Shown here: one piece after another, positions 1-64,000 of the stretch
Layout of the letters: the number at the start of each line of letters is the position of its first letter
How positions within the stretch are numbered: the stretch's first letter is position 1
Virus record (IMG/VR): IMGVR_UViG_3300039216_000106
Coordinates: 1 to 64,000 of that record
DNA length: 64,000 nucleotides
Source: a virus
Direction: 5' to 3' (one strand)
Made by a program: the position numbers and the translations under genes
The notes under the pieces: model-generated
Told to the model about the DNA's origin: nothing
Database searches by the model: none
Seen by the model: only the letters and a program-made list of their open reading frames with translations

Positions 1-1
1 G

Positions 2-535
2 ATTCCGCAGAACATCGCCGTGCTGGTTGATGGCCACTTTGCCAAATACGCAGTGCAGATCGGCGACACCCTGAATTCGATTGCGACTGCAGTCGCCGCC
101 GCCGTCAATGCGTTCGAGCCCGCTTATGCCGTTGGTCCCGTCGTTCATATCGACGGCGCGCGCGAGCTTTCGGCGCGGGTCGGCGGGGCCGGGGTCAGTT
201 TCAAGGAAGTGATGCGGATCGAGCGCCGGTTTCAGGTCACGTTCTGGTGCCCGACTCCAGCGTTACGAACGGCTGCGGCGAAAGCGGCGACGTTGTATCT
301 CGCTCAACAGAATTTCCTCACCCTTGCCGATGGCATGGGATCACGATTGATCACGGTGGGCGAGCACGAAAGCGATGAACAGCAAAAGCCGCTACTCTAT
401 CGCCGCGACGTGATCTATTCCGTCGAATATCCTGTAACGGATGAGGAAACCGATACACAAATCACGGTTGGCGTTGTAAGTATGTCGGGCGGAATAGATC
501 CGTCTGCGCCGCCGATTGTAACGCAGCCGATGTGA
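2..535 (+). CDS. virion structural protein, 5' end cut by window edge (neck / tail-completion region)
   Basis: Frame is open from base 2 with no stop before the GTG at 20. It lies directly upstream of the sheath gene and carries a YAVQIGDTLNSIATAV signature shared with other virion proteins here. Confidence 0.55.
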   Translation: MPQNIAVLVDGHFAKYAVQIGDTLNSIATAVAAAVNAFEPAYAVGPVVHIDGARELSARVGGAGVSFKEVMRIERRFQVTFWCPTPALRTAAAKAATLYLAQQNFLTLADGMGSRLITVGEHESDEQQKPLLYRRDVIYSVEYPVTDEETDTQITVGVVSMSGGIDPSAPPIVTQPM

Positions 536-545
536 GGTAAGAGCC

Positions 546-785
546 ATGGCATACAATTTGGTCGTGAACGAGCCGTTTGTCATCAAGAACGCGACCGGGG
601 ATAAGGTGCGTTACGACAAGGGGCAGATCGTGGATGACGCGGCGCAGGTTGACGCCATTCTGGCATCGCCGCAGGCTCACCACGTCGTCAAGATCAACGC
701 GCCGGACCCGGTGGTCATTCCTGCCTCGCCCATCACCGTGCCGTCGCCCCGTGCCAAAACTCCTGACGTTGGAGAAAAATCGTGA
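546..785 (+). CDS. hypothetical small protein in tail module
   Basis: 79-aa ORF with an ATG start. Its stop overlaps the sheath GTG start (GTGA), suggesting translational coupling. Confidence 0.45.
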   Translation: MAYNLVVNEPFVIKNATGDKVRYDKGQIVDDAAQVDAILASPQAHHVVKINAPDPVVIPASPITVPSPRAKTPDVGEKS

Positions 786-2641
786 CCCAGATCATCGCCG
801 CAAATTCCCCGACGCCTGTCGTCCCGGACGCCTATATCGCCATCGTTCCGCCGCAGAACCAGTTGATCGCGGGCGCCGCTTACGGGCGCCTCGGCATCGT
901 CGGCACTGCAACGTGGGGTCCAGTTGGCGTTCCCGTAATCATCGGCGGCAACGATCAGCAATTGGCGTCGTTCGGCATCATCCAAAACCGCGAATACGAT
1001 TTGGGCACCGCCGTCGCCGTATCCATTCAGCAAGGCGCGTCCGACATGCGCTGCGTCCGCGCCACGGACGGCACCGATACCGCGGCCACGGCCACGATTG
1101 CGGCCAGCACCGCGATTGAAACCGCGACCATCGGCGGCACGATCACGGCGGCGGACAAGGTCCAGTTGATCTTTACCCCGACCTACGGCGCGGCCATCAC
1201 CGTTTCCTATACCGTGATCGGCACGGACACGACCACCAGCACCGCGACCGCACTTCTCGCCCTGCTCCAAGCCAATGTGGCCCTGACCACGGCCGGTTTC
1301 ACCTTCACGTCGAGTGGCGCCGTCATCACAATGAACGGGCCTGCTATGGGCTGGACCTACAACAAGAACGTCACCGGTGCGGCCACAGAAACGGTCACGC
1401 TGGCTTCCGGCACCGCATCGCCGACGCAATTGACGGTGACGGCCAAGTACACCGGCTCCGCGGGCAACGGCTTGACCATCGCCATTTCAGCCGGCAGCAA
1501 GGCCAGCACATTCAAGGCGACGGTTTCCATTCCGAACCTCGGCATTCCGGCTGAGATTTACGACAACATCGCCGGTCCCGGCAATCTGTTCTGGACCGGT
1601 TTTGCCAGCGCCATAAACAGCGGAATTTCCGGGCTTCGTGGCCCGTCGCAGATCGTCACGGCCACGGCTGGCGTATCGAGTGCGACGCCAACGGTTGCCA
1701 CCACGACGCTTTCGGGCGGTGCTGACGGCGTGTCCGGCGTCGCCACCCAGCAATTGGTCGGTGTTGATACCGCGCCGCGCAAGGGCATGTACGCGCTTCG
1801 TGGCCAGCAATGCCAGATCGTCAATCTTACCGACGCCTGGGACGATACTTATTGGTCCGCGATGTCTGCCTTTGCCGACAGCGAGGCGTGCATCGTCGGC
1901 ACGTCAACGCCAATCGGCGACACCATCTCCGCCGCGGTCGCCGCGCTTTCGAGCGAGGGTGTGGACGATTACAACTTCAAGCTCCTGCTCGGCGATTGGG
2001 TCTATTGGCAGGATCAGGTCAATGGCGTTACCCGCCTCTTAGCCCCGGCCACGTTCTGGGCCGGGCTCCGCGCCGCGACGCCGCCGCAGAATTCGACGCT
2101 GAACCGAGCGGTTCAGGCCGTGGTCGGGACGCAAAAAAGCACGTCGGGCGCCAGCTACTCGACCGCGGACATTGCGGCGCTGGTTCAGGGCCGCGTCGAT
2201 GTCATCTGCAACCCGGTTCCGGGCGGATCCTACTTCGGGCCTCGGATCGGGCGTAACAGTTCGTCCAACGGCGCGACCCGCGGCGAGAATTACACGATGC
2301 TGACCAACTTCATTGTGGCCAGTCTGAAACCGGTGGTCGGCAAGGTCGTGGGTCAGTTGCAGAACCCGACCCAGCGGCGCCAAGCCAAGTCCATGCTGGA
2401 CGATTTCTTCTCCGGCCTCGCGTCGGAAGGTGTGATCGGCACGGCGGACGGAAGCCAGCCATGGCAGGTCACGCTGAACTCGACCAACAACCCGCCTTCG
2501 CAGGTCGCGGCCGGTATCGAAACCATCGCAATCAAGGTCATCTACCAGAGCGTGATCGAATTCCTGATCGTCAATCTGGAAGGCGGCCAGACCGTCACCA
2601 TCGAAAGCAGCGGCGCGCAGCTTCTGTCCAACGCGGCTTGA
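782..2641 (+). CDS. contractile tail sheath protein with an inserted extra domain
   Basis: 619 aa. The N-terminal GIVGTATWGPVGVPVIIGG..QLASFG and C-terminal VICNPVPGG..GPRIGRN regions match the sheath family from memory. It is followed by tube, chaperone and tape measure genes. Confidence 0.8.
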   Translation: MTQIIAANSPTPVVPDAYIAIVPPQNQLIAGAAYGRLGIVGTATWGPVGVPVIIGGNDQQLASFGIIQNREYDLGTAVAVSIQQGASDMRCVRATDGTDTAATATIAASTAIETATIGGTITAADKVQLIFTPTYGAAITVSYTVIGTDTTTSTATALLALLQANVALTTAGFTFTSSGAVITMNGPAMGWTYNKNVTGAATETVTLASGTASPTQLTVTAKYTGSAGNGLTIAISAGSKASTFKATVSIPNLGIPAEIYDNIAGPGNLFWTGFASAINSGISGLRGPSQIVTATAGVSSATPTVATTTLSGGADGVSGVATQQLVGVDTAPRKGMYALRGQQCQIVNLTDAWDDTYWSAMSAFADSEACIVGTSTPIGDTISAAVAALSSEGVDDYNFKLLLGDWVYWQDQVNGVTRLLAPATFWAGLRAATPPQNSTLNRAVQAVVGTQKSTSGASYSTADIAALVQGRVDVICNPVPGGSYFGPRIGRNSSSNGATRGENYTMLTNFIVASLKPVVGKVVGQLQNPTQRRQAKSMLDDFFSGLASEGVIGTADGSQPWQVTLNSTNNPPSQVAAGIETIAIKVIYQSVIEFLIVNLEGGQTVTIESSGAQLLSNAA

Positions 2642-2654
2642 GGAGATTTAGGCC

Positions 2655-3092
2655 ATGCCTATCAACAGCTTTTCCGTTGGCAAAGACGTAACGCTGGACT
2701 TCGTTTCGCCCCTGACCGGCGGCTTGGTACAGTTCTCGAACATCACCGAGTTCAGTTTGAACCAGATGAGCACTGAGCGTAACAGCCACGGGATCGACGG
2801 CGAGAACCGGTTTCTGGAAATTCCTTCCGGCTGGGAAGGGACGTTCAACATGGACCGCAACAGCGAAGTGTTCGACCTCTACATTTCGGCCTATGAAGCG
2901 GCCTATTACGCCGGCCAAGCGCTCACGGCCAGCCGCATCATGGAAACCATCACCGAAGCGGACGGCACCATTTCGCAGTTCGTCTTTACCGGCGTCTCAG
3001 TCAAGTTTCCGAACGTCGGCAAGTGGCGCGGCGACGACAAGGTCGAACAACAGATGACGTTCAAGGCGTCGAAGCGTCAGCAACTGATCTAA
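2655..3092 (+). CDS. tail tube protein
   Basis: 145-aa ORF immediately after the sheath and before the chaperone pair. Position and size are canonical; there is no strong motif. Confidence 0.65.
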   Translation: MPINSFSVGKDVTLDFVSPLTGGLVQFSNITEFSLNQMSTERNSHGIDGENRFLEIPSGWEGTFNMDRNSEVFDLYISAYEAAYYAGQALTASRIMETITEADGTISQFVFTGVSVKFPNVGKWRGDDKVEQQMTFKASKRQQLI

Positions 3093-3100
3093 GGTAGACC

Positions 3101-3565
3101 ATGACCAAAGTCACAGTAAAACGCGGCGTGACGGCGCCGGTCGGTGAAGCGGAGAAAATGCCGGATACGGAAACGTCCGGCGCGGCGCCGGGCGACAAGT
3201 ACGCGCCGGACGCCAAGGGCGTGATCCGTTTCGAGGACAGCACCGGCCGCACAATCGGCGTGAAAAAGCCCAATCCCTTGGAGCGTGTCAGATTGGCGGA
3301 AATCCTCGGAGAATCCGCCAGCAACCAAGTCGTCATGCTGAGCGTGATGCCAGCCTACTACGTGATCGAACTCGACGGCGAGATGTCCCCGCGTGTGCGC
3401 AGCCGCCGCGAACTCGACGCGATGCTTCTGCGTCTTGGCGACGAAGGTATCGACGCGGTCGAAGCCTATATCATGGAAGACTTGGCGCCGAAGATTAAAG
3501 CCGCCATGGATGAGCAGGCACGCCTCCAGGCCGATGAGGAGGATCGGGCCGCCACAAAAAAATAG
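3101..3565 (+). CDS. tail assembly chaperone (G-like, zero-frame product)
   Basis: 154-aa acidic C-terminal protein between tube and tape measure. It ends in a run of seven A that forms a slippery heptamer. Confidence 0.65.
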   Translation: MTKVTVKRGVTAPVGEAEKMPDTETSGAAPGDKYAPDAKGVIRFEDSTGRTIGVKKPNPLERVRLAEILGESASNQVVMLSVMPAYYVIELDGEMSPRVRSRRELDAMLLRLGDEGIDAVEAYIMEDLAPKIKAAMDEQARLQADEEDRAATKK

Positions 3566-3738
3566 TCTGCGATCCGACGTTCAGGGAAATCATCATCCTT
3601 GCCAAGAATGGGATCGCGCCAGGGTTTGACCAAAACGAGATGACCGATATGGAGCGCCAAGCTGCTATCATCGTCATCGGAGAGTGCGATGGTGGGGAAT
3701 TTGATTTCGCTACCATGCGCTGGAAGAAACAGACGTAA
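3101..3738 (+). CDS. tail assembly chaperone frameshift fusion (GT-like product)
   Basis: Hand translation after a -1 slip at 3556-3562 gives ...KKIVCDPTFREIIILAKNGIAPGFDQNEMTDMERQAAIIVIGECDGGEFDFATMRWKKQT. This fills the otherwise gene-free gap before 3750. Confidence 0.5.
3556..3562 (+). promoter_or_regulatory. A_AAA_AAA slippery heptamer for programmed -1 frameshift
   Basis: Codons are aca aaa aaa tag. The -1 frame stays open for 58 further codons, to the TAA at 3736-3738. Confidence 0.55.
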
Positions 3739-3749
3739 GGGCTTTTGAT

Positions 3750-4265
3750 GTGCGAGAATTTAGCGGCCTGGGAGCATTCGGAGAGTTTCTAGACACGCTC
3801 GTTGGCGTGATGACCGCTAACGTGATCGCGCTCGATAAGGCCACCAAACTCGTTCAGAAGACCGCCAAGGCCAAGATTGGCGAGTACCAGCCCCAAGCCG
3901 GACCATTCGCGGCGTGGGATCCCCTCAGCCCCGCAACGCTCTACGGCTTCATGCACCCGGCTGGGTTCTATATCCCCGGCAAGGTCCAATTGGGTTATGC
4001 GCCACCCGACAATCCGCTGCTTCGTACTGGCGAGATGCGCGCCACGATTGAGCGCAAGTTCGACAACCGTGAAGGCCACGTCGGCTCTGACGATCAAGTG
4101 ATGGTGTGGCAGGAACTTGGAACGCGGTTTATGCCGCCCCGCTCTGTTCTGGGCGGTGCTGCGGTTGAAACCAGCGATAGGGTTGCTGTGATTATCGGCG
4201 ATGAAATAGCGGTGTCCCTTGGCGCCGAAAGCGTCCTCGGTAGTTCTCGAATTGCCATCGCGTGA
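3750..4265 (+). CDS. HK97 gp10-like virion morphogenesis / tail completion family protein
   Basis: 171 aa with a GTG start. TGEMRATIE...VWQELGTRFMPPRSVLGGAAV resembles the gp10-family EfGT..pPRPFl signature from memory. Confidence 0.45.
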   Translation: MREFSGLGAFGEFLDTLVGVMTANVIALDKATKLVQKTAKAKIGEYQPQAGPFAAWDPLSPATLYGFMHPAGFYIPGKVQLGYAPPDNPLLRTGEMRATIERKFDNREGHVGSDDQVMVWQELGTRFMPPRSVLGGAAVETSDRVAVIIGDEIAVSLGAESVLGSSRIAIA

Positions 4266-4276
4266 GGTACTGAGTA

Positions 4277-6244
4277 GTGGAAAATTATCGCATCGGCGTC
4301 GGAATTTACCTAACGAACCGGGTCTCCGGTGCGCTGGGCATGATCGCCGGTCACTTCGCCAAGACGGAAAAAGAGGCCGCGAAGCTTCGCAAGACGCTTC
4401 AGGAAATCAAGCTTCTTGGCCTGTCCGGCCTACTGATCGGCGGAGCGGGTTTTGCTGGGCTATACGCCATGAGCAAAATGGTGAACCATGCTAAGGAGTA
4501 TGCGCACCAGCTCAACATTATGAAAATGGCTGGCCTCTCCAATTTGGAGATGGCAGAGGCCACGGCGGCGGCGTGGAAAAACACGAAAGATGTCGTGATC
4601 TCGACGGCAACCGGAAATCTCAGCATATTGATGGACATGCGCAATGTGTTGAGCGGCGGCATGAAAGAAGCGCTGCCGATGCTCCCTATTGTGTCGAAGA
4701 TCGCGGCAGTCATGGCGGCGTCGGGTGAGACCAAAATATCGTCCAACGCTCAAGGCATCGCTTTCGACGTGACCAAAGCAATGGACATCATGGGCCTCAA
4801 CACTTTCGCGCAGATGCAGCATGGCGCGGAAATGATGACCAAGGTCGTGACCGCATTCCAGAACCGTATTTCGCCATCGGCGATTGGCCAGACCTTGTAT
4901 TACGCTCGGCAGGCCAGATACAGCCCGGATGATTCGTTCACCTATGGTGTTGTCCCAACCATGATGCTGGAACGGGTCGGTGGCGGCGGGGCGTCTGGCA
5001 GCAAGGGTATCGGTCCCCAGTTGGCTGCGGTCAATCGCGTAGCTGTCATGGGCATCATGAACAAGAAGACGCAGGCGTGGTTCCATGATCTTGGTCTTTT
5101 GCACGGAAAGTCAGTCCGTACCACGACTACAGGAACGATCACGGCCGGCCTAGACCACAAACAGGCTTGGCAGAATAACCAATTCTTTGCGACGTGGCGT
5201 GACTTGGTGCCCGCAATGGGGAAAAAGTTTGGCGAGGCGATCCTTAAAGACCCTGCCAAACTGCGAATGGCGATTACTGGCAGCAGTATGCAGCAGACCG
5301 CCATGTCACAGCTTATGGAATACGTGACAAAGCCGGGCAACTTCCTTCGCGACATGTCGAATGTCGGCGTCATGCCAGCGCTCAAAGACTTGCCGCCGCT
5401 GCTTCAGGCTATCGCACAGAAGATGGGATTGCGTTCCGGCGGCGGAGCAATGGGGTATGAACAAGCCTATAAAATGGCCCTTTCAAACGACCCGCAAACG
5501 CAATTGTTGGGGCTTCAGTCTCAATGGAATAATCTGCTCACAGACATGGGTTTCCACCTCATGCCAACTCTGCTACCAATGCTTAAAGATTTCGTAAGTT
5601 GGCTTTCCGACTTAGTCCAATGGATGCGGCAACACCCATCCATTGCGAAGGCTCTTATGTGGTCATTTTTTGGCCTCTCTGCCTCTATGATGTTTGGTGG
5701 CGTGGTGATGGGGCTAACCGCTGCATTTAAGGCATTAAGCCTTGTCCTTATCGGAAACGCTGGGGGTGGAATTGTTGCGGCGACATGGGCAGCGCGCGGA
5801 GGGCTACTTGGTCTTTTGGCGCCATTAGCGGCCGTCGCAGCAATTGTGGCTGTGTTTCAGCCAGGGAGGATTGGTTATGATCCGAAAGACCCTAAGAATA
5901 TGAAGGAACAGCTTGATATTCGTGGTGGCGATCCGCAAGGGCACCCCAAGGGGCCGCTCTGGTATTTCTTCCATGACATGTTTTACGGCAAGGGCGTCGG
6001 CTCTCCTGCGACGAACACTCCGGGATGGACAACAAACACCGGAAAATATTTCAATCAGTCATCGCAAACACAGTCCCCAGACGCGCTTGCCGACGCGATC
6101 AAAAAGGCACTGAACGGTATGACGGTCACCATGGACGGTCGCAAGGTGGGTTCCGTCGTTGCTGGTGGCATGGCAAAAAATGGCGGCAGCGTTTCGTTTG
6201 CGCCGTCCGGCTTTAACCCCGCACTCTCACCGGTGTTGCCATAA
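4277..6244 (+). CDS. tail tape measure protein
   Basis: 655 aa, helix-rich with Gly/Ala-rich hydrophobic segments. It follows the chaperone pair in the canonical position. Confidence 0.8.
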   Translation: MENYRIGVGIYLTNRVSGALGMIAGHFAKTEKEAAKLRKTLQEIKLLGLSGLLIGGAGFAGLYAMSKMVNHAKEYAHQLNIMKMAGLSNLEMAEATAAAWKNTKDVVISTATGNLSILMDMRNVLSGGMKEALPMLPIVSKIAAVMAASGETKISSNAQGIAFDVTKAMDIMGLNTFAQMQHGAEMMTKVVTAFQNRISPSAIGQTLYYARQARYSPDDSFTYGVVPTMMLERVGGGGASGSKGIGPQLAAVNRVAVMGIMNKKTQAWFHDLGLLHGKSVRTTTTGTITAGLDHKQAWQNNQFFATWRDLVPAMGKKFGEAILKDPAKLRMAITGSSMQQTAMSQLMEYVTKPGNFLRDMSNVGVMPALKDLPPLLQAIAQKMGLRSGGGAMGYEQAYKMALSNDPQTQLLGLQSQWNNLLTDMGFHLMPTLLPMLKDFVSWLSDLVQWMRQHPSIAKALMWSFFGLSASMMFGGVVMGLTAAFKALSLVLIGNAGGGIVAATWAARGGLLGLLAPLAAVAAIVAVFQPGRIGYDPKDPKNMKEQLDIRGGDPQGHPKGPLWYFFHDMFYGKGVGSPATNTPGWTTNTGKYFNQSSQTQSPDALADAIKKALNGMTVTMDGRKVGSVVAGGMAKNGGSVSFAPSGFNPALSPVLP

Positions 6245-7122
6245 TGGCTGTCTTTGGACCAGACTTTGTCGTCAAGATCGGGGATGTGGAACTCTCCAAC
6301 CTGGAGATTCCGGCCACCATCAATTTCGGCGGCAAGCAGAAGATCGGCAAGCACCAGTTGCCGGGTGGCGCCCGCATTCTCGACGCCATGACGCAGGACG
6401 ACGACGACATTACGTGGGAGGGCATGTTCACCGGCCCCGATGCGTTCGCCCGCGCGCGTCAATTGGACGGCTACCGCAAGACTGGCGAACAGGTCACGCT
6501 AAGCTATCACACGCTGAGCTACACCGCGATTGTTGCTGAGTTCGTCGGCAATTTCGAGCGCTATTATCAGGTTCCGTACCGCATCGTTTTGATGGTGGTG
6601 GAAGATTTGTCTCTGCCGCCCGCGTTGTCGCCGGGCAACAGCGTCTTTGACCTCCTCAATTCCGATTTGGCGCAGACCCTGGAAACGGCGCTGGCGCTCG
6701 GCATGGGCATTTCTTCTGCTATCCCAGGCCCCGTAGCGTCGTCGGTTGGCGTCAATCCGCAAACGCCCGGCATAACAGCGCCCGTCCTCACCTATGGCAT
6801 GTCGCTTGACGACCTGGCCGCTGCGCTGACCGTGGTTCGCGAGGACACCGACGCCATTGTGACGCCAAGCGGCGTTACTGTCGCCAGCGTGGCGCAACTT
6901 GTGGCCGCGTTACAGGTGGCGCAGAACCAATGCGCCGCGCTCATGGCGGAATCCGAAACGGTTTTGGGCGTGGCCACCGTGCCGGGCGGCGTCACGGCAG
7001 GCAGTCCTGACCCGGCGGCGTTTCTGTCGTACCTCGCAACATGTGACCAAGCCGTTCAGATCAACCAGCAAGACGATTACCTGACCCGCATGAACCGAAA
7101 CACCTCTTCGGGAGCGCTGTGA
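6244..7122 (+). CDS. tail protein (gpU / DNA-circulation-like position)
   Basis: 292 aa with a start overlapping the tape-measure stop (TAATG). It lies between tape measure and the X/D-like genes. The family call is weak. Confidence 0.45.
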   Translation: MAVFGPDFVVKIGDVELSNLEIPATINFGGKQKIGKHQLPGGARILDAMTQDDDDITWEGMFTGPDAFARARQLDGYRKTGEQVTLSYHTLSYTAIVAEFVGNFERYYQVPYRIVLMVVEDLSLPPALSPGNSVFDLLNSDLAQTLETALALGMGISSAIPGPVASSVGVNPQTPGITAPVLTYGMSLDDLAAALTVVREDTDAIVTPSGVTVASVAQLVAALQVAQNQCAALMAESETVLGVATVPGGVTAGSPDPAAFLSYLATCDQAVQINQQDDYLTRMNRNTSSGAL

Positions 7123-7334
7123 TGGCCGCAACACAACAGGGCGCACCTCTCAAGACGGTCACGGTGGCGGGCGGCAACCTTTTTTCGATTGCGCTTCAGG
7201 TTCTTGGCGACGCGACGCAATGGAACCGGATCGCGCAACAGAACGGCATGACAGATCCGTGGTTTACCGGCGTGGTCACACTGGCCATTCCGCCCACCAA
7301 TTCAGCGGCGGGGGGTGGGATTTATGGCAGTTAA
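7119..7334 (+). CDS. LysM-type tail protein X
   Basis: 71 aa. VTVAGGNLFSIALQVLGDATQWNRIAQQNGMTDPW is a LysM-like signature, and the gene directly precedes a D-like gene as in P2-type tails. Confidence 0.65.
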   Translation: MMAATQQGAPLKTVTVAGGNLFSIALQVLGDATQWNRIAQQNGMTDPWFTGVVTLAIPPTNSAAGGGIYGS

Positions 7335-8454
7335 CAATCCGTCGCCGCAATCGCAAGTCCGTTTTCCCTACGCCCGCGTTTTGCTGAACGGCAAGCCGGT
7401 GCAGAACTGGGAAACCGCGATGGTGACCAAGAACGCGCACTACGTTTCCGATAATTGGTCGGTCGAACTCCCGATGAATGGCTTGGTCGCGCCCTTCGAC
7501 GCCGCCTATTTCGGAACGCAAACCGACTTGCAGATGGAAATCCAGGCCGGGTTCAAGAATGCGGATGGCACGCTCGGGTCGCCGACTTCGCTGATCATCG
7601 GTGTAGTCGATGAAATTGACGAAGATTTCCTGCGTGAAGACGGCAGTCAGATGATCGTGATGCGCGGGCGAGATTACACCGGCGCCTTGATCGATTCCAT
7701 CGTCACGTTCACGTACAAAAACATGACCTCAAGCCAAGTCGCGGCCAAGATCGCCGCAAACCATCCCGAACTGAAACCGAAGATCACGGCGACACACAAG
7801 AAGGTCGGTTCGTATTTCAACAACGAAACGAACCTGGAAAGCCGGAAGATTTCGGAATGGGATTTGCTGACGCAACTGGCACAGGACGAAGGTTTTGTCA
7901 TCCTGATCCGTGGCACTCAGCTTTACTTTGGACAGCCGGAAAAGCCAAACGAGACGAACCCGTACATCTTCAAATATGTGCCGCGCGATGCTGGGCAAGT
8001 GCTCCAATCGAACGTGTTGACCCTGAAATGCACGCGCGCCCTAACCGTCGCGCGGGACGTGAAAGTCGTGGTGCAAAGCTTCAGCCGCGCCACAGGAAAG
8101 AAGGCAAAGGCAGAGGCCAGCGCCCTCAACCCGCTTCGCAACAACAGAACCGGCAACAAGGCGGGGACACAGATTTATTCGTATAACATTCCGAACAAGA
8201 CGCACGCCCAATGCCAAGATTTGGCAACTGCCTATCTCAAGCAGATCACAAAGCGGGAACGCGTCATCGAAATTTCCGCTCCCGGCGATCCGCTGCTCAC
8301 TGACGATACTGTTATGAGCCTGACGGGGACAAATACGGCGTGGGACCAGTTTTATTTTGCAGACAGGATCGAGCACGAACTGAACGCCAACAGCGGATGG
8401 CTTATGCGGGTCAGGGCCAAGAACCATTCCACCAGTTCAACGCTTCCGACGTGA
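7324..8454 (+). CDS. late-control D / baseplate hub family tail protein
   Basis: About 376 aa from the ATG at 7324 (an upstream GTG at 7315 is possible). Size, position and the ..MTSSQVAAKIAANHPELKP.. segment resemble the P2 gpD family. Confidence 0.65.
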   Translation: MAVNNPSPQSQVRFPYARVLLNGKPVQNWETAMVTKNAHYVSDNWSVELPMNGLVAPFDAAYFGTQTDLQMEIQAGFKNADGTLGSPTSLIIGVVDEIDEDFLREDGSQMIVMRGRDYTGALIDSIVTFTYKNMTSSQVAAKIAANHPELKPKITATHKKVGSYFNNETNLESRKISEWDLLTQLAQDEGFVILIRGTQLYFGQPEKPNETNPYIFKYVPRDAGQVLQSNVLTLKCTRALTVARDVKVVVQSFSRATGKKAKAEASALNPLRNNRTGNKAGTQIYSYNIPNKTHAQCQDLATAYLKQITKRERVIEISAPGDPLLTDDTVMSLTGTNTAWDQFYFADRIEHELNANSGWLMRVRAKNHSTSSTLPT

Positions 8455-8922
8455 AAGACGTGCTTTGTCCGCTTTTTTCAACTTCTCTTTTTTCATCATA
8501 GCTTCGGCACCGCGGACTGCTTTGGCAATAACGTCCGCCCTTAAAAGCTGTGGTGGTATAACGGTAGTCACCGCCTGTGGTTTGGTCTTGCCGTGCTTTG
8601 CTTTAAGCGCACGATAGCGCTTTTCCCAGCGTGCTGCCGACAATTTGGCGCGCAGAATGATCGCCAGCAATTTCTTGTACGCCTTGATGTAGTGCAGTTT
8701 CTTGTCGCCGATGCGAGATGCGTTATAGATCACATCAACAAACTCTTCGTCTGTTTGTCTCTTGGCCTTTGGCGCAACTGGTGCTTTTGGTTTGGGGCGC
8801 ATGAGTTCAATATCTCCCTCTCTCAATGGTTCTACCCTGACGAGAAACTGCTTGTCGCCACGCATAATGTAGGCAAATTCTGCCGGCTTGCTCGGGTTTT
8901 GTTCGGTCACAACACGCACCAC
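8437..8922 (-). CDS. hypothetical Lys/Arg-rich protein (antisense moron, gene 2)
   Basis: 161-aa ORF on the opposite strand inside the tail operon. GC is lower by eye and its 3' end overlaps the gpD-like stop by 18 nt. GTG start at 8922, or alternatively ATG at 8865. Confidence 0.5.
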   Translation of the reverse strand: MVRVVTEQNPSKPAEFAYIMRGDKQFLVRVEPLREGDIELMRPKPKAPVAPKAKRQTDEEFVDVIYNASRIGDKKLHYIKAYKKLLAIILRAKLSAARWEKRYRALKAKHGKTKPQAVTTVIPPQLLRADVIAKAVRGAEAMMKKEKLKKADKARLSRRKR

Positions 8923-9497
8923 AGAATGATTACCAAGTTGACGACCGTTAAAGCGCTTCCGATGAGAGTGAGGCGTTTTGCCATACGTATTCTTCTGTCG
9001 TCATTGGTCGGTTTGACCGATTGGGTGTGGCTGTGTTGTAGCTGCCTTTCCTCAATTTTACTTATTCTTTGCTCGAAGTACGATTCCGCACCGAAAAGAG
9101 TTTTTTTCATCCGTTCAAAAACCTCGTTCTGATTTGCAGGGTTGCTTTTCGCTTCCTGCGTGGCCTTGGCGAACGCGGACGAAATCCATCTCTCCATGTC
9201 GCACATTTTCGTGTAGATCATGTTTTCGACCGGGGATGGCTTGCGATCTTCCTGGGGCTCTTCCGGCGCCATTGGCAATCGCTCAAGTTCCGAACGTGCC
9301 GTCCGCTTATCATTCTTGTTGGGCAGCGGAATGACGTGTTTTCTGACGCGACCGTTTTGCCACGTCGTGATGATGCGCGCCGCTGGGTCGGCCTCCGTTT
9401 GCCGAATGACGCAAATCTCTTTGATTTGCGCGTCACCGATGGCTTGACCAAATCGGATGTGTGTCGTCAGGAAGTCTTGGAGTTTCACGCCTGTCAT
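8907..9497 (-). CDS. hypothetical tail-anchored membrane protein (antisense moron, gene 1)
   Basis: 196 aa with an ATG start and a single C-terminal hydrophobic helix (LTLIGSALTVVNLVIILWCVL). No family recognised. Confidence 0.55.
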   Translation of the reverse strand: MTGVKLQDFLTTHIRFGQAIGDAQIKEICVIRQTEADPAARIITTWQNGRVRKHVIPLPNKNDKRTARSELERLPMAPEEPQEDRKPSPVENMIYTKMCDMERWISSAFAKATQEAKSNPANQNEVFERMKKTLFGAESYFEQRISKIEERQLQHSHTQSVKPTNDDRRIRMAKRLTLIGSALTVVNLVIILWCVL

Positions 9498-9529
9498 GGT
9501 GTCTTCCGCCTAAATTTTCCCTCGCAAAC

Positions 9530-9569
9530 GTAACGCTCTGTGCGGTGTAACGCAAGGAAATTGTAACGC
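9530..9569 (-). promoter_or_regulatory. three direct copies of the GCGTTAC(A) box upstream of the antisense moron
   Basis: On the minus strand the boxes read GCGTTACA (9569-9562), GCGTTACA (9553-9546) and GCGTTAC (9536-9530). Spacing is 16-17 bp, 33-72 nt upstream of the ATG at 9497. Confidence 0.4.
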
Positions 9570-9600
9570 ACGGGCGCACTTTCGTCCCCGTCGCCCGTGC
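9568..9600. other. perfect 9-bp inverted repeat (hairpin) flanking the moron control region
   Basis: GCACGGGCG (9568-9576) pairs with CGCCCGTGC (9592-9600) around a 15-nt loop. It overlaps the distal box copy. Confidence 0.3.
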
Positions 9601-9667
9601 CAAATCGGCTTTGTACAAGGTGTTCTATTGGCTTATGGTCAGGACACAATCTCTGGGATGATGCGCC

Positions 9668-10327
9668 GTGTCCGGTGGTATGGAGGATTTAGCCAACTAT
9701 AACCGCCAGCAAATGGAGCGGAATTCCCGCAATTACCAAGAGCCGCGCATGGGCTTGGTCACGGCGTGGGACGGCAACGCCATCGCGGCCAAGGTCAAGA
9801 TACAGCCTGAAGATTTTGAGAGTGGATGGCTTCCGGTCGGCGTCGATTGGATGGGCAACGGCTGGGGCTTTATCGCGCCGCTGGCCGAAGGCGATCAGGT
9901 GTTGGTCGTTTTCCAAGAGGGGGACCGCGATTCCGGCATTATCGTGAAGCGGATTTTCGACCAACGCAACCCGCCGCCCGGCGCGGCCGCGGGTGCAGAG
10001 TCCGGAGAACTTTGGCTGGTCCACAAATCCGGGTCCATGCTGAAACTCACCAACGACACCAATGTCACCATCATCAGCGCTGGCGACCTCGACGTAACGG
10101 TTAGCGGTGCCGTGAATTTGACCGTTACCGGAGACGTTTCCGTTGCGGCTCAAGGTGATGTAAACGTGACGGCGCAGGGCGATGCGAATGTAACGGCGCA
10201 AGGCAATGCTGCGATCACGGGCGCGACGGTTCTGCTCGGTGGTGGCGGCAAGAAGGTGGTGCTTGACGGCGATTCTGTGGTTGCCGGTAAGGTGGTGGCG
10301 AGTTCAACCAAGGTAAAGGCGACGTGA
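9668..10327 (+). CDS. baseplate assembly protein V / central spike
   Basis: 219 aa. GLVTAWDG..AKVKIQPEDFESGWLPVG...GDQVLVVFQEGDRDSGIIV plus C-terminal GDVNVTAQGD repeats are typical of the gpV/Mu gp45 family. Confidence 0.7.
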   Translation: MSGGMEDLANYNRQQMERNSRNYQEPRMGLVTAWDGNAIAAKVKIQPEDFESGWLPVGVDWMGNGWGFIAPLAEGDQVLVVFQEGDRDSGIIVKRIFDQRNPPPGAAAGAESGELWLVHKSGSMLKLTNDTNVTIISAGDLDVTVSGAVNLTVTGDVSVAAQGDVNVTAQGDANVTAQGNAAITGATVLLGGGGKKVVLDGDSVVAGKVVASSTKVKAT

Positions 10328-10689
10328 TGCCAGACCTCGACGCAACTTGGAGCCAAGACCTTTCCACCACGCCCAGCGGTGACCTTGCGCTGGTCGATGA
10401 CATCGCCTTGACCGAGCAACGCATCATCCGCCGCTTGCTCACCAACCCCGGCGATTATTTGTGGCACCCGGAATACGGCGCCGGACTTCCCCGTTACATC
10501 GGGCAGGCCGTGCCGCCAAGCACAATCGAAATGGCGGTTATGGCCCAAATTCTCCAGGAACAGACCGTGGCGCGCAGCCCGGCACCGAAGGTCACGGCCA
10601 GAATAGCGCCGGATCAGATCAGCTTGACCATCAATTACTGGTCCGCCACGTCCGGGGCGCCACAACTGCTTGAATTTGATGTCAGCTAA
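10324..10689 (+). CDS. baseplate wedge protein W / gp25-like
   Basis: 121 aa. DLALVDDIALTEQRIIRRLLTNPGDYLWHPEYGAGL matches the GPW_gp25 signature from memory. Its start overlaps the gpV stop. Confidence 0.65.
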   Translation: MMPDLDATWSQDLSTTPSGDLALVDDIALTEQRIIRRLLTNPGDYLWHPEYGAGLPRYIGQAVPPSTIEMAVMAQILQEQTVARSPAPKVTARIAPDQISLTINYWSATSGAPQLLEFDVS

Positions 10690-10731
10690 TGTGGATTTGT
10701 TGTAGGCTCGCGCCCAGAGGTTCGTAACGCA

Positions 10732-11874
10732 ATGCCAGCGCCCAACACATACAGCTTTTCGCAACTGGTTGGCCAATGGACCGCTGCGGCCCAGGCCAAG
10801 GCGTCGGCGCTGCTTGACTTCACGGTGGGCTCAACTCTCCTCGCATTGGCGGAAGCCTGTGCCGGCGTGGCGCTGTGGCTCCAAGCCCTTGTTCTGAACC
10901 TCCTTGCCGTGACCCGCGCCGCGACCAGCCAAGGCACCGACCTCGATTCCTGGATGGCCGATTTTGGCCTGACCCGCCTCCCCGCGGTAAAGTCCGTGGG
11001 CGCCCTCACCGCGGCTCGGCTCAATTCCAGCACACGCGCCGTGGTTCCAATCGGATTTCAGGCCGGAACCACGGACGGCACCCAGACCGTAACCGTGACG
11101 CTGGACACGAGCAACCCGCACTATTCGGCCCCGGATAACGGCTATGTCCTGCCGATCAGCACGGCTTCGATCAGCGTGCCGGCGCAGAACACGACAGGCG
11201 GTGCGGTCGGAAACGTCCAGGCTAACACCGTTACGGTGATGCTGTCCTCGATTTCTGGCGTGGACACCATCAATAATCCGGCTGCGTTTACCGGTGGTCT
11301 CGACGCTGAAAGCGCTCCGGCGTTCCGCGTCCGGTTTGTGCTCTACCTGCAAAGCCTGAACACGGCCAACGTCGCCGCGGTCGAATATGCTATTACATCG
11401 GTTCAGCAAGAAATCCGATATGTGATTGTGGAAGACCTAACCTATCCGGCTTTGGTGGCCCGCGCCAATTACTTCTTCGTCGTGATTGATGACGGCAGCG
11501 GACATCCATCGCAAGGCTTGATCGATGCCGTGACCGCGGCGATTACGATCATTCGCGGCTGTGGCGTGCAGTTTGGCGTGTTTGGCCCTACCGTGGTCAC
11601 GGCAAATCTCGCCATGACGATCAAGGTCGCTTCGGGCTATGATGCCACGACGGTGCAGACCAATGTTGAGACGGCGCTATCCTCCTATACCCAGGCGCTG
11701 CAACTTGGTTCTACCCAACTTGCCATTACCCGCCTGATTTCGGCCGCGAACGCGGTAGCCGGATGCGAATACGTGGTGGACAACACGACCACGATTAACG
11801 GCGTCAATTCCGATCTTGCTCTAACCACGTTCAACCGGGTGCTGCCCGGAACCATTACGGTGACGCCAACATGA
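10732..11874 (+). CDS. baseplate J-like protein
   Basis: 380 aa following the W-like gene. The FTVGSTLLALAEA..ALWLQ and later regions resemble the Baseplate_J family. Confidence 0.7.
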   Translation: MPAPNTYSFSQLVGQWTAAAQAKASALLDFTVGSTLLALAEACAGVALWLQALVLNLLAVTRAATSQGTDLDSWMADFGLTRLPAVKSVGALTAARLNSSTRAVVPIGFQAGTTDGTQTVTVTLDTSNPHYSAPDNGYVLPISTASISVPAQNTTGGAVGNVQANTVTVMLSSISGVDTINNPAAFTGGLDAESAPAFRVRFVLYLQSLNTANVAAVEYAITSVQQEIRYVIVEDLTYPALVARANYFFVVIDDGSGHPSQGLIDAVTAAITIIRGCGVQFGVFGPTVVTANLAMTIKVASGYDATTVQTNVETALSSYTQALQLGSTQLAITRLISAANAVAGCEYVVDNTTTINGVNSDLALTTFNRVLPGTITVTPT

Positions 11875-12551
11875 GCACGGGCGACACCAATGACATCCTG
11901 GCACGGCTCCAAACCCTGATACCGCAGGCTTGGTTTGAAAGCGCGCCGCCGATCTTGCAAGGCGTGCTCACCGGTAGCGCCGCGATCGACGCCAATATCT
12001 ACGCGCTGGTCGCTTATGCCAAGCTACAGACCCGCATTAGAACCGCAACAGGCGGCTGGCTGGATCTGATCGCGCTCGATTTCTACGGCAACGCACTGCC
12101 GCGCCAGACTGGCGAAAGCGATACGAACTACCGCACCCGCATCTTGGCCGGGCTGTTCTCGAAAGCCAACACCCGCGCCGTGATTTCGGCAGCGCTTGCC
12201 GATCTTCTCGGTTCTGTCCCGGTCATCATAGAATCGTGGTCCTTACTGGATACGGGTATGTGGGACGGCACCACGGGACAAGTATTTAGCTTCTGGGGTG
12301 TGAACCGACCATCCAACCCGTTCGTCTGGACAAATCCCGGAAGCTTTTTCGTTAAGATCACGCTACCGACCGGATCGCCCTACACAAACGAGCAACTGGC
12401 AGAACTCGCGACTTCGATTGTGGCGCGGCTCAAGGTGTGTGGTATCACCGCCTTTATGCAGGTAATATCCGGCACGGAAATAGGCGGTCCATTTAGCTGG
12501 GACGTGACATCGCAACACTGGGATAGCACTTTGACTTGGGACGCGCACTGA
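11871..12551 (+). CDS. baseplate / tail protein (gpI or Mu gp48-like position)
   Basis: 226 aa with an ATGA overlap on the J-like gene. The position matches P2 gpI / Mu gp48; sequence evidence is weak. Confidence 0.5.
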   Translation: MSTGDTNDILARLQTLIPQAWFESAPPILQGVLTGSAAIDANIYALVAYAKLQTRIRTATGGWLDLIALDFYGNALPRQTGESDTNYRTRILAGLFSKANTRAVISAALADLLGSVPVIIESWSLLDTGMWDGTTGQVFSFWGVNRPSNPFVWTNPGSFFVKITLPTGSPYTNEQLAELATSIVARLKVCGITAFMQVISGTEIGGPFSWDVTSQHWDSTLTWDAH

Positions 12552-14188
12552 TGACCGACAGGCCCATAGTTTACACTGGCGAACAGGCCCGCGACTACGA
12601 TTTCCTCAGCTTGGCGCGCGACACGCTGATCGGGCTTGGCCTGATGACCAACGACTTTTTGGGCACGGGCGCAACCGTTGTGTTTGGCCTCGCCGCGACG
12701 CCGGACGCGCCGGCCGATCTCAAAGTGAACATCGCGGCCGGCCGCATCTACAAGGTGACCCAGGTTGACGCTACGCAATACGGCGTATTGGGCCAAGATA
12801 CCGACCTGATCGATCAACAAGGCATCGCAGCGGCGCAGCAATTGACGCTGACCACGGCGGGGCTTTCGTCTGGCCAGTCGCAATGGGTTCTGATCCAGGC
12901 CACATTCACGCAATCCGACAACGTGCCCAGCGACGATCCCGAAGGCGGCATCCTCAATTTCTGGAACGTTGACAACGCGAACGTGCCGCTGCTCGGGCCG
13001 GGTGGAACCGGAACGGCACTCCCGACACGGCGCAGCGCAGTTTGTACGCTTCAAGCCGTCTACGGCGTTGCCGCCACGACCGGCGCCGAGGTGCCGCCGT
13101 CGCCGACCTCCGGCTATGTCCCGCTCTACCTGATCGATCTTGCCTACGGCCAGACCCAAATCACGGCACCGGAAATTGTTGTCGCTGGACCCTCTGTCGG
13201 CACCAATGTGCCGTCGAACTATCCCGCCGCGCCGTTCCTGGCCGGGCTCTTGGCATCGCATCATGGCGGCGTGCCGGGGCAGGCTCCACAGATCAATCTC
13301 GCGTCTGAGGTGCAAGGATTACTTCCGTTCTCGTATTTGCCGTTGCTTTCTGCGATGCCTTCTGGTCAAGGCATTTTGCCGTTCGTAAATCTTCCGAGCA
13401 TCAGTTCTTACCTCGATTATGCTGGGAATACCGCTGGCGATATTCCATATCGCGCATCTGGTGGCTGGACCGTTCTGGCGCCTGCGGCGGATGGAACTGT
13501 ACTGCAGCTCAGCGGCGGCGTTCCGATATGGGGCAGTAGCGCTCCAAACGCAAACAAGCTGACTACGGCAAGAACCATTGGCATCTCTGGCGACCTGACA
13601 TGGTCTGTCAGTTTCGACGGTTCAGGAAATGTCAGCGCCACAGGCACGTTGGCCACCGTCAACTCATCGCCTGGCGCCACTGGTGACGCCACTCACGTCT
13701 CTGCTGTTACCACAAACGCCAAAGGGCTGGTGACCAGCAACACATCCGTTGCCATCCAGTCTGGCACCGTTTCTCAGCTTGGTCTCGTTCAACTCGTAAG
13801 CACTTCGGTTGATACCACTCTTGCCGACGCCACGAAGGCGTTAACCGCGGCCGCCCTCGGGACGCTAATGCCGAGGACGGCAAACAGCATTGTTCTTCCC
13901 GGTAACATAAAATTTCAGTTCGGGTTGAAACCCGTTACGGTGGCTGGTGAAGCGTTTGGTTCTGATACTGTCACACTGCCTAGTTCTTTCGCGACTTCTA
14001 CATATTTTGTTTCTGCCACGACGGACACCAACGCCGGAGGGAATCCAGCAAATTCAGGTGGCAACTACACCGCAATCGTTTACGGAAAATCCGCGAGTGG
14101 ATTTTCGATCAGAATCGATAACGAAAGCGGTGCCAGCGAGAGCCGAACTATCTTCGTGAACTGGATTGCAATCGGGATTGGGCCGTAA
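12551..14188 (+). CDS. tail fibre protein
   Basis: About 545 aa from the ATG at 12551 (the ORF opens at a TTG at 12536). It is Gly/Ser/Thr/Ala rich and lies downstream of the baseplate genes. Confidence 0.65.
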   Translation: MTDRPIVYTGEQARDYDFLSLARDTLIGLGLMTNDFLGTGATVVFGLAATPDAPADLKVNIAAGRIYKVTQVDATQYGVLGQDTDLIDQQGIAAAQQLTLTTAGLSSGQSQWVLIQATFTQSDNVPSDDPEGGILNFWNVDNANVPLLGPGGTGTALPTRRSAVCTLQAVYGVAATTGAEVPPSPTSGYVPLYLIDLAYGQTQITAPEIVVAGPSVGTNVPSNYPAAPFLAGLLASHHGGVPGQAPQINLASEVQGLLPFSYLPLLSAMPSGQGILPFVNLPSISSYLDYAGNTAGDIPYRASGGWTVLAPAADGTVLQLSGGVPIWGSSAPNANKLTTARTIGISGDLTWSVSFDGSGNVSATGTLATVNSSPGATGDATHVSAVTTNAKGLVTSNTSVAIQSGTVSQLGLVQLVSTSVDTTLADATKALTAAALGTLMPRTANSIVLPGNIKFQFGLKPVTVAGEAFGSDTVTLPSSFATSTYFVSATTDTNAGGNPANSGGNYTAIVYGKSASGFSIRIDNESGASESRTIFVNWIAIGIGP

Positions 14189-14193
14189 CCGCC

Positions 14194-14631
14194 ATGGCAA
14201 GCACAATCGACCGCAACGTCCCCGCTAACAACGCAGCCGTGCTTTCGCCTGCGGTGCGAAACAATTTTGGCGCCGCTGCAAACGATATTGAGGCGCTGCA
14301 GAAAGGCACGCCGACCGGAAACGCGCCGTCGTCTCCGCTTACTGCGCCAGCGACTTTGACCGCCAATGACTTCGAAATCCCCTGCAACACGGCGTCGGCC
14401 GGATTTCGGCTGACCATACCGCTCAACCTCGGCACCGCGACAAAGCCGAAGTGGTTTTTCATCTTCAAGACTAGCACGGACAAAACAAATTCGGTCAGCA
14501 TTTCGACGGATGGCGCGACCGATCTTCTGTTTTTGACAAGCCCCGTGTTTACCGCAACCGGCGAGTATCGCGGCGGCGGCCTTTGGGTTCGTGTCGATGG
14601 GACGCGGCTGTCCGCGTTTGGTGTGTCATGA
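14194..14631 (+). CDS. tail-fibre-associated protein (second short fibre or assembly factor)
   Basis: 145 aa directly after the fibre gene. The N-terminus PANNAAVLSPAVRNNFGAAANDIEALQ is fibre-like; function is unproven. Confidence 0.4.
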   Translation: MASTIDRNVPANNAAVLSPAVRNNFGAAANDIEALQKGTPTGNAPSSPLTAPATLTANDFEIPCNTASAGFRLTIPLNLGTATKPKWFFIFKTSTDKTNSVSISTDGATDLLFLTSPVFTATGEYRGGGLWVRVDGTRLSAFGVS

Positions 14632-15176
14632 TCGATTGGGGATTTATCACGGAATTGGAAGGCCGCAGCCTCACCGGATACTGGCCGAAAGGATTCCAGG
14701 CGTCCGGCGTTACCGTGGCGGGCGGTGTTGACCTTGCCTATCTGTCGCCCGCGGAACTGGCCGCGCTGCCGCCCGATCTTCAAGCCAAGCTCAAGCCCTA
14801 CCTTGGCGTCCGCGGCGACCGTGCCCAGCACTTGCTCAGCGGCCAGCCTTTGGTCCTGACCGCGGCCGAAGCCGACGCGCTGGAGGGTCCAAAGCGCAAG
14901 AGCATCATCACCTCCTTAATTCTTCACTATTTCCAAGCCACAGGAACGCCGTTCAACAACCTTCCCGACGCGGCCCAAACCGTTTTGGCATCCGTGGCCT
15001 GGCAGTACGGCAGGCCGGAAGTGCGCTGCCCGGCCTTTTGGAAAGCGGCTTGCGCCCAAGACTGGCACGCCGTAATCCTTCAGCTATGTGATTTTGGTGA
15101 TGCGTTTCACACGCGGCGCTGCCGTGAGGCCGACTATCTCGAAACCAACATTGTAACGCAAGAGGTAACGAAATGA
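14628..15176 (+). CDS. endolysin, lysozyme-like (pesticin/T4-lysozyme-type muramidase domain)
   Basis: 182 aa from the ATG at 14628 (ATGA overlap). ELEG..SGVTVAGGVDLAYLS...LKPYLG pattern, followed by a holin-like membrane protein, a further small membrane protein and two spanin-like genes. Confidence 0.55.
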   Translation: MIDWGFITELEGRSLTGYWPKGFQASGVTVAGGVDLAYLSPAELAALPPDLQAKLKPYLGVRGDRAQHLLSGQPLVLTAAEADALEGPKRKSIITSLILHYFQATGTPFNNLPDAAQTVLASVAWQYGRPEVRCPAFWKAACAQDWHAVILQLCDFGDAFHTRRCREADYLETNIVTQEVTK

Positions 15177-15361
15177 GTATCATTCAAAACTTGACCGCAG
15201 AAAAGCAGAAGATCGTCGCCGACGCGCTGAAAATCTACACCACGGCCGATGATGACGTGAAGGCTGCGATTGCCAAAGGCACATCGTGGGCGGCGCGGAA
15301 CATGTGGTACGTGGTGCTTGGCACTGCGGTGGTTTTCTTCGTGATTGGGCTAATTGCCTGA
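15173..15361 (+). CDS. small membrane protein (holin/antiholin candidate)
   Basis: 62 aa with a C-terminal transmembrane helix (WYVVLGTAVVFFVIGLIA). ATGA overlap with the endolysin. Confidence 0.45.
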   Translation: MSIIQNLTAEKQKIVADALKIYTTADDDVKAAIAKGTSWAARNMWYVVLGTAVVFFVIGLIA

Positions 15362-15369
15362 GGTAAGCC

Positions 15370-15717
15370 ATGAGTGAAGGCGGTATCGGCAGTATCGTGT
15401 CTAAAGCCCAAGAGTTTGTGACCGCTCTGGCGAGCGCGCCACAGCCGGAAGAAACGCGGTTTGTCCGCAACGCGCGACCGTTTGCGATCTATTTGGGTAT
15501 GGTTGCGCTAACCGCAATGGGAATTTTGGCCGTCTACCTCAAGGATATTGGATCGTCGCTTGCCGTAGTTGCTGCTATCGGTGGTGTTTTACAGCAATTT
15601 GGTGCCCAGCGCAGCGCTGATGCAAGGGCAAAAATTGCAGCCGCAACCGAGGACAAGAAGACGATCACGGGCGCTGCGACGGCTGACAAGCAGATAGCCG
15701 CAGGAGGGCAACCGTAA
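15370..15717 (+). CDS. holin candidate
   Basis: 115 aa with two hydrophobic helices (FAIYLGMVALTAMGILAVYL and LAVVAAIGGVL) and a charged C-terminus, within the lysis cassette. Confidence 0.45.
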   Translation: MSEGGIGSIVSKAQEFVTALASAPQPEETRFVRNARPFAIYLGMVALTAMGILAVYLKDIGSSLAVVAAIGGVLQQFGAQRSADARAKIAAATEDKKTITGAATADKQIAAGGQP

Positions 15718-16157
15718 TGTGGGCAACCATAGCCTCGTGGGCAGCAAACAAGCTCCTAGTAGCCGTCGTGGCTGTTCTGGCGCTCTGTGGCGTCATCTTC
15801 ACGCCCGTTGCCATCTATCAGGCATTCGAAATCAACGGATATCAGATCCTTTGGTGGGGCGCGCCTGGCCTCAAGGCCAAGCTGAAGACGGCGACGGACA
15901 GTCTTGGACAGTGTCACGGAAACGTCAGCGGCCTCGAAACCGCAGTGGCGAACCAAAACACCAAAATCCTCGCCCTCGGCAAGCAGGGCGATGCGCTACG
16001 GGCATCCCTGGTCGCCGCCATAGCCAAGAACCAGACCGAAAGAGAGGCGCTACTGGCCCGCTTGGCGGTTCTGGCGGCGGCCAAACCAGCCGGCAAGACT
16101 GAGTGCGAGCGGGCCGTATCCGCCCGTGCGCAGATCATAGAGGACCGCAGTCGATGA
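15717..16157 (+). CDS. i-spanin (Rz-like)
   Basis: 146 aa with an N-terminal TM helix then a coiled-coil periplasmic region. An overlapping lipoprotein gene follows immediately. Confidence 0.55.
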   Translation: MWATIASWAANKLLVAVVAVLALCGVIFTPVAIYQAFEINGYQILWWGAPGLKAKLKTATDSLGQCHGNVSGLETAVANQNTKILALGKQGDALRASLVAAIAKNQTEREALLARLAVLAAAKPAGKTECERAVSARAQIIEDRSR

Positions 16158-16459
16158 AACGATACCTCGCCATGTCCGCGCTTGCCGTATTGCTTTCCGC
16201 GTGCGCCGATAAGCCATCCGAGCCCGTCGTCAACACCGTGACGGCCGACGTTCCGACGCCAGTATCTTGCGTCCCTGACACCGTGACCTCGGCGCCGAAC
16301 TACCCCGACACGCTGGACGCGCTCAAATCCGCGGCCGAACTGGCAGACTTCGAAAAGCTATTGGACTCCGGGGCGCGGTTGCGCGCTAAGCGGCTTGACC
16401 TTCTCGAAACCGTCGTCGCCAAGTGTCGCGATGTCAAACCTACCGCAGTGGCGAAATGA
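16154..16459 (+). CDS. o-spanin lipoprotein (Rz1-like)
   Basis: MKRYLAMSALAVLLSAC carries a lipobox (LSAC). 101 aa with an ATGA overlap on the i-spanin stop. Confidence 0.6.
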   Translation: MKRYLAMSALAVLLSACADKPSEPVVNTVTADVPTPVSCVPDTVTSAPNYPDTLDALKSAAELADFEKLLDSGARLRAKRLDLLETVVAKCRDVKPTAVAK

Positions 16460-16890
16460 CCGAATCCGAAAACTCAAATCTTCGTCGCATCGAAAGCAGC
16501 CTGCGTGAGGTTCTATCGGGCAATGGCGCGATCCTTGCCGAGATGCAAGGGTTCCGCCGAGAGATTGACGAAGAAAAGACCATCCGCAAAGATCACTCGG
16601 AACACAACCGGGCGGATTTTCAGAGAATCCTGGATCTATTCGATGCCGAGCGCAACGCGAATGATAAGCGGTTCGATGACCAGACAAAAGACCGTCAGAT
16701 GCATCTTGGCGAGCAAGACGTGAAGATAGACGCGATCAAGGCCAATGTTTCGAAATTGAGCGGCGATATTTCCACGGCGAAAGGCGCGGGATGGGCCGTT
16801 GTTGGATTACTCGGCTCCGGTTTCTTGTTTGTTGTGGGGACCATCGTTGAATATCTGCGTGGCGCCATTCACATAAAATTTGGCGGATAG
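16456..16890 (+). CDS. coiled-coil protein with C-terminal membrane anchor
   Basis: 144 aa from the ATG at 16456 (ATGA overlap). C-terminal GWAVVGLLGSGFLFVVGTIV helix. It is the last gene of the plus-strand late operon. Confidence 0.4.
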   Translation: MTESENSNLRRIESSLREVLSGNGAILAEMQGFRREIDEEKTIRKDHSEHNRADFQRILDLFDAERNANDKRFDDQTKDRQMHLGEQDVKIDAIKANVSKLSGDISTAKGAGWAVVGLLGSGFLFVVGTIVEYLRGAIHIKFGG

Positions 16891-16925
16891 CCCCTGCGGC
16901 TGTCACCGTGTCGGCCCTTTGCGTC

Positions 16926-17384
16926 TCAGCCATTGCTCTTGTCCTCCAGCGCCGGAACGAGACCGGATTGCATGAGGTGTTCGACCACGGGGCGGCCGTC
17001 GCTCGCCAGCATGTAAGGTAAAAACACCGCGTTGAACGACAGCATCCCGGTTTCGACGGCGGTAATCTGGCCTTTGACCCAATCGCGAAGGATTGAGTTC
17101 ACGGCGATCAGCCCTTGCGCAAGGGCTTTGCGTTCGTCCTCGCGCACTTTCTGCGGGCCGCGATGGTTTTTGTACTTCTGCGCTTTGAGGTACATCGCGG
17201 CCCAGCCCTGCGCCGACGCCCGCAATTGGACCGGCCGGCCGTGGTGTTTGAACGCCAGGATCACGGCGCCATTTTCAAAGTCATCCATGAAGCCAACGGA
17301 TTCACACCCGAAGACCCGCAGCATCTTCACGACTTCGTCGCGGGCCTTGGCGCCGCTTGTGGCGGTGGCGTAGGGGATGCTCAT
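16926..17384 (-). CDS. hypothetical protein downstream of XRE regulator
   Basis: 152 aa from the ATG at 17384, which is 2 nt after the XRE stop. No family recognised with certainty. Confidence 0.5.
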   Translation of the reverse strand: MSIPYATATSGAKARDEVVKMLRVFGCESVGFMDDFENGAVILAFKHHGRPVQLRASAQGWAAMYLKAQKYKNHRGPQKVREDERKALAQGLIAVNSILRDWVKGQITAVETGMLSFNAVFLPYMLASDGRPVVEHLMQSGLVPALEDKSNG

Positions 17385-17386
17385 GG

Positions 17387-17815
17387 TCAATCCTTGCCAG
17401 CGAGCTGGCACGCGAGGTCAAGAACGGCTTTGCGCTGGCCTGTTGAGATGACACTGAATGCCACCAGAAGGTTTAGCGCGCCCGGTTCGTTGAGTGCTTT
17501 AAGGGCATCCATAGCGACGGGCTTGCCGGACTGATCGTTGTCGAGGTCACTGATAAGCGACGACACTGAGCATTGCAGCGTGGCCGCAATCTGAACGAGC
17601 CGTGAAAAGCTCACGCGGTTCGCGCCATGCTCGTATTTTTGCACCTGTTGAAACGTGATGTCACCGCAGAGTTTTCCGAGGTCTTCTTGCGACAGACCAA
17701 GTTCCTTGCGGCGCAACCTGATCCGCGCGCCCAGCGCAACATCAAGCGGGTGTGGACCATTTTCCTTCGCGGTGATACGTGTTCTTGCAGCCATCGAATT
17801 GCCCTCCTGTGGCAA
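17387..17815 (-). CDS. XRE-family HTH transcriptional regulator (repressor candidate)
   Basis: LGARIRLRRKELGLSQEDLGKLCGDITFQQVQKYEHGANRVSFSRLVQIA is a classic HTH_3 pattern, with an added C-terminal domain. Confidence 0.75.
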   Translation of the reverse strand: MPQEGNSMAARTRITAKENGPHPLDVALGARIRLRRKELGLSQEDLGKLCGDITFQQVQKYEHGANRVSFSRLVQIAATLQCSVSSLISDLDNDQSGKPVAMDALKALNEPGALNLLVAFSVISTGQRKAVLDLACQLAGKD

Positions 17816-17894
17816 ATCTTGGTTAGGGGCGGCCAGCGTTTCCGGCGCTGGCCTACCCCGTATATTCTACCAAATCGCGAGCGCGTCAAGTGTG

Positions 17895-18323
17895 CTATTT
17901 GGATTTCCGAAACGGCCGCGACCCCTTCGGTGGCCACTTCCGGGCCTGGATTTTGGCTTTGCTGTTGGGAAATTTGCAGATGCGGGCAGTTCCGGCGCGC
18001 TTTTTGTCCCGGTGGCGCTCTTTTTTGATGGCGCCGATGTCTGATCCCGCGACAGTGGCACCGGTCCCGTGCGTCCGGCGGTGGTGCTCGGCATCGCAGA
18101 TTGCGTCCAGATGCTCTACGGAGTGCTGCGGCGGGGTGTAATCCGAGCCGTCCGGAAGCACGTCACGAAGGCGCAAAGGAGGCCGGTGGTCGTATTTGGT
18201 TCCAGAGTGTGGATTTACTGAAACCCACATCCCACACCCACATTTGCAGAAATTGCCCTGCCGGGCGCAGACCGCGCGTTTCACGGCAACGGGGATTGCG
18301 CGTCGGCGCGGCCGATCAGTCAT
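17895..18323 (-). CDS. HNH endonuclease
   Basis: CKCGCG...YDHRPPLRLR...HLDAICDAEHHRRTHG gives the HNH/zinc pattern. The ATG at 18323 makes an ATGA overlap with the upstream gene. Confidence 0.7.
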   Translation of the reverse strand: MTDRPRRRAIPVAVKRAVCARQGNFCKCGCGMWVSVNPHSGTKYDHRPPLRLRDVLPDGSDYTPPQHSVEHLDAICDAEHHRRTHGTGATVAGSDIGAIKKERHRDKKRAGTARICKFPNSKAKIQARKWPPKGSRPFRKSK

Positions 18324-18523
18324 ACCCGATCCTCGCAAAGCGACCCGCGCTCAGGTTCCAACCGGCCGCCGCACGCCGGGCAGCCGTCATCGCTCGTTTC
18401 CTTCGGCGCCGCGAACAGGTCAGACCGTGGCTTTGTCGCGCGGCCGCGCTCATAGTCCAGGCTGGCCGCGTGCCATTTCCGGCCACAGGATGCGTTCTGG
18501 CAGCGGAAAAAATCCGAACTCAT
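18320..18523 (-). CDS. small zinc-ribbon protein
   Basis: 67 aa from the ATG at 18523, with CxxxC...CxxC (CQNASC ... CPAC). ATGA overlaps at both ends. Confidence 0.45.
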   Translation of the reverse strand: MSSDFFRCQNASCGRKWHAASLDYERGRATKPRSDLFAAPKETSDDGCPACGGRLEPERGSLCEDRV

Positions 18524-19257
18524 TGCGCTGCCTTCTGGGTTCGGACCTTCAGCCAGTGCTTCGCGTTGGCCTTGATATCGCGGTCCATGTCGCTCTTGTC
18601 CACGATCCACGATAGGTAATCGAGCGGGACATCATCCCACTTGGCGCCCTTGTGCTTGCCGAAATTCACGCGCGGGAGCAGCGCCGGGCCGTTCGACCAT
18701 CGAACCATGTCATCGATCGAGACTTTCCCCGATTCCAGTTCCATAACCAGAAGGTGCGCCGTAACATAGGCGTCGGGGCCGGCGCGGTGCGGCGGCATGG
18801 CGAGCGTTTCGTCATCAATCTGTAACGGGAGGAAGTAACGCAGGAATTGGTTGCTGTGGTGGCTGGCGTCGGGCCAAAGGCGTAACGCGACCTTGAAAGT
18901 GCAGATCCATTTCACGTCGTTCGTGATGAACTTGCGCTCAAAATCGGCGTTGTGGGCTGCGAAGTAATTTGCGCCGCCGCCCATCACATTGGCCAGAACA
19001 TCGGCGGCCGTGGGCATCGCGGCAACTTCCGCGTCTCGGATATGGTGGACCGCCATGGCTTCCGGCGGGATCGGGCGCCCTGGGTTGCAGAGTTGCGATC
19101 CCCACCGGCCCGGTTCAATCCAAGCCCGCACCGCACCCGGAACCGGGTCATCCAGTTTGACCGCAATATCACACCAGCCGATTTCGACAATTTCGGCGCC
19201 GCCCTCGGCTTCCGGCATTCCCGTCGTTTCACAATCGATCGAGCGTATCCTGATCAT
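18520..19257 (-). CDS. DnaQ-like DEDDh 3'-5' exonuclease with C-terminal DUF3820-like tail
   Basis: IDCETTG, AAHNADFERKF and HRAGPDAY motifs, then FGKHKGAKWDDVPLDYLSWIV. Confidence 0.75.
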   Translation of the reverse strand: MIRIRSIDCETTGMPEAEGGAEIVEIGWCDIAVKLDDPVPGAVRAWIEPGRWGSQLCNPGRPIPPEAMAVHHIRDAEVAAMPTAADVLANVMGGGANYFAAHNADFERKFITNDVKWICTFKVALRLWPDASHHSNQFLRYFLPLQIDDETLAMPPHRAGPDAYVTAHLLVMELESGKVSIDDMVRWSNGPALLPRVNFGKHKGAKWDDVPLDYLSWIVDKSDMDRDIKANAKHWLKVRTQKAAQ

Positions 19258-19484
19258 TTCACCCGCACCCCTTTGACCATGTCCGCCAGTTCACACCCGA
19301 CCGCGCCAGCAATCCGCGCCAGTTCAAACAGCGGCACCGGCCGCTCCCCGCGTTCGTAACGCGAGATTTCCGAAAAGTCCCTGCCGGCGCATTTGGCCAG
19401 CGCTTCAAGGGTAAGGCCAGCGCTGATGCGCCGCGCCCTGATTCTGGCGCCGATCTCGGTGTAGAATTTGGCTTGCTTGGTCAC
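19254..19484 (-). CDS. small XRE/Cro-like HTH protein
   Basis: IGARIRARRISAGLTLEALAKCAGRDFSEISRYERGERPV. The internal GTG at 19484 has a GAGG 6-7 nt upstream; the longer ORF to 19652 overlaps the next gene. Confidence 0.55.
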   Translation of the reverse strand: MTKQAKFYTEIGARIRARRISAGLTLEALAKCAGRDFSEISRYERGERPVPLFELARIAGAVGCELADMVKGVRVK

Positions 19485-19578
19485 GACTTCACCTCGAATG
19501 CCTGCAATGGCGTCCCCGTTTTGATGTAGAGTGGGTGTTTCGGCGCGGCGGCTTCTTGGGGTGCATTGGGCAATCTGC

Positions 19579-19797
19579 CTAAAAAGGGATTTCTCCGTCG
19601 TCCATAACGTCGTCACCCGTCTTGTGCCAATCGACATCCCGCTTGATGGCAAAGCCTTCGCTGCCGAGAACGAAGAACGCGACGGCCGGGTTCATACGAG
19701 CAAGGCGAGCCGCTTCTGTTCGCGCCGCCTCGAATGAATCGTGCCGGTATGTTGTGATGTTGCTGTTGTTGGCGAGAACCATCCAGAATTTGTTCAT
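19579..19797 (-). CDS. hypothetical protein
   Basis: 72-aa ORF co-oriented within the early-left operon. Confidence 0.45.
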   Translation of the reverse strand: MNKFWMVLANNSNITTYRHDSFEAARTEAARLARMNPAVAFFVLGSEGFAIKRDVDWHKTGDDVMDDGEIPF

Positions 19798-19798
19798 G

Positions 19799-20002
19799 TT
19801 AACCTCCGTTCGAAGCGGTGAAGTCGCCGCACCAATCGCCTGCGTTTGTATCCGGCCAATTGAGATTTGGCATGTATGTGATGGGATGCTGATTATCCAA
19901 AGGCCATGAAGCCCACTGCGGGGGATGACGGCGACACTGGCCTTGATACCACCATTTGCATTTACCGCACGCTATGCCGTCTGGGCTCCATGTTTCAGCC
20001 AT
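19799..20002 (-). CDS. hypothetical Cys/Trp-rich protein
   Basis: 67-aa ORF packed tightly between neighbouring genes. Confidence 0.4.
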   Translation of the reverse strand: MAETWSPDGIACGKCKWWYQGQCRRHPPQWASWPLDNQHPITYMPNLNWPDTNAGDWCGDFTASNGG

Positions 20003-20390
20003 TTTTAACCTCTTTCGGGTCAGACCATTTTACGTCATGTTCTGCGCCAAATGCACCGATCAATTCAAGCAAATCCGACAACTCAGACTTTGTCATCTTC
20101 GACGTGCTCATGCCGACCGGAACGAATGAGCCGGTGTCGATTCCGGGAACAACGCGCGTCTTGCGGAGCGATGCGGTAAAGATCGTTTTCCAGTCATCTG
20201 ACGACAGTTTCGTGCCGTACCAGACCACCTGCTCGGAAACGTCGTTCAGCATCGCCCACAACTTCGCGTTTTGGTCGAGGCTTCGCGTTGGTTCCTTAAT
20301 CTCGACGCGGTAACCGTCCGGCGCTAACCGGATCGCGGCGCATGCCCGCTCGCGGATTTCTGGCGATCTGAGGTATAATATTTGCCGCAT
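19995..20390 (-). CDS. ninB: NinB/Orf-family recombination mediator
   Basis: 131 aa from the ATG at 20390. RSLDQNAKLWAMLNDVSEQVVWYGTKLSSDDWKTIF matches the NinB signature from memory. Confidence 0.6.
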   Translation of the reverse strand: MRQILYLRSPEIRERACAAIRLAPDGYRVEIKEPTRSLDQNAKLWAMLNDVSEQVVWYGTKLSSDDWKTIFTASLRKTRVVPGIDTGSFVPVGMSTSKMTKSELSDLLELIGAFGAEHDVKWSDPKEVKNG

Positions 20391-20391
20391 A

Positions 20392-20628
20392 TCAAATGAA
20401 GCCTTTGTCCTTTGCCAGCCACTCAGGCATCGCGAATGTGCCGTCGCCGTTGTCTTCAACCTGAGACTTCGGAACCCATTCCGTCTTGGCGCCGTCAAAC
20501 AGGCGATATGCCTTGTCGGTCTCGCCCTTCACTTCTGCGGAAATGTCGATCAGGTCGGACTTGCGACATTCGTTATCTCGGCTCATGGCTTCAGCTTTCA
20601 TCATCGTCATCTTCTGGGTCTTCGTCAT
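20392..20628 (-). CDS. hypothetical protein
   Basis: 78-aa ORF whose stop abuts the NinB start. Confidence 0.45.
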   Translation of the reverse strand: MTKTQKMTMMKAEAMSRDNECRKSDLIDISAEVKGETDKAYRLFDGAKTEWVPKSQVEDNGDGTFAMPEWLAKDKGFI

Positions 20629-20896
20629 GATCCAAAACGCTCTGGGTCATTCCAATGGCGATTACGGTGCTGGCCGTGATAATGCCATACGGGTGAGGTG
20701 GTGTAGGAACGGGACGGGCGTCGAATGCTGCCTGCCGTTCCTTGTCCACGTCTGCAAAATCGCGCCGCCACAGCCAATATGCGCCCGGCATGGAACATGT
20801 TTCATTCCATCCGAACCGCTTCAAATAGGCTCTCTGAGCCTCCACAACGTCGTCTTCTGCATCGCAGATGGCTGCATGGGTTCCAAGTTTTCGCAT
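20591..20896 (-). CDS. hypothetical acidic-tailed protein
   Basis: 101 aa from the ATG at 20896, 2 nt after the RecT stop. The longer ORF-track version overlaps RecT. Confidence 0.4.
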   Translation of the reverse strand: MRKLGTHAAICDAEDDVVEAQRAYLKRFGWNETCSMPGAYWLWRRDFADVDKERQAAFDARPVPTPPHPYGIITASTVIAIGMTQSVLDHDEDPEDDDDES

Positions 20897-20897
20897 C

Positions 20898-22160
20898 TTA
20901 CCGCTTCGCCTTCCTGCTGAACACCTTTTGCCGGGCGTAAAAGGCCGCCTTCCAGATAGACCTGAGGTCTTCACGCCCGGCTTGGTCGCATTCCATCGAA
21001 ACCTGATCGTCAAGCGCGTTCAGCGGATCAAGGTCAAGCATCTCGGATTCCTTGATCTGATCGCGAACCCAATCGGCGAGCTGGTCAACCGTATTGATGT
21101 CAACGGGTTTCGGTGGCTCCGGCGCCTTCGGTGGCGAAGGAGGTGACGGCGGCGATGGTGGAGAAGCGGGGGCTTGCGGGGGGACGCTTTCCGCTTCTTC
21201 CTGGGGCTCATCGCCGCCGCCGTTCAGTTCCCGAAGCGCGACGCGATCAAGTTGCGCGTCTACATCTTCGGGGATAGGGTCGATTGTGTTGAGGGCGTGG
21301 CCCGGATTGTTTGTGATAGCCTTGGGCGCCGGTGGTGGACTTGGCGGTGATGCCAGCGCAGCGGGTTCGGCAACGCGCTCACGGCCAAAGTTGAACATCT
21401 CGTCATCGCGTGTCACGATGCGGTCCAGGCCGTCGCTTACTGGGACGGTTTTGATACCCCTGCGCAGAACCGTCTTGCGCCACGCCTCCGTGGTGAAAGT
21501 CCCCCACATCAGCCCGTCAGGGTCCTTGGATTGGGCGCGGACATCGGCGATTTCAAGGTCGTACATAACCTCACGGTGCAGAATTTCTCCGGTGCCTTCC
21601 CGCTTGAAAATGGCATAGGCGCCGATCATAGCACCGCGCGGCGCGTTCAGCTTCTTGGGCGGCCGGTGCGTGATATGGGGGTTGTCGCCTTCCTCCCGGT
21701 CCCATTCGTCATTTTCGTAGACGACTTGGGTGTTGATGATAAGGTGGTCGAGTTCGCGGGCGCGCTTGCGAATGCCGTGCGTCATCGGAATATATTGCGC
21801 GGTCGGCACCCACTGGTCTTTCTGACCAAACTTGCCTTTGACCTTCGTCTTGTAGACGTTGATCACGGCTTCTTTGCCGTCCGGGATAAGACCGTCTTGG
21901 GCAGACTTGGTGATGGCGGAAAACAGGGACCGCGGCGATGCGTTGAGGACTTCCGGCTTTTGCCGGACGGCGGCCAGAACCGAATTCATAAACCGCTGAC
22001 GACTGACATCGCTGGGCAGCATCGACATGATGGCCGTCTCGCGCGATTTCAGTTCAGATTCGAACGCCTCCCACGTCGCCAGCGCGCGGCTCTGGCGCGG
22101 CTGATCGGCTGGCGGGGGTGACGGCGGGCCGGCCTGTTCGGTGGTTCCGGTGTCGCTCAT
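20898..22160 (-). CDS. recT: RecT-family single-strand annealing protein with Pro-rich C-terminal extension
   Basis: SVLAAVRQKPEVLNASPRSLFSAITKSAQDGLIPDGKEAV...MWGTFTTEAWRKTVLRRGIK is the RecT core. The C-terminal tail contains SPPSPPSPPSPP. Confidence 0.75.
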   Translation of the reverse strand: MSDTGTTEQAGPPSPPPADQPRQSRALATWEAFESELKSRETAIMSMLPSDVSRQRFMNSVLAAVRQKPEVLNASPRSLFSAITKSAQDGLIPDGKEAVINVYKTKVKGKFGQKDQWVPTAQYIPMTHGIRKRARELDHLIINTQVVYENDEWDREEGDNPHITHRPPKKLNAPRGAMIGAYAIFKREGTGEILHREVMYDLEIADVRAQSKDPDGLMWGTFTTEAWRKTVLRRGIKTVPVSDGLDRIVTRDDEMFNFGRERVAEPAALASPPSPPPAPKAITNNPGHALNTIDPIPEDVDAQLDRVALRELNGGGDEPQEEAESVPPQAPASPPSPPSPPSPPKAPEPPKPVDINTVDQLADWVRDQIKESEMLDLDPLNALDDQVSMECDQAGREDLRSIWKAAFYARQKVFSRKAKR

Positions 22161-22450
22161 TTGCGTGATCCAATGTTGTGTTGTTCGTCAAATGGGCGTT
22201 GGTCGCCAGTCAAGAGGCCGATCATCACGGCAGGAATTCGTTTTTTCTTCGAATTCTTGGGCAATCCTTCGGTGTCTACGTATTCGCCAAACCCCTTTTT
22301 CCGAGGGTATGGGTTTGGGCGACGAACAACCAGCGTCAACCGACAGGCGCCCAGCACCTCGTAATAGCCGTCTTCTGAGGCCATATTCACGACAATAGCC
22401 TCCGGTGGAAGTTGCTGTAGGCGGGTAATCAAATCTGCAACGGTAAACAT
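22157..22450 (-). CDS. hypothetical protein
   Basis: 97-aa ORF between the FEN-fusion and RecT genes, overlapping the RecT start. Confidence 0.45.
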   Translation of the reverse strand: MFTVADLITRLQQLPPEAIVVNMASEDGYYEVLGACRLTLVVRRPNPYPRKKGFGEYVDTEGLPKNSKKKRIPAVMIGLLTGDQRPFDEQHNIGSRK

Positions 22451-22460
22451 GACAATCCCT

Positions 22461-24350
22461 CTATCGAACGTCCATTTCTTCCGTCACCGTGACGCCGGGT
22501 ACGGTTGACCCGGCCTCGCAGAACCGTTTCGCAGCCTTGGCGATGGCTTCGACCACGCCCGCATCGTTACGGACGAAGGCATAGGCGGCGTCTTGGTCCG
22601 TTACCGAATAAACCTTGATCATCTTCTTGGTCGCGGCGCGTCCATAACCTCCGCGTATTGTCGCGCTAGGCGCGGGCTGAGGTGGCGCGGGCGGCGGTGG
22701 CGGGGGAGGAGGCGGCACAGGCTTGCCAGCCTCAATCGCGGCCAGACGGGCTTGCTCTGCCTTCCTGGCGGCTTCCAGCGCCAGCCGCTCGGTCTCGCGC
22801 TGCTTGGCCAGCTTGCGGTTTTCGTGGTCGCGGATCGCGACGCGGATCGCGTCGGCGGCGGCTTTCGCGGTATCGCGGAGCGGGAACCAGCGCTTGTCAA
22901 CGGCGCGGCCAGCCTCAAGGTGAGGCGCCTTTTCCTTGTCGTGCTGCTTATCAGCTGTACCGGCCAATTCGAGCAGCCGCGACCGGGCGCCTTGTGCCTT
23001 CGCCGCCGTTTCGTCGTCGGTGATGGTCTTGTACGCTGTCGCGTTTTTCGAAGCGGATTCGATTTGCTCGCGAAGCTCTTCGGCTTCGTCTTTCGGCGGA
23101 TTGTTGGCACCGGGCTCGGTCGAGGCTTCCGGCGCTTCCAAGGATTCCAGGACACCAGCGTCATCGTCGGGCCACTTGCCGGTCTGTTCCCAGGTGCGGT
23201 AAAATTCCTCGGTCACGGGATACCGCACAACCCAAGTCCATAAGCTGAGTGCGTCGGTGATGGTTGGCGGGTTGCGGCCGATCATGGCCACAAGTTCGTC
23301 GCTTTCTCCGGGGAATATCGCCACCCCCGTGAACGGGCCGCCCTTCGACATGCGTTTGCGCCAAAATCCGCATTCCGGTTCCGTTTCATGGATTGGGCCG
23401 ACATTACCGGCAAGCGCGTTGCGCCAGAATTCGTAGAGGTCTTTTCCCATTGCGTTCTCCTTGGTGTCTGGATACACGGCTTCAACCTGCCTTGTCAACA
23501 TGGCAAACTCCATATTTCGGAGGAATGCCAAAAGCGCCACAGGGTCGGGGCCACGGACGGCGAAGGTATCAGGCCGAACCGTGACGGCAACGTGATCATT
23601 GAGCGTGACCAACCGGAGCGACAGGCGCGCCTTGTCGGCGTTATCCATCACGGCGGCGCGGCGCTTGGGTTGTTTGATCTCGCCAGCGCGGGCAAGCAGC
23701 GTTTCCAGATCGCCATAGGCGTTGATCAGTTCAGCGGCGGTCTTGATACCGATACCCGGTACCCCCGGCACGTTGTCGGTGGAATCGCCCGCTAGCGATT
23801 GCACGTCCACCACCTTGGACGGCGGCACGCCGAATTTTTCGATCACTTCGGCCGAGCCGATGGCCTTGTTCTTCATGCCGTCGAAGAGTTGCACCTGGCC
23901 ATCGACGACAAGCTGCATCAGGTCCTTGTCGGACGACACGACGGTGACGCGGGCACCGGCCTCGCGCGCCAGCCGTGCATAGGTGGCGATAAGGTCATCC
24001 GCTTCGAACCCGGCCAATTCGACGCAAGAGACGCCAAAGGCCCGCGTAGCGTCTCGCACCAGCGGAATTTGCGGTCTAAGGTCTTCCGGGACCGGCGGCC
24101 GATTGGCCTTGTACGCGGGGTAAATGTCGTTCCGGAACGTGTGTTTTCCGGCGTCGAAGATTACCGCAACGTGCGTGGGCCGGTCGCCGTTTTGCATGTC
24201 GGCAAGTAGGCGCCACAGCATGTTGCAGTAGCCGGAAACCGCGCCGGTCGGAAGCCCATCGGACTTTCGGGTCAGCGGCGGCAAGGCATGATAGGCCCGG
24301 AACAAATATCCGGACCCATCAATGAGGTAGAGGTGATCGCCGCGGGTCAT
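22461..24350 (-). CDS. 5'-3' exonuclease (FEN / Pol I N-terminal domain) fused to a ~335-aa uncharacterised C-terminal region; no polymerase domain
   Basis: LYLIDGSGYLFRAYHA, FEADDLIAT, VSSDKDLMQL and GDSTDNVPGVPGIGIKTA motifs lie in aa 1-295. The remainder has a W-rich domain, a coiled coil, a poly-Pro run and a terminal alpha/beta-like domain. Confidence 0.8.
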   Translation of the reverse strand: MTRGDHLYLIDGSGYLFRAYHALPPLTRKSDGLPTGAVSGYCNMLWRLLADMQNGDRPTHVAVIFDAGKHTFRNDIYPAYKANRPPVPEDLRPQIPLVRDATRAFGVSCVELAGFEADDLIATYARLAREAGARVTVVSSDKDLMQLVVDGQVQLFDGMKNKAIGSAEVIEKFGVPPSKVVDVQSLAGDSTDNVPGVPGIGIKTAAELINAYGDLETLLARAGEIKQPKRRAAVMDNADKARLSLRLVTLNDHVAVTVRPDTFAVRGPDPVALLAFLRNMEFAMLTRQVEAVYPDTKENAMGKDLYEFWRNALAGNVGPIHETEPECGFWRKRMSKGGPFTGVAIFPGESDELVAMIGRNPPTITDALSLWTWVVRYPVTEEFYRTWEQTGKWPDDDAGVLESLEAPEASTEPGANNPPKDEAEELREQIESASKNATAYKTITDDETAAKAQGARSRLLELAGTADKQHDKEKAPHLEAGRAVDKRWFPLRDTAKAAADAIRVAIRDHENRKLAKQRETERLALEAARKAEQARLAAIEAGKPVPPPPPPPPPAPPQPAPSATIRGGYGRAATKKMIKVYSVTDQDAAYAFVRNDAGVVEAIAKAAKRFCEAGSTVPGVTVTEEMDVR

Positions 24351-24631
24351 TCTGGTTCGCGCAGTTCTTCCGGCAGTTCCCGCTTTTCGAACTGGTATGG
24401 CAGAACGCCGTTGAGCGGCTTGGTCACGAACTTGTAAAGGTATGAGCCGATGGAATCGGCGTTTTGCAGGTGTTCCCAGGCGTCGATGCCGAAGCCGGAA
24501 TAGACGTACAGTGCCGGGGTGCGGCGGAACACGATGGATAGTTGCCTAGTTTTGAAGTTGTATTCGACGTAGCGAACCTGAGACGACTTGGCGATCTTTT
24601 CGGCAAAGGTCAGGGAGGTGGGTTCAGACAT
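24347..24631 (-). CDS. KTSC-domain protein
   Basis: SSQVRYVEYNFKTRQLSIVFRRTPALYVYSGFGIDAWEHLQNADSIGSYLYKFV fits the KTSC pattern from memory. Confidence 0.55.
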   Translation of the reverse strand: MSEPTSLTFAEKIAKSSQVRYVEYNFKTRQLSIVFRRTPALYVYSGFGIDAWEHLQNADSIGSYLYKFVTKPLNGVLPYQFEKRELPEELREPE

Positions 24632-24665
24632 CAGAATGGTTCCTTTGATGGGATTTCGGAATCGA

Positions 24666-25217
24666 TTATTGGTTTGGCTTGCAAACCCACTTCGGATCGA
24701 TAGGTGATGTCTTGGTGAAGACCTGCGGCTCGCTGTAGCTGACTTCGTTCTTGCCGGTTGTCGGGTTGAGTTGCATCAGCCAAGTGGCGTCTTCCGAGGC
24801 CGGTTTGAATGTGGTGTCGGGATCAGCCTGCGACATGAGTTCGTAGCAGTAGTGGCCGGAAATGTCGCGGCAGATATCCACGGCCTTTTGGGGGTTGGTC
24901 ATCTGCGTGGCGCCGGGGACAGGGTAACCGAACGTGTGTTCATCGCCGCCGAGAGGGACGTAGCAATTGTGCATCTGAGAGAAGTGGTAGGAGTAGGTCG
25001 GGATTTGCTGGTCCTGGGCTTCATAGGCCGCCTTCAGGGTCCGGCGAGTAGCGAAGTGAGTGATGGTAGGCAACGGAACTTGAGCGACCGCCTGGGCCGT
25101 GATGTCTTCCTGCTCATGTTGGTCTTGAACGTCGGCAGTGTTTGTGGGTGCCTTATCGCAAGCGGCGAGAGTGATGCTGCCCAGGGCGAAGATTGCAAAG
25201 ATTGCAGTGCGGTTCAT
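24666..25217 (-). CDS. lipoprotein (moron-like, envelope targeted)
   Basis: MNRTAIFAIFALGSITLAAC has a signal peptide and lipobox. 183 aa with six further Cys. Confidence 0.6.
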   Translation of the reverse strand: MNRTAIFAIFALGSITLAACDKAPTNTADVQDQHEQEDITAQAVAQVPLPTITHFATRRTLKAAYEAQDQQIPTYSYHFSQMHNCYVPLGGDEHTFGYPVPGATQMTNPQKAVDICRDISGHYCYELMSQADPDTTFKPASEDATWLMQLNPTTGKNEVSYSEPQVFTKTSPIDPKWVCKPNQ

Positions 25218-25241
25218 GGCTGGTTCTTTCTGGTTTATGGT

Positions 25242-25556
25242 TCAGTTGTAGGCCGCGGCGCGCACGTCGGCCGGTACTGGAAAGTCTGGCGGAAGGTGAT
25301 TGATTTTGTCGCGAAGAGCAGCCTGTGAGGAGGCTTTGGCGGCAGGATCGGAAGCGCGGTTAATCTGGTCGCGCATGTCGCGAAGGTCGGACAGATTGCC
25401 GTTGATGTAGCTTGGCGTCTGTTGATAGACGTTCCGCTCAACGGTTTTGAACTTCGGTGCCCAAAACGCATAGGTGCCGTAATTGATGGCTATGCCGGTC
25501 CATGTCACGGCGACGAAGCAGAGAAGGGCAAGAATACCAATTCCAAACGCTTTCAT
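25242..25556 (-). CDS. membrane protein with N-terminal TM helix
   Basis: MKAFGIGILALLCFVAVTWTGIAI, 104 aa. Confidence 0.45.
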   Translation of the reverse strand: MKAFGIGILALLCFVAVTWTGIAINYGTYAFWAPKFKTVERNVYQQTPSYINGNLSDLRDMRDQINRASDPAAKASSQAALRDKINHLPPDFPVPADVRAAAYN

Positions 25557-25589
25557 GTTGGTTTCCTTCTACCGATGGGTTGCGGATTG

Positions 25590-25691
25590 TTAGTTTTGTT
25601 CGATGGTTTGCGGCGCCGTCTGTTCGTAAACCGCGCTCGCAACGCAGAGCACGACGACAGATAGCGCCATGAGTAGGATGGACAGGTACAT
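25590..25691 (-). CDS. possible 33-aa hydrophobic peptide
   Basis: MYLSILLMALSVVVLCVASAVYEQTAPQTIEQN from the ATG at 25691. It fills a gap between membrane-protein genes but is very short. Confidence 0.25.
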   Translation of the reverse strand: MYLSILLMALSVVVLCVASAVYEQTAPQTIEQN

Positions 25692-25720
25692 GCTGAGGCG
25701 GTGGCAGCGGTGTGCGCGGG

Positions 25721-25987
25721 TCAAAGCACAAACCTCCAGAGGAAGCAGGCCGCTGCGATGAACACGACCAATCCGACCGCCGCCGCGACAGTCTTCCGAA
25801 GTGGCTCGGTCGGGCAGATCGGTTCGCACTGTGATATTTCGCAGTGGTAGTTGTTTTTTATGGGAACAACATCGCTGTTGATGCGATCTTCTTCCGCCAT
25901 CTGCTCGCAAATGGCGATTCCGGCGGCGGTGTAATCAGGCTTGGTGCCAGTGAGGCCGAAGTGTCTCGGATCGTTTTGAATGCTCAT
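25721..25987 (-). CDS. tail-anchored membrane protein
   Basis: 88 aa with a C-terminal AAAVGLVVFIAAACFLWRFVL helix. Confidence 0.45.
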   Translation of the reverse strand: MSIQNDPRHFGLTGTKPDYTAAGIAICEQMAEEDRINSDVVPIKNNYHCEISQCEPICPTEPLRKTVAAAVGLVVFIAAACFLWRFVL

Positions 25988-26298
25988 TTTGCAGCCTTTT
26001 TCTTGCGCGCGTTGGCGAGAGATTCGACGTTGTCGAGTTGCACGACTTCAACCTTCTTGGCCTTCTCAGCGGTTTTCGCCGCCCGTGCCATGGCGATCTT
26101 GCCGCGCCGCATATATTCTTTCATCGGGATAGAAGCGCCATCCTCGGTCACCTCGGCGACCAACGCGGCCGGGTCCATGGCTTGTGCCGCCAGATGTTCC
26201 AGTGCTTGCTTGACGGCATAGGCAAAATCTTGGTCATGGCCAGCAGTGACGATGGTGCGGGTGCCGGAAGCGGTGCGGACGCGGATCGAGAGTTTCAT
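25984..26298 (-). CDS. hypothetical protein
   Basis: 104 aa with a Lys/Ala-rich C-terminus and overlapping stop/start codons. Confidence 0.45.
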   Translation of the reverse strand: MKLSIRVRTASGTRTIVTAGHDQDFAYAVKQALEHLAAQAMDPAALVAEVTEDGASIPMKEYMRRGKIAMARAAKTAEKAKKVEVVQLDNVESLANARKKKAAK

Positions 26299-26582
26299 TC
26301 CACCGTCTCCGTTGCGGCTCGGATCGCAGTTGCGCCGCGCTCCGTCATCCAGGTTTCATCCGAAAGCGCGTCGGGTAGAATACCGTCCAGCGCGTCGAAA
26401 AGTTCTTCCATGACGACGGAGAACGCTTTCGCCATGCACTCACGGTCGCCGCAGTTATCAGTGTCATGTCCCCAGCGGTCGCGAACGTAAATCACCGGAT
26501 CAACGCCGTACACGAGAGATGCGCCACACACCGCGCATTGCCGCTGGTTGGCTTCAAAAGGGATCGGGGCGCCGTAGCTCAT
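26295..26582 (-). CDS. hypothetical Cys-containing protein
   Basis: 95 aa from the ATG at 26582 (ATGA overlap), with CAVCG ... C..REC. Confidence 0.45.
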   Translation of the reverse strand: MSYGAPIPFEANQRQCAVCGASLVYGVDPVIYVRDRWGHDTDNCGDRECMAKAFSVVMEELFDALDGILPDALSDETWMTERGATAIRAATETVE

Positions 26583-26959
26583 GGCAGCACCTCGACGGTA
26601 ATCCGATACTTGCAGCCCGCTTTGTCTGTGACATCGATGGTCTTTGTCAGAGATTGAAGCCATCCATCGGCGTGCAGATCGGATTGGACGCGGCTTATCT
26701 CCGCAATGTGGCGCTCAGGATCGGCGGAAAGGCCGTCGCGAACGATCTTTGCGACGTATGGGCCGATTGGGATCGAATGCGGGCGAAGCGCGGCGACGAT
26801 TTGGTTGGTTGTTTCTGACACTGTATTGTCAGGGGCCGTTTTCTCCGGCGACATACCGAGTTCGGCGCGCTGATACGGCAGCAACTCGCCGTCCATCAGA
26901 AGTTCTTCGCAGTGGCTCGATGCACAATTCATATCCGGGTCCTCGTGACTGACAAGCAA
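26579..26959 (-). CDS. hypothetical protein, first gene of early-left operon
   Basis: 126-aa ORF. The start is uncertain (26959 or the ATG at 26932). Confidence 0.45.
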   Translation of the reverse strand: MLVSHEDPDMNCASSHCEELLMDGELLPYQRAELGMSPEKTAPDNTVSETTNQIVAALRPHSIPIGPYVAKIVRDGLSADPERHIAEISRVQSDLHADGWLQSLTKTIDVTDKAGCKYRITVEVLP

Positions 26960-27058
26960 GCGTTACACCCGGCTTGTCGCGGTGGCAAGAGAATAATTCG
27001 CCCGTACCGAAATTATTTTGCTTGCGTCGGACACCGGCCCCGCGGTATTCATAATGGC
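26960..27058. promoter_or_regulatory. divergent early control region
   Basis: 99-bp gap between divergently oriented operons. It contains GCGTTACA at 26960 and a CATAAT 4 nt before the ATG at 27059, so a leaderless start is possible. Promoters were not mapped. Confidence 0.35.
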
Positions 27059-27334
27059 ATGATGCTACGAACCTGGCGCAAAGAGCGCAAATTGACCTTT
27101 GAGAAAGCGACAGAAGCCCTTGGCGTCGGCTCGCAAAGCAGCGTCTACGACTGGGAAAACGGTATATCTCTGCCAAATCCTGAAACGATTTCCCAGATTG
27201 AAGGCGCGACGGACGGCTTGGTTACTTTCTTCGACCACTTTACCGCGTGGTGCCTCGCACACAAGGGTTTGCGCCGCGAAAGGCTGGCCGCCGGTCGGCG
27301 CGCGGCGAAGGAATGGGAAGACGCACATGGCTAA
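27059..27334 (+). CDS. Cro-like small HTH protein
   Basis: 91 aa. LRTWRKERKLTFEKATEALGVGSQSSVYDWENG is HTH-like, and it is the first gene of the rightward operon. Confidence 0.5.
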   Translation: MMLRTWRKERKLTFEKATEALGVGSQSSVYDWENGISLPNPETISQIEGATDGLVTFFDHFTAWCLAHKGLRRERLAAGRRAAKEWEDAHG

Positions 27335-27509
27335 GCGTAAGGCACGCAATCCCCTCACTCCAGAGCAGAAGAAGGCCATCTGGGCGCCGATTGAAGCCAA
27401 CGCTGGCGCTGGCTGGCATAGCTACAATGAGCGCCACGTTGACGGCAGAGATTATGAGAACGGCGGCAAGCCGTTGGCGCCAACAATCGATCTGGACAAA
27501 CCAGAATGA
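27327..27509 (+). CDS. hypothetical protein
   Basis: 60 aa from the ATG at 27327, overlapping the preceding stop. Confidence 0.4.
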   Translation: MAKRKARNPLTPEQKKAIWAPIEANAGAGWHSYNERHVDGRDYENGGKPLAPTIDLDKPE

Positions 27510-27697
27510 TTCACTTCCGCCCCGTCCGCCCCGATCCAAGAACCGCCATCGAGCGCATAGCGCAGCGGCGTAAGGTGGAGATTAACGAGGCGTTACGCGA
27601 GGCGGTCGAGGAAGATCGAAAACTGAAGCATGAGCGCGCACTGCTAGAAGCATTTGGCGGCAGGCGTGAAAATGAACCTTGGTACATAGGAGAATAG
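27506..27697 (+). CDS. hypothetical protein
   Basis: 63-aa charged helical ORF with an ATGA overlap. Confidence 0.4.
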   Translation: MIHFRPVRPDPRTAIERIAQRRKVEINEALREAVEEDRKLKHERALLEAFGGRRENEPWYIGE

Positions 27698-27698
27698 C

Positions 27699-27938
27699 AT
27701 GACAACAGGATTCGCCAAAGACAGGCTTCGTTCGTTTTGCGAACGGGTCGAAAGACTTGAAGAGGAAAAGAAGGCGCTTTCGGATGACATCAAAGAGGTG
27801 TTTTTCGAAGCCAAAGGCGAGGGATTTTTGGTCAAGAATCTCCGCAAGGTGATCCGCGAGCGCAAGATGGACAAAGCCGACTTCCAGGAATTTGAAGCGG
27901 TTGACGATCTGTACAAAACCGCTCTCGGTATGCGGTAA
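27699..27938 (+). CDS. gapR: GapR / DUF2312 (UPF0335) nucleoid-associated protein homologue
   Basis: LRSFCERVERLEEEKKALSDDIKEVFFEAKGEGFLVKNLRKVIRERKMDKADFQEFEAVDDLYKTALG closely matches the alphaproteobacterial DUF2312 consensus from memory. Confidence 0.75.
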   Translation: MTTGFAKDRLRSFCERVERLEEEKKALSDDIKEVFFEAKGEGFLVKNLRKVIRERKMDKADFQEFEAVDDLYKTALGMR

Positions 27939-28264
27939 TGCTACCTAAATCCAGCAAGTATCGCGCCATCAAAACCGAAGTTGACGGCATCGTCTTCCCA
28001 AGCAAAAAGGAGGCGAAGCGCTACGGCGAGTTGAAGCTTTTGCAGCGCGCCGGTCGGATCGAAGGTCTGACGTGCCAGCCGAAATACGAGCTTGTCGTGA
28101 ACGGCAAGAAGGTCGGGCGCTACACGGCTGATTTTTCTTACTTCGACCGCGACGTGCGGAAGATGGTTGCGGAAGAGGTCAAGGGCTACCACGTCCGCGA
28201 CTACGCTCTGCGCCGCAACGTGTTTCGTGCGCTCAACCCAGACATCGAACACCGGGAAATATAG
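27938..28264 (+). CDS. DUF1064 endonuclease-fold protein
   Basis: SKYRAIKTEVDGIVFPSKKEAKRYGELKLLQRAGRI..L..QPKYEL...YTADFSY...EEVKG is the typical DUF1064 pattern. Confidence 0.7.
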   Translation: MLPKSSKYRAIKTEVDGIVFPSKKEAKRYGELKLLQRAGRIEGLTCQPKYELVVNGKKVGRYTADFSYFDRDVRKMVAEEVKGYHVRDYALRRNVFRALNPDIEHREI

Positions 28265-28265
28265 A

Positions 28266-28556
28266 ATGGCAACGCCGTGGGGAATTATCCCGTCTGCAAA
28301 GGTTTGGATACGTGTCGCGTCCGAAGAGGCTGTGGCGGCTGGGCTTGACCCGGTGCGGCTCATGGCAGGCGACAAGGCGCGGCCTTATGTGAAGGCGCGC
28401 TGGCGGGCATGGGCGCGGCTGAGAGAAGAAAACCCACGTTACTCGTTAATCGGCATCGGTCGCCGCACCGGCCACGATCACAGCAGCGTCAGATATGGCC
28501 TATTACGGCTACGTGGTTTCAGTTCAGACCAAGTCAAGCGGAGCGCGTTGGCGTGA
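28266..28556 (+). CDS. DnaA domain IV-like HTH protein
   Basis: 96 aa. ARPYVKARWRAWARLREENPRYSLIGIGRRTGHDHSSVRYGL resembles the DnaA C-terminal DNA-binding motif. Confidence 0.5.
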   Translation: MATPWGIIPSAKVWIRVASEEAVAAGLDPVRLMAGDKARPYVKARWRAWARLREENPRYSLIGIGRRTGHDHSSVRYGLLRLRGFSSDQVKRSALA

Positions 28557-29950
28557 ACGAATATCAAAAGTTTCTCGCACACAAAGCGCAACTCGGTTCC
28601 AATGATGGGTTTAAGCCTATCGTAATGCCGTCGTTTTTGTTCAACTTTCAACAAGCACTAGTCGAGTGGGCTATCCACAAGGGACGTGGCGCCATCTTTG
28701 CCGACTGCGGCATGGGCAAGACGCCGATGCAATTGGTATGGGCTGAAAACGTCGTTCGCAAGACGAATAAGCCTGTGTTGATCTTGACGCCGCTGGCCGT
28801 CGCACAACAGACCTGCAGAGAGGCGAAGAAATTCGACATTGAGGCTCATGTTTCGCAAGACGGAACAGTACATCCCGGCATCAACATCGTAAATTATGAG
28901 CGCCTACACTACTTTGACCAATCCGTTTTTGCTGGCGCCGTATGTGACGAAAGTGCCATTCTCAAATCGTTTGACGGCGCGAGGCGGCAAGAGATAACCG
29001 AATTCATGCGGCGGATGCGGTATCGTCTTCTTTGCACGGCAACGCCATCACCGAACGAATACATCGAGTTGGGAACGAGTAGCGAGGCTCTTGGCTATCT
29101 CGGTTACATGGATATGTTGAGCCGGTTTTTCAAAAACGACCAAGGCAATTCGATCAAGGCTCACATCATCCGGCACAAAGGGAAGTCTTTCCGGGCGTTG
29201 GATGAGGGGGCAAAATGGCGCTTCAAGGGGCACGCCGAAGGTCCGTTCTGGAAATGGGTTTGCTCGTGGGCGCGCGCCATTCGCAAGCCTTCCGACCTCG
29301 GATTTGATGACGGCGCATTTATTCTCCCGCCGCTGATCGAACGTCAGCACATGGTTGACGCACAATCGCTTCCTGACGGAACTCTGTTTGCGCTTCCCGC
29401 TGTTGGCTTACAAGAGCAACGTGAGGAGCGGCGGCGCACCATTCAAGAGCGATGTGAAAAGGCCGCGTCCCTGGTCAATAAAACCGGGCGGCCGGCGACT
29501 GTGTGGTGCAGCTTGAACGACGAAGGAAATCTGCTCGAGAAGTTGATCCCGGATTGCGTACAGGTGAGCGGCGCCGATAGCGACGACGCGAAAGAGGTGA
29601 AGTTTCTGGCCTTTGTCGATGGTAGCGCGCGGGTACTGGTAACGAAGGAAAAAATCGGTGCATGGGGGCTGAACTTCCAGCACTGCGCACATTCCGTCTC
29701 GTTCCCAACCCACTCGTTTGAAGGATACTACCAAGGCATTCGGCGCTTCTGGCGCTTCGGACAGAAAAACCCCGTCAGATCCGATATTGTTGCGACCGAA
29801 GGAGAAAAAAACGTGCTGGATAATTTGCAGCGCAAATCAAAGGCTGCGGACAAGATGTTTGCGGGGCTTATCGCATACATGAACGAAGCCCAGGGCGTTG
29901 ACCGCAGCGTTAAATTCACCAAGAAAGAGGAGTTTCCGTCGTGGCTATAG
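28553..29950 (+). CDS. SNF2/DEAD-like superfamily 2 helicase
   Basis: GTG at 28553 (GTGA overlap). ADCGMGKTPMQL Walker A, LLCTATPSPNEY, and a helicase-C region ending QGIRRFWRFGQ. Confidence 0.75.
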   Translation: MNEYQKFLAHKAQLGSNDGFKPIVMPSFLFNFQQALVEWAIHKGRGAIFADCGMGKTPMQLVWAENVVRKTNKPVLILTPLAVAQQTCREAKKFDIEAHVSQDGTVHPGINIVNYERLHYFDQSVFAGAVCDESAILKSFDGARRQEITEFMRRMRYRLLCTATPSPNEYIELGTSSEALGYLGYMDMLSRFFKNDQGNSIKAHIIRHKGKSFRALDEGAKWRFKGHAEGPFWKWVCSWARAIRKPSDLGFDDGAFILPPLIERQHMVDAQSLPDGTLFALPAVGLQEQREERRRTIQERCEKAASLVNKTGRPATVWCSLNDEGNLLEKLIPDCVQVSGADSDDAKEVKFLAFVDGSARVLVTKEKIGAWGLNFQHCAHSVSFPTHSFEGYYQGIRRFWRFGQKNPVRSDIVATEGEKNVLDNLQRKSKAADKMFAGLIAYMNEAQGVDRSVKFTKKEEFPSWL

Positions 29951-30939
29951 CGAACAGCGACATCACAAATCGGTGGGCCATCTATAACGGTGATTGCATC
30001 GAGGTTATGCAGAAAATGCCAGCGGAAAAAATACACCTGTCGGTCTATTCTCCGCCATTCGGCGGCTTGTTCCAATATTCAAGCTCTGACCGTGACCTGT
30101 CAAACTGCCTGGACTACGACAAGTTTTTTGAGCATTACGCCTTTGTCGTTCGTGAGTTGGCGCGACTGACTTTGCCGGGGCGTATGACGGCGGTTCACTG
30201 CATGGACGTTCCATCCGGCAACACTGGAACAGATTACCTTGTCGATTTCCCCGGTGACATCATCCGTCTACACCAAAAAGAGGGGTGGAATTTCGTCGCC
30301 CGTTACGCCGTGTGGAAGGAACCTCTTGCGGTGCGCAATCGCACAATGGCAAAAAACTTGGCCCACCGATCCTTGGTCGAAGATAGCTCGAGGTGCAGTG
30401 TAGCATCCGCCGACTATTTGCTCGTGTTCCGGCGCAAGGGAAAAAATCCAATCCCCATCACGCACCCCACCGGATTGATGGAATACGCAGGCGAGCGGCG
30501 CCCACCAAACGACGTTCTGCAATGGCGAGGCCATACGGGAAACCAGATCGAAAACCGTTTCTCACATTGGATTTGGCGACAATACGCTTCGGCGTTCTGG
30601 GATGACATCCGCATCGGTCGCGTGCTGCCGTTCCGGGATTCTAAGGATGAGATGGACGAAAAGCACGTCCACCCGTTACAGCTTGACGTGATCGATCGCG
30701 TCCTTGTCCTTTGGAGCAACCCCGGTGAAACTGTGTTCACGCCTTTTATGGGTGTCGGTTCCGAGGTCTATTCTGCCGTCAGGAACGGCCGGAAGGCGCT
30801 TGGCGTCGAATTGAAAGCAAGCTATTACGAACAGGCTGTTCGCAACATGCGCGCCGTTGATGTTCCAGAGGCAGACCAATCGATATTCGAGTTTGCGGAA
30901 GACAAACCGATGGACGAAGAACTTGAAATAAAACCGTGA
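29941..30939 (+). CDS. beta-class DNA methyltransferase (N4-C or N6-A), SPPF motif
   Basis: Motif IV VYSPPFGG lies N-terminal, and AdoMet motif I FTPFMGVGSEVYSA lies C-terminal (N6_N4_Mtase architecture). It overlaps the helicase gene by 10 nt. Confidence 0.8.
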   Translation: MAIANSDITNRWAIYNGDCIEVMQKMPAEKIHLSVYSPPFGGLFQYSSSDRDLSNCLDYDKFFEHYAFVVRELARLTLPGRMTAVHCMDVPSGNTGTDYLVDFPGDIIRLHQKEGWNFVARYAVWKEPLAVRNRTMAKNLAHRSLVEDSSRCSVASADYLLVFRRKGKNPIPITHPTGLMEYAGERRPPNDVLQWRGHTGNQIENRFSHWIWRQYASAFWDDIRIGRVLPFRDSKDEMDEKHVHPLQLDVIDRVLVLWSNPGETVFTPFMGVGSEVYSAVRNGRKALGVELKASYYEQAVRNMRAVDVPEADQSIFEFAEDKPMDEELEIKP

Positions 30940-31193
30940 CCACGAACCGCCGCCAGCACATAGCCGAGAAGATCGGCAAAGAGGTAACGGGGTTACGCGG
31001 GGCGCTGTTTGTGCATGTCGATTATCTGGAGGTTGGCGGCCGGCGCCAGGTTGTCGATGTCCGGGTAAGTGAAAAGCGGAAGGACGGCAGCACCATGGAC
31101 ATCGTTTTGAACGCGGTGAGCGACACGATCACGCGCATCATCCGGGAGGAAATCAACCCGTCGAATGTGGTCAAGATTGAGGTTAAGCCATGA
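30936..31193 (+). CDS. hypothetical protein
   Basis: 85-aa ORF with ATGA overlaps at both ends. Confidence 0.45.
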   Translation: MTTNRRQHIAEKIGKEVTGLRGALFVHVDYLEVGGRRQVVDVRVSEKRKDGSTMDIVLNAVSDTITRIIREEINPSNVVKIEVKP

Positions 31194-31633
31194 GCCCACG
31201 CAATACAATCTGGGGTGAGGCTCAAGTCTCAACCCTGACGATATTCTGGCCGCACGCCAGCGCGGTTGAAATTGCCGGGATGCTAGGGCCGCAGTTTACC
31301 AAAAACGCGGTGATTGGGAAGGCGTTCCGGCTTGGCCTGCCAAAAATACCGGCCGCCGAGCGCCAGCGGAGGACATCCGAGGGTAGGAAGTCCGATCGGC
31401 CGGCCGATGAAACGCCGTGCGACGAACCAGATCCCCAACAACCCGCCGCGACGGTAACCTACCAGGGCCGCGAAATGCCCGTCTCAGAAGCCCACAGGCT
31501 ATCAGGCACGGCAATTGCTCTGTCGGTGGTAAAGCAGCGGCTTGGCATGGGGTGGCCACTCATGCGGGCGCTGACGCACGGATTGGGGTGTCGGAAGGGT
31601 AGTTGCTCGGTTCGGCCGTTGGTGCGGGACTAG
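31190..31633 (+). CDS. gcrA: GcrA-like protein (N-terminal DNA-binding domain conserved)
   Basis: WGEAQVSTLTIFWPHASAVEIAGMLGPQFTKNAVIGKAFRLGLPK matches the GcrA N-terminal signature. The C-terminal part is divergent. Confidence 0.65.
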   Translation: MSPRNTIWGEAQVSTLTIFWPHASAVEIAGMLGPQFTKNAVIGKAFRLGLPKIPAAERQRRTSEGRKSDRPADETPCDEPDPQQPAATVTYQGREMPVSEAHRLSGTAIALSVVKQRLGMGWPLMRALTHGLGCRKGSCSVRPLVRD

Positions 31634-31848
31634 CGGCAGTTTCCGAGCGCGCCAAGGTGGCCAAGGCCGATACCGCCGATTGATCCGGTCAACATGCCAA
31701 TAAGGACGATCACAACGATCACCGCAAAAATGACCCGCACGACCATTCCGAACGGCGCCGGTAGCGGGATTGTTGAGATTGCCCACCAGATGACGGCAAA
31801 GATCAGCCCGACGATCAGCAATGTTACAAGCAGCGGTACGAGTGCCAT
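31630..31848 (-). CDS. small integral membrane protein
   Basis: 72 aa from the ATG at 31848, with two or three hydrophobic helices. It is convergent with the GcrA-like gene. Confidence 0.45.
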   Translation of the reverse strand: MALVPLLVTLLIVGLIFAVIWWAISTIPLPAPFGMVVRVIFAVIVVIVLIGMLTGSIGGIGLGHLGALGNCR

Positions 31849-31947
31849 GGGTGTGTACCTATGATTTCGTCGGCAGGCTATGCCAGGCGTCGGCCGCATA
31901 GCGACGGTTGTTGAGACGAAGGAGGTGTTAGGTCGGGTTGCTGGTTC

Positions 31948-31988
31948 ACTCCCGTGACTCGGCCCGACCGGCACCCACTCACGGGAGT
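31948..31988. other. perfect 10-bp inverted repeat at the boundary of a low-GC HNH island
   Basis: ACTCCCGTGA (31948-31957) pairs with TCACGGGAGT (31979-31988) around a 21-nt loop. Confidence 0.35.
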
Positions 31989-32001
31989 AATCAACAGAGC
32001 T

Positions 32002-32550
32002 ATGAGAAAACACATCGGCTGTCTCAATGATGAGGCTATTCGAGCGTTAGCTTTTGCTACGGTTGTCAGTCATCTCAAAAAAATAGGCTTTATTTCTAAG
32101 GAAAAAACCACTCCTTATGAGGTTTGCGAGGCCATATATCGACAACTTGGATGGAATTTACCGTCCATCAAACGTCATTGTAATCGTATAATCATACGAT
32201 ATTTGATGCAGGTTATTCCTCATGAAAGCCGGAAAATAGTAAAGACGTTAACAATCCTTCCTGAAATAAGAACCGTATCGGCTCCAAAACAAGATAGCTT
32301 CTACGCGACAGTGGAGTGGAGGCGCCTCCGCTATAGGGTATTCAAGGAGCGCGGGGCAAAATGCGAACTCTGCCAACAGACTGACGGTCCACTGCATGTA
32401 GATCACATAAAACCCAGATCGCGGTTCCCAGAACTGGCACTCAACGAAGATAACCTCCAGATTCTGTGCGAGGAATGTAATTTAGGCAAAGGAACTTGGG
32501 ACCAGACAGATTGGCGGCAAGAATCTAAAAACAAAGAGGCGCGCGAGTGA
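32002..32550 (+). CDS. free-standing HNH endonuclease (homing-endonuclease-like)
   Basis: CELCQ...LHVDHIKPRSRFPELALNEDNLQILCEECNLGKG. The region is markedly AT-richer than its flanks by eye. Confidence 0.7.
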   Translation: MRKHIGCLNDEAIRALAFATVVSHLKKIGFISKEKTTPYEVCEAIYRQLGWNLPSIKRHCNRIIIRYLMQVIPHESRKIVKTLTILPEIRTVSAPKQDSFYATVEWRRLRYRVFKERGAKCELCQQTDGPLHVDHIKPRSRFPELALNEDNLQILCEECNLGKGTWDQTDWRQESKNKEARE

Positions 32551-33554
32551 TGGCCGATCCGCTAACGCCTCCGGGGTGTGATCTTCGGGATTACCCGTAC
32601 CTCGGGATTGATATTGCGCGACTATTCGATTCTGAGTTTCATGCCAAAGCGACCGACGCCGAATGGCGCGCTGGTGTCACTCTTTGGCTTAAGAGTTTTC
32701 ACCAAGTCCCTGCCGCATCTCTTCCCGACGATGACGCATCGCTGGCACGCCTAGCCGAATTTGCAAGAGACGTAAAGTCTTGGCGCAAAGTGAAGGATAT
32801 GGCGTTGTACGGATGGCAGAAGGCTTCTGACGGCAGACTATACCACCCTGTCGTAGCGGGAAAGGCGCTAGAGGGATGGGTTGAAAAACTTCGCCAACGA
32901 AAAAGCAGTGCCGCTGGCAACGCGAAGCGTTATGACACTGAATACGATCCACAGCCATTTGACGACGCAATATCGGCCGCCGTGGTGATGCTGGCGACGC
33001 TTTCTCCGCACTCCCGACTACTACGCAGCCGCGCTCCCACCGGGACACCCACCGGGAATTCCGAAGTCATCCCGCCGGGGTCCCAAGAGAAGGGAAGGGA
33101 AGATAAGGAAAGGAAAGTAGAAGCAGCAACACCCGTAAACCCGAATCTTACAACAGAAGAAAGTAACTTTGTTGTTGTTGATTTTAAGAAAGACGGGACG
33201 GGCAGGGATTACGAGCCGGGGACGGTGACAATTGAAAACCCGCTCGAAAGAGTGAGTATTTTTCAAAGAAAACTTTCAGCATTTATGGGGCACAAGGGAT
33301 ATGAAGTTGTTACAGCATCGATGAATTTGGACGATCCTACCCGAGATTACGCTTACGGAATTTGCAAAGAAAACGCTTTGAAGATGGGGGCGAAGGGGAT
33401 GCCGATCGAGTGGCCAAGGCTACATTTGGGAAATCCAAAAAACGCGCACGACGTTCTTAAGGCTGCGGCCGAAAAAATGCGCGCAAGAAATTCTAAACCG
33501 GTCGCCCGCCGTCTAGGCGCCGCGTCGCTGGAAACTACGAGGAGTAGCACATGA
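32547..33554 (+). CDS. DUF1376 (YdaU-like) replication-associated protein
   Basis: The N-terminal LFDSEFHAKATDAEWRAGVTLWLKSFHQVPAASLPDDDASLARLA fits the DUF1376 pattern. The central region is low-complexity and purine-rich. Confidence 0.6.
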   Translation: MMADPLTPPGCDLRDYPYLGIDIARLFDSEFHAKATDAEWRAGVTLWLKSFHQVPAASLPDDDASLARLAEFARDVKSWRKVKDMALYGWQKASDGRLYHPVVAGKALEGWVEKLRQRKSSAAGNAKRYDTEYDPQPFDDAISAAVVMLATLSPHSRLLRSRAPTGTPTGNSEVIPPGSQEKGREDKERKVEAATPVNPNLTTEESNFVVVDFKKDGTGRDYEPGTVTIENPLERVSIFQRKLSAFMGHKGYEVVTASMNLDDPTRDYAYGICKENALKMGAKGMPIEWPRLHLGNPKNAHDVLKAAAEKMRARNSKPVARRLGAASLETTRSST

Positions 33555-33772
33555 CTGACCGCGAAGAAAAACTTGAAGCCGCACTTCGCGAAATCGACCA
33601 ATGGGCGAAAGCATATCCGCTAGAGATGTTTCCAGAAGTTGATTTGGTGGAGGCTCAAGCCGTCCTTGAACACGCCAACATCAGCATGGGCGCAATGCAT
33701 GCAAAATGGGCGCGCCATATCGTATCCGGTATTGGATCGATTGCGGCCGCCGCGTTGGAAACAGGAAAATAG
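33551..33772 (+). CDS. hypothetical protein
   Basis: 73-aa ORF with an ATGA overlap. Confidence 0.45.
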   Translation: MTDREEKLEAALREIDQWAKAYPLEMFPEVDLVEAQAVLEHANISMGAMHAKWARHIVSGIGSIAAAALETGK

Positions 33773-33776
33773 GGCG

Positions 33777-34019
33777 ATGGTCATTCCTGACAAAGACCTG
33801 AAGATAGAAATCACGGAAGATCGCCCGAACGGGATGCACACCAGCCCAAATCCGTACTGGATTACGATAACGCACATTCCGTCAATGGCATGTGTACGGG
33901 CATATTCCGGCGAAGCGCGTAGCCAGAACAAGGTGAAAGAGGCGGCCTTACTGTGCCTTGAAATGCTGGTGGATTATTGCGGCGGAGAGTGCGGCTATCC
34001 TGAGAGATTGAAGCCATGA
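33777..34019 (+). CDS. release-factor (RF-1 domain)-like protein lacking the GGQ motif
   Basis: DLKIEITEDRPNGMHTSPNPYWITITHIPSMACVRAYSGEARSQNKVKEAALLCLEML aligns by eye to dl.ie..RasGaGGQhvNk..savritH.PtGi.v.cq.eRSQ..Nk..A...L. GGQ is replaced. Confidence 0.45.
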   Translation: MVIPDKDLKIEITEDRPNGMHTSPNPYWITITHIPSMACVRAYSGEARSQNKVKEAALLCLEMLVDYCGGECGYPERLKP

Positions 34020-34840
34020 GCGATCTTCTAACGCCAAAAGAGCCGAGACGGAGCTACACGGCTGAGGATGTCAAATCGGCGCTGCGCGATCACTACCCGG
34101 CAGCTGAATACGGCATGGCGTTTGAGGTCGCGCAAGGGACTGGATTTGCGGCGCACCGTCACCTCGACGTGCTGGTTATGAGCCTATGGCCTTCGCGCGG
34201 GCTGACCATCATCGGCATTGAGGTCAAGATTTCACGAGGCGATTGGCGGCGTGAAAAGTCCAATCCTCAGAAGGCGGAAGAGTTGGCGCGCTTCTGTGAC
34301 TATTTTTTCGTGGCGGCGCCGAAGGATGTAATACCGGTCGCTGAAGTACCGGAGGGGTGGGGACTGCTAGAGGTCTGTGGCGAGAAAATCAGACAGGCTA
34401 AAGCCGCGGCAAAACACCAAGCCGAGCCTATCGGGCGACCGTTTGTAGCATCGCTATTCCGATCCGCATCGCGGCCGGCCGACAAAGACGACGCAATCAA
34501 AACTCGGAAGATCGATGAACGGCTGCGCAAGGAATACGACGAACGTGCCAAGCGTGATCTTGTGACGAGGGAGCGCGGCGCCATCGCAGATGCGGAGAAG
34601 TGGCGCGAGTTGGTTTCAGGGCTGGGGCAAACCTATATCGACGTAGCGAGTGTGAAGTCAGCGCTCGCATTGGTGTATAAATCCGGCATCGTTGGGCCAT
34701 ACAATATCGTCGAAAATCTTCGCAACACGCTTGCGTATATGCTCAAGTGCGCCGACGATGCAATGGCAGCGTTCAAGGCAACGGACGATGTTCCTGCCGC
34801 GCCAGGAACACAGGGGAGACAGGATGTCACCAAAACTTGA
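34016..34840 (+). CDS. MmcB-like PD-(D/E)XK nuclease domain protein with C-terminal extension
   Basis: HRHLDVLVMS...IIGIEVKISRGDWRRE....FCDYFFVAAP...PEGWGLLEV matches the MmcB/DUF1052-type pattern from memory. Confidence 0.55.
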   Translation: MSDLLTPKEPRRSYTAEDVKSALRDHYPAAEYGMAFEVAQGTGFAAHRHLDVLVMSLWPSRGLTIIGIEVKISRGDWRREKSNPQKAEELARFCDYFFVAAPKDVIPVAEVPEGWGLLEVCGEKIRQAKAAAKHQAEPIGRPFVASLFRSASRPADKDDAIKTRKIDERLRKEYDERAKRDLVTRERGAIADAEKWRELVSGLGQTYIDVASVKSALALVYKSGIVGPYNIVENLRNTLAYMLKCADDAMAAFKATDDVPAAPGTQGRQDVTKT

Positions 34841-34997
34841 ACTGGCCCTAGAAGTCCTCGACATGGCCCACGCCGAGCAGCGCAAGGCTGGACGGTCTAC
34901 CGGTGCCAACGTCGATTACCACATGAGAGAGGCGCAGATTTTGCGTGATCGGTCGCGGCGGCTTGCCGCTGAGGCGCACAAGGCTGACGGAGGGTGA
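34824..34997 (+). CDS. possible small protein
   Basis: 57 aa from the ATG at 34824, preceded by GGGGAGACAGG. It overlaps the upstream gene by 17 nt. Confidence 0.3.
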   Translation: MSPKLELALEVLDMAHAEQRKAGRSTGANVDYHMREAQILRDRSRRLAAEAHKADGG

Positions 34998-35013
34998 TCG
35001 TCGCACTCCCTTT

Positions 35014-35241
35014 CTATCTAGGCATTCCAAATTCTGCGTCATCCGCACCGAGCGGTTTGTTGCGTCCGTCATCATCAAACGGAATTCCTGCGATGTCAGC
35101 AGCAGCGACGAATAGATGTGACGCGAATAGTCCGCTCATGTCGTGAAGCTCAACCATGCCGTCGTCGGCCACCAGAACTATTCTATGGACAGGGCCGCCG
35201 TTTTGCTCGTGTGCAAAGCGAACAAGAGTTCCTATTTTCAC
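35014..35241 (-). CDS. hypothetical protein
   Basis: 75-aa ORF, last gene of the minus-strand cluster. Confidence 0.4.
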   Translation of the reverse strand: MKIGTLVRFAHEQNGGPVHRIVLVADDGMVELHDMSGLFASHLFVAAADIAGIPFDDDGRNKPLGADDAEFGMPR

Positions 35242-35259
35242 GTCGGTTTCCCTTCCTAA

Positions 35260-35907
35260 CTATGCGGTCTTAGCCGCTTCGATGTGATCGAGCGCCGCGC
35301 GCCCGATGTATTCCGAGTATGCGGGTGGGACTGCTTCCCGAAATTTGTCGCGAGGCATCCAGTCAATTCCCATCGCTTCACGCGCCTGATCGACGCCGGA
35401 GAAATTTCCGACAACATGCATAAAATCCCCAGGCTGCGGGCGGCGCCCCATCTTGCGGACTGGAGCGATATGCGGCGGGTGGGCGGGTTGGTCGATCGGG
35501 AACGAGCATTCGAAAATGCGATGGCGATACGTCTTTAGGCCAAACATCGCGCCGCAAAGTTCAAGCGGGTTAATGAGTGGCGCACCCGGCACATTTTCAA
35601 TTACGTGGGGAATATGCGGAAACCATAACAGGCGGCTGCGCAATTCCTCAATCAAGTCTGGATGTTCGCGACCACGAATGCGCTGTGCGTTGGTGTATGC
35701 CTGACACGGAGGGCTCGCCCAGATAAAATCAAACCCTTGCGGGTCGAAGTCCATGGCGTTGCCTAGTTGAAATTGAAACGGGTAGTGCGGCTGAGGTTCG
35801 ATGTCGATCCCAACGACTTGGAAGCCAGCGCGGAATAGGCCCATCGCAGAGCCACCAGCACAGCAAAAAAGATCAAGCGCGCGAGGTTTCACCAAATCGC
35901 TCCTCAT
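35260..35907 (-). CDS. DNA (cytosine-5) methyltransferase, compact
   Basis: Motif I DLFCCAGG, motif IV ASPPCQAYT and motif VI VIENV, in only 215 aa. Confidence 0.8.
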   Translation of the reverse strand: MRSDLVKPRALDLFCCAGGSAMGLFRAGFQVVGIDIEPQPHYPFQFQLGNAMDFDPQGFDFIWASPPCQAYTNAQRIRGREHPDLIEELRSRLLWFPHIPHVIENVPGAPLINPLELCGAMFGLKTYRHRIFECSFPIDQPAHPPHIAPVRKMGRRPQPGDFMHVVGNFSGVDQAREAMGIDWMPRDKFREAVPPAYSEYIGRAALDHIEAAKTA

Positions 35908-36062
35908 TTTCTCAGGTGGTGGGGAAAATAAACGACATAGCCGTGAGCCTTCAGAATCCTCCCAGCCGCCAGAAGCATTTCGTTTTCGGCGTGCTCCTTG
36001 ACGTAGGCATCGCTCGCCCGCAAGTCGGCCGCCGCCAGAATCTCGTCTCGTATGTCACGCAT
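35904..36062 (-). CDS. possible small protein
   Basis: 52 aa from the ATG at 36062. The longer version to 36149 would overlap the upstream gene. Confidence 0.3.
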   Translation of the reverse strand: MRDIRDEILAAADLRASDAYVKEHAENEMLLAAGRILKAHGYVVYFPHHLRK

Positions 36063-36093
36063 CTTTCCGAATGACGGCACGGAGGCGCCTTTC

Positions 36094-36285
36094 TTAGTGA
36101 GTGTTGAGATAACGCAAACCCTTGGGCGCAAGAGACATAAGTCCGTCACGCCCTTGGTCTGATATGTAGCCGTGCTTGCATAGAAAATCGCAAGCTGTAA
36201 GGTCTCGCGCCGACTTAAAGCGAGTTGCGCCGTGGTCGTTCAAGATACTCAGGACTAAATCCTGGTCGTCGGTCAGTTGTGCCAT
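36094..36285 (-). CDS. hypothetical protein
   Basis: 63-aa ORF with a possible winged-helix feel; there is no motif proof. Confidence 0.4.
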   Translation of the reverse strand: MAQLTDDQDLVLSILNDHGATRFKSARDLTACDFLCKHGYISDQGRDGLMSLAPKGLRYLNTH

Positions 36286-36301
36286 CTCTTCGGTTCCTCA
36301 G

Positions 36302-36469
36302 TTAAACGCCTGCCATCTTGAACAGCTTGGCCTTGGCGATGAAATAACTGGTTCCGGCTTTTTGCAACCGCGGCTGGGTATCAGCCTCGATTGCTCGGTG
36401 ATACTCGACGTGGGCGCGCTTGAGGACTTTGATTGCCTTCAGGAGTTCGGCTTTTGTTGTGACCTTCAT
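36302..36469 (-). CDS. hypothetical protein
   Basis: 55 aa from the ATG at 36469. Confidence 0.35.
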   Translation of the reverse strand: MKVTTKAELLKAIKVLKRAHVEYHRAIEADTQPRLQKAGTSYFIAKAKLFKMAGV

Positions 36470-36482
36470 CGGCCTGTGCTCC

Positions 36483-36635
36483 CTATCTGCCCAGCGCTTC
36501 GTTGCGCATGGCCTGAATTTCAATGAAGCGGTCCCACATGGCCTGCGAGATCGTCAGCGTGCCGTTCTTCCACGCGGCATTGTATTCAATCAAGTCCGCC
36601 TCCCAGCGCTCATAAGCTTCAAGCGTTGCTCGCAT
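36483..36635 (-). CDS. hypothetical protein (or 3' part of a frameshifted gene)
   Basis: The frame encodes MRATLEAYERWEADLIEYNAAWKNGTLTISQAMWDRFIEIQAMRNEALGR. There is no SD, and it overlaps the 36590-36778 ORF. Confidence 0.3.
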   Translation of the reverse strand: MRATLEAYERWEADLIEYNAAWKNGTLTISQAMWDRFIEIQAMRNEALGR

Positions 36636-36778
36636 CTTGCCGTTTTCGGCTTCTGCTCTGGCGGCTTCACGTACTGGCATACCGGCCGCCGCTCGACCAC
36701 GCCGCCATGAGACCAGATTTGATGATAGGCGTCCTTCATCGTCGGCGACAGATCGTTGGTAGGCAACGCTTTGAGCAT
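36590..36778 (-). CDS. hypothetical protein (or 5' part of a frameshifted gene)
   Basis: The ATG at 36778 is preceded by GGGGAG. GC3 is high until about 36640, where coding potential appears to switch frame. Confidence 0.4.
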   Translation of the reverse strand: MLKALPTNDLSPTMKDAYHQIWSHGGVVERRPVCQYVKPPEQKPKTARCEQRLKLMSAGRRT

Positions 36779-36789
36779 CACGGTCTCCC

Positions 36790-37356
36790 CTACTGCTTGC
36801 ACTTCGGGCCACTGCGCCGAAGTTTTATGTGAATTTTGCCTTGTTTCGCCAGCCGCGTCACGAGCGACGGATACCACTTCCGTTTGAACTTTTTGCCGTC
36901 CGCATTCCGCGCGTTATTGATGACATGGTAAGCGATGGGCAACGTCGGATATGTCTCGTGGTCGTTCAGGATTTTCTCAGCCATCTCGACGGGCAATCGT
37001 TCGTTCGATTTGGATTTGGTAACGGGCGATGCTTTTGCCCCAAGCGCTCCAAGCCGCTTCGCCTCGGCAGTCGTCATGCCGTTGCGGGCGTAGAACGTAC
37101 GGGCTTCATCCACCATGTCGGCCAAGTCATCTGGGTTGTCGCTGCGTCGGTCAGTGTCAATTTCCAGAACAACCACACAGAACGCCTTGAGCCGATCACG
37201 TACCGCCTTCAAGTCCTCTGCGTTGCTTGCCAGCCGGTGATAATATGGCACACCCACAACATCACGTGGGCGCATTTGGCTGATCCACTCGTTGATGTTC
37301 TCGTAGGGAATAACCTTGCCGTCGAACTTCTCAGCGACAGATTGTTGCCGCGTCAT
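36790..37356 (-). CDS. hypothetical protein with weak resolvase-core-like segment, no catalytic Ser region
   Basis: The ORF opens at 37536, but the first ~60 codons are AT-rich with low GC3, so the ATG at 37356 is preferred. RPRDVVGVPYYHRLASNAEDLKAVRDRLKAFCVVVLEID loosely recalls resolvases. Confidence 0.45.
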   Translation of the reverse strand: MTRQQSVAEKFDGKVIPYENINEWISQMRPRDVVGVPYYHRLASNAEDLKAVRDRLKAFCVVVLEIDTDRRSDNPDDLADMVDEARTFYARNGMTTAEAKRLGALGAKASPVTKSKSNERLPVEMAEKILNDHETYPTLPIAYHVINNARNADGKKFKRKWYPSLVTRLAKQGKIHIKLRRSGPKCKQ

Positions 37357-37614
37357 GGGGCAGCGAGGTTCTGGCCGAAAGTAGGTTCTGATAGTCTTTT
37401 GCACTTGAAATCCTAACCGATGAACAAAGTTCAAATACGCTGTTGCAAATTCAAAGTCAAGCGCGTACATAGGCTGACCAGCTTGTTGTGGCTGTTGGCA
37501 GCTCATTGGCGGCTTTAGTAATCGTGGGCGCGGCATTTATCGGCGTGAGTTACGCTATCACGTTTTTGGGTTGGTCCTTCGGGATCAGCGGATAACTCAG
37601 AAGAGGCCGCAGCC
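37357..37614. promoter_or_regulatory. AT-rich divergent control region ahead of the long plus-strand operon
   Basis: Low-GC stretch with repeated TTGCA/TTGAA/TTCAA elements around 37400-37460, lying between oppositely oriented gene blocks. Confidence 0.3.
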
Positions 37615-37848
37615 TTGGAACACCTAACGCAGCCGCAGAAAAAAGCCCTTGCGTGGTTGTCAGCCGGTAACTGGGAAACCTCTTTTTGGGGTGGCAAGCC
37701 GTGCGGCGGATGGCCAGATCAGATGCGTTTGAGGACGTTTAATGCGCTCCGCGCGGCGGGGTTAATCCGAGCGCAGCGTGTCGGATGGTCCGGCACCGTT
37801 GTGTCAATAACCAAAGTCGGGCGCGCTGCGCTCACTTCCAGCATATGA
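37615..37848 (+). CDS. hypothetical protein
   Basis: 77-aa ORF with a non-ATG start in the track. First ORF of the rightward block. Confidence 0.4.
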   Translation: MEHLTQPQKKALAWLSAGNWETSFWGGKPCGGWPDQMRLRTFNALRAAGLIRAQRVGWSGTVVSITKVGRAALTSSI

Positions 37849-37855
37849 GGCCACA

Positions 37856-38023
37856 ATGGAGACCGCACTCCTCGCGCTCTACATCGTCGGTGTTATCGCG
37901 TTCGCGCTGATCGCAAACCGGCACTCACGGTCGCCTCTGGCGATCATCACCATAGCGGCGGCTTGGCCTGCGGCGGTGATTTTGTTTGCGATAGAGGTTG
38001 TAACGCGGCGAAAGCTGGTGTAA
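37856..38023 (+). CDS. small two-helix membrane protein
   Basis: Hand-translated as METALLALYIVGVIAFALIANRHSRSPLAIITIAAAWPAAVILFAIEVVTRRKLV (55 aa, below the ORF-track cutoff). Confidence 0.35.
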   Translation: METALLALYIVGVIAFALIANRHSRSPLAIITIAAAWPAAVILFAIEVVTRRKLV

Positions 38024-38120
38024 CGTGAGAATTGCCGTGGGCCGATGCGGCGCGCGCGTAGTAATTATTGATGGCATCCAAACATGCGCAGTTTGGCGCT
38101 TAGTCTGATAGGACACTCTG

Positions 38121-38594
38121 ATGCCCATCCCTCCCACCTGTCGCAAATGTGGTCACCACCACTGGTCCAACATGCCATGCAAACGAGATTCGGCGCCGGC
38201 CAAAGCCGAGGCGCCATCGAAAGTGTCGGGGGAAACTCCGGGCAGGCCAGCGGTGCGGTCAGCCCCCAAATCCGCGAGGAAGAGGATGACAAAGAGGCCA
38301 GATGCCAAACCCGCCCCTGACCCGGATCGTGCATCCGGACATTTGCCGGGCCAATCCGACCGAGCACCGCAACAAACCACCAACAAGACGGCCCAGCAGA
38401 TCATAGCGGAGGGCATGGCGCGGGCCAAGGATGCCCCTGTCGAGCCCAGCTCGACACCCCGCAGCGGCCGCCCGCTGGCCGTCAATCCCGACCCCATCGA
38501 CCCGACCGAAATCCGCAAGGCCCATATCCGCGAACTAACGCTCAAGCGGGTCAGGCGCTTTCGTGAGCGGCAGGCCGCCAGGGCGTCGAAATAG
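38121..38594 (+). CDS. hypothetical, largely disordered basic protein with N-terminal CxxC..H
   Basis: 157-aa ORF. It is Pro/Ala/Lys-rich and has an Arg-rich helical C-terminus. Confidence 0.45.
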   Translation: MPIPPTCRKCGHHHWSNMPCKRDSAPAKAEAPSKVSGETPGRPAVRSAPKSARKRMTKRPDAKPAPDPDRASGHLPGQSDRAPQQTTNKTAQQIIAEGMARAKDAPVEPSSTPRSGRPLAVNPDPIDPTEIRKAHIRELTLKRVRRFRERQAARASK

Positions 38595-38604
38595 AGGGGT
38601 TATC

Positions 38605-38724
38605 ATGCCAGCATGGGAATATTGGTTGGGAACTTTTCTTCTGGCATGTGGTATTGTCTTAATTCCGATGGCGCCAGTCCTGATAGGTATTTTCTGTGGT
38701 TGGTTGTTCGATAGGCACCGCTGA
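38605..38724 (+). CDS. possible 39-aa membrane peptide
   Basis: MPAWEYWLGTFLLACGIVLIPMAPVLIGIFCGWLFDRHR, preceded by GAGGGG. Confidence 0.35.
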   Translation: MPAWEYWLGTFLLACGIVLIPMAPVLIGIFCGWLFDRHR

Positions 38725-38731
38725 GGACCAT

Positions 38732-39061
38732 ATGCGATCAATCCCCACCATTCTATTCCTCGCTATGTTCGCCATTGGTCCGGCCATGGCCTGGGACGCC
38801 TACGGCACGCTGCGGCTCAAGGCTGACACCACGGTCTGCTTCCGCACCCCGACCGAGGTTCAGACCGCGGCCGGATCGGTTGAACTCGGCAAGGATCAAT
38901 GCCTGACGGTGCGCGCCGATGCGCCGCCGCAACCGGTAACCACTGGATTTTCCGATGAATTTCTGGCGTCAATCGGGTTCCACCGCTGCGGCGACGGTCC
39001 CAGCGGCAATCTCTACTGCTACGCGCCGCCGGCCGCGCCCCGCCCAAAAGAAAAACCGTAA
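38732..39061 (+). CDS. secreted protein
   Basis: MRSIPTILFLAMFAIGPAMAWD signal peptide. The ATG at 38732 is preceded by GAGGA. 109 aa. Confidence 0.45.
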   Translation: MRSIPTILFLAMFAIGPAMAWDAYGTLRLKADTTVCFRTPTEVQTAAGSVELGKDQCLTVRADAPPQPVTTGFSDEFLASIGFHRCGDGPSGNLYCYAPPAAPRPKEKP

Positions 39062-39543
39062 TGTCGGTTTGGACCCAGGAACTCTGCGACGAAGCCAAGC
39101 GAATCTATGTCGTTGACGGTTATTCCGCGAGTGTCACGGCCAGGATCATCAACACAGCTCACGGCACCACTTTCAGCCGCAACGCTGTGATTGGGAAACT
39201 TGCGCGGCTCGGCATTCTCGGCACAATACCGGAAAGGTCCCGCACTTTCAACCGTTTGCACCGTCCAAAGCAGGTTAAAGACCGCCCGACCCAGCGCATC
39301 ACCTACAGCCCATCCGAGTTACGCGGCGTTACCGATCTTGAGCCCACCGGCCCTGTCCGGGATTTTCCGCCGCGCGGTGGTTGTCAGTTCATGACCGGCG
39401 AGCCCGGAGAACCTGACTGGCGCATGTGCGGCCGCCCCGGCTATCCATGGTGTCCAGAGCACCGTAAGATCGTCTTTCAGCCGCAGTCGAAACAGGCCAG
39501 TGTCAGTGCCGACCCTGCGCCGGCACAATCGGAAGCGGCGTAA
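39061..39543 (+). CDS. gcrA: GcrA-family cell-cycle regulator homologue
   Basis: N-terminal W..E....A..........SA...A..IN....TFSRNAVIGKLARLGI and the C-terminal CQFMTGEPGEPDWRMCGRPGYPWCPEHRK match GcrA architecture. Confidence 0.75.
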   Translation: MSVWTQELCDEAKRIYVVDGYSASVTARIINTAHGTTFSRNAVIGKLARLGILGTIPERSRTFNRLHRPKQVKDRPTQRITYSPSELRGVTDLEPTGPVRDFPPRGGCQFMTGEPGEPDWRMCGRPGYPWCPEHRKIVFQPQSKQASVSADPAPAQSEAA

Positions 39544-39553
39544 CGGGCACCAC

Positions 39554-40186
39554 ATGTCAGTCGCCACCGTTCACAAACGCCCAAGGCCGCCGGAATTTGA
39601 GCCCGGCACCGTTCCGCCCGATTTTATCCCGGCGCCAGACCTCGCCAATTGGGCTATGGCCTCGTTCGTGGTGGACGGCGCCCCACTCGAAAACCCAGAT
39701 CACCAGCACCTGAGAGACGCCATCATCGGTTGCCTTTGGGCGACTATTCCAAACAGCCGGCATATGGTCCAGGTCGTTGGTCAGGCCGAACGATCGCAAT
39801 TTCAAGGCGGCAAGTGGATCAAGGCCCGCCAAGAGCAGCAGATGCGTGACTGGTTTGGGGAGCTACCGGATTTTATCCTGACGTTCGACGCCGGTTATGC
39901 CTCGGTTTGCGACGACGGCAGCTTCTGCGCGCTGGTCGAACACGAATTGGCACATTGCGGCCAAGCGCTTGACAAATTTGGAGGCCCAAAGTTTACCCGT
40001 GACGGACAGCCCGTATATGTTCTAAAAGGGCACGATGTGGAAGAGTTTGTCTGCATCGTCCGTCGTTACGGTGCTGGCCGCGGCGCTGGAAAGACGCTAG
40101 ACCTTGTCCAAGCCGCCATGCAGAGACCAAGCGTTACAGCGGCAGCAATCACCGGAGCGTGCGGAACCTGCCGGACGAAATTCTAA
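39554..40186 (+). CDS. putative phage metallopeptidase-like protein (HExxH)
   Basis: 210 aa from the ATG at 39554. LVEHELAHC motif, upstream of the terminase genes. Confidence 0.5.
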   Translation: MSVATVHKRPRPPEFEPGTVPPDFIPAPDLANWAMASFVVDGAPLENPDHQHLRDAIIGCLWATIPNSRHMVQVVGQAERSQFQGGKWIKARQEQQMRDWFGELPDFILTFDAGYASVCDDGSFCALVEHELAHCGQALDKFGGPKFTRDGQPVYVLKGHDVEEFVCIVRRYGAGRGAGKTLDLVQAAMQRPSVTAAAITGACGTCRTKF

Positions 40187-40206
40187 GAAAATCAGAGGAA
40201 ATCAAT

Positions 40207-40578
40207 ATGCGAGGCGGCAAACGAACGGGCGCCGGACGAAAAAAGGGAGCAATTACAGCGGCTACGCGGCGCCGGAAGGAAATCATAGAAGAGGCGACAA
40301 ATGCCGGGATTACCCCCCTTGAGCTGTCGTTACGGCTGATGCGGGCGCTTTGGGCTAAGGCGATCAACCCCAAGGGTGAAATAATCAACGACGGCAAGGC
40401 GATGCAGGCGCACATTATCGCGAAAGACGTGGCGCCATTCGTACATCCGAAGCTGGCCACGATTGAAATGGGCGGCAAAGGTGGGGGCGCGATTGAAATG
40501 CACCACCAAGTCATCACCGCCGAGATGACGGCGAAGGAGGCGGCCGAAGCATATGCAGCCTCCTTGCACAAGAAGTAA
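40207..40578 (+). CDS. terS: terminase small subunit candidate
   Basis: MRGGKRTGAGRKKG basic N-terminus with GAGGAA upstream. It lies immediately upstream of, and overlaps, the large terminase gene. Confidence 0.5.
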   Translation: MRGGKRTGAGRKKGAITAATRRRKEIIEEATNAGITPLELSLRLMRALWAKAINPKGEIINDGKAMQAHIIAKDVAPFVHPKLATIEMGGKGGGAIEMHHQVITAEMTAKEAAEAYAASLHKK

Positions 40579-42304
40579 GGAAAACTGGCCGCCGGATTAC
40601 GTTGCGGTCTACGCTTGGCGGCAGCAACAGGTATTGCACCTGCGCGCCCACCCAGAGCTTATCGCGGGCGCGAAAGAATATTACCGAACGCGGCCGGCCG
40701 AATTCATCAACCACTGGTGCGACACCTACGACCCGCGCGCCGCAGGGTCAGATGTTCCGACGCGGGTGCCGTTTATCCTGTTCCCGCGCCAGGACGATCT
40801 AGTCGAATTTCTCTATGCCTGCCTCCGTGGCGAGGCGTCGGGGCTGATCGAGAAGTGCCGCGACATGGGCGCGACGTGGGATTGCTGCGGCTTCTCGGTG
40901 TGGCTGTGGCTGTTTTGGGAGGGCGCCGCGGTTGGCTGGGGAAGCCGCAAGGAAGAGCTGGTCGATAAGCTTGGCGACCCGAAGTCGATTTTCGACAAAA
41001 TCCGCACGCTGGTGTTCAACCTGCCGGACTTTTTTCTGCCGAAGGGGTTCAACCCGCGAATTCATAGTGGGTTCATGAAGCTGATCAACCCGGAAAATGG
41101 GGCGACGATCACGGGCGAGGCGGGCGACAATATCGGACGTGGTGGGCGCACGCTCTGTACCTTCAAAGATGAGTCTGCACATTACGAGCATCCCGAAGCG
41201 ATTGAGGCGGCGCTGTCCGAAAACACCCGCGTTCAGATTGATCTTTCATCGGTTAACGGCGTCGGTAACGTGTTCCACCGGCGCCGGGAAAATGGCGTCG
41301 AGTGGGTACGTGGCGCGCCGGTGGTTAAGGATCGGGCCAACGTGTTCGTGATGGACTGGCGCGACCACCCGACCAAGACGAAAGAGTGGTACGACACCCG
41401 CAAATCCAAATTCGAGAGCGAGGGGCTGGGCCACATTTTCGCCCAAGAGGTGGACCGGAACTACGCTGCAGCCGTCGCCGGCATCATCATCAAATCGGAC
41501 TGGGTCAAGGCCGCGATCGACGCGCATATCACGCTCGGTATTCCGGAAACCGGGGCATGGGGTGCCGCGCTGGACGTGGCCGATGACGTCGAGGGCGGTG
41601 GTAACGACCGTAACGCGCTGATCAAGCGCCGCGGTATTGTGCTCAAAGCCGCCGACGAATGGGGCGAGATGGACACCGGCAAGACGGCCAGGCGCGCCGC
41701 CTCGTTTTGCGATGGGCATGGCCAGATCGCGGTCCAGTACGATTGCATCGGGGTAGGCGCCGGGGTCAAGGCTGAGGTCAACCGGCTGATCGAAGACAAG
41801 TTGATGCCGCCGTACATCCGGTTTATCCCTTGGAACGCCGCGGCCAGCCCGCAACACCCCAAGCTGCGCGTGATCAAGCAGGAAGACGACAGCGAGGACA
41901 AGGATAGCCCGACCAACGAGGATTTTTACGCCAACCTGAAGGCGCAGGGCTGGTGGGAGCTGCGGTTCCGGTTCTACCGCACCTATCAGGCGGTGATGGC
42001 CGGCGCCCGCTACGACCCGCGCCGCAACCGCGTGATCGGCCCGCGCATCAATTTCGACCCGAACGACCTAATTTCGATCGACGGCACAATCCCGGTGATA
42101 CGCCAGATCGAAAAGGAACTCAGCCAGCCCACGGCCGGGCAGTCCACCAAGATGAAATTGCTGGTCAACAAGGCGCCGGACGGCACCAGATCGCCGAACC
42201 TGGGCGACGCGATCATGATGGCGTATTTCCCGATCGATATTGCAATCCCAGACTGGCTTAAGCCCAAAGGCCCCCCTCCCGTGGTGTCGATATATGGGAG
42301 GTGA
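40553..42304 (+). CDS. terL: terminase large subunit
   Basis: 583 aa. FINHWCDTYDPR...VPFILFPRQDDLVEFL...IEKCRDMGATW ATPase region and a C-terminal nuclease-sized domain. Confidence 0.8.
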   Translation: MQPPCTRSKENWPPDYVAVYAWRQQQVLHLRAHPELIAGAKEYYRTRPAEFINHWCDTYDPRAAGSDVPTRVPFILFPRQDDLVEFLYACLRGEASGLIEKCRDMGATWDCCGFSVWLWLFWEGAAVGWGSRKEELVDKLGDPKSIFDKIRTLVFNLPDFFLPKGFNPRIHSGFMKLINPENGATITGEAGDNIGRGGRTLCTFKDESAHYEHPEAIEAALSENTRVQIDLSSVNGVGNVFHRRRENGVEWVRGAPVVKDRANVFVMDWRDHPTKTKEWYDTRKSKFESEGLGHIFAQEVDRNYAAAVAGIIIKSDWVKAAIDAHITLGIPETGAWGAALDVADDVEGGGNDRNALIKRRGIVLKAADEWGEMDTGKTARRAASFCDGHGQIAVQYDCIGVGAGVKAEVNRLIEDKLMPPYIRFIPWNAAASPQHPKLRVIKQEDDSEDKDSPTNEDFYANLKAQGWWELRFRFYRTYQAVMAGARYDPRRNRVIGPRINFDPNDLISIDGTIPVIRQIEKELSQPTAGQSTKMKLLVNKAPDGTRSPNLGDAIMMAYFPIDIAIPDWLKPKGPPPVVSIYGR

Positions 42305-42396
42305 CTTGTAACGCAATTTAATGTTTCAGACATGTAATCAGTCTTGCGTTACCGGCCCGGCGGGCCTAGTCTCTTGTCATCAAACGGGAGACGGCT

Positions 42397-42582
42397 ATGG
42401 CCATGAAAATCGACATCACGTTGGAAACCACGGACGATTGGACGGTCTTTTCCGAAGCCAACAGTGACGCTCTTCTTGAGATTTACCCCAACCTCGACGC
42501 GGCCATGAAAGCGGCCTGCGACGGCGGTATTCAGATGGGCGGTGGCGCGGCGCCGGAGTTTTTCATCCACTTCGCAGGCTGA
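42397..42582 (+). CDS. hypothetical protein
   Basis: 61-aa ORF, first of the accessory island. Confidence 0.4.
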   Translation: MAMKIDITLETTDDWTVFSEANSDALLEIYPNLDAAMKAACDGGIQMGGGAAPEFFIHFAG

Positions 42583-42584
42583 TC

Positions 42585-42770
42585 ATGGACCGCAAGCAAA
42601 TCGACCAATGGCTTAATCCGCACGTTCTGAACGTATGCCTTGCGGCTCACAGTCGCGAAGAAAACGACCTAAGCCTTGCGATTGAAATGCTGTACCAGCG
42701 GGTAGAATTGCTCGTTAGGCAGGCAGTCCGCGAAGCCCCCACCAACCAAACAAAACGAGGGCAGCCGTGA
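42585..42770 (+). CDS. hypothetical protein
   Basis: 61-aa ORF lying 2 nt after the previous stop. Confidence 0.4.
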   Translation: MDRKQIDQWLNPHVLNVCLAAHSREENDLSLAIEMLYQRVELLVRQAVREAPTNQTKRGQP

Positions 42771-42997
42771 TGGGCATTGACCCGGACGAGAAATCCGCAT
42801 TCAAGGCTTATGTCATAGATCGCGCCCGTGATCCTGGTGAGACGCCAAATGCGCGCCAGCGGGCAATGATGGCCTGCCTCGTAATCCCGGCGCCGATCCA
42901 GAAGTGGATGATCGAAGCAGGCGCAATAGAGCCGCTTCTTGATTCCATCGAAAAAACCATAATCGCGGCGGAAAAGTACGCTCGCGAGAATAGATAG
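42767..42997 (+). CDS. hypothetical protein
   Basis: 76-aa ORF with an ATGA overlap. Confidence 0.4.
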   Translation: MMGIDPDEKSAFKAYVIDRARDPGETPNARQRAMMACLVIPAPIQKWMIEAGAIEPLLDSIEKTIIAAEKYARENR

Positions 42998-43011
42998 GGA
43001 CGGGCTTAGAC

Positions 43012-43170
43012 ATGCCTGTTTACGATTGCGGAGACCCAGAATGTACCGAATGCCAAAAAGCGTTCGGGCCTAATCGCTCCAAAGCTATCGCCAATTTCAA
43101 GGCGCGGGAACGTGAGTACGATCGGATAGCGCGCGAAAATCGGGAACTCGCCAACAATGACGCCCGCTGA
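43012..43170 (+). CDS. possible 52-aa Cys-containing protein
   Basis: Hand-translated as MPVYDCGDPECTECQKAFGPNRSKAIANFKARERE.... Its end overlaps the next start. Confidence 0.35.
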   Translation: MPVYDCGDPECTECQKAFGPNRSKAIANFKAREREYDRIARENRELANNDAR

Positions 43171-43369
43171 CTTCAAATCCGGCCGGAATGCGCTTGGCCT
43201 GTCCATTGCCGAACTGGCCGTGGCCCTCGATACTGACCCGCGCACCATCCGCAAATGGGAGGCTCTGCACGGTAACAGCGCGCGGCCACCGAACCCGATT
43301 GCGTGCCGGGTGCTCGGTTGGATGCTGGCCGGTTTTCGGCCGCCTGAATGGCCGGAAGGCAAGCGGTGA
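43157..43369 (+). CDS. HTH (XRE/antitoxin-like) protein
   Basis: FKSGRNALGLSIAELAVALDTDPRTIRKWEA. Confidence 0.5.
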   Translation: MTPADFKSGRNALGLSIAELAVALDTDPRTIRKWEALHGNSARPPNPIACRVLGWMLAGFRPPEWPEGKR

Positions 43370-43496
43370 TCAACATTACCGCCGCATTAAATCGCGTTAC
43401 ATAGCGGCGAGATCGCTTGCCGGAATTACGGACGTGCGTTACAAGACTGCATACCGCTTGAAACGGTTCCGGGCGAGAGGTCAAGAGGGCCAGAAG

Positions 43497-43796
43497 ATGT
43501 CGAAGAAATCCACAGTCACCACCGAGACCATCCAGTGCGTCCGTGAAATTCCGGGCGAGTACGTTCACGCTGGCACGGTCTACAAGGTCACGCGGAACGA
43601 ATCCAATCGTGGCATGAAGGCCACCGCGTATTTCCACAACATCCTGCGTGGCAGCGGAACGTCGATGCCGGAATGGCAGGTTCGCCGCGCCATCGCAAAC
43701 GGGTCGCTGAAGGTTTTCACCGCGGCTGATCCGGCAGTGCTGGTTGGCATGGTCGAAGACGGCATGGCGCTCTACGCAAACGTGGCGCTGGGGTAA
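43497..43796 (+). CDS. hypothetical protein
   Basis: 99 aa from the ATG at 43497. The upstream part of the tracked ORF is non-coding-like and holds two GCGTTACA boxes. Confidence 0.4.
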   Translation: MSKKSTVTTETIQCVREIPGEYVHAGTVYKVTRNESNRGMKATAYFHNILRGSGTSMPEWQVRRAIANGSLKVFTAADPAVLVGMVEDGMALYANVALG

Positions 43797-43800
43797 GACG

Positions 43801-43992
43801 ATGACGGCGTTTCGTGGCAAGGCGGCCAGAGAAGCAAGGTGGCTAAAGCGGGCGGAATACATCCACCGCATATCGCTTTCGCTTGCGGAAGAAATTGAGC
43901 GCGCTACAGGAGAACGCTCGATAGAAACTTCTCTCGCCTATGGGATCAATCTCGACGCGCGCCATTTGATAACGACGCTCGGCGGAAAATAA
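43801..43992 (+). CDS. hypothetical protein
   Basis: 63 aa from the ATG at 43801. Confidence 0.35.
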   Translation: MTAFRGKAAREARWLKRAEYIHRISLSLAEEIERATGERSIETSLAYGINLDARHLITTLGGK

Positions 43993-44004
43993 GGAGACAC
44001 CAAT

Positions 44005-44229
44005 ATGTCGAAATCAGTCAAACCCGCAATGTACACTTACAACGGCCACAAAATCACCGTGCGCGGCACGGAAGATTTGCCGGAGGTTGCGGTATTCGAT
44101 GCGCGCTTTCCAAAAAATGATGCGCTCTACAAAACTACGTCGCTTGATTTGGCGATGCGGTGGGTCAATGCTTATCTGGCTGGCGAGCAGTGGGCCGTTT
44201 CCGAAAAGCTCGAACCTGCGACCGCCTGA
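44005..44229 (+). CDS. hypothetical protein
   Basis: 74-aa ORF. Confidence 0.4.
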   Translation: MSKSVKPAMYTYNGHKITVRGTEDLPEVAVFDARFPKNDALYKTTSLDLAMRWVNAYLAGEQWAVSEKLEPATA

Positions 44230-44325
44230 CCCTGCAGTCTGAGGGCGAGTAGCGCCGCCTTCTAATGTGTGATCAGATTGTACGGCGCGCCTCAGCCACA
44301 GATAGGGGCAGGAAAGACCAAAGAC

Positions 44326-44715
44326 ATGACCAACCACCCGAACAGAAAGAAGACCGCGGCCCCGCTGCACTGGCGGCAGGGCGACGTACTGCTTGTCGCC
44401 ACGGATCGGATTCCGGCCGACGCCGCGCCGGTCGGACGCGACGAACACAACCGCTTGGTCCTCGCCAACGGCGAAGTCACCGGCCACGCCCACGTCTTCC
44501 GCGGCAAGGGCATCTGCGGTTTCACCAAACTCGACAACAAGGACATCGAATACCTTCTGGTCGAGACCGGTGGCGGTTCCGGCGCCACGCTCAAGCACGA
44601 GTTGGTCAGCGGCGCCAAGGCCGACCATGATCCGCAGCAAATTCCGGACGGCAAATATCTGCTTGGCCAGCAGGTCGAGTATACGCCGGCAGAACTTATC
44701 CGTGCGAGCGACTAA
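44326..44715 (+). CDS. hypothetical beta-rich protein (GEVTGHAH motif)
   Basis: 129 aa from the ATG at 44326, ending 1 nt before the repeat-protein start. Confidence 0.45.
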   Translation: MTNHPNRKKTAAPLHWRQGDVLLVATDRIPADAAPVGRDEHNRLVLANGEVTGHAHVFRGKGICGFTKLDNKDIEYLLVETGGGSGATLKHELVSGAKADHDPQQIPDGKYLLGQQVEYTPAELIRASD

Positions 44716-44716
44716 C

Positions 44717-46009
44717 ATGGCACAAAAACTCGAACTCACAGACGAGCGAAAAGCCATCATCACTGCTTCGCTCGAAGAGTGGATGGCAGCTGGACTGTCC
44801 ACTGCGCCGGCTGATTTTGGTGCGGCAGAGGAAGCCATTGCCGTCCTCTATAGCCACATCGGCCGTAAGCGGCCCCATTTTGTTCGGCTCAGTTCTCCGC
44901 TCGGTGCAGAACTTTACATAAACTTGCTTTGTCAAACTTGGCCCAAGGTTGATTTGAAGTCGCTCAGGGACCAGCTCAGGGACCAGCTCGGGGGCCAGCT
45001 CTGGGACCAGCTCGGGGACCAGCTCGGGGACCAGCTCGGGGACCAGCTCGGGGGCCAGCTCGGGGACCAGCTCGGGGGCCAGCTCAGGGACCAGCTCGGG
45101 GACCAGCTCTGGGACCAGCTCGGGGGCCAGCTCGGGGACCAGCTCTGGGACCAGCTCGGGGGCCAGCTCGGGGGCCAGCTCAGGGACCAGCTCGGGGACC
45201 AGCTCTGGGACCAGCTCGGGGGCCAGCTCGGGGACCAGCTCTGGGACCAGCTCAGGGACCAGCTCGGGGGCCAGCTCAGGGACCAGCTCAGGGACCAGAA
45301 ACTGAACTATATGGGAACGTGGTTCTGGGGCCAATGGGATTATTTATGGGCATGGCTGGATGGTGGTCGCCGGATTGGCGCTCATTACGATGACAAGCAG
45401 AACGCCATGCTTGATGCACACTGCACACTAGTCAAATCGTGCGGCTGGTTTTATCCGTTCGATGATTTCTGCATCATCACGGATCGACCGGAAATTATCG
45501 CGCGTGATGATCGTGGGAGGCCGCACTCTGACAATGGCCCTGCACTACGTTATCGTGACGGCTACAGTCTGTACGCGTCACATGGCGTGCGGGTCCCGAC
45601 CGATCTTGGCGTTGACCACTCCAAGATCACGGTAGCGCGGATCGACGCGGAACAGAATGCCGAGGTCCGTCGAGTTTTGATCGGCTGGTTCGGCATGGAC
45701 CGGTATTTGCGGGAATCTGGCGCTACGGTTGTGCATGAGGACTTTGACGCGCTGGGCAATCCGCGGCGCCTGTTCCGGCGTGAACAGCCGGACGACGAAG
45801 CGATTGTCGCCGTTGAGGTGACGGATTCGACACCGGTTCCGGATGGTGAGGCCAGAAAGTATGTGATGCGCGTTGATCCGACCAAGTATGACGGCCGCGC
45901 TGGCCGGGAGTGCCACGCTGCGATTGCATCGACGTGGCGGCGCAAGGATGATCTGTCCAAGATGATGTTTGCACGACCCGAGGATTATGCACCGGTAGGC
46001 GAGACGTGA
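44717..46009 (+). CDS. tetrapeptide-repeat protein: N-terminal helical region, 28 x L-x-[D/G]-Q repeats, W-rich C-terminal globular domain
   Basis: 430 aa from the ATG at 44717. The repeat block LRDQLRDQLGGQLWDQLGDQ... is followed by GTWFWGQWDYLWAWLDGG...DNGPALRYRDGYSLYASHGVRVP. Confidence 0.65.
   Translation: MAQKLELTDERKAIITASLEEWMAAGLSTAPADFGAAEEAIAVLYSHIGRKRPHFVRLSSPLGAELYINLLCQTWPKVDLKSLRDQLRDQLGGQLWDQLGDQLGDQLGDQLGGQLGDQLGGQLRDQLGDQLWDQLGGQLGDQLWDQLGGQLGGQLRDQLGDQLWDQLGGQLGDQLWDQLRDQLGGQLRDQLRDQKLNYMGTWFWGQWDYLWAWLDGGRRIGAHYDDKQNAMLDAHCTLVKSCGWFYPFDDFCIITDRPEIIARDDRGRPHSDNGPALRYRDGYSLYASHGVRVPTDLGVDHSKITVARIDAEQNAEVRRVLIGWFGMDRYLRESGATVVHEDFDALGNPRRLFRREQPDDEAIVAVEVTDSTPVPDGEARKYVMRVDPTKYDGRAGRECHAAIASTWRRKDDLSKMMFARPEDYAPVGET
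44963..45298 (+). repeat. 28 tandem copies of a 12-bp unit CTC-NGG-GRC-CAG, in frame
   Basis: Counted directly: 336 nt equals 28 x 12. Units 11-18 and 19-26 show a higher-order 8-unit (96-bp) pattern. Confidence 0.95.
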
Positions 46010-46245
46010 CCATGACACTCAGCGCAGAAGACTTTACCGCGATTGGTGTTCTGCTCGCCGGCCCAGACTGGAAACTACCGGTATCGAAAATGCTCGGCAT
46101 CAACGAGCGGACGGTGCGGCGCTGGGCGAGCGGCGAGGCTGCGGTGCCGTCTGGCGTTGTTCCGCAACTTGAGGAACTTTGCCGGTCTCACGCGACCGAT
46201 CTGTTGATGTCGGCGCACCGGCTCAAGGCAATAAAGGTGAAGTGA
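46006..46245 (+). CDS. HTH-like small protein
   Basis: VSKMLGINERTVRRWASGEAAVP. ATGA-type overlap with the repeat-protein stop. Confidence 0.45.
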   Translation: MTMTLSAEDFTAIGVLLAGPDWKLPVSKMLGINERTVRRWASGEAAVPSGVVPQLEELCRSHATDLLMSAHRLKAIKVK

Positions 46246-46299
46246 TGGCAAAAACACACATCGTCGTTGATACCGCGAACCGAAAACAAAGGATTGACC

Positions 46300-46713
46300 A
46301 TGGGCTGCGAAGAAAACACGGCGCACGGCGAGAGACCGGAGAATGACCCGGCTGACATACGCAGTGATGTTGCTGAAGGCTTGGCGTTTATTGACGGGCT
46401 CTCATCTGATGAGCTGCGCGCCTTCCTTGGCCTGTTCGCAGGCGCCAGATTTCCATGGACCAGTTTTAACGGCGAAGCGCCCTTTATCGGTAAGGCGGAA
46501 TGTGAGTGGGTTCCTGACTGGCGTGACTTTTACGGCAAGAGGTTGAAAGGTGCCGGGTTGTTTCGCTTTAAGGAAGGATCACCACACCCAGCGCTCGGTA
46601 TGTCACCAGGGTCGACGTTTGTCGATATCGACTGCGGGCCTACCGCTCTGGGGTATGATGTGCGAGAAGCTTGGTGGAACAGATTAAACAAAGAAGTAAA
46701 GGGTAAAATATGA
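46300..46713 (+). CDS. hypothetical protein
   Basis: The ATG at 46300 is preceded by AAGGA; the tracked TTG at 46267 is less likely. Confidence 0.4.
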   Translation: MGCEENTAHGERPENDPADIRSDVAEGLAFIDGLSSDELRAFLGLFAGARFPWTSFNGEAPFIGKAECEWVPDWRDFYGKRLKGAGLFRFKEGSPHPALGMSPGSTFVDIDCGPTALGYDVREAWWNRLNKEVKGKI

Positions 46714-46895
46714 GCGATGTTCCAACCATCACCACGTTCATGGGCAAAAACGTCGAGGACATGACGCGAGATGAGTTGATCGACGCCGTGAAGTGTTTGG
46801 GCAATATGGTTCAGTCGATGAGGCGCTGCCAAGAAATTCAGCGTGAGATTGATGAACATCGGCGCCAGCGCTCGGCCGAATATGTGGGTTTGTAA
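46710..46895 (+). CDS. hypothetical protein
   Basis: 61-aa ORF with an ATGA overlap. Confidence 0.4.
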   Translation: MSDVPTITTFMGKNVEDMTRDELIDAVKCLGNMVQSMRRCQEIQREIDEHRRQRSAEYVGL

Positions 46896-46952
46896 CTCCC
46901 GCCCAACCGGTTTACATTCTGCATTCCGCGTTACAACCATCGGGCGCCCCGC

Positions 46953-48680
46953 ATGTTCAAAAAAATTGCCGCCACCGTTCCGGCCTATGACTGGGCGCCA
47001 GATGGCTCCCGCTTCCGCAAATTGGATCTGTTTGACCGGTTGCTGGACGGCACTTTTTACGACGGGCTGAAGCACTCGTTTTACGATGAGACCGAGGGCA
47101 TGGGCCAAGCCGCGGTCCCGATCCCGATCGATCAGCGCCGCCCGTCAACACAATACCGCCTTCCCCGCATGGTGGCGCGCTGGTCCAGCCGCAAGCTGTT
47201 TTCGGGTCGCCACGTCCCCCGCATCAAGCACGATGACCCCAAGGCTAAGGCACGGGTGGAGGCCCTCATCGTCTCGACCGGGCTTTACCGCAAGATGATG
47301 GAAATTGCGTTTCGCGGCTCTGTGGGCTCGGTGGCGGCGACGTTCAGGGTCGAGACCAACCCCGCGGCGGACGGCAAAAACGAGGATGTGCGCTGCGGCG
47401 TGAACGTGTGGAAGGCCAAATGGTGCTGGCCCAGCTTTGACACGATGGGCGAGTTGTCCGCGTTACGCATTGCCTACCTGACGTGGCCCGCCGCGTTCGC
47501 CGCGATGAACCTCCCCGACCTCAAGCCGATGGAACCGAACCGGCAATACTGGTTCATCCGCGATTACCTGACCAACTCGGAAGTGACGTTTCAGCCGGTT
47601 CTGAAAGAGGACTGGGACCCCTGTAACGGGTTCAAAGAGGGCGCGACCGAGCACGAATTGACGCCGTGGGACACCCACACGCACGATTTTGGCTTTGTGC
47701 CGGGGCATTGGTTCAAGAATTTGGCCGGCGGCGAAGACCCGGACGGGGCCTGCACATGGGAAGATGCAATCCCGGATTCGATCGAACTTGACTATGTTTT
47801 CAGCCAGGTCGCGCGCGGCACCCGTTACAACTGTGCTCCGCAGCCGGTCATCATCGGAAACCTGATGAACCCCGGTGACATGACGCGCGGGCCTGCCGTG
47901 GCGCTGTTCCTGGAGCCTGGGCGAAAGGACCCTGAAGGTAACGTAATCAACGCGGGCGACGCCAAGCTGCTCGAAATGACCGGCAAGGGGATCGAGGCCG
48001 GATTGATGGTGGTGGACAAGCTCCACGACCACGCGCTCGAGCAAATCAGCGCGGCCCGCAAGGACCCTCAGCGCATGAAGGGTGTGTTGTCCGGCCGCGG
48101 CATGGAATTCCTGGACCAGGACAGCCACGACCTCGTTATGGAACTGCGCACCGCCTACGGCGACGAAGGCTTGCTGCCGCTGCTCCGCAAGATGTGCGTT
48201 GCGGTCTACGACGGCGAGATTGACGCGGCCCGTATCGCGTTACAGTGGCCGCGTCTCAACCAGCCGGAAGCGGCCGACATATCGTCAATGGCGGACGGTA
48301 TCAGCAAGTTGCTCAATCCGCTCCAAGCCGCCTATGCCCCGGCCCGGCCCGCGTCCAGCGAAAAAGGCCCGGACGGCACCACGACGCCGGTCCCGGCCAG
48401 CGAAGAGCAAAAGCCGCCGGAAGACTTCATGTTGGTCACGCCGGACCAAGCCAAGCTGTTCGTCTCGACCTATCTCGACCTGACAACGCTGGAACTGGAC
48501 GGCGCCGCCGTGGCGGAAGTCGAGGAACAGTCCACCGCCGACCTGCCGGGCGAGCCGATTGAGACCGCGCCGGCCGCGCTTGGGCCGGAAGACCAAGAAG
48601 TAATCGAGGGCGAAGGCGAGGCGCAGACCGATCCTGTCGCGGACGCCATGCAGAATGTCATCAATCGGATGGGGATGTAG
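46953..48680 (+). CDS. portal protein (putative)
   Basis: 575 aa with an acidic C-terminal tail. It is the only portal-sized ORF between terminase and capsid genes. The call rests on size and context, not motif. Confidence 0.6.
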   Translation: MFKKIAATVPAYDWAPDGSRFRKLDLFDRLLDGTFYDGLKHSFYDETEGMGQAAVPIPIDQRRPSTQYRLPRMVARWSSRKLFSGRHVPRIKHDDPKAKARVEALIVSTGLYRKMMEIAFRGSVGSVAATFRVETNPAADGKNEDVRCGVNVWKAKWCWPSFDTMGELSALRIAYLTWPAAFAAMNLPDLKPMEPNRQYWFIRDYLTNSEVTFQPVLKEDWDPCNGFKEGATEHELTPWDTHTHDFGFVPGHWFKNLAGGEDPDGACTWEDAIPDSIELDYVFSQVARGTRYNCAPQPVIIGNLMNPGDMTRGPAVALFLEPGRKDPEGNVINAGDAKLLEMTGKGIEAGLMVVDKLHDHALEQISAARKDPQRMKGVLSGRGMEFLDQDSHDLVMELRTAYGDEGLLPLLRKMCVAVYDGEIDAARIALQWPRLNQPEAADISSMADGISKLLNPLQAAYAPARPASSEKGPDGTTTPVPASEEQKPPEDFMLVTPDQAKLFVSTYLDLTTLELDGAAVAEVEEQSTADLPGEPIETAPAALGPEDQEVIEGEGEAQTDPVADAMQNVINRMGM

Positions 48681-48681
48681 G

Positions 48682-48891
48682 ATGAACGGTTGGCAACCGA
48701 TTGAGACCGCGCCAGATGGGTATACCGATGGCAAGTTTCACTACGTCCTGTTCCTTGGCGTCAGCGTTTCTGGCGCGTTCAGCCACCCCGTGGTCGTAAA
48801 TGGCTGGATGGATAGCGACCGCAAACCAGTGCAATGGTATCACTATCGCCTGAAAATTACCCACTGGATGCCAATGCCGGAACTGCCATGA
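48682..48891 (+). CDS. DUF551-like protein
   Basis: MNGWQPIETAPDG....ITHWMPMPELP is the typical DUF551 start and end. Confidence 0.55.
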   Translation: MNGWQPIETAPDGYTDGKFHYVLFLGVSVSGAFSHPVVVNGWMDSDRKPVQWYHYRLKITHWMPMPELP

Positions 48892-49520
48892 TTGCGGCGT
48901 TGTTTGTCGAGACGAACGGCTGCTACTTCGGACTTGAAGGCGTGGACCCATGGGACGAAACGCGAGACGCGCGGCTCTATCCCGGCCCGCACCCCGTCGT
49001 CGCGCATCCGCCCTGCCAGCGATGGGGGAGGTTCTGGCATGGCAGCACGCGCAAACCGCATCAATTCAAACTTGGCGATGACGGCGGCTGCTTTGCCTCT
49101 GCGCTGGCTTCTGTGCGGCACTGGGGTGGCGTGCTTGAGCATCCGGCAGACAGCCGGACCTGGTCGGCGTTCAACCTCAACGCCCCGCCGCGCGAAGGCG
49201 GGTGGATCGCCGCCGATATGTCAGGCGGCTGGACGTGCTACGTTGAGCAGGGATTTTACGGTCACCCTTCACGCAAGCCAACTTGGCTGTACGCCCATGG
49301 CGTCGATCTGCCGGCGCTTCACTGGGGCCGCGGCAATCAGCGCTTGCCCGAATGGATGATTGAGCGTTACGGTTACGAAAAGGCGCGGCGCATCGGCGTT
49401 GTTGCTATGATCGGCGGTAAGGACAAGACGAAGATCCGCAACGCCACGCCGCCGCAGTTCCGCGATCTTTTATTGTCGATTGCGCGGACCGCGGCCGTCG
49501 CACAAACCAAGGCAGCCTGA
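48888..49520 (+). CDS. C5-methyltransferase-like protein with PPCQ and E-x-P motifs but no recognisable AdoMet motif I
   Basis: VAHPPCQRWGRF and GGVLEHPADS resemble motifs IV and VI. The N-terminus ALFVETNGCYFG lacks FxGxG. Confidence 0.55.
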   Translation: MIAALFVETNGCYFGLEGVDPWDETRDARLYPGPHPVVAHPPCQRWGRFWHGSTRKPHQFKLGDDGGCFASALASVRHWGGVLEHPADSRTWSAFNLNAPPREGGWIAADMSGGWTCYVEQGFYGHPSRKPTWLYAHGVDLPALHWGRGNQRLPEWMIERYGYEKARRIGVVAMIGGKDKTKIRNATPPQFRDLLLSIARTAAVAQTKAA

Positions 49521-49524
49521 CCCC

Positions 49525-49944
49525 ATGCGTGACACCATCATCCGCCGCATCCGCCTCCCCCAGCCCAAGATGGGCGGCAAGATGTTCCTTATCCAGGAGC
49601 CTGGGCTTTACGTATTCGAGGAAGGCCCGGCGACGCTTATCACGCTGGCCGTAACGCACGCCGGGTCAGGGACCATCCTTGGTTACGACGGCGTGCCGGA
49701 CGAAAACGGGCGGTTCCCGGACGAGGAAATGCAGGAATGGATGCCGGACGGCAGCCGCAACCCGGACTACGACACCCGCAACGGCCGGGCGATCTACCGC
49801 GCCACACCTGCAGTAATGGGCTCTTGGATGGCGTCAGGCGGCTGTTTTCACGGTCTGGTCATCCATGCGGACGGCGGCGGCCATTCGGTCTGCCCGTTCG
49901 CCACTGTAGTCTGGAACGCATACAAGGCGAGGGAGAAGACATGA
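49525..49944 (+). CDS. hypothetical protein
   Basis: 139 aa from the ATG at 49525. It may be a distant paralogue of the 52290-52643 product. Confidence 0.4.
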   Translation: MRDTIIRRIRLPQPKMGGKMFLIQEPGLYVFEEGPATLITLAVTHAGSGTILGYDGVPDENGRFPDEEMQEWMPDGSRNPDYDTRNGRAIYRATPAVMGSWMASGGCFHGLVIHADGGGHSVCPFATVVWNAYKAREKT

Positions 49945-50834
49945 GCAAGTCGATTTGCATCTATCACGGCGGCTGCGATGACGGGTTTGCCGCGGCATGG
50001 GCGCTCCGCACATCAATGGTGCCTGACACATTCGAGTTTCACCCCGGCGTCTACGGTAACGCTCCTCCTGACGTTTCTGATCGGCACGTTGTTCTTGTCG
50101 ATTTCAGCTACAAGCGCCCAATTCTGACCGAAATGGCGAAGGCAGCAAAGTCAATTCTCATTCTCGACCACCACAAGACGGCGGCCGAAGACCTCGCCGG
50201 AATGCCGCACCCCGGCACCCGCGACGAATGGTGTTTCAGTAAGGCGCCGGACGGCGTCGCGGCGATCTTCGATATGACCCGAAGCGGCTCCGGTATCGCG
50301 TGGGATTTCTTTCACCCGTATCAGGCGCGCCCTGCGTTCATCAATTATGTCGAGGACCGCGACCTTTGGCGCAAGGCGCTTCCGAACGGCGACGAATTTA
50401 CCATCGCTCTGCGGTCACATCCACAAGACTTTGAGACGTGGGACAGGCTTGTCGCCGCAGGCCCAGCGCCCCTGATCGAAGAAGGCCGCGCAATTCAGCG
50501 CTATTATCGGCTTCGCGTCGAGGAACTGAAGCAAAGCTCCTATCTCGCAAAGATTGCTTGGGGCCATGACACCAGAGACCTTACGCGGTCCACCATCGCC
50601 ATCGCGAACGCGCCATATTTTGCGGCGAGTGAGGTTGCGGGCGAACTATGCGCCGTCGATGGTGCCGAGTTTGGGGCAAGCTATTTCGAGGTACGGCCTG
50701 GACAATGGCAATATTCGCTACGATCCCGTGGTGATTTCGATGTTTCGGCGGTCGCCAAGTGCTTCGGTGGCGGCGGGCACAAGAACGCAAGCGGTTTCAC
50801 CATGCCATGGCCCGTTCACGAGAAATTGCCGTGA
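49941..50834 (+). CDS. DHH/DHHA1-family phosphoesterase
   Basis: IYHGGCDDG (motif I region), VLVDFS, ILDHHKT (DHH) and the C-terminal GGGHKNASGF (DHHA1 GGGH). ATGA overlap. Confidence 0.7.
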   Translation: MSKSICIYHGGCDDGFAAAWALRTSMVPDTFEFHPGVYGNAPPDVSDRHVVLVDFSYKRPILTEMAKAAKSILILDHHKTAAEDLAGMPHPGTRDEWCFSKAPDGVAAIFDMTRSGSGIAWDFFHPYQARPAFINYVEDRDLWRKALPNGDEFTIALRSHPQDFETWDRLVAAGPAPLIEEGRAIQRYYRLRVEELKQSSYLAKIAWGHDTRDLTRSTIAIANAPYFAASEVAGELCAVDGAEFGASYFEVRPGQWQYSLRSRGDFDVSAVAKCFGGGGHKNASGFTMPWPVHEKLP

Positions 50835-51061
50835 AGCAGCACCGCACCACCGGCCGCCCCGTGAACAACTCCGTCAGGCACAGCCGGTGCCAGAAGATCA
50901 CACGTTACGCCATCGCGACCGCTTTTGCGATTGCACACACCGAACAGTTGCCGGAAACTCTACCCTGCGCATGGTGTGACGGCGATTTCCCGTTGGACGA
51001 ATTTAGGTGGGTAAACGGCGAGAAGATCGGCGACACCAAACCCAAAGAGGAAGTGGCATGA
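50831..51061 (+). CDS. hypothetical protein
   Basis: 76 aa from the GTG at 50831 (GTGA overlap). Confidence 0.35.
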   Translation: MKQHRTTGRPVNNSVRHSRCQKITRYAIATAFAIAHTEQLPETLPCAWCDGDFPLDEFRWVNGEKIGDTKPKEEVA

Positions 51062-51351
51062 CCGGTCCCAAAGTCGTCACGCTCAGCGGCGAGCCCATTG
51101 AACACGCAATTGAGGGCAACACACCGCTGGCCACGCTGAAGCGGCTCGTCGAGAAGGTCGAAAGCGGCGATATTGTGCTCAAAACCGTGCTGATTTTGGG
51201 GGAAAGTCCAAGTCCAAAAGACCCAAGTTGCGTTTTCACGAAGGCATGGGACAGCGATATCACGGTGGAGCGGATGATTACGATCATGGAAATGACGAAA
51301 TTCGACCTAATCGCCAAGTCGATGGGCATTATCCGGGAGGACGACGCATGA
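51058..51351 (+). CDS. hypothetical protein
   Basis: 97 aa with an ATGA overlap. Confidence 0.4.
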   Translation: MTGPKVVTLSGEPIEHAIEGNTPLATLKRLVEKVESGDIVLKTVLILGESPSPKDPSCVFTKAWDSDITVERMITIMEMTKFDLIAKSMGIIREDDA

Positions 51352-51953
51352 TCAAGACGCGCTACGAGATGACTGAATTGACCACGTACAAAATTGGTGG
51401 AGCATCAGCCGACGAAGCGCTTGTGGTTGTGGATGGCCAGCAAATATTGACCCAGTGCCTTGAGGCCGATACTGCGGCCGGCACCGCCTTGGTCTACGAG
51501 ACCGACGAACACGGCCATTTCGTCCGCGACGGCGTGAACCGCAAGACCAAGATGATCCACAGCGCCAGCCTCCGCATCATGCGCCGGATCGATCCGAAGC
51601 CCAACACAGATCCCAGCGTTGAGGCGATCATCGCGGCGCAGAAAGCGCATTACCGGCGCCGGGCCGACGAAGCGGTTGGCGCTGAGGGCAAATTGTGGGC
51701 CAAATTGATGCTTGGCCTCTGCGACCCGCTGGTGCGATGGGTCAATAGCCATGCCGTCCGCGCCGCCAAGGGCGACGTGCTCCGCGCCGTGACATGTGCT
51801 GCAGCCTGCCTGGCGGCCCAGGCGATCAAAAATACCGGCGACACCGACGACATTGCCCAGCGAAAATACGTCGAGACGCTGTTTACCGACGAATTGTCGC
51901 GGCTTTTGAAGCAGCAAGTCGCGGGCCAGACCATCACCCGCACGGATGCGTGA
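51348..51953 (+). CDS. hypothetical protein
   Basis: 201 aa with an ATGA overlap. Confidence 0.4.
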   Translation: MIKTRYEMTELTTYKIGGASADEALVVVDGQQILTQCLEADTAAGTALVYETDEHGHFVRDGVNRKTKMIHSASLRIMRRIDPKPNTDPSVEAIIAAQKAHYRRRADEAVGAEGKLWAKLMLGLCDPLVRWVNSHAVRAAKGDVLRAVTCAAACLAAQAIKNTGDTDDIAQRKYVETLFTDELSRLLKQQVAGQTITRTDA

Positions 51954-51964
51954 AGGAGAAAGAC

Positions 51965-52297
51965 ATGGATTTTACCCAAAGGGTTTCGCTACTACGACGT
52001 GAAATGATCGAAAACGTGCATCCTCTGGAAAAAGAGGTTTTGATCGGGGCTTCTGACGCGGCCAAAGCCGGGGGAGCGGAAACACTATCAGAAACTGAGT
52101 TTGTGGAAGGATATAAGATTGGCGACGATCTTGCCGACGTGGCCAACAGCATGATTCGAGATGCTCGGAACTTTGGCGTTCGTATTGGCCAGACGATCTC
52201 TCCAGACGCGGCGAAAAGATTGGTGGTTGATGCCGTTTTTATGAGCTTTTCTGAAAAAAGCGACATCATCCTCTTGAAATTGACGGCTAATGCTTGA
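51965..52297 (+). CDS. hypothetical protein
   Basis: 110 aa. The ATG at 51965 is preceded by GAAGGAGAAAG. Confidence 0.4.
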   Translation: MDFTQRVSLLRREMIENVHPLEKEVLIGASDAAKAGGAETLSETEFVEGYKIGDDLADVANSMIRDARNFGVRIGQTISPDAAKRLVVDAVFMSFSEKSDIILLKLTANA

Positions 52298-52643
52298 ACC
52301 CCCCGAAATCGACATGCGCACGGTGCGGGACATCTACACGCCGCCCGCGCCCGGCACGTTGATGCGCATGGTCAGTCTGCACAAGAGCGGGCTGTACCGG
52401 CTGGCGAGGCGTTCGAGTGAACTCTACTCGGTTTTGATCGTCGGGCAGGGGGCTTGGGCGAAGGCGCGGATCATGACCGGCACCGGTCGGCCGGTCTGGG
52501 AAATGCCTTCGGCCTTCAGTGGTTCATTTCTCCTGCTCGGGTATTGCGAAGAAGGTATCATCGCCCACCTTCACGCATTCGAGCAAGGCGACAGTCTCAA
52601 TTTCTCGGTCCAGTTCAGAGAACCGGACGCCAAGCTGGTTTGA
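52290..52643 (+). CDS. hypothetical protein
   Basis: 117-aa ORF overlapping the previous stop by 8 nt. Confidence 0.4.
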   Translation: MLEPPEIDMRTVRDIYTPPAPGTLMRMVSLHKSGLYRLARRSSELYSVLIVGQGAWAKARIMTGTGRPVWEMPSAFSGSFLLLGYCEEGIIAHLHAFEQGDSLNFSVQFREPDAKLV

Positions 52644-52717
52644 TAACGCGTTACATCATTCCCCGTTTGTAAGTTCCGCCGGTTGCGATAAACTGCGCAC
52701 CGAAAGGTTCGTAACGC

Positions 52718-52942
52718 ATGGCGCGAATTCCCATTCCGTCACCAACGTCTGGCATTCTGTCGTCTCAGGCGGCGGAAGACGGGGCTTTGATGGAAGAGGG
52801 CGAATCCATCGGTCAGGTTGAGGTCATGAAAATGTTTACGGATGTCATGTCCCCCGCGACCGGCCGCATCAAATGGCTCATTGGCCTTGGTGAATGCGTG
52901 GAATACGACGACATCCTTGCCGAAATAGAAACTGAGGGCTGA
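52718..52942 (+). CDS. stand-alone biotinyl/lipoyl-carrier-like domain protein (BCCP-type MKM motif)
   Basis: 74 aa. SPTSGIL....GALMEEGESIGQVEVMKMFTDVMSPATGRIKWLIGLGECVEYDDILAEIE matches the biotin carboxyl carrier consensus, including E-x-M-K-M. Confidence 0.65.
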   Translation: MARIPIPSPTSGILSSQAAEDGALMEEGESIGQVEVMKMFTDVMSPATGRIKWLIGLGECVEYDDILAEIETEG

Positions 52943-52947
52943 AGCCT

Positions 52948-53652
52948 ATGCGCAATCTCGTAGATTACCAATCCGCGCCGTACAATGGGCCGTTTTCCAT
53001 CAGTGCGGCGCTGCTCACCGGGGTTGCTGCGGCGCCCTACGAGGGCCTTTGGGTTCCGATCCAATGGGCCAAGTCCGGAAGCATCGAGTTGAGCGGCACG
53101 TTCAGCGCCATCGATGTTGACCTCTATGTCAGCAACGCGGAACAGGCGCCGGCCAACCAGTATGTTGCGACGTTGGGCGGTTCTGCAACTGAGGCGGATC
53201 ACGTCGGCATCACATTTACGTCTCCGCTCATTTCGGGCGGCAAGACGGTAAGCTACACCGTGGCGAACGGAAACGACTTGACCGCGATCGGCGCTGGCCT
53301 CGCCGCCGCAATCAACGCGGACACCACATTGGCTGCGCTCGGCATCACGGCTGGAGCCGCGTCTGGCGTCGTCACCGTCTCATGGCCCAGCACGTCACCG
53401 ACCGAAGGCGCAGGGCAGTTCTCGTCGCCATCGTCGCCGTCCCAAGCCAACGACCTCAGCCTCGCCTCAGCGCTTTCCGCAGGCGCCACAGAGACGATCA
53501 CATTCACGACCGGCACCAGTGGGCTCAAACTCGGTTCGACCATAAGCGCCGCCGGTCTGACCTCAATCGCCACATCGTATCGCTGGATCAAGGCTCGCCT
53601 CACCAGCATGACCGGGTCATCCGCCGTCGCCAACTACGCCGGGGTCGCGTAA
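52948..53652 (+). CDS. virion protein carrying one copy of the dispersed repeat module
   Basis: 234 aa. ATLGGSATEADHVGITFTSPL..KTVSYTVANGNDLTAIGAGLAAAINADTTLAALGITAGAASGVVTVSWP. Confidence 0.5.
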   Translation: MRNLVDYQSAPYNGPFSISAALLTGVAAAPYEGLWVPIQWAKSGSIELSGTFSAIDVDLYVSNAEQAPANQYVATLGGSATEADHVGITFTSPLISGGKTVSYTVANGNDLTAIGAGLAAAINADTTLAALGITAGAASGVVTVSWPSTSPTEGAGQFSSPSSPSQANDLSLASALSAGATETITFTTGTSGLKLGSTISAAGLTSIATSYRWIKARLTSMTGSSAVANYAGVA

Positions 53653-53737
53653 CCGCGCTTTTCTAATTCCGAGGACACCATGCGTAAATTCCTGATCGCA
53701 CTTCTCGCCGCTAAAGCATCCATTGGAGTTGCATAAC

Positions 53738-56700
53738 ATGGCTGTCTATTTCACGCGAGTGGCGACCCTTTCCGACCTTGCAGCAAAAAATGCAGCCCAA
53801 TGTTCAAGCGTTGGCGGTTTTATCTGCGATGAAACAGGCCATTCATACGAGTGGGAATCAACATCTACAAAAGCGGCCGCGTCGGCTTCTTTTCCACAAG
53901 GCGTTTGTCCGACAGTCATCATCCCGGTGGGTAACCCTGCATCCGGCCGGTTGGAAATTATACTTGCAGATTCCGACGTTGCTGCAGTTCAGGTGATAGC
54001 AACAACCGGTCGCGTTCCAGATCTTGCAAAAGTTGCGTCGGTATCGACCACAAATATCACCTTATCCGGCGAGCACACCATCAATGGATTCACAACAAGC
54101 GCATCTCGCGTCTTGCTGATTGCACAGACCACACAAAGCCAAAACCGTGTTTGGATAACCGGGTCGGGCGCATGGACCACCGCGACAGACGCGGATAGCG
54201 CTGCGGAACTCGGGCTTGCTACCGTCGAAGTTGATGCGACTACATCAACGCTTGCAGGTCAGCGGTATCAATGCCCACTCACCGCCGCGCAGATAACGGC
54301 CGGTGGTGGTGTCGGCACGGTAGCAATCCCCCCATGGGTCAACATTGGAACAAACGCAGCGGCTGCCGCTGTCGCCGCCGAGGCTGCTGCCCGCTCTGCC
54401 GCGGATGATATTTTACGCGGGGAGTCTATAACGGGCGGCGTGACTGCTCCGGGTGCAGGTTATGGTGGGTGGGGCCCTGGTGCAACCGTATTTTGTAGCC
54501 AACCCTTCACTGCAACGGGTCTGCTTCAGACATTAAATTTTTATTTAGATTACGCAGGTCCAGTGGTACTGACTTTAGTTGAACTGAACGACGCAGGTAC
54601 CTCTATCGTGCAACTGGGAGATACTCTTACCCTCCCAAATGCAGTTGGCGGACTCAATACTGTGACGACATGGAATCCTGTCGTCACTCAAGGGTGGTAT
54701 GTAGCGGTTCAAAACGTCTATCACAATGTCAGATACGATAATCAGGCAGGATCATACCTGATTAGCACAAGTCAGGCAATAACGATAGCTAGTACACTCT
54801 CTAATGTTGGAGGGGTTATTTCTGAAATTGGTTGGAAGATTATTACAGGAATTGCTGCTGAGGCCACTATACGTAGTACAAATGATGCTGCTGAAGTCGT
54901 AGCGCGCAACGCGGCCATCGCTGTTGAGACTGGAAATCGTGAAGATGCAATCAATGCTGAGGCTGCGGCTCGCCAAGCACTTGCAGGCGCGGTGCTTTCT
55001 GGCGGAGAACTCAACCCAACCGCAGCCTATGGCGCTTGGACTCTTGGGAACACCGTATTTTGCAAAGATCCCTTTGCGGCCACTGGACCAATTAAATCAA
55101 TCCCAATATATATGCCTGCGGCAGGGTGCATTGAACTTGCACTGGTAAAATTAATTGCTGCAAATACGTTTACGTCTGCGATCTGGACGTCAGGTGTTCT
55201 TACGCTAACTACCGCCGCCGCACATGGAGTGCCGTCAGGTTCTGACGTAACAATCTCGGGGCTAACTAGCTCAAATAGTGTGACGGTGAACGGGACGTTT
55301 GCGACGGCCTCTGGGACTACAGGATCGACTATCAATATCCCCATTTCTGCCGATCCTGGAACGGTGGGGTATTCTTCTGGCGCGCTCGCTGCGGGGATGG
55401 TTGTTGGAGAGACTTACGAATACACCGCCGCGGCTGGTACATCGGTCATCACCACATGGCATCCAGTCGCCGCGCCGGGGTGGTATTTGACAGCCTATGC
55501 GGAGGGGGGAAACCATATTCGGTATGCTAATACTGTCGGTCAGAACAGCTATGCAATGCTGGGGCGTCCTGGTGAATTGTCTGGTGCAGTTGTAGACTAC
55601 AGCGGTATTGTTTTTCAATTCGGCTGGACGATGACCTGTGGTCTAGTGGGGGAAACCATAGCCAGTGGAGGAGCGGCGGAGGCACTATCCGCAGCAATTC
55701 TAGATCAATCAACAAGCACCCCAACCACAGTCTCGGCCGCGACAGCACTGGGAATTAAAAAAGCATTTCTTGTTACTGGCTATAGTGACGCCGACGCTAC
55801 GGCGGCGGTCAATAACACGATTATTCCAGACACCACTCCTGACTACATTTCGGCCATACAGTTTGTGCAGCCTGCTTGGGCTGATCGTAACGGCAATAGC
55901 GGTTATGCACAAAGCAATGAGTTTTCCGGAACTGGTGGGGCGCCCGTCCTAACCACCCAGCCGTACTACAACAAAATGCCGGACTCGACGTATGCGGACT
56001 TTGTAGCAAACCCAGGGCCGGATGTGAATCACATCCGCTATGAAATAACCGATACAGGTACAATTACCGGTGAACGGCCACTACTGATTGGCGGTGACGC
56101 AGTAATAAACGTTGTGCCTGAGACTACTTTTTGTGAGTCGTCAAACTACGCGGTAGAGTGGGCCTCCGACAATTGGGGTGTTAATCCTGCGAAAAACATC
56201 GTCTACGCTTTTTGTGGTGGACGTGGTGGAGAGCCACTCAACCACTTCATCAAAGGTACCGATCCATATACAGTATTTATGGACTTCTTTGCGCAGTCAC
56301 AAACCTATTTCCATTCTCAAAATCTGAGCTACAACGTCCAAACGATACCCTATATCGGACACGAGAACATTGATACCGCTGCCACGCCTGATGCCTATTC
56401 TTGGGCGGAGATGTTTAAGAAGTTAGCGCACGATAGATCGGGAGATATTGCAAATCTCACCGGACAGCAAACTCCGGCCTACACTCTCGGCGTACCGACT
56501 TGCGTCGGAGTTTTGCAGGGGCAGGCACAGCAGGGCATGTTGAAGGCTTGTCTGGAAGACTCGATTTGCTGCTACGTTACACCTGATTACGACATAGTGA
56601 GAAACACGGTAGACGCTACGCACTATATTCGCTCAGGGGCTCTCTACTTAGGAGCAAAAATTGGTCGGGCTCGCGCTCAGATAATGGGTTCTCCAACTTA

Positions 56701-57292
56701 CGGAATTCGTGGCAGAAAACCAGATTTTTTGAAACCAATAAACTTTATTTATTATGGCATAAGCAAGGGCTCAAAAGTCATCCTTACATTTCAGGCTCCC
56801 GGCGTACTTGAGTTTGCACAGCTTACCTTGGCCGGAGCAACGGGTTGGTCAAACAAACCTAGTGGCGCAAATGGTTGGGCGCCTCGCGGATTGAACCTGC
56901 AAGCCAAGGGTATTGGGTCTCTTTTCTCCTCGGATAACACTACAGCTTATAATCAGATGATCATCGGCAGTAATACCGTTTCGATTGAATTTACTCTTGA
57001 TCACGACCTTCCATCTGCGGGTAATGGTCCGGCCCTCATCAGTATCTCAACAGGCGGCTGCGGAGATTTGTACGGACAAGTAGTGGCTCCTGGAATTAAC
57101 GTTGCCAACGGCGGAAGTTGTGACTTGCGCGCCCATAGCACGGATGTCTATCATAATCCAGCGGACGGCATTGATTACCCCATGCACCACCTTTGTCCGC
57201 TGTTTTCTATGATTGCGACTCCAGCCCCTTCAATTCCATTTTCACAGTACCCGGACAATGAAGACTGGTTGCGGATGATGGGATTAGTGTAG
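53738..57292 (+). CDS. very large fibre / spike-like receptor-binding protein with internal duplication
   Basis: 1184 aa from the ATG at 53738 (GGAG upstream). The N-terminal SRVLLIAQTTQSQNRVWITGSGAWTTATDAD is spike-like, followed by two coiled-coil plus beta modules. GC is lower by eye. Confidence 0.65.
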   Translation: MAVYFTRVATLSDLAAKNAAQCSSVGGFICDETGHSYEWESTSTKAAASASFPQGVCPTVIIPVGNPASGRLEIILADSDVAAVQVIATTGRVPDLAKVASVSTTNITLSGEHTINGFTTSASRVLLIAQTTQSQNRVWITGSGAWTTATDADSAAELGLATVEVDATTSTLAGQRYQCPLTAAQITAGGGVGTVAIPPWVNIGTNAAAAAVAAEAAARSAADDILRGESITGGVTAPGAGYGGWGPGATVFCSQPFTATGLLQTLNFYLDYAGPVVLTLVELNDAGTSIVQLGDTLTLPNAVGGLNTVTTWNPVVTQGWYVAVQNVYHNVRYDNQAGSYLISTSQAITIASTLSNVGGVISEIGWKIITGIAAEATIRSTNDAAEVVARNAAIAVETGNREDAINAEAAARQALAGAVLSGGELNPTAAYGAWTLGNTVFCKDPFAATGPIKSIPIYMPAAGCIELALVKLIAANTFTSAIWTSGVLTLTTAAAHGVPSGSDVTISGLTSSNSVTVNGTFATASGTTGSTINIPISADPGTVGYSSGALAAGMVVGETYEYTAAAGTSVITTWHPVAAPGWYLTAYAEGGNHIRYANTVGQNSYAMLGRPGELSGAVVDYSGIVFQFGWTMTCGLVGETIASGGAAEALSAAILDQSTSTPTTVSAATALGIKKAFLVTGYSDADATAAVNNTIIPDTTPDYISAIQFVQPAWADRNGNSGYAQSNEFSGTGGAPVLTTQPYYNKMPDSTYADFVANPGPDVNHIRYEITDTGTITGERPLLIGGDAVINVVPETTFCESSNYAVEWASDNWGVNPAKNIVYAFCGGRGGEPLNHFIKGTDPYTVFMDFFAQSQTYFHSQNLSYNVQTIPYIGHENIDTAATPDAYSWAEMFKKLAHDRSGDIANLTGQQTPAYTLGVPTCVGVLQGQAQQGMLKACLEDSICCYVTPDYDIVRNTVDATHYIRSGALYLGAKIGRARAQIMGSPTYGIRGRKPDFLKPINFIYYGISKGSKVILTFQAPGVLEFAQLTLAGATGWSNKPSGANGWAPRGLNLQAKGIGSLFSSDNTTAYNQMIIGSNTVSIEFTLDHDLPSAGNGPALISISTGGCGDLYGQVVAPGINVANGGSCDLRAHSTDVYHNPADGIDYPMHHLCPLFSMIATPAPSIPFSQYPDNEDWLRMMGLV

Positions 57293-57299
57293 CTGAAAC

Positions 57300-57383
57300 A
57301 TGAACAACATCGGTGACGCGGTATCCAAGGAGCAAGAGTTTGTGACGGCTCTGGCGTGCGCGCTGCAGACGGAAGGGATGTGA
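57300..57383 (+). pseudogene. truncated copy of the 5' end of the holin-candidate gene
   Basis: MNNIGDAVSKEQEFVTALACALQTEGM compared with MSEGGIGSIVSKAQEFVTALASAPQPEE (15370). Nucleotides 57333-57375 match 15409-15451 at 38 of 43 positions. Confidence 0.3.
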
Positions 57384-57522
57384 CATGAGTGAAATCGGCC
57401 AAACTGTCTCTGACCTGCTCAAGATCAACGCCAGCGCCAACCAAATCGAAACGAAATGGCTGCTTGAAGTTGCCTCGCGTAACGCCTAGAATTACAAACC
57501 AACGATTTGAGGACATTGACCT

Positions 57523-58158
57523 ATGTCGTCACCCGGATCAGAACCGGTAACGCCTCCGAACCCAGCACCGACACCAGCCGCACCCGTAACGCCGCCCACT
57601 CCGACGCCAGCTACGCCGGTAGAGCCGCATGAGACGCCGGAACAGGCTCGGTCTCGGCTCAACGCTGAGGCCGCTGCATACCGCATTCAGGCCAAGGATG
57701 CGCGGGAATTGGCGAGGGACGCAGAAGCCAAACTGGCGGCGCTGAAAACCTCCGCCGAAACAGACAAGCAATCAGCCATTGCGGCGGAAAGGTCAAAAGT
57801 GGACGCGTTGAAACCTCGGATCATCGAAGCGGAACTCAAGGCGGCGCTGGTCGGCGAAGGCGTGCTCGATCCCGAACTGGTTGGCCTTGTCGGCCGCGAC
57901 GGCATTACGGTGGACGAAAACGGAGCGGTTACCGGTGTGACAGAGGCTGTGGCGAAGTTCAAGGCGGCGAAGCCCAATTTCTTCCGCGCGCCCGCGGCGC
58001 CCGCACCGGCCCCAGTTCCGGCCCCAACATCCAGCGGCAACCCGTCAGCCCCGCCGGCCAATCCCAATCCGAGCCCGACGAACGTCAAAGACATGTCGGC
58101 GTCTCAGTACCGAGATTACAAGTCCGGCATTCGGCGCCGGTTGCGTGGCGGGCGGTAA
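57523..58158 (+). CDS. capsid scaffolding protein
   Basis: 211 aa with Pro-rich ends and a long central coiled coil (RSRLNAEAAAYRIQAKDARELARDAEAKLAALK). It lies upstream of the major capsid gene. Confidence 0.65.
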   Translation: MSSPGSEPVTPPNPAPTPAAPVTPPTPTPATPVEPHETPEQARSRLNAEAAAYRIQAKDARELARDAEAKLAALKTSAETDKQSAIAAERSKVDALKPRIIEAELKAALVGEGVLDPELVGLVGRDGITVDENGAVTGVTEAVAKFKAAKPNFFRAPAAPAPAPVPAPTSSGNPSAPPANPNPSPTNVKDMSASQYRDYKSGIRRRLRGGR

Positions 58159-58190
58159 TGCATTGAGTTAGGCGCAAGCCGGAGGTGGTG

Positions 58191-58228
58191 GGCGGGCTGG
58201 ATGTTGCGCTAACAACGTCCGGCCCGTC
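58191..58228 (+). terminator. 16-bp plus-strand-specific hairpin after the scaffold gene (terminator/attenuator candidate)
   Basis: 58191-58206 pairs with 58213-58228, including 3 G-U pairs that would be C-A mismatches on the other strand. It is followed by TGCTTTAATT. Confidence 0.35.
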
Positions 58229-58437
58229 TGCTTTAATTGGCGAGGTGGTATCTGGCGATCTGTACCAGGACATCCGAGACACGCGACCCCATGGTCCGAA
58301 CAAAGATGCGCGGTGGGGTGGATGCTTGAAGCGGTGCGAAAGCACGGGAGCAAGGGAAGTGCCGATCCTAGCGCGCAAACGGCCCGTACCCGACAGCGAA
58401 GCGTAGGCCGAGGGCAGTCTGGACCACCCGCCAACAT

Positions 58438-58713
58438 TCATCCGCCAAAGACCGCCACACCAACCGCCCATAGCACCGATCCCACAAACGCAGCGGCGAA
58501 CGGTGCGATGAACCAAAGCCAGAAGCGGACGATGCGACCGGCGGCTAGGGCGCCGTCTTCTATTTCATCGGGGTCACGCGGCGGCCGCACGTAAATGTAA
58601 CGCGGATGCTGCCAGCCGAACGTATCGGACAGCGTTACAACGGCTCTATGACGAAATCTCATGTCGAACATATTGACAGAAAATGTTCGCGAGGGATATC
58701 TATTGATTTGCAA
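58438..58713 (-). CDS. possible antisense small membrane protein
   Basis: 91-aa ORF (shorter starts are possible) with a C-terminal FWLWFIAPFAAAFVGSVLWAVGVAVFGG. GC3 is fairly high in the 3' half. It overlaps GCGTTACA boxes, so it could be spurious. Confidence 0.3.
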   Translation of the reverse strand: MQINRYPSRTFSVNMFDMRFRHRAVVTLSDTFGWQHPRYIYVRPPRDPDEIEDGALAAGRIVRFWLWFIAPFAAAFVGSVLWAVGVAVFGG

Positions 58714-58853
58714 GCGAGATGCGAGCCGCGCTGGGTACTGTGCGCGTTACAAGAAGGTACTCAAAGGGCCAGGTGCCCCGCGCCGGTAAACAAGTCCGGG
58801 ATGGCCAGGGGCCGCGAAGTCTACAACCGCAACCGCCATTTTGAGGACTTGCC

Positions 58854-60227
58854 ATGGCCAACTGGACCGGCTTCCCGGCCGCGCTCGCCGCCGAACTTCA
58901 GACCGGATTATTGGAACGCGAATTCGAAGAGGGTTTGGATTCCATCCTCGGCTACCGCCGCGAAGCGATGCAGGAGACCATTCCGGCCCGCATCGGTGAA
59001 TCGATCACCCGCACCCGTACCGGCCGCAAGGCGCCGGTCACCACACCGATGAACGCACAGTCCTCGTCCTCGCTGGACAACGGCTTGAGCGCGTCGGACG
59101 CGGCTCTTGAGCAATATACACTCGCGACCTACGAATACGGCGACGCCACCGACGTGAACCTCATGCAGGATCTGGCGTCGATCGCGAACAACATGACCCG
59201 CGTGGCCCGCAACAACGGTGTGCAGTCGGCGCAGTCCTTGGAGCGCTTGGCCCGCTCGGCATTCTTCAGCGCGTATCTGGGCGGCAACACTCGTGTCCGC
59301 GTTGACCTTGGCGCACCTGGCACCACGAGCTGCTACGTCGATGACATTCGTGGCTTTCAGACCGTCCTGGTCAACGGAAGGCCGACGCCGGTCGGTTCTG
59401 GCACGAACATCACAGTGCAGGAAATCCAGGCGTCATCCTCCGGTGTAACCCAGACCCTGACCGTGACTTCCGTGGTTGCGGAAGGAACCAACCACTCCAA
59501 GACGCCAGACGGCATTTCCGGCACGCTCACGTTCTCGGCCGCCACCACGCCGGTCAACGGCGATGCCTTGGTTGCTTCGAACGCGCCGCAAGTGTTGCGC
59601 CCGATGGGGCGTTTGTCCACCGCGTCTCTTCAGGGCGGCGATGTGATGACCCTCGGCATTTTGCAGGACGCCACCACGATCCTGAAAAACAACAGCGTTC
59701 CGCCCACCGACGACGGCAGCTATCACGTCATCCTCGACAACACGTCGATGCGCCAGTTGTTCGCCGATCAGGACTTCAAGGTGCTCTACGCCGGTCGCTA
59801 TCAGTCGAAGGAATGGGAGACAGGCGATATCGTCCGCCTGCTCGATATGACCTTCATTCCGACGACGGAAGCCTATGTGCAGACCGCATCCACGACCACG
59901 GCAAACGGCGCCACCGACAAGATTGGTGTCACGGTTCGCCGCCCGCTCGTGATCGGCGCCGAAGCGCTGATCGAAGGCGACTTTGAGGGCTTGGACACTT
60001 GGCTGGAACGTTCGGGCATGAACAACATTTCCGACGTGTTCCTGGTCGACAACATCGCGCACATCGTCCGGCCGCCTCTCGACCGCCTCGCGCAGTGGGC
60101 ATCATTCGCCTGGACTTTCATTGGTGGCTACGCCGCACCTTCAGATTTGACCGCCACCACCAGCATCATTCCTACTGCCAGTAGTGCGCTCTACAAGCGT
60201 TGTACGGTGATCGAGCACGCAGGTTAA
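58854..60227 (+). CDS. major capsid protein, N4-gp56-like family
   Basis: 457 aa. The N-terminus LAAELQTGLLEREFEEGLDSILGYRREAMQETIPARIGESITRTRTG resembles the N4-gp56 MCP family from memory. Confidence 0.75.
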   Translation: MANWTGFPAALAAELQTGLLEREFEEGLDSILGYRREAMQETIPARIGESITRTRTGRKAPVTTPMNAQSSSSLDNGLSASDAALEQYTLATYEYGDATDVNLMQDLASIANNMTRVARNNGVQSAQSLERLARSAFFSAYLGGNTRVRVDLGAPGTTSCYVDDIRGFQTVLVNGRPTPVGSGTNITVQEIQASSSGVTQTLTVTSVVAEGTNHSKTPDGISGTLTFSAATTPVNGDALVASNAPQVLRPMGRLSTASLQGGDVMTLGILQDATTILKNNSVPPTDDGSYHVILDNTSMRQLFADQDFKVLYAGRYQSKEWETGDIVRLLDMTFIPTTEAYVQTASTTTANGATDKIGVTVRRPLVIGAEALIEGDFEGLDTWLERSGMNNISDVFLVDNIAHIVRPPLDRLAQWASFAWTFIGGYAAPSDLTATTSIIPTASSALYKRCTVIEHAG

Positions 60228-60232
60228 TTCGT

Positions 60233-60373
60233 ATGCTGACTAAAACCGGCCATAAGAAGTGCCCCGCATGTGGTGAGATAAAACTCGCCGCGGAGCATTT
60301 CTATGCCGTGACGGTAGAAGAATACGCGCCATTGCTGGCGCCGACGATCCGAGAACTCGCGTTGCTCAACTGA
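60233..60373 (+). CDS. possible 46-aa CxxC protein
   Basis: Hand-translated as MLTKTGHKKCPACGEIKLAAEHFYAV.... Confidence 0.3.
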   Translation: MLTKTGHKKCPACGEIKLAAEHFYAVTVEEYAPLLAPTIRELALLN

Positions 60374-60385
60374 AAGGGCAAAATT

Positions 60386-60619
60386 ATGAAAAGTCCCTCC
60401 AAGAATGTCTCGGCTTCCCTTCACAGTCAGAAGGAAGCCGGTCGATCCGCGATCAAGCCGACCGTTTCGGGTCTGAAAAAGGGCGTTTCGATGACGGTTC
60501 CCGGTGAGGGTGGCGTCGAGAAACCGGCAGGCGCTGGGCGCGGCTCGCAAGCTGGTCGTTCCGCCGCGGTCTACGCCGATGCGGTTTCCAGCAAGTTCGG
60601 CGGAAAGAAATCGACGTGA
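60386..60619 (+). CDS. hypothetical basic Gly/Ser/Lys-rich protein
   Basis: 77-aa ORF with low-complexity composition. Confidence 0.35.
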   Translation: MKSPSKNVSASLHSQKEAGRSAIKPTVSGLKKGVSMTVPGEGGVEKPAGAGRGSQAGRSAAVYADAVSSKFGGKKST

Positions 60620-60804
60620 CGACGCGCCGCGTCAGCGGCGGGACGAAGACAGTCGGTTCCATGGACACTTCGCTTCCGCAAGCCTTTCATCCTGGCTGGG
60701 ATGCGAGACCGGGCTTGGCCCAAGCGCATGACCACGTTTTGCGCCGCGAGGCCATGGGCAAGAAAAAGACGCCCATTGGTTCGGGCGTGATGAGGAAGAA
60801 ATAG
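60616..60804 (+). CDS. hypothetical basic protein
   Basis: 62-aa ORF with a GTGA overlap. Confidence 0.3.
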   Translation: MTTRRVSGGTKTVGSMDTSLPQAFHPGWDARPGLAQAHDHVLRREAMGKKKTPIGSGVMRKK

Positions 60805-60807
60805 GCC

Positions 60808-62391
60808 ATGGTGAATATTCCGCTTTCCGGCACGCCCGGCTCGTTCGATCCGCGCAACCCGACGCTGGTCCCGAACTTCGACCGCCCCGGCAATAGCGGG
60901 TACGGCACATTGGACCATATCTCACCAGCTCAATTCCTGATCAACAACCCGCGCACCGATGCGAGCGCGGTAGTGACGATCGGTGAAACCGTTACGACCG
61001 GCGATGTCAGCACGTTGCGTGTCGCGCACGGCCTGTTCACCGGTGGTTACCTCGAAAAGTCGCATACATCGATCGGCGGCGATACCGTTTCCACCATCGC
61101 CGATGCGCTCCAAACCGCGTTCAACGCCGATGCACAGGCGAAAGCCGTTGGCCTTGTGGTCAGCGCCGCCGCGGGCGTCTTGACCTTCGCATGGCCTTCC
61201 GCGCTCGGCAACATGGCCATTCTGTCCGGCTGGGCCGAAGCCGCGGCCGAAACCATCACGATTGGCGGCACCGCGACCGCAACCGATACGCTCAACGTCC
61301 GCTTTGCGGGTGGTGCGCTTTCCACTCCCGTCATTGTCGCCGCAACGGTGACTGGCGGCGAAAGCACGACCGACATGGCGACGGGCGTCAAGAACGCGAT
61401 CAACGCCAGCGCAACCCTCACCGCGGCTGGGATCACTGCCACGTCGTCAGGTGCCGTTGTGACCCTGGTCACGACGCCGGATTCCGGCGCAAACACGGTT
61501 CTGGCCTGGGCCAATGGTCCAGCCGAAACCGGCACCGTCGCCAACATGACGGCGACCGAAACGGCGACGATTGGCACGGGTAGCGCTCCGGCCGCGCTTG
61601 ACACTGTCGCGCTGACCTTCACCAATTCTGGTGTGACCGGCCTTCCCGTCACCAAGACCTACACCGTGATCGGCGGCGATACCGTCAACACGATTGCGGC
61701 CGGGCTCAACGCGCTGATCAACGCCGACGCGGTTCTGGCCGCAGGGTTCATCACGTCCACGGTTTCCAACGCGGTTCTGACCTTCCACCAGCCGCAGGCC
61801 GTTGGCAACTCGACTGTCGTGACCCGTACCGTTACAGAGACGGGCGGCGGATCTGAAACCGTCACGTTTGGCAACGCGGGAAGCCTCGCTGGTGGCGTCG
61901 GTGCCGTGGGCAACACCGTCGCGCTCACCGTCACAAACTCGCTTTTGACCGGTAGCCCGATCACGAAGACGTACACCGTGGTCGCTGGCAATGACGCCAC
62001 CGCCGTTGCGGCAGGGCTCAAGGCCCTTGTCAATGCCGACACCGTACTGGCCGCCGCAGGTTATGCCGCCACCAATTCTGCGAACGTGCTGTCCGTGACC
62101 AATCCGGCCGTGGCTGGCCCCACCGCGTATTCGCGGACTTCGGCCGTCATCACGTTCACGCTGGCCGGTGACCCGACCGAGACGCTGACCATTGCCGCGG
62201 GCGAGACCGAGACGTTTACGCTCAACCCGCTCACCGGCATCTTTGCCGGCGGCGACGGCCCGGTTATCCCGTACAACAACTTCAGCTATGTCTGGCACAG
62301 CGCGACCATGAATTTCTGGATCGGCCAGCCCGTCATCGTGCCTTACGACCTCCTGGCCGCACTGGTCGCCGATGGAGAACCAATCGTATGA
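60808..62391 (+). CDS. virion (decoration-like) protein with four tandem ~100-aa repeat modules
   Basis: 527 aa directly downstream of the capsid gene. Module cores lie at aa 86-128, 178-222, 284-327 and 388-432. Confidence 0.6.
   Translation: MVNIPLSGTPGSFDPRNPTLVPNFDRPGNSGYGTLDHISPAQFLINNPRTDASAVVTIGETVTTGDVSTLRVAHGLFTGGYLEKSHTSIGGDTVSTIADALQTAFNADAQAKAVGLVVSAAAGVLTFAWPSALGNMAILSGWAEAAAETITIGGTATATDTLNVRFAGGALSTPVIVAATVTGGESTTDMATGVKNAINASATLTAAGITATSSGAVVTLVTTPDSGANTVLAWANGPAETGTVANMTATETATIGTGSAPAALDTVALTFTNSGVTGLPVTKTYTVIGGDTVNTIAAGLNALINADAVLAAGFITSTVSNAVLTFHQPQAVGNSTVVTRTVTETGGGSETVTFGNAGSLAGGVGAVGNTVALTVTNSLLTGSPITKTYTVVAGNDATAVAAGLKALVNADTVLAAAGYAATNSANVLSVTNPAVAGPTAYSRTSAVITFTLAGDPTETLTIAAGETETFTLNPLTGIFAGGDGPVIPYNNFSYVWHSATMNFWIGQPVIVPYDLLAALVADGEPIV
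60970..62218 (+). repeat. four tandem ~300-nt coding repeats (protein-level module array)
   Basis: Recurrent T(I/F)GG..A...D.V.L.F......P(V/I)TKTYTV..GD(T)...IAAGL.ALINAD.VLAA.G...T....VLT. The copies are diverged at nucleotide level. Confidence 0.7.
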
Positions 62392-62765
62392 CGCGGGGTG
62401 CCAACCTCAAGAAGACGTGCGCGCGGTGCGGCGCTGAGGCCCATATCAGGACCAAGGTCTGCAAGACGTGTCAGACGCCGTTCCCTGGCATGGCCAAGAA
62501 AGCTTCCGCTACGGCAGAAAATGTTTCTGTGAAACATTCCGACCCGAACGCGCCCACGGTTTACGCCGCAATCCGTGACTTCCGTCATGTCATCGGTGGC
62601 GCCACCGTGGCGTTTACCGCGGGCAAGCCGATCACGGACGAACGCATTTTGGCCGCTCTGATCCAGGCCGAAGCCCCGATTGCGCCGCTTGACCCGAGCA
62701 AAGAACTGGTGCGATGCCCGCATTGCGGCGTCCTTTTCGTGAACGAGAAACCCGCGGAAAACTGA
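62388..62765 (+). CDS. double zinc-ribbon protein
   Basis: CARCG...CKTC near the N-terminus and CPHCG near the C-terminus. 125 aa with an ATGA overlap. Confidence 0.45.
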   Translation: MTRGANLKKTCARCGAEAHIRTKVCKTCQTPFPGMAKKASATAENVSVKHSDPNAPTVYAAIRDFRHVIGGATVAFTAGKPITDERILAALIQAEAPIAPLDPSKELVRCPHCGVLFVNEKPAEN

Positions 62766-62766
62766 T

Positions 62767-63603
62767 GTGCTCACCGAAGCCACAAAAGCGAATGTTCGTA
62801 GGCATTTGCAATTTCCCGCCATCGGGTTGCTGAGGGTATCGGCTGGCGGTCAAACGCTGGGCAGCGCTGCGGCTGGCTATCGGTTTTTCGAAGTATTCGG
62901 ACAGTTGGAATGGCGGCTGAACAATTTGGCCGGCAATGAAGAGGCCATGCTGACCGGCGCGAGTTATGGTTCCGTGATCCTGGTCGGGCCTCAACCGGCG
63001 CAGGGCGATACGGTTTCGATCACGGTTTCTGGCGGCTTGATCCCGAGCCCGGTTACAGTCACCGCGACGGCCCCGGCCCCATCGGTTGACGCATCTGGCC
63101 AGCCCACTGACACCCGCATCAACCTCGTGAACGGCTTGGCCGCGGGCATCGCCGCAAATGCCGTGCTTCAATCCCTTGGCGTCTACAGCGCGGCGCCATA
63201 CGGCACCGGCCCCTATTCGCAGAACGCCGCGGCCGTGCCGGAAATCAGCATCGTGTCACCGTTCGATTTTGCCATTTCGGCCACGGGCTCTGGCGTTCTG
63301 AAGCCCCAGGTCACGGCCAACGGGGTGAAACTGCCGCCGAGCGCGAGCCTGGACGGCGGAACGACCACGCTTTACGGGTATCTCGGAATTCTCGACGGGC
63401 TTGAAAGTGCGTTCGCCGGATCGAGCGACAATTTAGATACTAAACGGGCAGCCGTTTGGGAACATCATTCCCAGGAACTTGCCATGAGGCAAAGTTTGTA
63501 TCAATCCTGGGTTTCTCGCCTTTCCGACTTTCTGAACATCCCTGTCAATCCGCGCCGCACCGGCACGCCCGCAACCCACCTTGGCGTCATGAGGTTTTCA
63601 TGA
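62767..63603 (+). CDS. virion protein with one degenerate copy of the repeat module
   Basis: 278 aa with a GTG start. GDTVSITVSGGLIPSPVTVTATA...INLVNGLAAGIAANAVLQSLGV. Confidence 0.5.
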   Translation: MLTEATKANVRRHLQFPAIGLLRVSAGGQTLGSAAAGYRFFEVFGQLEWRLNNLAGNEEAMLTGASYGSVILVGPQPAQGDTVSITVSGGLIPSPVTVTATAPAPSVDASGQPTDTRINLVNGLAAGIAANAVLQSLGVYSAAPYGTGPYSQNAAAVPEISIVSPFDFAISATGSGVLKPQVTANGVKLPPSASLDGGTTTLYGYLGILDGLESAFAGSSDNLDTKRAAVWEHHSQELAMRQSLYQSWVSRLSDFLNIPVNPRRTGTPATHLGVMRFS

Positions 63604-64000
63604 GAGCCGAGGGCATCGCAAAGAAGATTTGGACGGGGTACGGCCGCGCCGGCAAGAAACTCGGTTTTCCGACGAACGTGTATCGCCCATCGTCCGCGAC
63701 CAACCCGTTGGCGCCGGGAAATCTCGTTACCACGCTCAAAGCCAGCTTTGCCCACAACGAAGAATTCACGTCGATGGACAAATACGGCCAGCCGATGTGG
63801 CACACCATCATCGACGGCAACAAGGTAACGGACGGCGACTATCTGGTCTACACCGACTTGCATTTCGACGGGACGCGGACCTTTTTTCTGGCCTGCCGCT
63901 GGCCCGATTTGCCTATGCCCTCGGTCTACTGCAACTCGGTCATCAACGTGATGCGACCGGCGCAGAATGCGGGGACAGGGGTGCAGGGCTATGGCGGCAA
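63600..64000 (+). CDS. structural-module protein, 3' end cut by window edge
   Basis: ATG at 63600 (ATGA overlap). Hand translation is open to base 64000 (MRAEGIAKKIWTGYGRAGKKLGFPTNVYRP...). Confidence 0.5.
   Translation, partial: MRAEGIAKKIWTGYGRAGKKLGFPTNVYRPSSATNPLAPGNLVTTLKASFAHNEEFTSMDKYGQPMWHTIIDGNKVTDGDYLVYTDLHFDGTRTFFLACRWPDLPMPSVYCNSVINVMRPAQNAGTGVQGYGG

Follow-up and report, generated by a model that had tools for sequence, protein, structure and literature searches.

The tail sheath gene of this phage carries an inserted module of about 107 residues, nested in the outer domain that the sheath already has, within its first hairpin, and related copies of the module are encoded in other genes of the virion region. 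The window analysed here is the whole 64,000-nucleotide stretch of the virus record IMGVR_UViG_3300039216_000106 in IMG/VR (positions 1 to 64,000).

The tail sheath and its inserted module

The open reading frame at 782..2641 on the forward strand encodes a contractile tail sheath of 619 aa, as an earlier note on this DNA had proposed, and the profile match, the fold and the neighbouring genes agree on this assignment. It matched the PHROG 23 'tail sheath' profile over residues 17-604 (E 2e-39), and the Pfam family Gp18_domIII_N gave a sub-threshold match (20.5 bits against a cut-off of 27). The AlphaFold2 model, computed from a 112-sequence alignment, had a mean pLDDT of 89.8 and a pTM of 0.83. 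Comparison of this model with the PDB by Foldseek gave 89 matches at E<=1e-3, and the 50 that were listed were sheath subunits of phage tails and of other contractile injection systems. The top match was the solved sheath of H. borinquense (E 2e-22), T4 gp18 was matched at E 4e-21, and the sheaths of phiCD508, P1, DSY3957 and pyocin R2 were also found. A sequence search of the PDB with the whole sheath gave no match. Directly after the sheath lies a 145-aa gene, the probable tube gene, which is followed by chaperone-sized ORFs, a 655-aa tape-measure-like ORF, and baseplate hub and wedge genes. The same order of sheath, tube, tape measure and baseplate genes was found in loci L003-L007.

The earlier note had placed an insert of about 100 aa at nt 1094-1427, which corresponds to sheath residues 105-216, between sheath segments that are normally adjacent. 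The alignments bore this out. The sheath of Ralstonia phage Hyacinthe is 50% identical to the product of 782..2641, and alignment with the sheaths of Hyacinthe and Komagataeibacter phage phiKX1 showed a single large gap of about 110 residues, falling exactly between ..TDGTDTAATATI and LTVTAKYTGSAGN.. in the sheath. Among the best 112 homologues, 76 had 10-20 residues at this site, and the other 36 had an insert of 105-115 residues. The insert of the window, here termed type A, was delimited by predicted secondary structure to residues 108-214 (1103..1423, forward strand; HMM E 4e-37). It is flanked by two predicted strands of the host protein. The strand before the insertion, residues 100-107 (1079..1102, forward strand), carries the motif TDGTD.AA, which was kept in all homologues. 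The strand after it, residues 215-224 (1424..1453, forward strand), carries the conserved motif YTGS.GN and opens the ordinary outer domain of the sheath. This outer domain consists of residues 100-107 and 215-310, and the module lies inside it as a fourth domain.

In the AlphaFold2 model, the insert was composed of three strands, two helices (residues 151-164 and 166-170) and four strands, and its pLDDT was about 95. When the module was predicted alone, from a 35-sequence module alignment, the pLDDT was 82.9 and the pTM 0.76. The alignments and these models show residues 108-214 to be a clean domain insertion that folds autonomously. The hhalign comparison of the module with the sheath's own outer domain or with the core gave a probability below 1%, showing no relation, so the module is neither an ordinary sheath domain nor a recent internal duplication, and a nested duplication of the outer domain was rejected on the same value. 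An intein or mobile element was also dismissed, as the insert stays in frame across no fewer than 29 diverged orthologues and its beta/alpha fold is predicted well.

Module copies in the virion block

The earlier note had also reported that the module pattern recurs in four other genes. The gene at 60808..62391 (forward strand), which comes after the capsid gene, encodes a 527-aa protein made of four tandem modules and short unique ends. The HMM located the copies at nt 60955-61263, 61237-61563, 61543-61881 and 61891-62214 (E 1e-22 to 4e-26). An orthologue with 70% identity occupies the same position in locus L004, and phage Hyacinthe has no equivalent of this gene. The product is a candidate head decoration or fibre protein. 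The gene at 52948..53652 (forward strand) encodes a 234-aa protein with one module at nt 53149-53478 (HMM E 7e-24); the scaffold and capsid genes lie downstream of it, and it also has an orthologue in L004. Judged by gene position, both products would be part of the virion.

The similarity of these copies to the sheath insert was examined by composition-corrected BLASTP, in which the sheath segment matched the product of 60808..62391 four times (best E 5e-11) and that of 52948..53652 once (E 4e-6). The recurrence was then tested in a non-circular way, using an HMM built from sheath inserts alone. This HMM detected the four copies in 60808..62391 with 42-54 bits each (domain E 1e-12 to 8e-16) and the copy in 52948..53652 with 47 bits (E 9e-14), whereas the best of 300 composition-preserving shuffles per protein reached at most 7.5 bits. 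The similarity is therefore not compositional, despite the 24% Thr of the window module. The sheath segment might still be thought to hold no extra domain at all, being either the ordinary outer domain or an artefact of Thr/Ala/Gly-rich composition; its composition is indeed strongly biased, and the HMMER bias terms of the module matches were high. However, the segment is missing from more than half of the homologues, has a fold of its own and is unrelated to the outer domain by hhalign, and the real copies stand far above the shuffles and are retained under composition-corrected BLAST, which makes this reading scarcely credible.

Two further proteins contain remote relatives of the module. 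The gene at 62767..63603 (forward strand) encodes a 278-aa protein of the virion region, which consists of a family of about 130 aa and an insertion of about 140 aa (residues 63-204, nt 62953-63378); in BLAST, matches to the ~130-aa orthologues were confined to residues 2-62 and 205-262. Versions of about 275 aa were found only in the window, L004, L009 and L048. The hhalign comparison of this insertion with the module gave a probability of 93% (E 3e-7, 62 columns). The gene at 2..535 (forward strand) encodes the C-terminal 177 aa of a conserved protein of about 285 aa (PHROG 13532, E 3e-39), whose family lies just upstream of the sheath gene in 70 of the 88 loci. Because the window start cuts its module-like domain, 2..535 alone matched over about 31 residues, a remnant at nt 44-136 that covers the helix only. 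Full-length orthologues (residues 97-158) aligned with the module at 96% (hhalign, E 2e-9). Other weak matches, to proteins of about 280 aa, were orthologues of 2..535; the module-like domain is intrinsic to this family and is present also in phages with an insert-free sheath. The HMM alone gave weak values for both genes (E 1e-3 to 1e-5). The recurrence reported by the note was thus upheld, strongly for 60808..62391 and 52948..53652 and, through significant profile-profile similarity, at the level of remote relatives for 62767..63603 and 2..535. The note had called all four proteins head-side. By gene position this holds for the first two, but the latter two fall in the interval from the head genes to the sheath gene. 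In locus L007, the orthologue of 2..535 (8006-9193, 395 aa) has an extra, strong N-terminal module, which clustered with the sheath modules on the module tree.

The major capsid protein gene of the window is at 58854..60227 (forward strand; PHROG 1357 'major head protein', E 1e-24) and the scaffold gene at 57523..58158. In L004, a close relative, the gene order is scaffold, capsid, two small ORFs, a 523-aa protein, a Zn-ribbon ORF, proteins of 274, 221, 285 and 69 aa, and the sheath. Since this order runs from scaffold and capsid to the sheath, the window represents a circularly permuted genome, about 64.7 kb in size, in which the sheath gene is directly preceded by the genes found at 60.8-63.6 kb and by the one at 2..535. 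The virion block runs off the right end of the window (57523-64000) and resumes at the left end (1-535); the missing stretch of ~720 nt, with its immediate surroundings, takes in the ~221-aa gene and the initial ~108 codons of the ORF at 2..535. Between the gene at 52948 and the scaffold gene, a 1,189-aa protein is encoded at 53723-57292, with PHROG matches to tail fiber at its C-terminus and to 'virion structural protein' at its N-terminus. Visual inspection suggests that part of it is duplicated internally, with two segments of the form ...AAEAAAR...YG.W..G.TVFC..PF.ATG..., and its counterpart is absent from the equivalent position in L004. A Cys-rich ORF of 125 aa (62388-62765) lies within the virion block between the four-module gene and the gene at 62767; it showed a weak PHROG match to HNH endonuclease, and its L004 orthologue a faint Zn-ribbon match. 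No portal gene in the window could be named from Pfam or PHROG matches, and the window contains no tRNA genes. Outside this block, a DHH/DHHA1-type phosphoesterase and a DUF6745 protein are encoded at 49941-50834 and 44393-46009.

An exchangeable slot in the sheath hairpin

The insert site was compared among the 112 closest sheath homologues, of which 29 carried a type A insert and seven carried a different cassette, type B. The type B cassette is about 115 aa long (GTVTFTGQPTA.Q.I.I.GT..FVASGATGNQV.IG..) and occupies the same sheath hairpin in P0019, P0024, P0035, P0040, P0057, P0085 and P0090 and in loci L005, L008, L010 and L024; a Labrys prophage provides one example. A kinship between types A and B was unsupported (hhalign 5%). 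A third cassette, type C, of about 80-90 aa (GGSGYAVGDTITLTGG...GSGATFNL), was observed at the same site in L011 (8400-10187), L015, L016, L017 and L064. Sequence resembling type C also forms an insert of about 160 aa at a second site, after PEVFDNISGG, in sheaths of about 670 aa (P0018, P0045, P0048 and P0078).

The sheath of P0008 contained two tandem type A modules. On an approximate neighbour-joining tree of the sheath core, the state of the insert changed at least eight times, and type A appeared in at least four clades. The data showed that the sheath hairpin is an exchangeable cassette slot, in which at least three unrelated cassettes have been repeatedly gained or lost.

On the module tree, the sheath modules grouped together and apart from the 60808 and 52948 modules of the same phage. 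Recent intragenomic copying from the head-side proteins was rejected on this basis, and the grouping indicates that the sheath copy of the window is old relative to this phage. In comparison with the closest orthologue, the module was 67% identical and the core 89%, so that the module diverges faster. Strong modules in other ORFs of the virion region were found in 5 of the 9 loci with a type A sheath but in none of the 74 insert-free loci (Fisher p 4e-6; 88 loci with flanks of varying length). Lineages that decorate the sheath tend to decorate other virion proteins too.

Fold, proposed role and known systems

The module belongs to a family of extracellular repeat domains that is widespread and unnamed. 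When it and the proteins carrying it were scanned with Pfam, NCBIfam and PHROG, no named family was returned. When 1.84 billion cluster representatives were searched with the module profile, 1,307 proteins scored at E<=1e-3, of which 609 reached E<=1e-10. Many of these carriers had 8-16 tandem copies, the largest being 5,570 aa long, and RHS repeats were present in most of the nine carriers that were scanned. One protein of metagenomic/NCBI origin, P0146 (995 aa), is a flagellar hook protein, FlgE, in which six modules in tandem separate the conserved, rod-like N- and C-terminal domains. The tandem arrays in RHS proteins and the six copies in FlgE suggest a role not tied to any single lattice. 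In a tblastn search of 50,697 cultured phage records with the module, the four-copy protein and a consensus-like relative, no match was obtained, to which the low-complexity filter may have contributed. Among the GTDB representative genomes, the only relatives were insert-free Pseudomonas prophage sheaths, which gave no clue to the host.

The centre of the module, YTV..GDT...IA.aLaa.iNA, resembles the start of LysM (motif YxVxxGDTxxxIA). The module profile matched the LysM proteins Ecp6 (E 2.5e-4) and YkuD (E 0.04), and the profile of the 285-aa family matched LytE (E 5e-3). In multi-copy relatives, partial matches to Pfam LysM (PF01476) accumulated, mostly at profile positions 1-13 to 1-19 and in one entry at 1-37, and no single stretch in these relatives passed the Pfam gathering threshold over the ~43-residue profile. 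The window's own copies showed no LysM match even at E<=10. The module model contained the strand-helix-helix-strand order of LysM (E33-38, H45-58, H60-64, E68-72); unlike LysM, it has seven further strands, and LysM structures were absent from the Foldseek matches to the module. The LysM likeness is taken as a sequence-based lead and not as membership.

A Foldseek search of the PDB with the module-only model matched the sheaths of phiTE, A-1(L), Milano and 7-7-1 (TM 0.58-0.66, Milano 0.66; E 5e-3 to 3e-2, with the extension domain presumed to be the aligned part) and flagellin outer domains, namely those of P. aeruginosa FliC (4nx9) and Vibrio FlaA/B/D. The E values of these PDB matches were modest (5e-3 to 0.1) and their probability was about 1. 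In a library of viral models, uncharacterised phage proteins were matched at TM 0.72-0.80 (best E 2.7e-5), together with nozzle, sheath and fibre proteins.

These matches raise the possibility that the module acts as a mechanical brace, contacting neighbouring modules or the body domain of the next subunit and so stabilising the extended sheath or tuning its contraction. In its favour, sheath extension domains and flagellin outer domains head the structural matches, and the module is also found inside the flagellar hook protein, another helical polymer. The extension domain of Milano is bonded by an inter-subunit disulfide to the body domain of its neighbour (PMC10811340), and the outer domains of flagellin reportedly form dimers and change how the filament behaves (PMC8931119). 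However, the lattices of capsid-side, neck-region, RHS and sheath proteins differ, so that one conserved contact is unlikely; types A, B and C replace each other at one site, most relatives have no insert, and the window module has no cysteines. We regard a bracing function as the main rival to the adhesion proposed below, possible but rather unlikely.

The explanation that we favour, and to which we give an even chance of being right, is that the nested module is displayed outward as part of a common virion coat with weak, multivalent adhesion to polysaccharide, and that it is non-essential. By analogy with solved sheaths, each sheath subunit would display one module, and its orientation is probably outward because it sits in a hairpin of a domain that is external in those structures. 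A rule-of-thumb estimate from the 655-aa tape measure would put about 150 modules on the tail, which together with the head and neck copies could form a common outer coat. The module may bind host-associated polysaccharide of the envelope or matrix, weakly and multivalently, and thereby increase the encounter rate, as has been suggested for the Ig-like domains of other phages; the module itself would be dispensable and the slot would accept exchangeable cassettes. Adhesion independent of a lattice is favoured by the presence of the family on unrelated assemblies, by the substitution of unrelated cassettes and by the LysM-like motif. The likeness of its fold to external sheath extension domains and flagellin outer domains, its faster divergence and its co-occurrence with modules in other virion genes also speak for the favoured explanation. 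No conserved ligand-binding residues were evident in the module, in which the conserved positions resemble core and turn residues.

The same module might instead be a passive shield or variable cover, masking the conserved surface of the sheath against attack by proteases or antibodies and against host surface defences, or serving as a substrate for glycosylation. Its Thr content and few charged residues would suit such a cover, as would its faster divergence relative to the core and the swapping of cassettes at one site. A non-systematic look revealed no glycosyltransferase or comparable linked gene, and present data do not separate a shield from adhesion; we consider it quite improbable. A bolder form of the adhesion explanation is that the module, with its LysM-like core, is a mobile glycan-adhesion cassette, installed coordinately on capsid-side, neck-region and sheath proteins and used by bacteria on hooks and RHS toxins, with the hairpin slot serving to retarget adhesion. 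This is a doubtful proposal, somewhat less probable in our judgement than the brace. If it were true, the whole particle would be sticky, the contractile sheath included.

External additions to sheath proteins have been described before. In Milano gp20, residues 91-203 form a 'sheath extension domain' that interrupts the body domain and lies on the outside (PMC10811340), the phiTE sheath has an external D3 (PMC11972413), and a survey of 112 modelled sheaths found additional domains away from the tube, with proposed roles in stability or adsorption (Evseev et al. 2022; PMC9230969). The Milano domain, which corresponds to phiTE D3 and to the type 2/3 'additional domains', resembles the present module in its size of about 110 residues and in its position after the N-terminal part of the body domain. 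The Milano domain is external, as the module would be; both differ from phage to phage, neither is needed by the core, and the folds may be similar, to judge by the Foldseek values above. Like an extension domain, the module is an insertion in the N-terminal half of the body/outer region, after residue 107, that is absent from minimal sheaths (76/112 relatives). Unlike the Milano domain, it is nested in a pre-existing outer domain, has no detectable sequence kinship to that domain or to Milano, and belongs to a repeat family that is used in other proteins.

In T4 gp18, domain I is inserted in domain II, which in turn is inserted in domain III. T4 gp18, one of the best structural matches to the whole sheath, thus shares the principle of a domain within a domain, with outward layers on a conserved core. 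However, its inserted fold is different and shows no sequence kinship, and its domains are fixed in the lineage, whereas the module is patchy among close relatives.

Promiscuous Ig-like accessory domains (Hoc, Big_2, I-set) on phage virions were reportedly described by Fraser et al. in 2006. Such domains are non-essential and surface exposed, and weak carbohydrate binding has been proposed for them. As with the module, the same small unit recurs on structural proteins of several kinds (head decoration, tail and fibre). In contrast to the all-beta Ig sandwich, the module has a two-helix core, and the scan for Ig families in Pfam gave no match for it, only Big_9 at E 9.6. Flagellin and hook outer domains, too, are hypervariable insertions carried by the subunits of a helical polymer and exposed on its surface, as the module would be, but they belong to another polymer and machine, and the sequence link to FliC was insignificant (E 0.46).

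Accessory outer sheath domains, nested insertion and promiscuous decoration domains were thus already established. New here are the unnamed module family and its nesting in the sheath's own outer domain, the role of one hairpin as an insertion hot spot that has received no fewer than three unrelated cassettes, and the coordinated presence of the module in several virion genes of one uncultured lineage. For the roles of extra outer sheath domains, the slot offers a tractable system, with natural variants that are empty, single, tandem or filled by three unrelated cassettes. If the module binds surface glycans, adherent decoration would extend from Ig-like head domains to a new fold along a contractile tail. 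The insertion slot also marks a permissive site for engineered display on sheaths.

A second domain with matches on both sides of the virion was observed in a tail-fibre-like protein of 550 aa encoded at 12536-14188. Its residues 335-410 matched a 'head decoration protein' family (PHROG 3018) and several tail-fibre PHROGs, and may represent another domain shared between head and tail.

Follow-up and report, generated by a model that had tools for sequence, protein, structure and literature searches.

An antisense gene pair inserted at the D/V junction of a myovirus baseplate operon: a candidate membrane-associated accessory cassette

What are two reversed genes doing in the middle of a phage baseplate operon? 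In a myovirus of ~64.6 kb, whose genome is circular or circularly permuted, two minus-strand genes (ORF A and ORF B) lie between the genes for a D-like hub and a V-like spike protein. A preliminary description made from the DNA letters had read them as a moron-like accessory cassette which breaks an otherwise contiguous tail operon, and possibly as an undescribed two-component system. Positions given here are those of the window, i.e. the whole 64,000-nucleotide stretch that was analysed (Table 1). In a crude gene map, the late plus-strand block contains two further minus-strand calls, 50151..50315 (54 aa) and 63587..63823 (78 aa), both low-scoring. The A-B pair is the only credible minus-strand unit in this block.

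Table 1. Features of the D/V junction and of the inserted segment (window coordinates)
Feature	Position	Strand	Remarks
D-like baseplate hub gene, 379 aa	7315..8454	+	phrog_52 tail protein, 3.5e-21; homologues annotated 'phage protein D'
Convergent overlap, 18 nt	8437..8454		the SRRKR end of B (five codons) and its stop codon lie antisense to the final codons of D
Inserted segment, ~1.2 kb	8455..9667		between D-like stop and V-like start; missing from all relatives examined
ORF B, 161 aa from GTG 8922 or 157 aa from GTG 8910	8437..8910/8922	-	codon log-odds +0.11 per codon, best of six frames
ORF A, 196 aa	8907..9497	-	codon log-odds +0.09 per codon, best of six frames
Non-coding region, 170 bp	9498..9667		absent from relatives
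Three direct GCGTTAC boxes	9530-9536, 9547-9553, 9563-9569	-	spaced 16-17 nt; 33-66 nt upstream of the A start codon
Weak candidate leftward promoter	9560..9588	-	-35 GGGACG (9588-9583), 17-nt spacer, -10 TACAAT (9565-9560, inside box 3); 8/12, consensus match only
Perfect 9-bp inverted repeat, GCACGGGCG-N15-CGCCCGTGC	9568-9576 / 9592-9600		~-20 kcal/mol, z = -2.7 on either strand
Weak candidate rightward promoter for V	9612..9639	+	TGTACA, 16-nt spacer, TATGGT; 8/12, consensus match only
V-like spike gene, 219 aa from GTG 9668	9668..10327	+	PF04717 Phage_base_V, 9.2e-06; phrog_9992, 5.4e-17

The order of the flanking genes is constant in related phages. V directly follows D, with a gap of at most 30 nt, in 18/18 related loci (L004-L016 and L021-L025, whose D is 32-62% identical), and relatives of A or B are absent from all of them. 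A tblastn search with A and B against L004-L017 returned no relative at E up to 1e-3, nor up to 5, and the gene tables of L021-L025 place no gene in the D/V gap. Scans of genome and metagenome contigs by D alignment yielded three more loci only, which are distant or short. The D-like protein has the same C-terminal length as in the relatives and its gene retains the GTGA start/stop overlap signature at its end; the V start homologous to that of the relatives is, by alignment, ATG 9680. Because D is followed directly by V in the 18 related loci, the segment is almost certainly a lineage-specific accessory insert, placed exactly at a D/V junction which is normally translationally coupled. This synteny comparison, called for in the preliminary description, bears out the break in the baseplate operon. 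It also finds no A or B homologue among conserved structural baseplate components; the presence of such homologues would have spoken against the cassette reading. Furthermore, the antisense two-gene arrangement and its convergent overlap with the 3′ end of D are located as they had been described.

The inserted DNA is foreign-looking and atypical in composition. Its GC content is 0.511 against 0.547 in D, 0.595 in V and 0.579 in the genome, in agreement with the earlier remark on the flanks, and a value this low or lower occurs in just 2.9% of equal-sized windows. The GC3 values of the two cassette ORFs (0.62 and 0.54) compare with ~0.70 in the flanking genes. The borders of the insert show no target-site duplication and no terminal inverted or direct repeats. 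An HNH endonuclease ORF is present in another low-GC island of the same phage.

Are the two ORFs genes? Length by itself is not significant: a stop-free run of at least 200 codons arises in 9% of simulations (first-order Markov model of the insert), and the plus strand of the insert also has stop-free runs of 195 and 163 codons. By codon score, the minus frames of A and B are the only positive ones of six, the other five being negative. Their scores (0.089 for A and 0.107 for B) are within the range of the homology-supported non-structural genes of this phage (-0.18 to 0.15), and exceed those of 70/77 false long ORFs and of 99.9% of the longest ORFs in simulated sequence (P ~0.001 each). In addition, the AT skew reverses over the cassette, which fits coding on the minus strand, and A and B together take up 87% of the insert. 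On the plus strand, ORFs 8593..9132 and 9069..9533 were discarded as candidates for the real genes, having negative codon scores (-0.16) and no match in Pfam or PHROG. All public copies of the locus (L001-L003) are 100% identical to the window at the DNA level, so they allow no estimate of dN/dS or purifying selection. Taken together, the compositional signals make it likely that both ORFs are coding.

ORF A has an SD-like AGGCGGAAG 5 nt upstream of its ATG. Its product contains a single hydrophobic stretch, located at the extreme C-terminus (Kyte-Doolittle 19-residue mean of 2.49 at 178-196) and preceded by RRIRMAKR. Low-confidence AF2 modelling (single-sequence, with a poor pLDDT of 55) suggests the order of the remaining elements: an N-terminal helix, a small three-strand beta unit, a Pro/Glu-rich linker and two long helices, followed by the basic juxtamembrane stretch and the transmembrane anchor (about 174-196). 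By prediction, A is thus held in the inner membrane by a C-terminal tail anchor, with most of the protein on the cytoplasmic side; the preliminary description had likewise called the 196-aa product a tail-anchored membrane protein.

In the gene-caller annotation of the public data, ORF B starts at 8910 and overlaps the A stop by 4 nt (GTGA); among cluster members P0002-P0004 the annotated start is the sole difference. The 157-residue protein contains 41 K+R, with a net charge of +24 and a pI of 10.5, which agrees with the Lys/Arg-rich product described earlier in its 161-aa version. It has no hydrophobic segment. A short N-terminal beta hairpin, a PKPKAPVAPKAK linker and a mostly helical remainder are predicted, and the AF2 single-sequence model is poor (pLDDT 54). 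The GTGA overlap suggests translational coupling of B to A, and we consider the membrane topology of A together with this coupling to be probably correct. As the present C-terminus of B is read from the antisense of D, the native end of the protein could have been lost on insertion. Compared with each other, A and B show no paralogy (E = 13), and neither has a paralogue among all window ORFs or among the relatives.

Neither protein had been recognised at the outset, and neither is recognisable now by a match in any library or database searched. No relative of A or B was found in about 15 billion proteins, Pfam, PHROGs, PADLOC, NCBIfam, the PDB or phage genomes. In Pfam, PHROGs, PADLOC and NCBIfam no match scored below E = 0.03, and the best E value in the PDB sequence search was 0.21. 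A word-indexed search of 5.8 billion protein clusters retrieved each protein itself only, as did a phmmer search of 1.84 billion representatives with the concatenated A+B query. Among 50,697 phage genomes, tblastn with A and B gave no match at E up to 1, and blastn of 7000-11000 against phages gave none either. A Foldseek comparison of predicted models had been proposed as a check. Run against the PDB and BFVD with the AF2 models (pLDDT 54-55), it gave nothing below E = 0.02, and the TM-scores of ~0.2 are meaningless.

The 170-bp non-coding region appears to have come in together with the cassette. It is presumed to be a divergent control region which serves A-B leftward and V with its downstream genes rightward. 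No sigma-70 consensus match of at least 9/12 occurs in it in either direction, and Rfam gave no match in 8000-10200. GCGTTAC is enriched throughout the phage, with 40 occurrences in the window for 7.2 expected, and several other genes have it, in the same orientation, 25-110 nt ahead of their starts. The boxes at 9530-9569 form its only triple cluster (three copies within 40 nt). The boxes are thus present as described earlier, but they repeat a motif of the whole phage and are not a signal peculiar to the cassette. The phage encodes two HTH_3 proteins on the minus strand (17387..17815 and 19254..19652), which are candidates for binding the 9520-9610 fragment. The perfect hairpin reported earlier is also present. 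It abuts box 3, overlaps the candidate leftward -35 and the spacer, and has about five or six comparable perfect counterparts (at least 9 bp) elsewhere in the 64 kb. This inverted repeat may be an operator or an RNA hairpin; with no U-tract following, it is not a canonical terminator. Indeed, the cassette has no terminator of its own and no terminator-like site separates B from D. The sole minus-strand site of this type lies ~310 nt downstream of the B stop, inside D (8128..8105, 3 G-C pairs), and the count of terminator-like sites is below the shuffle mean.

How closely does the cassette resemble known phage inserts? In the sense of Juhala/Hendrix, a moron is extra DNA relative to related phages which has its own promoter and its own terminator and is expressed from the repressed prophage (PMC3594210). 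The cassette is extra DNA of differing GC and lacks the terminator; for the promoter, it offers the 170-bp upstream region, in which the best sigma-70 candidate scores 8/12. The ORFs scanned include no integrase, no partition genes were found, and the phage genome assembles as a circle without host flanks. The phage looks non-integrating. Given the missing integrase and the circular assembly, 'expression from the prophage' is not a given, and repressed-prophage logic may not apply. The moron-like accessory reading of the preliminary description is nonetheless supported by an insertion missing from the 18 related loci, by the atypical GC and by the lack of a conserved structural homologue.

The closest parallel by position is HK97 gp15, a tail-operon moron which encodes an inner-membrane superinfection exclusion protein (Cumby et al., summarised in PMC3594210). 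It is a single small protein of a temperate phage and has relatives in the bacterial YebO family; its gene has a promoter and a terminator of its own, and its expression from the prophage has been demonstrated (PMC3594210). Both inserts are extra DNA between conserved tail genes, differ from their neighbours in GC and have an inner-membrane product (in the case of A, by prediction). Unlike gp15, the cassette comprises two genes, is antisense, has no terminator and no homologues, and shows no sign of lysogeny. Compared by description, the anchor is N-terminal in gp15 and C-terminal in A, which matches no Pfam family. Two further comparisons concern membrane proteins. T4 Imm and Sp are small early inner-membrane proteins of a virulent phage and block DNA entry by later phages. 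Like them, A is small, predicted to reside in the inner membrane, encoded by an apparently non-temperate phage and would be made outside late transcription. However, Imm and Sp have N-terminal anchors, are encoded by single genes and have no basic partner, and no family match was found for A or B in Pfam or PHROGs. The bacterial ElaB/YqjD/YgaM proteins (DUF883) are inner-membrane proteins of the C-tail-anchored type: their N-terminal part is helical and cytoplasmic, and a single TM helix lies at the very C-terminus. A shares this topology by prediction, but it is twice as long, has in addition a beta unit at the N-terminus and a Pro/Glu linker, and gives no Pfam DUF883 match.

The orientation of the pair has its own precedents. 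Antisense genes nested in phage operons are subject to reciprocal regulation by antisense transcription (PMC11364771, PMC11087260), as in the noncontiguous operons phi80 taiEcA/atiEcA (PMC11364771) and 80alpha tha-1/ith-1 (PMC11087260). A-B is likewise an antisense unit nested within a co-directional operon, for which mutual antagonism would be expected, tying an accessory function to the life cycle. In the phi80 and 80alpha cases the partner gene is on the other strand, whereas here A and B are both antisense. Moreover, Tai, the HEPN RNase Tha and the Xis-like inhibitor are cytoplasmic, have homologues and are encoded beside packaging or lysogeny modules (PMC11364771, PMC11087260).

We propose that the insert is a horizontally acquired, moron-like two-gene operon, placed exactly at the D/V junction of the baseplate operon and transcribed in the direction opposite to the late operon, with the 170 bp upstream of it as its own start region. 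In this model, A would be held in the inner membrane by its C-terminal tail, and B would be its strongly basic soluble partner, translationally coupled to it. The cassette would be made while late transcription is off (early in infection, or in a carrier or repressed state). Late read-through would then damp it by RNA polymerase collision or by formation of dsRNA; since the cassette lies antisense inside the late operon without a terminator, the behaviour of a noncontiguous operon is expected. Such antisense-controlled timing of A-B is, on the present analysis, an even bet. The role of the pair would be a non-structural, membrane-associated accessory function which alters the infected cell to the advantage of the phage. 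Taken as a whole, up to an accessory membrane-associated pair under antisense control, we give this statement a probability of about 0.4. Our single best guess at the function is that the pair excludes or hinders competing phages on the cytoplasmic side of the inner membrane; A would then anchor or regulate B. A function in exclusion or defence is, however, doubtful. The bolder version, an undescribed two-component system as also put forward in the preliminary description, must be called unlikely. Here, a C-tail-anchored protein A would hold or gate at the membrane a highly basic, nucleic-acid-binding effector B which excludes or aborts competing phages, and antisense late transcription would switch the pair off and spare the carrier. 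Both 'superinfection exclusion or abortive infection' and 'nucleic-acid binding' are guesses from position, topology and charge.

Several other explanations have to be weighed. The pair could be a phage-internal regulatory or host-takeover module, in which for example A, as a membrane tether, sequesters or releases a DNA- or RNA-binding B and so sets the timing of development, stops cell division or affects the nucleoid at an early stage of infection. The presence of the phage's own over-represented GCGTTAC motif in the control region, a codon usage like that of its early, non-structural genes and the apparently non-integrating nature of the phage would all fit. However, Pfam detects no DNA-binding or regulatory domain, and the close relatives manage without the cassette, so that A-B is not a core regulator; we rate this explanation as quite unlikely. 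Slightly less credible is a toxin-antitoxin-like or abortive-infection/addiction pair, with one toxic product (e.g. the membrane-anchored A) and one neutralising product, kept as a selfish unit or as a killer of competitor-infected cells. Two small co-directional genes with a 4-nt overlap and with repeats or operator-like sites of their own upstream have the layout of many type II pairs, and one membrane and one highly basic product would be compatible with it. Against this stand the absence of any toxin or antitoxin domain in Pfam or NCBIfam and of any PADLOC-DB v2 defence family, even at the permissive threshold of E ≤ 1. TA families are usually widespread, whereas A and B have no homologues at all, and their sizes (196 and 157 aa) and the tail-anchored first gene are atypical.

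Foreign DNA with decaying or fortuitous ORFs, tolerated as non-functional cargo since late transcription can read through it, has a similarly low probability. The simulated stop-free runs and those on the plus strand, the lack of any homologue among the phmmer representatives, the lack of variation among copies which could show selection and the termination of B inside D are all consistent with cargo. Yet positive codon scores confined to the A and B frames, a tandem arrangement with a 4-nt overlap and an SD-like site filling most of the insert, and a clean terminal TM helix with a positive-inside flank argue against it. Besides, the insert breaks the D/V translational coupling, a cost which is unlikely to persist for nothing. 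The segment could also be a selfish mobile element which targets the D/V junction, e.g. a gene of the free-standing homing-endonuclease type plus a partner. Such an element would account for a precise intergenic insertion between conserved genes, could use the basic B for DNA binding and would have company in the HNH ORF elsewhere in this phage. But A and B contain no motif or match of the HNH, GIY-YIG, LAGLIDADG or VSR families (Pfam, PHROGs, NCBIfam), repeats are missing from the borders, no other copies occur in any phage or metagenome searched, and a membrane anchor is not expected of such an element, which leaves it most improbable. Even less can be said for a lineage-specific baseplate structural or assembly factor: the location inside the baseplate module would suit it, but the genes are on the strand opposite to all late genes, are missing from the 18 related loci, show non-structural codon usage and match no PHROG tail family. 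A role in lysis was rejected, as a separate lysis region at ~14.2-16.9 kb encodes a pesticin-like lysozyme and an Rz-like spanin.

As a candidate accessory pair, the cassette is an ordinary kind of feature which encodes new proteins, one of very many orphan accessory phage genes. If active, it would enlarge the repertoire of accessory or exclusion functions carried by phages by a new protein pair, and the two-component reading, if true, would found a protein family without detectable relative in about 15 billion sequences. Furthermore, an active cassette would represent a clean natural case of an antisense insert between two baseplate genes whose translational coupling it disrupts. It could serve to study how such insertions are tolerated and silenced by late operons, with the insert-free relatives as a ready comparison. 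One of these relatives, L023, has independently gained an antisense ORF at V/W, the adjacent junction, and the product of this ORF has a signal peptide. Envelope-directed antisense inserts thus recur in the baseplate module, which suggests that this module is a recurrent landing site.

The plus-strand tail operon is interrupted between the D-like baseplate hub gene (D) and the V-like spike gene (V) by two minus-strand genes, ORF A and ORF B, which together with their upstream region form the cassette. The preliminary description of this layout, with its 18-nt D overlap, three upstream boxes and 9-bp hairpin, is accurate. The convergent overlap (8437-8454) consists of the final five codons and stop of B, antisense to the end of D. 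In public gene calls B starts at GTG 8910 and encodes 157 aa; with this start the A stop and the B start overlap by 4 nt (GTGA). Upstream of A, 170 bp of non-coding DNA (9498-9667) contain three direct GCGTTAC boxes spaced 16-17 nt apart. The same stretch holds a 9-bp inverted repeat without mismatch (9568-9600), with a folding energy of about -20 kcal/mol (z -2.7). The late plus-strand block runs from position ~38 kb, across the window ends, as far as 16.9 kb. In a crude gene map of the window, the two further minus-strand calls of this block are both short and low-scoring, and the cassette is therefore its only credible minus-strand unit, in line with the proposed break in an otherwise plus-strand operon.

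Features of the cassette and its flanks
Feature	Position	Strand	Description
D-like hub gene	7315..8454	plus	phrog_52 tail protein, 3.5e-21 (PHROG)
ORF B	8437..8922	minus	161 aa, ORF between D and V
ORF A	8907..9497	minus	196 aa, ORF between D and V
V-like spike gene	9668..10327	plus	Pfam Phage_base_V 9e-6; phrog_9992 5e-17
Candidate leftward promoter		minus	GGGACG-17-TACAAT, 8/12; -10 in box 3 (third GCGTTAC copy), -35 and spacer in hairpin
Candidate rightward promoter, ahead of V		plus	TGTACA-16-TATGGT, 8/12 match

The length of A and B alone is not significant. Stop-free runs of at least 200 codons occur in 9% of simulated inserts (first-order Markov), and the plus strand of the insert itself is open over 195 and 163 codons. 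Under a codon model derived from confident genes of this phage, the frames of A and B score +0.09 and +0.11 per codon and the five other frames are all negative. These values are below those of the tail genes (0.26-0.48) and inside the range of the homology-supported non-structural genes of the phage (helicase 0.09, methyltransferase 0.10, MmcB-like 0.11, HNH -0.18). Of 77 false long ORFs, 70 score lower, as do 99.9% of the longest ORFs that simulated sequence yields. Furthermore, the AT skew changes sign across the cassette, as minus-strand coding predicts, and an SD-like AGGCGGAAG is located 5 nt before the A start. The GTGA overlap of A and B and the hydrophobic helix that ends A also count in favour of real genes. 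Both ORFs are probably coding. The alternative plus-strand ORFs score -0.16, have no family match and were rejected.

The D protein has many relatives. We compared 18 related loci with D proteins 32-62% identical: L004-L006, L007-L016 from viral contigs, and L021-L025, which include a Pandoraea chromosome. In 18/18, V begins no more than 30 nt from the D end, usually with a 4-nt overlap (ATGA or GTGA), which agrees with the insertion proposed earlier. No relatives of A or B were found by tblastn in the related loci searched, and the gene tables of L021-L025 list no gene between D and V. In the window, the C-terminus of D is as long as in its relatives, and D keeps the GTGA end. This unchanged terminus and the adjoining V of the relatives place the ~1.2-kb insert (8455-9667) exactly at the D/V junction, where it interrupts the translational coupling of the two genes. 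The insert is lineage-specific. Its GC content of 0.511 (genome 0.579, flanks 0.547 and 0.595) is lower than that of the flanks, as originally described; just 2.9% of windows of its size have a GC this low. Neither target duplication nor terminal inverted repeats were found at its borders.

At 9656-9682, after the insertion, V is without the D-stop/V-start overlap common to most relatives. Its longest ORF begins at GTG 9668; the start homologous to those of the relatives is ATG 9680, with only GGTGGT directly upstream. Locus L023 (D 36% identical) carries an antisense insert one junction on, between V and W (3117-3425, minus strand), with an ORF of 102 aa which has no Pfam match and whose start, MKRCYLVLAAILVASPASA, resembles a signal peptide. 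In L005 (9116-10264), the V spike protein bears a 187-aa N-terminal extension, absent from other relatives and without Pfam match; at the D/V junction this is a further addition specific to one lineage.

Neither A nor B matches Pfam, PHROGs, PADLOC, NCBIfam, PDB sequences or six-frame phage genomes. Searches of 5.8 billion protein clusters, and a full phmmer pass with concatenated A+B over 1.84 billion representatives, returned only the same phage; these copies of the cassette are 100% identical DNA and come from three or more further sequencing samples. A and B are orphans representing two new protein families, consistent with the earlier failure to recognise either protein. They are not paralogues of each other. 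AF2 models built from single sequences are of low quality (pLDDT 54-55), and their Foldseek matches are noise. In the low-confidence model of A (pI 9.5), an N-terminal helix with a three-strand unit is followed by a Pro/Glu-rich linker and two long helices. The C-terminal part comprises a basic juxtamembrane stretch and, after RRIRMAKR, a clean hydrophobic helix of 19-23 residues which is predicted to span the membrane and ends the protein. A reads as a C-tail-anchored, cytoplasm-facing protein. B (pI 10.5, net charge +24) has no hydrophobic segment; in its low-confidence model, basic helices come after a short beta hairpin and a PKPKAPVAPKAK linker.

No sigma-70 promoter at the tool threshold and no terminator were found for the cassette; a relaxed scan gives one 8/12 promoter candidate in each direction. 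Since the cassette is without a terminator and runs antisense to the late operon around it, cassette and late transcription would be expected to interfere with each other. Experiments have demonstrated such interference for antisense genes that lie within operons of phi80 and 80alpha (PMC11364771, PMC11087260). The GCGTTAC heptamer is not confined to the cassette. The window has 40 copies where dinucleotide shuffles predict 7.2, and the motif is rare in the relatives L004 and L006. Seventeen of the 40 copies are intergenic (intergenic DNA is 15% of the sequence), and several precede a gene start of the same orientation by 25-110 nt. At the cassette, three copies fall within 40 nt; this is the only triple cluster, with an estimated chance of ~0.01 given 40 sites in 64 kb. 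This single cluster of a motif enriched phage-wide suggests that the cassette is linked to a DNA-recognition system operating phage-wide or host-wide.

Example sites include 42308/42346, 46928, 52648/52711, 58597/58632/58744 and 9530-9569. Nine copies extend to GCGTTACAA, and several form inverted pairs 30-60 nt apart. The motif may be a phage regulator binding site or promoter element. Inside ORF 46953..48680, a perfect 9-bp inverted repeat, GACGCGGCC-N16-GGCCGCGTC (48222-48255), carries a GCGTTACA copy in its loop (48237) and resembles the box-plus-hairpin at 9563-9600.

On the best-supported reading, the phage has acquired a moron-like accessory operon whose two genes encode a membrane protein with a tail anchor and, coupled to it, a basic partner; the pair plays no structural part, and the virion can do without it. 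A structural role would fit the position between hub and spike genes; the relatives have these genes side by side, and this reading is the least probable of all. A homing-type selfish element would fit an insertion placed precisely between conserved genes; the cassette has no match among nuclease families in the libraries searched, nor among those for defence or TA systems, and we consider homing very improbable. These two readings fare worst in the tests run. As for function, we give about one chance in four to an action at the membrane of the infected cell, to the disadvantage of competing phages. T4 Imm and Sp are precedents for such action. HK97 gp15 is a further one (PMC3594210).

Other roles are weighed against this accessory reading. 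A module for phage-internal timing or host takeover would suit the shared GCGTTAC boxes; the absence of the cassette from relatives speaks against it, and it is rather unlikely. A TA-like or abortive pair has the overlapping genes in its favour and the lack of TA family matches against it, and is unlikely. Non-functional cargo, favoured by the lack of homologues and disfavoured by the codon scores, is unlikely too. The moron-type interpretation made initially holds for two classical features, extra DNA and different GC, and fails for an own terminator (PMC3594210); for an own promoter, the upstream region offers the 8/12 leftward candidate. In its architecture the cassette is a candidate noncontiguous operon. 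It works like, and is best classed with, antisense inserts that bring accessory genes into phage late operons, a known kind. That it is a new two-component exclusion system of membrane protein and basic effector is doubtful. Nothing in it indicates a specific new mechanism, and orphan accessory genes are common in phage structural modules. The cassette is a clean, testable candidate for which the insert-free relatives serve as natural controls.

The window is nearly the whole phage genome. L001, a public copy of the same phage compared over 1-19497 and 63500-64000, connects the window end to its start via ~593 nt absent from the window; the genome is therefore circular or circularly permuted, ~64.6 kb, without host flanks. 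The public copies L001-L003 are 100% identical over 8.6-20 kb. The genome encodes RecT, exonuclease, helicase, methyltransferases, a replication protein, an HNH endonuclease, two HTH_3 proteins, terminase, major head protein and a contractile-tail module. The lysis region (pesticin-like lysozyme, Rz-like spanin) is separate from the cassette. No integrase or partition gene was found among scanned ORFs of at least 240 aa. Two further low-GC islands (0.49-0.52) are present: ~31600-32550, with an HNH endonuclease ORF (31954..32550, PF01844 2.4e-10) between replication genes, and ~54400-56800, inside a 1189-aa tail-fibre-like ORF (53723..57292). Lastly, at 44962-45298, 28 tandem copies of a 12-nt unit (consensus GCTCGGGGACCA, 90% matches) fall within the plus-strand ORF 44393..46009, which has a DUF6745 C-terminal domain, and encode ~28 copies of a (G/R/W)DQL tetrapeptide.

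Follow-up and report, generated by a model that had tools for sequence, protein, structure and literature searches.

A family-wide array of 12-bp coding repeats within a phage DUF6745 gene

A phage gene carrying a long run of almost identical tetrapeptides raises the question of whether such a run is a passive spacer of changing length or a part of the protein that is under selection. The locus considered here lies in a stretch of 64,000 nucleotides, called the window (IMG/VR record IMGVR_UViG_3300039216_000106, positions 1-64,000), and all coordinates are positions in it. Tandem Repeats Finder placed an array at 44962-45298, with a period of 12, 28.1 copies, 90% matches, no indels and a score of 534, and found no other array of this kind within the 64-kb window. 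Read directly, the array comprises exactly 28 in-frame units on the + strand at 44963-45298 (residues 83-194), with the pattern CTC-NGG-GRC-CAG, which encodes L-[R/G/W]-[D/G]-Q. Both methods thus bear out the 28 x 12-bp perfect-phase array proposed by an earlier sequence-only reading. Four types of unit are present: LGGQ (CTCGGGGGCCAG) and LGDQ (CTCGGGGACCAG), each found eight times, LRDQ (CTCAGGGACCAG), found seven times, and LWDQ (CTCTGGGACCAG), found five times. Variation is confined to nucleotide 4 (A, G or T) and nucleotide 8 (A or G) of the unit, the remaining ten positions being invariant. A two-unit pattern gave 27 matches in the window and none in dinucleotide-preserving shuffles. The codons of the array are uniform (CTC 28/28, CAG 28/28, AGG 7/7, GGG 16/16), while elsewhere in the phage CTC makes up 21% of Leu codons, AGG 6% of Arg codons and GGG 16% of Gly codons.

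A 96-bp periodicity relating units 11-18 to units 19-26 had also been proposed. This is mostly borne out: units 11-16 recur as units 19-24 and unit 18 recurs as unit 26, while unit 17 is LGGQ and unit 25 is LRDQ; an exact direct repeat at this offset, on the + strand within 45067-45253, covers 91 nt (45067-45157 and 45163-45253). Since no higher-order periodicity was found across the arrays of the family, we regard this repeat as a local duplication. A role of the array in RNA structure was dropped, as the sequence folds worse than its shuffles (z = +4.1), and a scan for promoters and terminators showed nothing notable. The list of open reading frames holds an antisense frame with PELV/PELA repeats (44696-45334, - strand). 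We did not treat it as a gene, because it spans the array only and is a by-product of a stop-free repeat; in all homologues the array is in frame with the + strand flanking domains.

The gene that bears the array (44717-46009, + strand) encodes 430 residues, as had been claimed; the extent agrees with the list of open reading frames, and homologues share the same start methionine. Its product consists of an N-terminal domain, the 28 tetrapeptide repeats and a C-terminal domain. The suggestion that the C-terminal part (residues 195-430, 45299-46006) belongs to a DUF-type family was upheld by profile search, in which residues 223-396 (45383-45904) matched Pfam PF20530 (DUF6745) with 153.7 bits and an E-value of 5.3e-45, above the curated gathering score of 27. 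The N-terminal domain (residues 1-82, 44717-44962) is conserved in the family and gave no Pfam match at E<=0.1. The architecture typical of the family, a conserved N-terminal region of about 80 residues followed by a variable insert and the C-domain, is that of the window gene. In an alignment of 101 sequences (A1) the near-invariant residues are T8, Y45, P53, S60 and P61 in the N-terminal part and L269, H270, G290, N314, E316 and R318 in the C-terminal part; in domain numbering, the invariant residues of the C-domain are R74, H76, N120, E122, R124 and R125.

AF2 modelled both flanking domains with pLDDT above 90. The elements predicted for the N-domain are helices at residues 9-26, 34-47 and 61-74 and a strand at 54-58 (pLDDT 92-98). 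On the array it placed two putative helices, 80-127 and 129-192, with a break at residue 128 and a low pLDDT of 53-72; the pTM of the model was 0.71. If these helices formed a hairpin that packs the N-domain with the C-domain, the number of repeats would alter the length of the arm and not the spacing between the two domains.

Structural and sequence comparisons brought no relative of known fold. A Foldseek search of the PDB with the full model had a best E-value of 0.34. The same search of BFVD returned three matches at E<=0.001, namely two named DUF6745 proteins and one uncharacterised fragment. Profile searches of PDB sequences gave matches to the low-complexity repeat only with A1, and none with the C-domain alignment (A2). 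Both flanking domains and the upstream partner protein described below are thus without known fold. No meaningful match was obtained with the PADLOC defence and anti-defence models, none at all in NCBIfam, and the ten long DUF6745 proteins inspected for domain fusions contained DUF6745 only. An exact look-up of the 430-aa protein found no identical entry on record, and full-text literature searches with the name DUF6745 and with the repeat strings found no paper.

Directly upstream lies a partner gene (44326-44715, + strand), whose stop is 1 nt before the ATG of the repeat gene. It encodes a 129-aa protein predicted to be all-beta (AF2 pLDDT 90), with the invariant elements RQGD, GExTGHxH, H91 and H101 in its alignment (A3); E50, H54 and H56 are invariant as well. 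Clustering recovered this gene in 34 of 44 loci, and it stands directly upstream on the same strand at 65 of 96 DUF6745 genes. The protein corresponds to phrog_27831, where a function is not assigned, and it had no match in Pfam, in the PDB (profile A3) or by Foldseek (best E 0.23). Downstream, a small gene at 46006-46245 (+ strand) has weak helix-turn-helix matches in Pfam and corresponds to phrog_12690/3626; the stop of the repeat gene and the start of this one share bases (GTGA), so that both belong to the same operon. On exact look-up the 79-aa version of its product was without record, and a 77-aa version was matched.

The phage context that had been claimed holds, and its description as an accessory island holds in part. 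In the window the gene is one of a group of small ORFs that follow the large-terminase gene (TerL). Its place in other phages is the early region or that of replication, where it comes after a cro-like switch or has replication genes as neighbours. Megablast of 40000-52000 against cultured phages and plasmids gave no match.

The array is not peculiar to this phage. We found 518 homologues of the same architecture with an array at the same place, the number of LxxQ units ranging from 0 to 52 with a median of 19, and a search with the C-domain only reached 7,913 clusters (50% identity) at E<=1e-3. Among 80 viral loci picked via the C-domain motif alone, irrespective of any array, about 70 (some 85%) have an array of period 4 in the corresponding position, in flavours that include LxxQ, VxxQ, VxxS, VxxA and TxxA. 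The window's 12-nt unit was matched exactly in 77 stretches of IMG/VR and in 34 from bacterial genome contigs, the latter labelled Alphaproteobacteria, Actinomycetota, Planctomycetota and others. In the IMG/VR set, arrays of at least five units with enough flank lie almost all in a gene with the N-domain and DUF6745, an exception being one of 12 units with no C-domain match (L065). Matches were found in 9 of 50,697 cultured-phage records, and array-bearing homologues are also present in isolate genomes (Brevundimonas olei, Arthrobacter) and in the deposited prophage prophiGD102-1. Some members have no array or hold unrelated long inserts at its place (P0123, of 961 aa, P0070, P0089 and P0097). 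The array is thus a hallmark of the whole DUF6745 family, which the sequence-only reading had overlooked, as it had the upstream partner gene.

We then assessed how the units vary, using 64 non-redundant arrays with 1,638 units. As much as 92% of the within-array variation falls on codon positions 1 and 2 of residues 2-3, and 8% on third positions; the two nucleotides that vary most are a first and a second codon base in 60 of the 64. Mean heterozygosity is 0.65 at nucleotide 4, where the maximum for three alleles is 0.667, and 0.48 at nucleotide 8, as against 0.017 at third positions. The three states of residue 2 are near-equal in frequency in nearly every array. The six letters formed by R/G/W and D/G are used about equally often, and across 2,149 units the residue at position 2 shows no statistical dependence on that at position 3. 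Among 73 arrays with Arg, 38 use AGG only, 30 CGG only and 5 both, and the synonymous A/C heterozygosity at nucleotide 4 is 0.020, so that the letters are copied and not re-mutated. Other flavours use different synonymous codons (GTC/GTG/GTT, AGC/TCG/TCC, GAC/GAT, CAG/CAA), which led us to reject a universal DNA-level constraint on the unit. Homogenised synonymous sites next to diverse residues point to concerted evolution with diversity kept by selection, and not to hypermutation. A passive spacer is therefore too weak a description of this array, since variation sits at two non-synonymous nucleotides.

Slipped-strand mispairing had been put forward as the source of length changes. The units follow one another in a nearly random order, in which identical neighbours are slightly under-represented, and block-wise unequal recombination together with selection fits this order better than slippage of single units.

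The idea that the array behaves as a VNTR, to be judged by repeat number in related phages, is supported by the comparison of close relatives, in which near-identical phage and prophage copies differ in their arrays. In three groups whose flanks are 97-99.9% identical, the arrays have 34 and 17 units (L003, L004), 18, 61 and at least 20 units (L060, L079, L009), and 17 and at least 11 units (L173, L054). Near-identical phages differ strongly in the order of letters as well as in length. The first of these differences is a single clean indel of 17 units, whose junctions share too little sequence for a collapse at k=119. All observed length variants keep the frame, the unit being 12 bp; a contingency locus switching by phase-variable frameshifts was rejected, since the unit is divisible by three.

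For the window phage itself, two further contigs bear on the array. One (L198) shares 99.96% identity with 40326-45060 and breaks off within the array, its two mismatches in 4,735 nt both being at nucleotide 4 or 8 of array units; the other (L199) matches 45065-46523 at 100% identity, its first base already lying within the array. Together they reproduce the first 8 units, apart from two changed letters, and, without any change, the last 19.5. As they carry parts of the array, the array of the window is real. The count of 28 is the figure of one assembly, no independent contig spanning the whole array, and in this same-phage comparison letter differences alone are visible. Scans for exact flanks found no further copies of the window phage in metagenome_contigs (two scans) or viral_contigs. 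In general, copy numbers come mostly from short-read assemblies, which are often broken inside arrays, and in 35 of the 80 viral loci the open reading frame is cut off by the end of the contig, either inside the array or upstream of it. The arrays are thus frequent contig breakpoints in viral metagenomes, and short-read copy numbers should not be trusted.

A published functional analogue exists, which the sequence-only reading had missed. Gene 54 of mycobacteriophage Tweety, with which Che8 gp57 and PMC gp51 are grouped, contains a 12-bp unit whose third positions are invariant, the variation falling on first and second positions. Three related phages have 48, 26 and 15 copies, and the authors guessed that structures of this type "may be more widespread" (Pham et al. 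2007, PMC2884959). According to a passage in Hatfull (2022, PMC9262239) citing Dedrick et al. 2017, gp54 acts in counter-defence, and defence-escape mutants change the number of repeats. Here, we re-derived the unit statistics from the Tweety sequence. Like the window gene, gp54 has unique N- and C-terminal regions with an in-frame tetrapeptide array placed between them, with two invariant and two variable residues per unit; like the DUF6745 arrays, it keeps third positions invariant and varies at first and second ones, among them an alternation of G and W (GGG/TGG), and its copy number differs among close relatives. A further point of resemblance is that gp54 is a non-essential early-region gene of temperate phages. 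The two differ in the unit, AA[G/W/Q][S/Y] in gp54 and L[R/G/W][D/G]Q in the window, and the sizes of the domains are reversed (140 aa N-terminal and 40 aa C-terminal in gp54). Homology was rejected: gp54 had no Pfam match, and hhalign of A1 against it gave a probability of 0.1. HMMs for the N-domain, the C-domain and the partner protein had no match at the Tweety locus, nor does a homologue of the partner gene lie nearby. No sequence relationship goes beyond the repeat principle, so the functional analogy is architectural only, and the window gene is an analogue of gp54 and not a member by descent. Counter-defence is experimental for gp54, while for the DUF6745 gene it would follow by analogy.

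Other systems share single traits with the array. Variable region 2 of bbp36 in the Bordetella phages BMP-1/BPP-1 is built of a 24-bp unit (a 19-bp repeat and a 5-bp spacer), and it resembles the window gene in being an in-frame tandem element in a non-essential gene, with 9-20 copies between isolates (PMC2884959). It differs in its 24-bp unit and in belonging to an unrelated protein. Pentapeptide-repeat proteins (PF00805; Qnr, MfpA) have a similarly very short period, a conserved aliphatic residue with small or polar neighbours and a D/N/G-rich composition. It had been stated that the array is neither a pentapeptide repeat nor a standard coiled coil, and we agree on both points. The units follow one another at a period of exactly 4, without indels, no pentapeptide family appeared in the Pfam scan at E<=1, and AF2 built no beta-helix of the pentapeptide type for the array; Leu recurs every 4.0 residues over 112 residues, against about 3.5 in a heptad. 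An exact 4.0 period with many Gly is, in itself, a poor fit to an alpha-helical coiled coil. TAL effector units, with 33-35 residues, a solved helical fold and a DNA code of one repeat for one base, resemble the array in their concerted evolution, with near-identical DNA and two adjacent diverse residues, and differ in size from its unit of 4 residues. The NANP repeats of the Plasmodium circumsporozoite protein are also in-frame tetrapeptides whose number and minor-variant composition differ between strains; unlike the array, they belong to a eukaryotic surface antigen under immune selection and are of unrelated sequence. Variable proteins of diversity-generating retroelements (DGRs), such as Mtd of a Bordetella phage, likewise show diversity at set codon positions without stop codons. 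A DGR depends on a template repeat, a reverse transcriptase and mutagenesis specific to adenine, and nothing of the three was found for the window array.

Several rival explanations were considered. The array could be a neutral, low-complexity spacer, a selfishly expanding minisatellite at a permissive loop, whose length and composition have no function. Members without an array or with unrelated inserts there, the low AF2 confidence and the near-random order of units are all in keeping with this. However, neutrality predicts equal polymorphism at synonymous and at tolerated non-synonymous sites, in place of the excess at nucleotides 4 and 8 over third positions and the balance of the three residue-2 states, and duplication alone should enrich identical neighbours, which are slightly depleted. 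With arrays of many flavours in about 85% of the sampled viral members as a further objection, we consider a neutral spacer unlikely. An assembly artefact could be suspected from the many frames lost at contig ends, from the two contigs that stop or start inside the array, and from the 91-nt exact internal repeat, which could collapse or expand. As the source of the existence of the array it is already refuted, since those same two contigs reproduce most of the units and hundreds of homologues, including isolate genomes and prophiGD102-1, have in-frame arrays; given also the clean 17-unit indel, whose junctions are too short for collapse at k=119, mis-assembly of short reads as the origin of the array or its length is very improbable.

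The remaining two alternatives concern the variable residues. Residues 2 and 3 might act as TALE-like di-residues in a modular recognition code, each unit reading one element of a periodic ligand such as a nucleic acid, a glycan or a repetitive protein. Near-identical DNA repeats with variation limited to two adjacent residues, six letters in near-equal and well-mixed use, and independence of the two positions speak for such a code, but four residues are a very small recognition module, no nucleic-acid- or glycan-binding fold was detected by Foldseek in the PDB or BFVD, and no structural model offers a regular binding surface. Moreover, letter order and length differ in near-identical phages, which would mean constant retargeting. 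We therefore regard a recognition code as quite improbable. A dedicated, DGR-like mechanism diversifying the two variable nucleotides would account for their fixed positions and for the NGG and GRC design, which cannot make stop codons. It is contradicted by the window, which holds no second (template) copy of the repeat, by the absence of a reverse transcriptase among the ORFs screened, and by the codons: the A at nucleotide 11 never varies, A/C synonymy at nucleotide 4 is as rare as third-position change (0.020 and 0.017), and AGG and CGG are near-exclusive within arrays. We rejected this DGR or hotspot hypothesis and grant it hardly any probability.

Thus, the observation of the array is confirmed and its first interpretation is partly supported. 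The reading which we favour, with moderate confidence, is that of a genuine coding minisatellite, recombined and selected, which forms the central segment of DUF6745 proteins, is variable in length and composition, and may serve a phage conflict protein as an arm or linker tunable by mutation. The protein plan is an N-domain of about 80 residues, a (hydrophobic-x-x-polar)n segment and a C-domain of about 235 residues. Whole 12-bp units are gained, lost and reshuffled via unequal recombination or slippage; this turnover homogenises 10 of the 12 nucleotides, while selection keeps residues 2 and 3 mixed (R/G/W x D/G). The existence of the array, the spread of its design through the family, selection on the variable residues and the differences between near-identical phages are established, and the tuning, the role in counter-defence and the fold of the array are inferences. 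By analogy with gp54, the segment may set the geometry or a binding surface of a non-essential protein engaged in phage-host or phage-prophage conflict, and the repeat protein probably works with the small protein encoded directly upstream. A broader proposal, which we put forward tentatively and consider doubtful, is that DUF6745, often with its His-rich beta partner, represents a very large, multi-phylum class of recombination-driven, non-DGR tunable adaptors, in which the number and order of the six letters, or of their equivalents in other flavours, would be a heritable and quickly re-assorted trait that decides which defence of the host or of a prophage, or which other target, is neutralised. 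If so, Tweety gp54 would be one case of a general strategy.

Until now gp54 has seemed a curiosity of a few mycobacteriophages, and the same design is now seen in an unrelated and very large family. It carries a clean and quantifiable signature of homogenised synonymous sites, residue-2 states in near-maximal balance and codon-exclusive letters. If the analogy with gp54 holds, these genes would be markers of conflicts between phages and defences and would supply a protein module that is tunable by nature.

The repeat under study is a real coding minisatellite. Tandem Repeats Finder (TRF) places it at 44962-45298 with a period of 12, 28.1 copies, 90% matches and no indels, and direct reading of 44963-45298 gives 28 units (a short-read copy number), in frame within the 430-aa ORF 44717-46009, whose start has the same position in its homologues. 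Both the 28 x 12-bp in-frame array and the gene described in the sequence-only reading were thus borne out. Only four unit types occur, namely CTCGGGGGCCAG (encoding LGGQ, eight copies), CTCGGGGACCAG (LGDQ, eight), CTCAGGGACCAG (LRDQ, seven) and CTCTGGGACCAG (LWDQ, five), and nucleotides 4 (A/G/T) and 8 (A/G) are the sole variable bases of the window units. A two-unit pattern matched 27 times in the window versus 0 times in dinucleotide-preserving shuffles, and a pattern scan found no copy of the unit elsewhere within the window. Within the array, a stretch of 91 nt is duplicated locally and exactly (45067-45157 = 45163-45253). The 96-bp periodicity claimed earlier for units 11-18 and 19-26 holds in part: units 11-16 equal units 19-24 and unit 18 equals unit 26, whereas units 17 and 25 are not the same. 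Codons within the array are uniform (CTC 28/28, CAG 28/28, AGG 7/7, GGG 16/16, GAC 20/20). Elsewhere in the phage the corresponding shares are 21% for CTC among Leu codons, 6% for AGG among Arg codons and 16% for GGG among Gly codons, so this uniformity reflects unit copying and not codon bias.

The opposite strand carries an open frame of 212 aa (44696-45334, minus strand) with PELV/PELA repeats, in which each unit has its nucleotide 4 at a third codon position, where the changes are synonymous; we judge this frame to be a by-product of the stop-free repeat. TRF reported three other tandem repeats in the window, all weak (scores 56-72): 24 bp x 2.7 at 10146-10209, 15 bp x 3.2 at 22669-22716 and 22 bp x 2.2 at 41100-41148.

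The C-terminal domain, which had been related only vaguely to a DUF-type family, was assigned by Pfam profile search to DUF6745 (residues 223-396; 153.7 bits against a cut-off of 27), while NCBIfam and PADLOC models gave no match to the protein. AlphaFold2, run with an alignment of 101 sequences, gave a model with mean pLDDT 83.9 and pTM 0.71, in which the N-domain (1-74) and C-domain (210-430) are confident, with pLDDT mostly >90. For the array the model shows a pair of long helices (80-127 and 129-192; pLDDT 53-72), which we do not trust because a sequence whose hydrophobic period is exactly 4.0, and in which up to half of the positions are Gly, fits an alpha-helical coiled coil poorly; the earlier remark that the array is not a standard coiled coil agrees with this. 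Foldseek found no fold relative in the PDB (best E 0.34), and in a viral library at E<=0.001 it found three proteins only, two named DUF6745 and one uncharacterised fragment. Profile searches of the PDB with the family alignments returned low-complexity matches or none, and ten long family members checked contained no informative domain fusions.

A search with the whole protein returned 518 homologues; almost all of the 120 listed have the layout of N-domain, LxxQ array and DUF6745, with 0-52 LxxQ units each (median 19). Since such a search is biased by the repeat, the family was resampled via the C-domain only, which at E<=1e-3 matched 7,913 clusters (50% identity). From IMG/VR, 239 relatives were recovered with a motif of the C-domain, and at about 70 of the 80 loci retained from these a period-4 array lies directly upstream of the C-domain, in flavours that include L-x-x-Q, V-x-x-Q, V-x-x-S, V-x-x-A, T-x-x-A, L-x-x-N and L-x-S-S. 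The exact DNA unit of the window is present in 77 IMG/VR stretches and, among bacterial genomes, in 34 stretches from contigs with Alphaproteobacteria, Actinomycetota, Planctomycetota and others in their titles. Within the 77 IMG/VR stretches, arrays of at least five units with enough flank almost all lie inside an N-domain/DUF6745 ORF, an exception being the 12-unit array of locus L065, which has no C-domain match. The period-4 array is a hallmark of the DUF6745 family, and the design is family-wide.

Two loci deserve separate mention. L041 (IMGVR_UViG_3300033075_000427) has two 26-unit arrays on the minus strand, 1.6 kb apart (7738-8049 and 9327-9638), in two ORFs of equal length (516 aa). 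Either the entire DUF6745 gene is duplicated in tandem here, or the assembly has introduced the second copy. At L128 (IMGVR_UViG_3300020037_006335) the array upstream of the C-domain match reads PRSG/QRSG in the C-domain frame, and may be frameshifted or pseudogenised, or of a different flavour.

Across 64 non-redundant arrays (1,638 units) from the C-domain-only sample, 92% of within-array nucleotide variation falls at codon positions 1 and 2 and 8% at position 3; in 60 of the 64, the two most variable nucleotides are one first and one second codon base of residues 2-3. Synonymous codons differ from array to array (GTC/GTG/GTT, AGC/TCG/TCC, GAC/GAT, CAG/CAA), so a universal DNA-level constraint is absent, and the internal homogenisation of each array is concerted evolution. 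In 113 non-redundant arrays of the window's flavour (2,369 units), nucleotide 4 is G in 39%, T in 27.5%, A in 20% and C in 13.5% of units, residue 2 is Gly (39%), Arg (33.5%) or Trp (27.5%), and nucleotide 8 is A (51%) or G (47%). Mean heterozygosity at nucleotide 4 reaches 0.65 (three-allele maximum 0.667) versus 0.017 at third positions. A and C at nucleotide 4 are synonymous because both encode Arg, and this choice has a heterozygosity of 0.020: 38 of 73 arrays use AGG only, 30 CGG only and 5 both. Such exclusivity means that mutation is not concentrated at nucleotide 4; the letters are passed on by copying, and it is the mixture of amino acids that is maintained. DGR-like hypermutation, to which we give virtually no credence, was rejected on this AGG/CGG control, and neither a template copy in the window nor, among the ORFs screened, a reverse transcriptase was found.

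Over 2,149 units, the identity of residue 2 is statistically independent of that of residue 3. Unit order is near random, with identical neighbours slightly depleted (z -2.3 for whole units, -3.4 for residue 2), which is the opposite of the legacy expected from simple one-unit slippage alone. Concerted evolution is combined with selection-maintained heterogeneity at residues 2-3, and for an array so maintained a passive spacer is too weak a notion. We regard a neutral spacer as unlikely and a TALE-like recognition code, in which the letters would be read, as quite improbable.

Near-identical phages differ in unit number and order, which supports the earlier idea of a length-variable repeat. 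Loci L003 and L004, with DNA flanks 98.5-99.6% identical, carry 34 and 17 units, separated by one clean 17-unit indel, and their proteins (P0044/P0046) are near-identical apart from the array, with 287/291 in the C-terminal alignment. Among L060, L079 and L009 (flanks 97-99.8%) there are 18, 61 and at least 20 units in differing orders. L173 and L054 (flanks ~99.9%; 17 versus at least 11 units), L071 and L043 (~99.75%) and L064 and L062 (~99.9%) have array ends in common and unlike interiors. Turnover of number and order is rapid. That the array itself is an assembly artefact is very improbable: two independent contigs each carry part of it. L198, an ENA contig of the window's own phage, matches with 99.96% identity across 4,735 nt, has just two mismatches, at unit 6 nucleotide 8 and unit 8 nucleotide 4, and terminates within the array; L199, a JGI contig, begins within it and is 100% identical to 45065-46523. 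At 35 of 80 viral loci the reading frame is cut off by the end of the contig, either before it reaches the array or inside it. The arrays certainly exist, but short-read copy numbers, including the window's 28, are provisional.

IMG/VR viral contigs very often start or stop inside arrays (L082-L161, L005-L081; for instance L007 with L042, L011 with L021, L050 with L051), and array sequence stands at both ends of some contigs that are 30-80 kb long. Such arrays are systematic assembly breakpoints in viral metagenomes and probably also false 'terminal repeats'.

The window is a tailed-phage genome in which PHROG searches identified tail sheath, baseplate, tail fibre, RecT, exonuclease, helicase, DNA methyltransferases, a replication protein, the major head protein, the large terminase (40553-42304) and, amid structural genes, a DHH/DHHA1 phosphoesterase (49737-50834, plus strand; phrog_4771, E 1.4e-80). 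Just upstream of the terminase, a GcrA cell-cycle-regulator homologue (39061-39543, plus strand; Pfam E 8.6e-14), which suggests an alphaproteobacterial host, overlaps the start of a 'putative phage metallopeptidase' ORF (39500-40186, plus strand; Pfam E 3.7e-30), called transposase by PHROG. Two large plus-strand ORFs of the structural region, 46953-48680 (575 aa) and 60808-62391 (527 aa), had no Pfam or PHROG match; the former occupies the expected portal gene slot, past the terminase and small-gene block.

The repeat gene lies in this small-ORF block downstream of the terminase, and the start of a small helix-turn-helix gene overlaps its stop. In other phages and prophages its homologue occupies the early region, after a cro-like switch or beside recombination/replication genes (L001; Brevundimonas olei prophage L002; M. 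abscessus prophiGD102-1 gene 38). The location is accessory, as first proposed. Its ATG is 1 nt past the stop of a 129-aa ORF (44326-44715, plus strand; phrog_27831), whose family is a frequent companion of DUF6745 genes: 65 of 96 such genes have a member directly upstream on the same strand, and clustering places one upstream in 34 of 44 loci. Residues invariant in the partner alignment (RQGD, GExTGHxH, H91, H101, Q116, P121, D129) suggest a possible metal site. The partner's AlphaFold2 model is confident and all-beta (pLDDT 90); no relatives were found in Pfam, PDB sequences or by Foldseek.

A full-text search found no paper on DUF6745 or these repeat strings. The closest parallel is gp54 of mycobacteriophage Tweety, a non-essential early gene with a 12-bp unit in which third codon positions are invariant and two residues (Gly/Trp/Gln and Ser/Tyr) vary through their first and second codon bases; the unit is present in 48 copies in Tweety, 26 in Che8 and 15 in PMC (Pham et al. 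2007, PMC2884959). We re-derived and confirmed its unit statistics. Pham et al. concluded 'selection for variation', guessed that such structures are possibly widespread, and also cited VR2 of Bordetella phage BMP-1 (PMC2884959). According to Hatfull 2022 (PMC9262239), citing Dedrick et al. 2017, Tweety mutants escaping the (p)ppGpp-synthetase-like Phrann gp29/gp30 defence map to gene 54 and have gained or lost repeats; the model proposed there is that the way in which the N- and C-terminal regions are juxtaposed tunes the protein so that it locks the defence complex. Membership of gp54 in DUF6745 was ruled out: it has no Pfam match, hhalign against the 101-sequence alignment gave a probability of 0.1, and HMMs of the N-domain, C-domain and partner did not match the Tweety locus. 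The window gene is therefore an architectural analogue and not a homologue.

By this analogy, the array would serve as an arm or linker, tunable by mutation, in a phage protein that may take part in conflict with functions of the host or of a prophage. We hold the evolutionary part of this account with high confidence, lean slightly towards the account as a whole, and propose a counter-defence function only tentatively. The window gene shares with Tweety gp54 the tunable tetrapeptide-repeat kind but belongs to a different and far larger family, in which the population-genetic signature is unusually clear.
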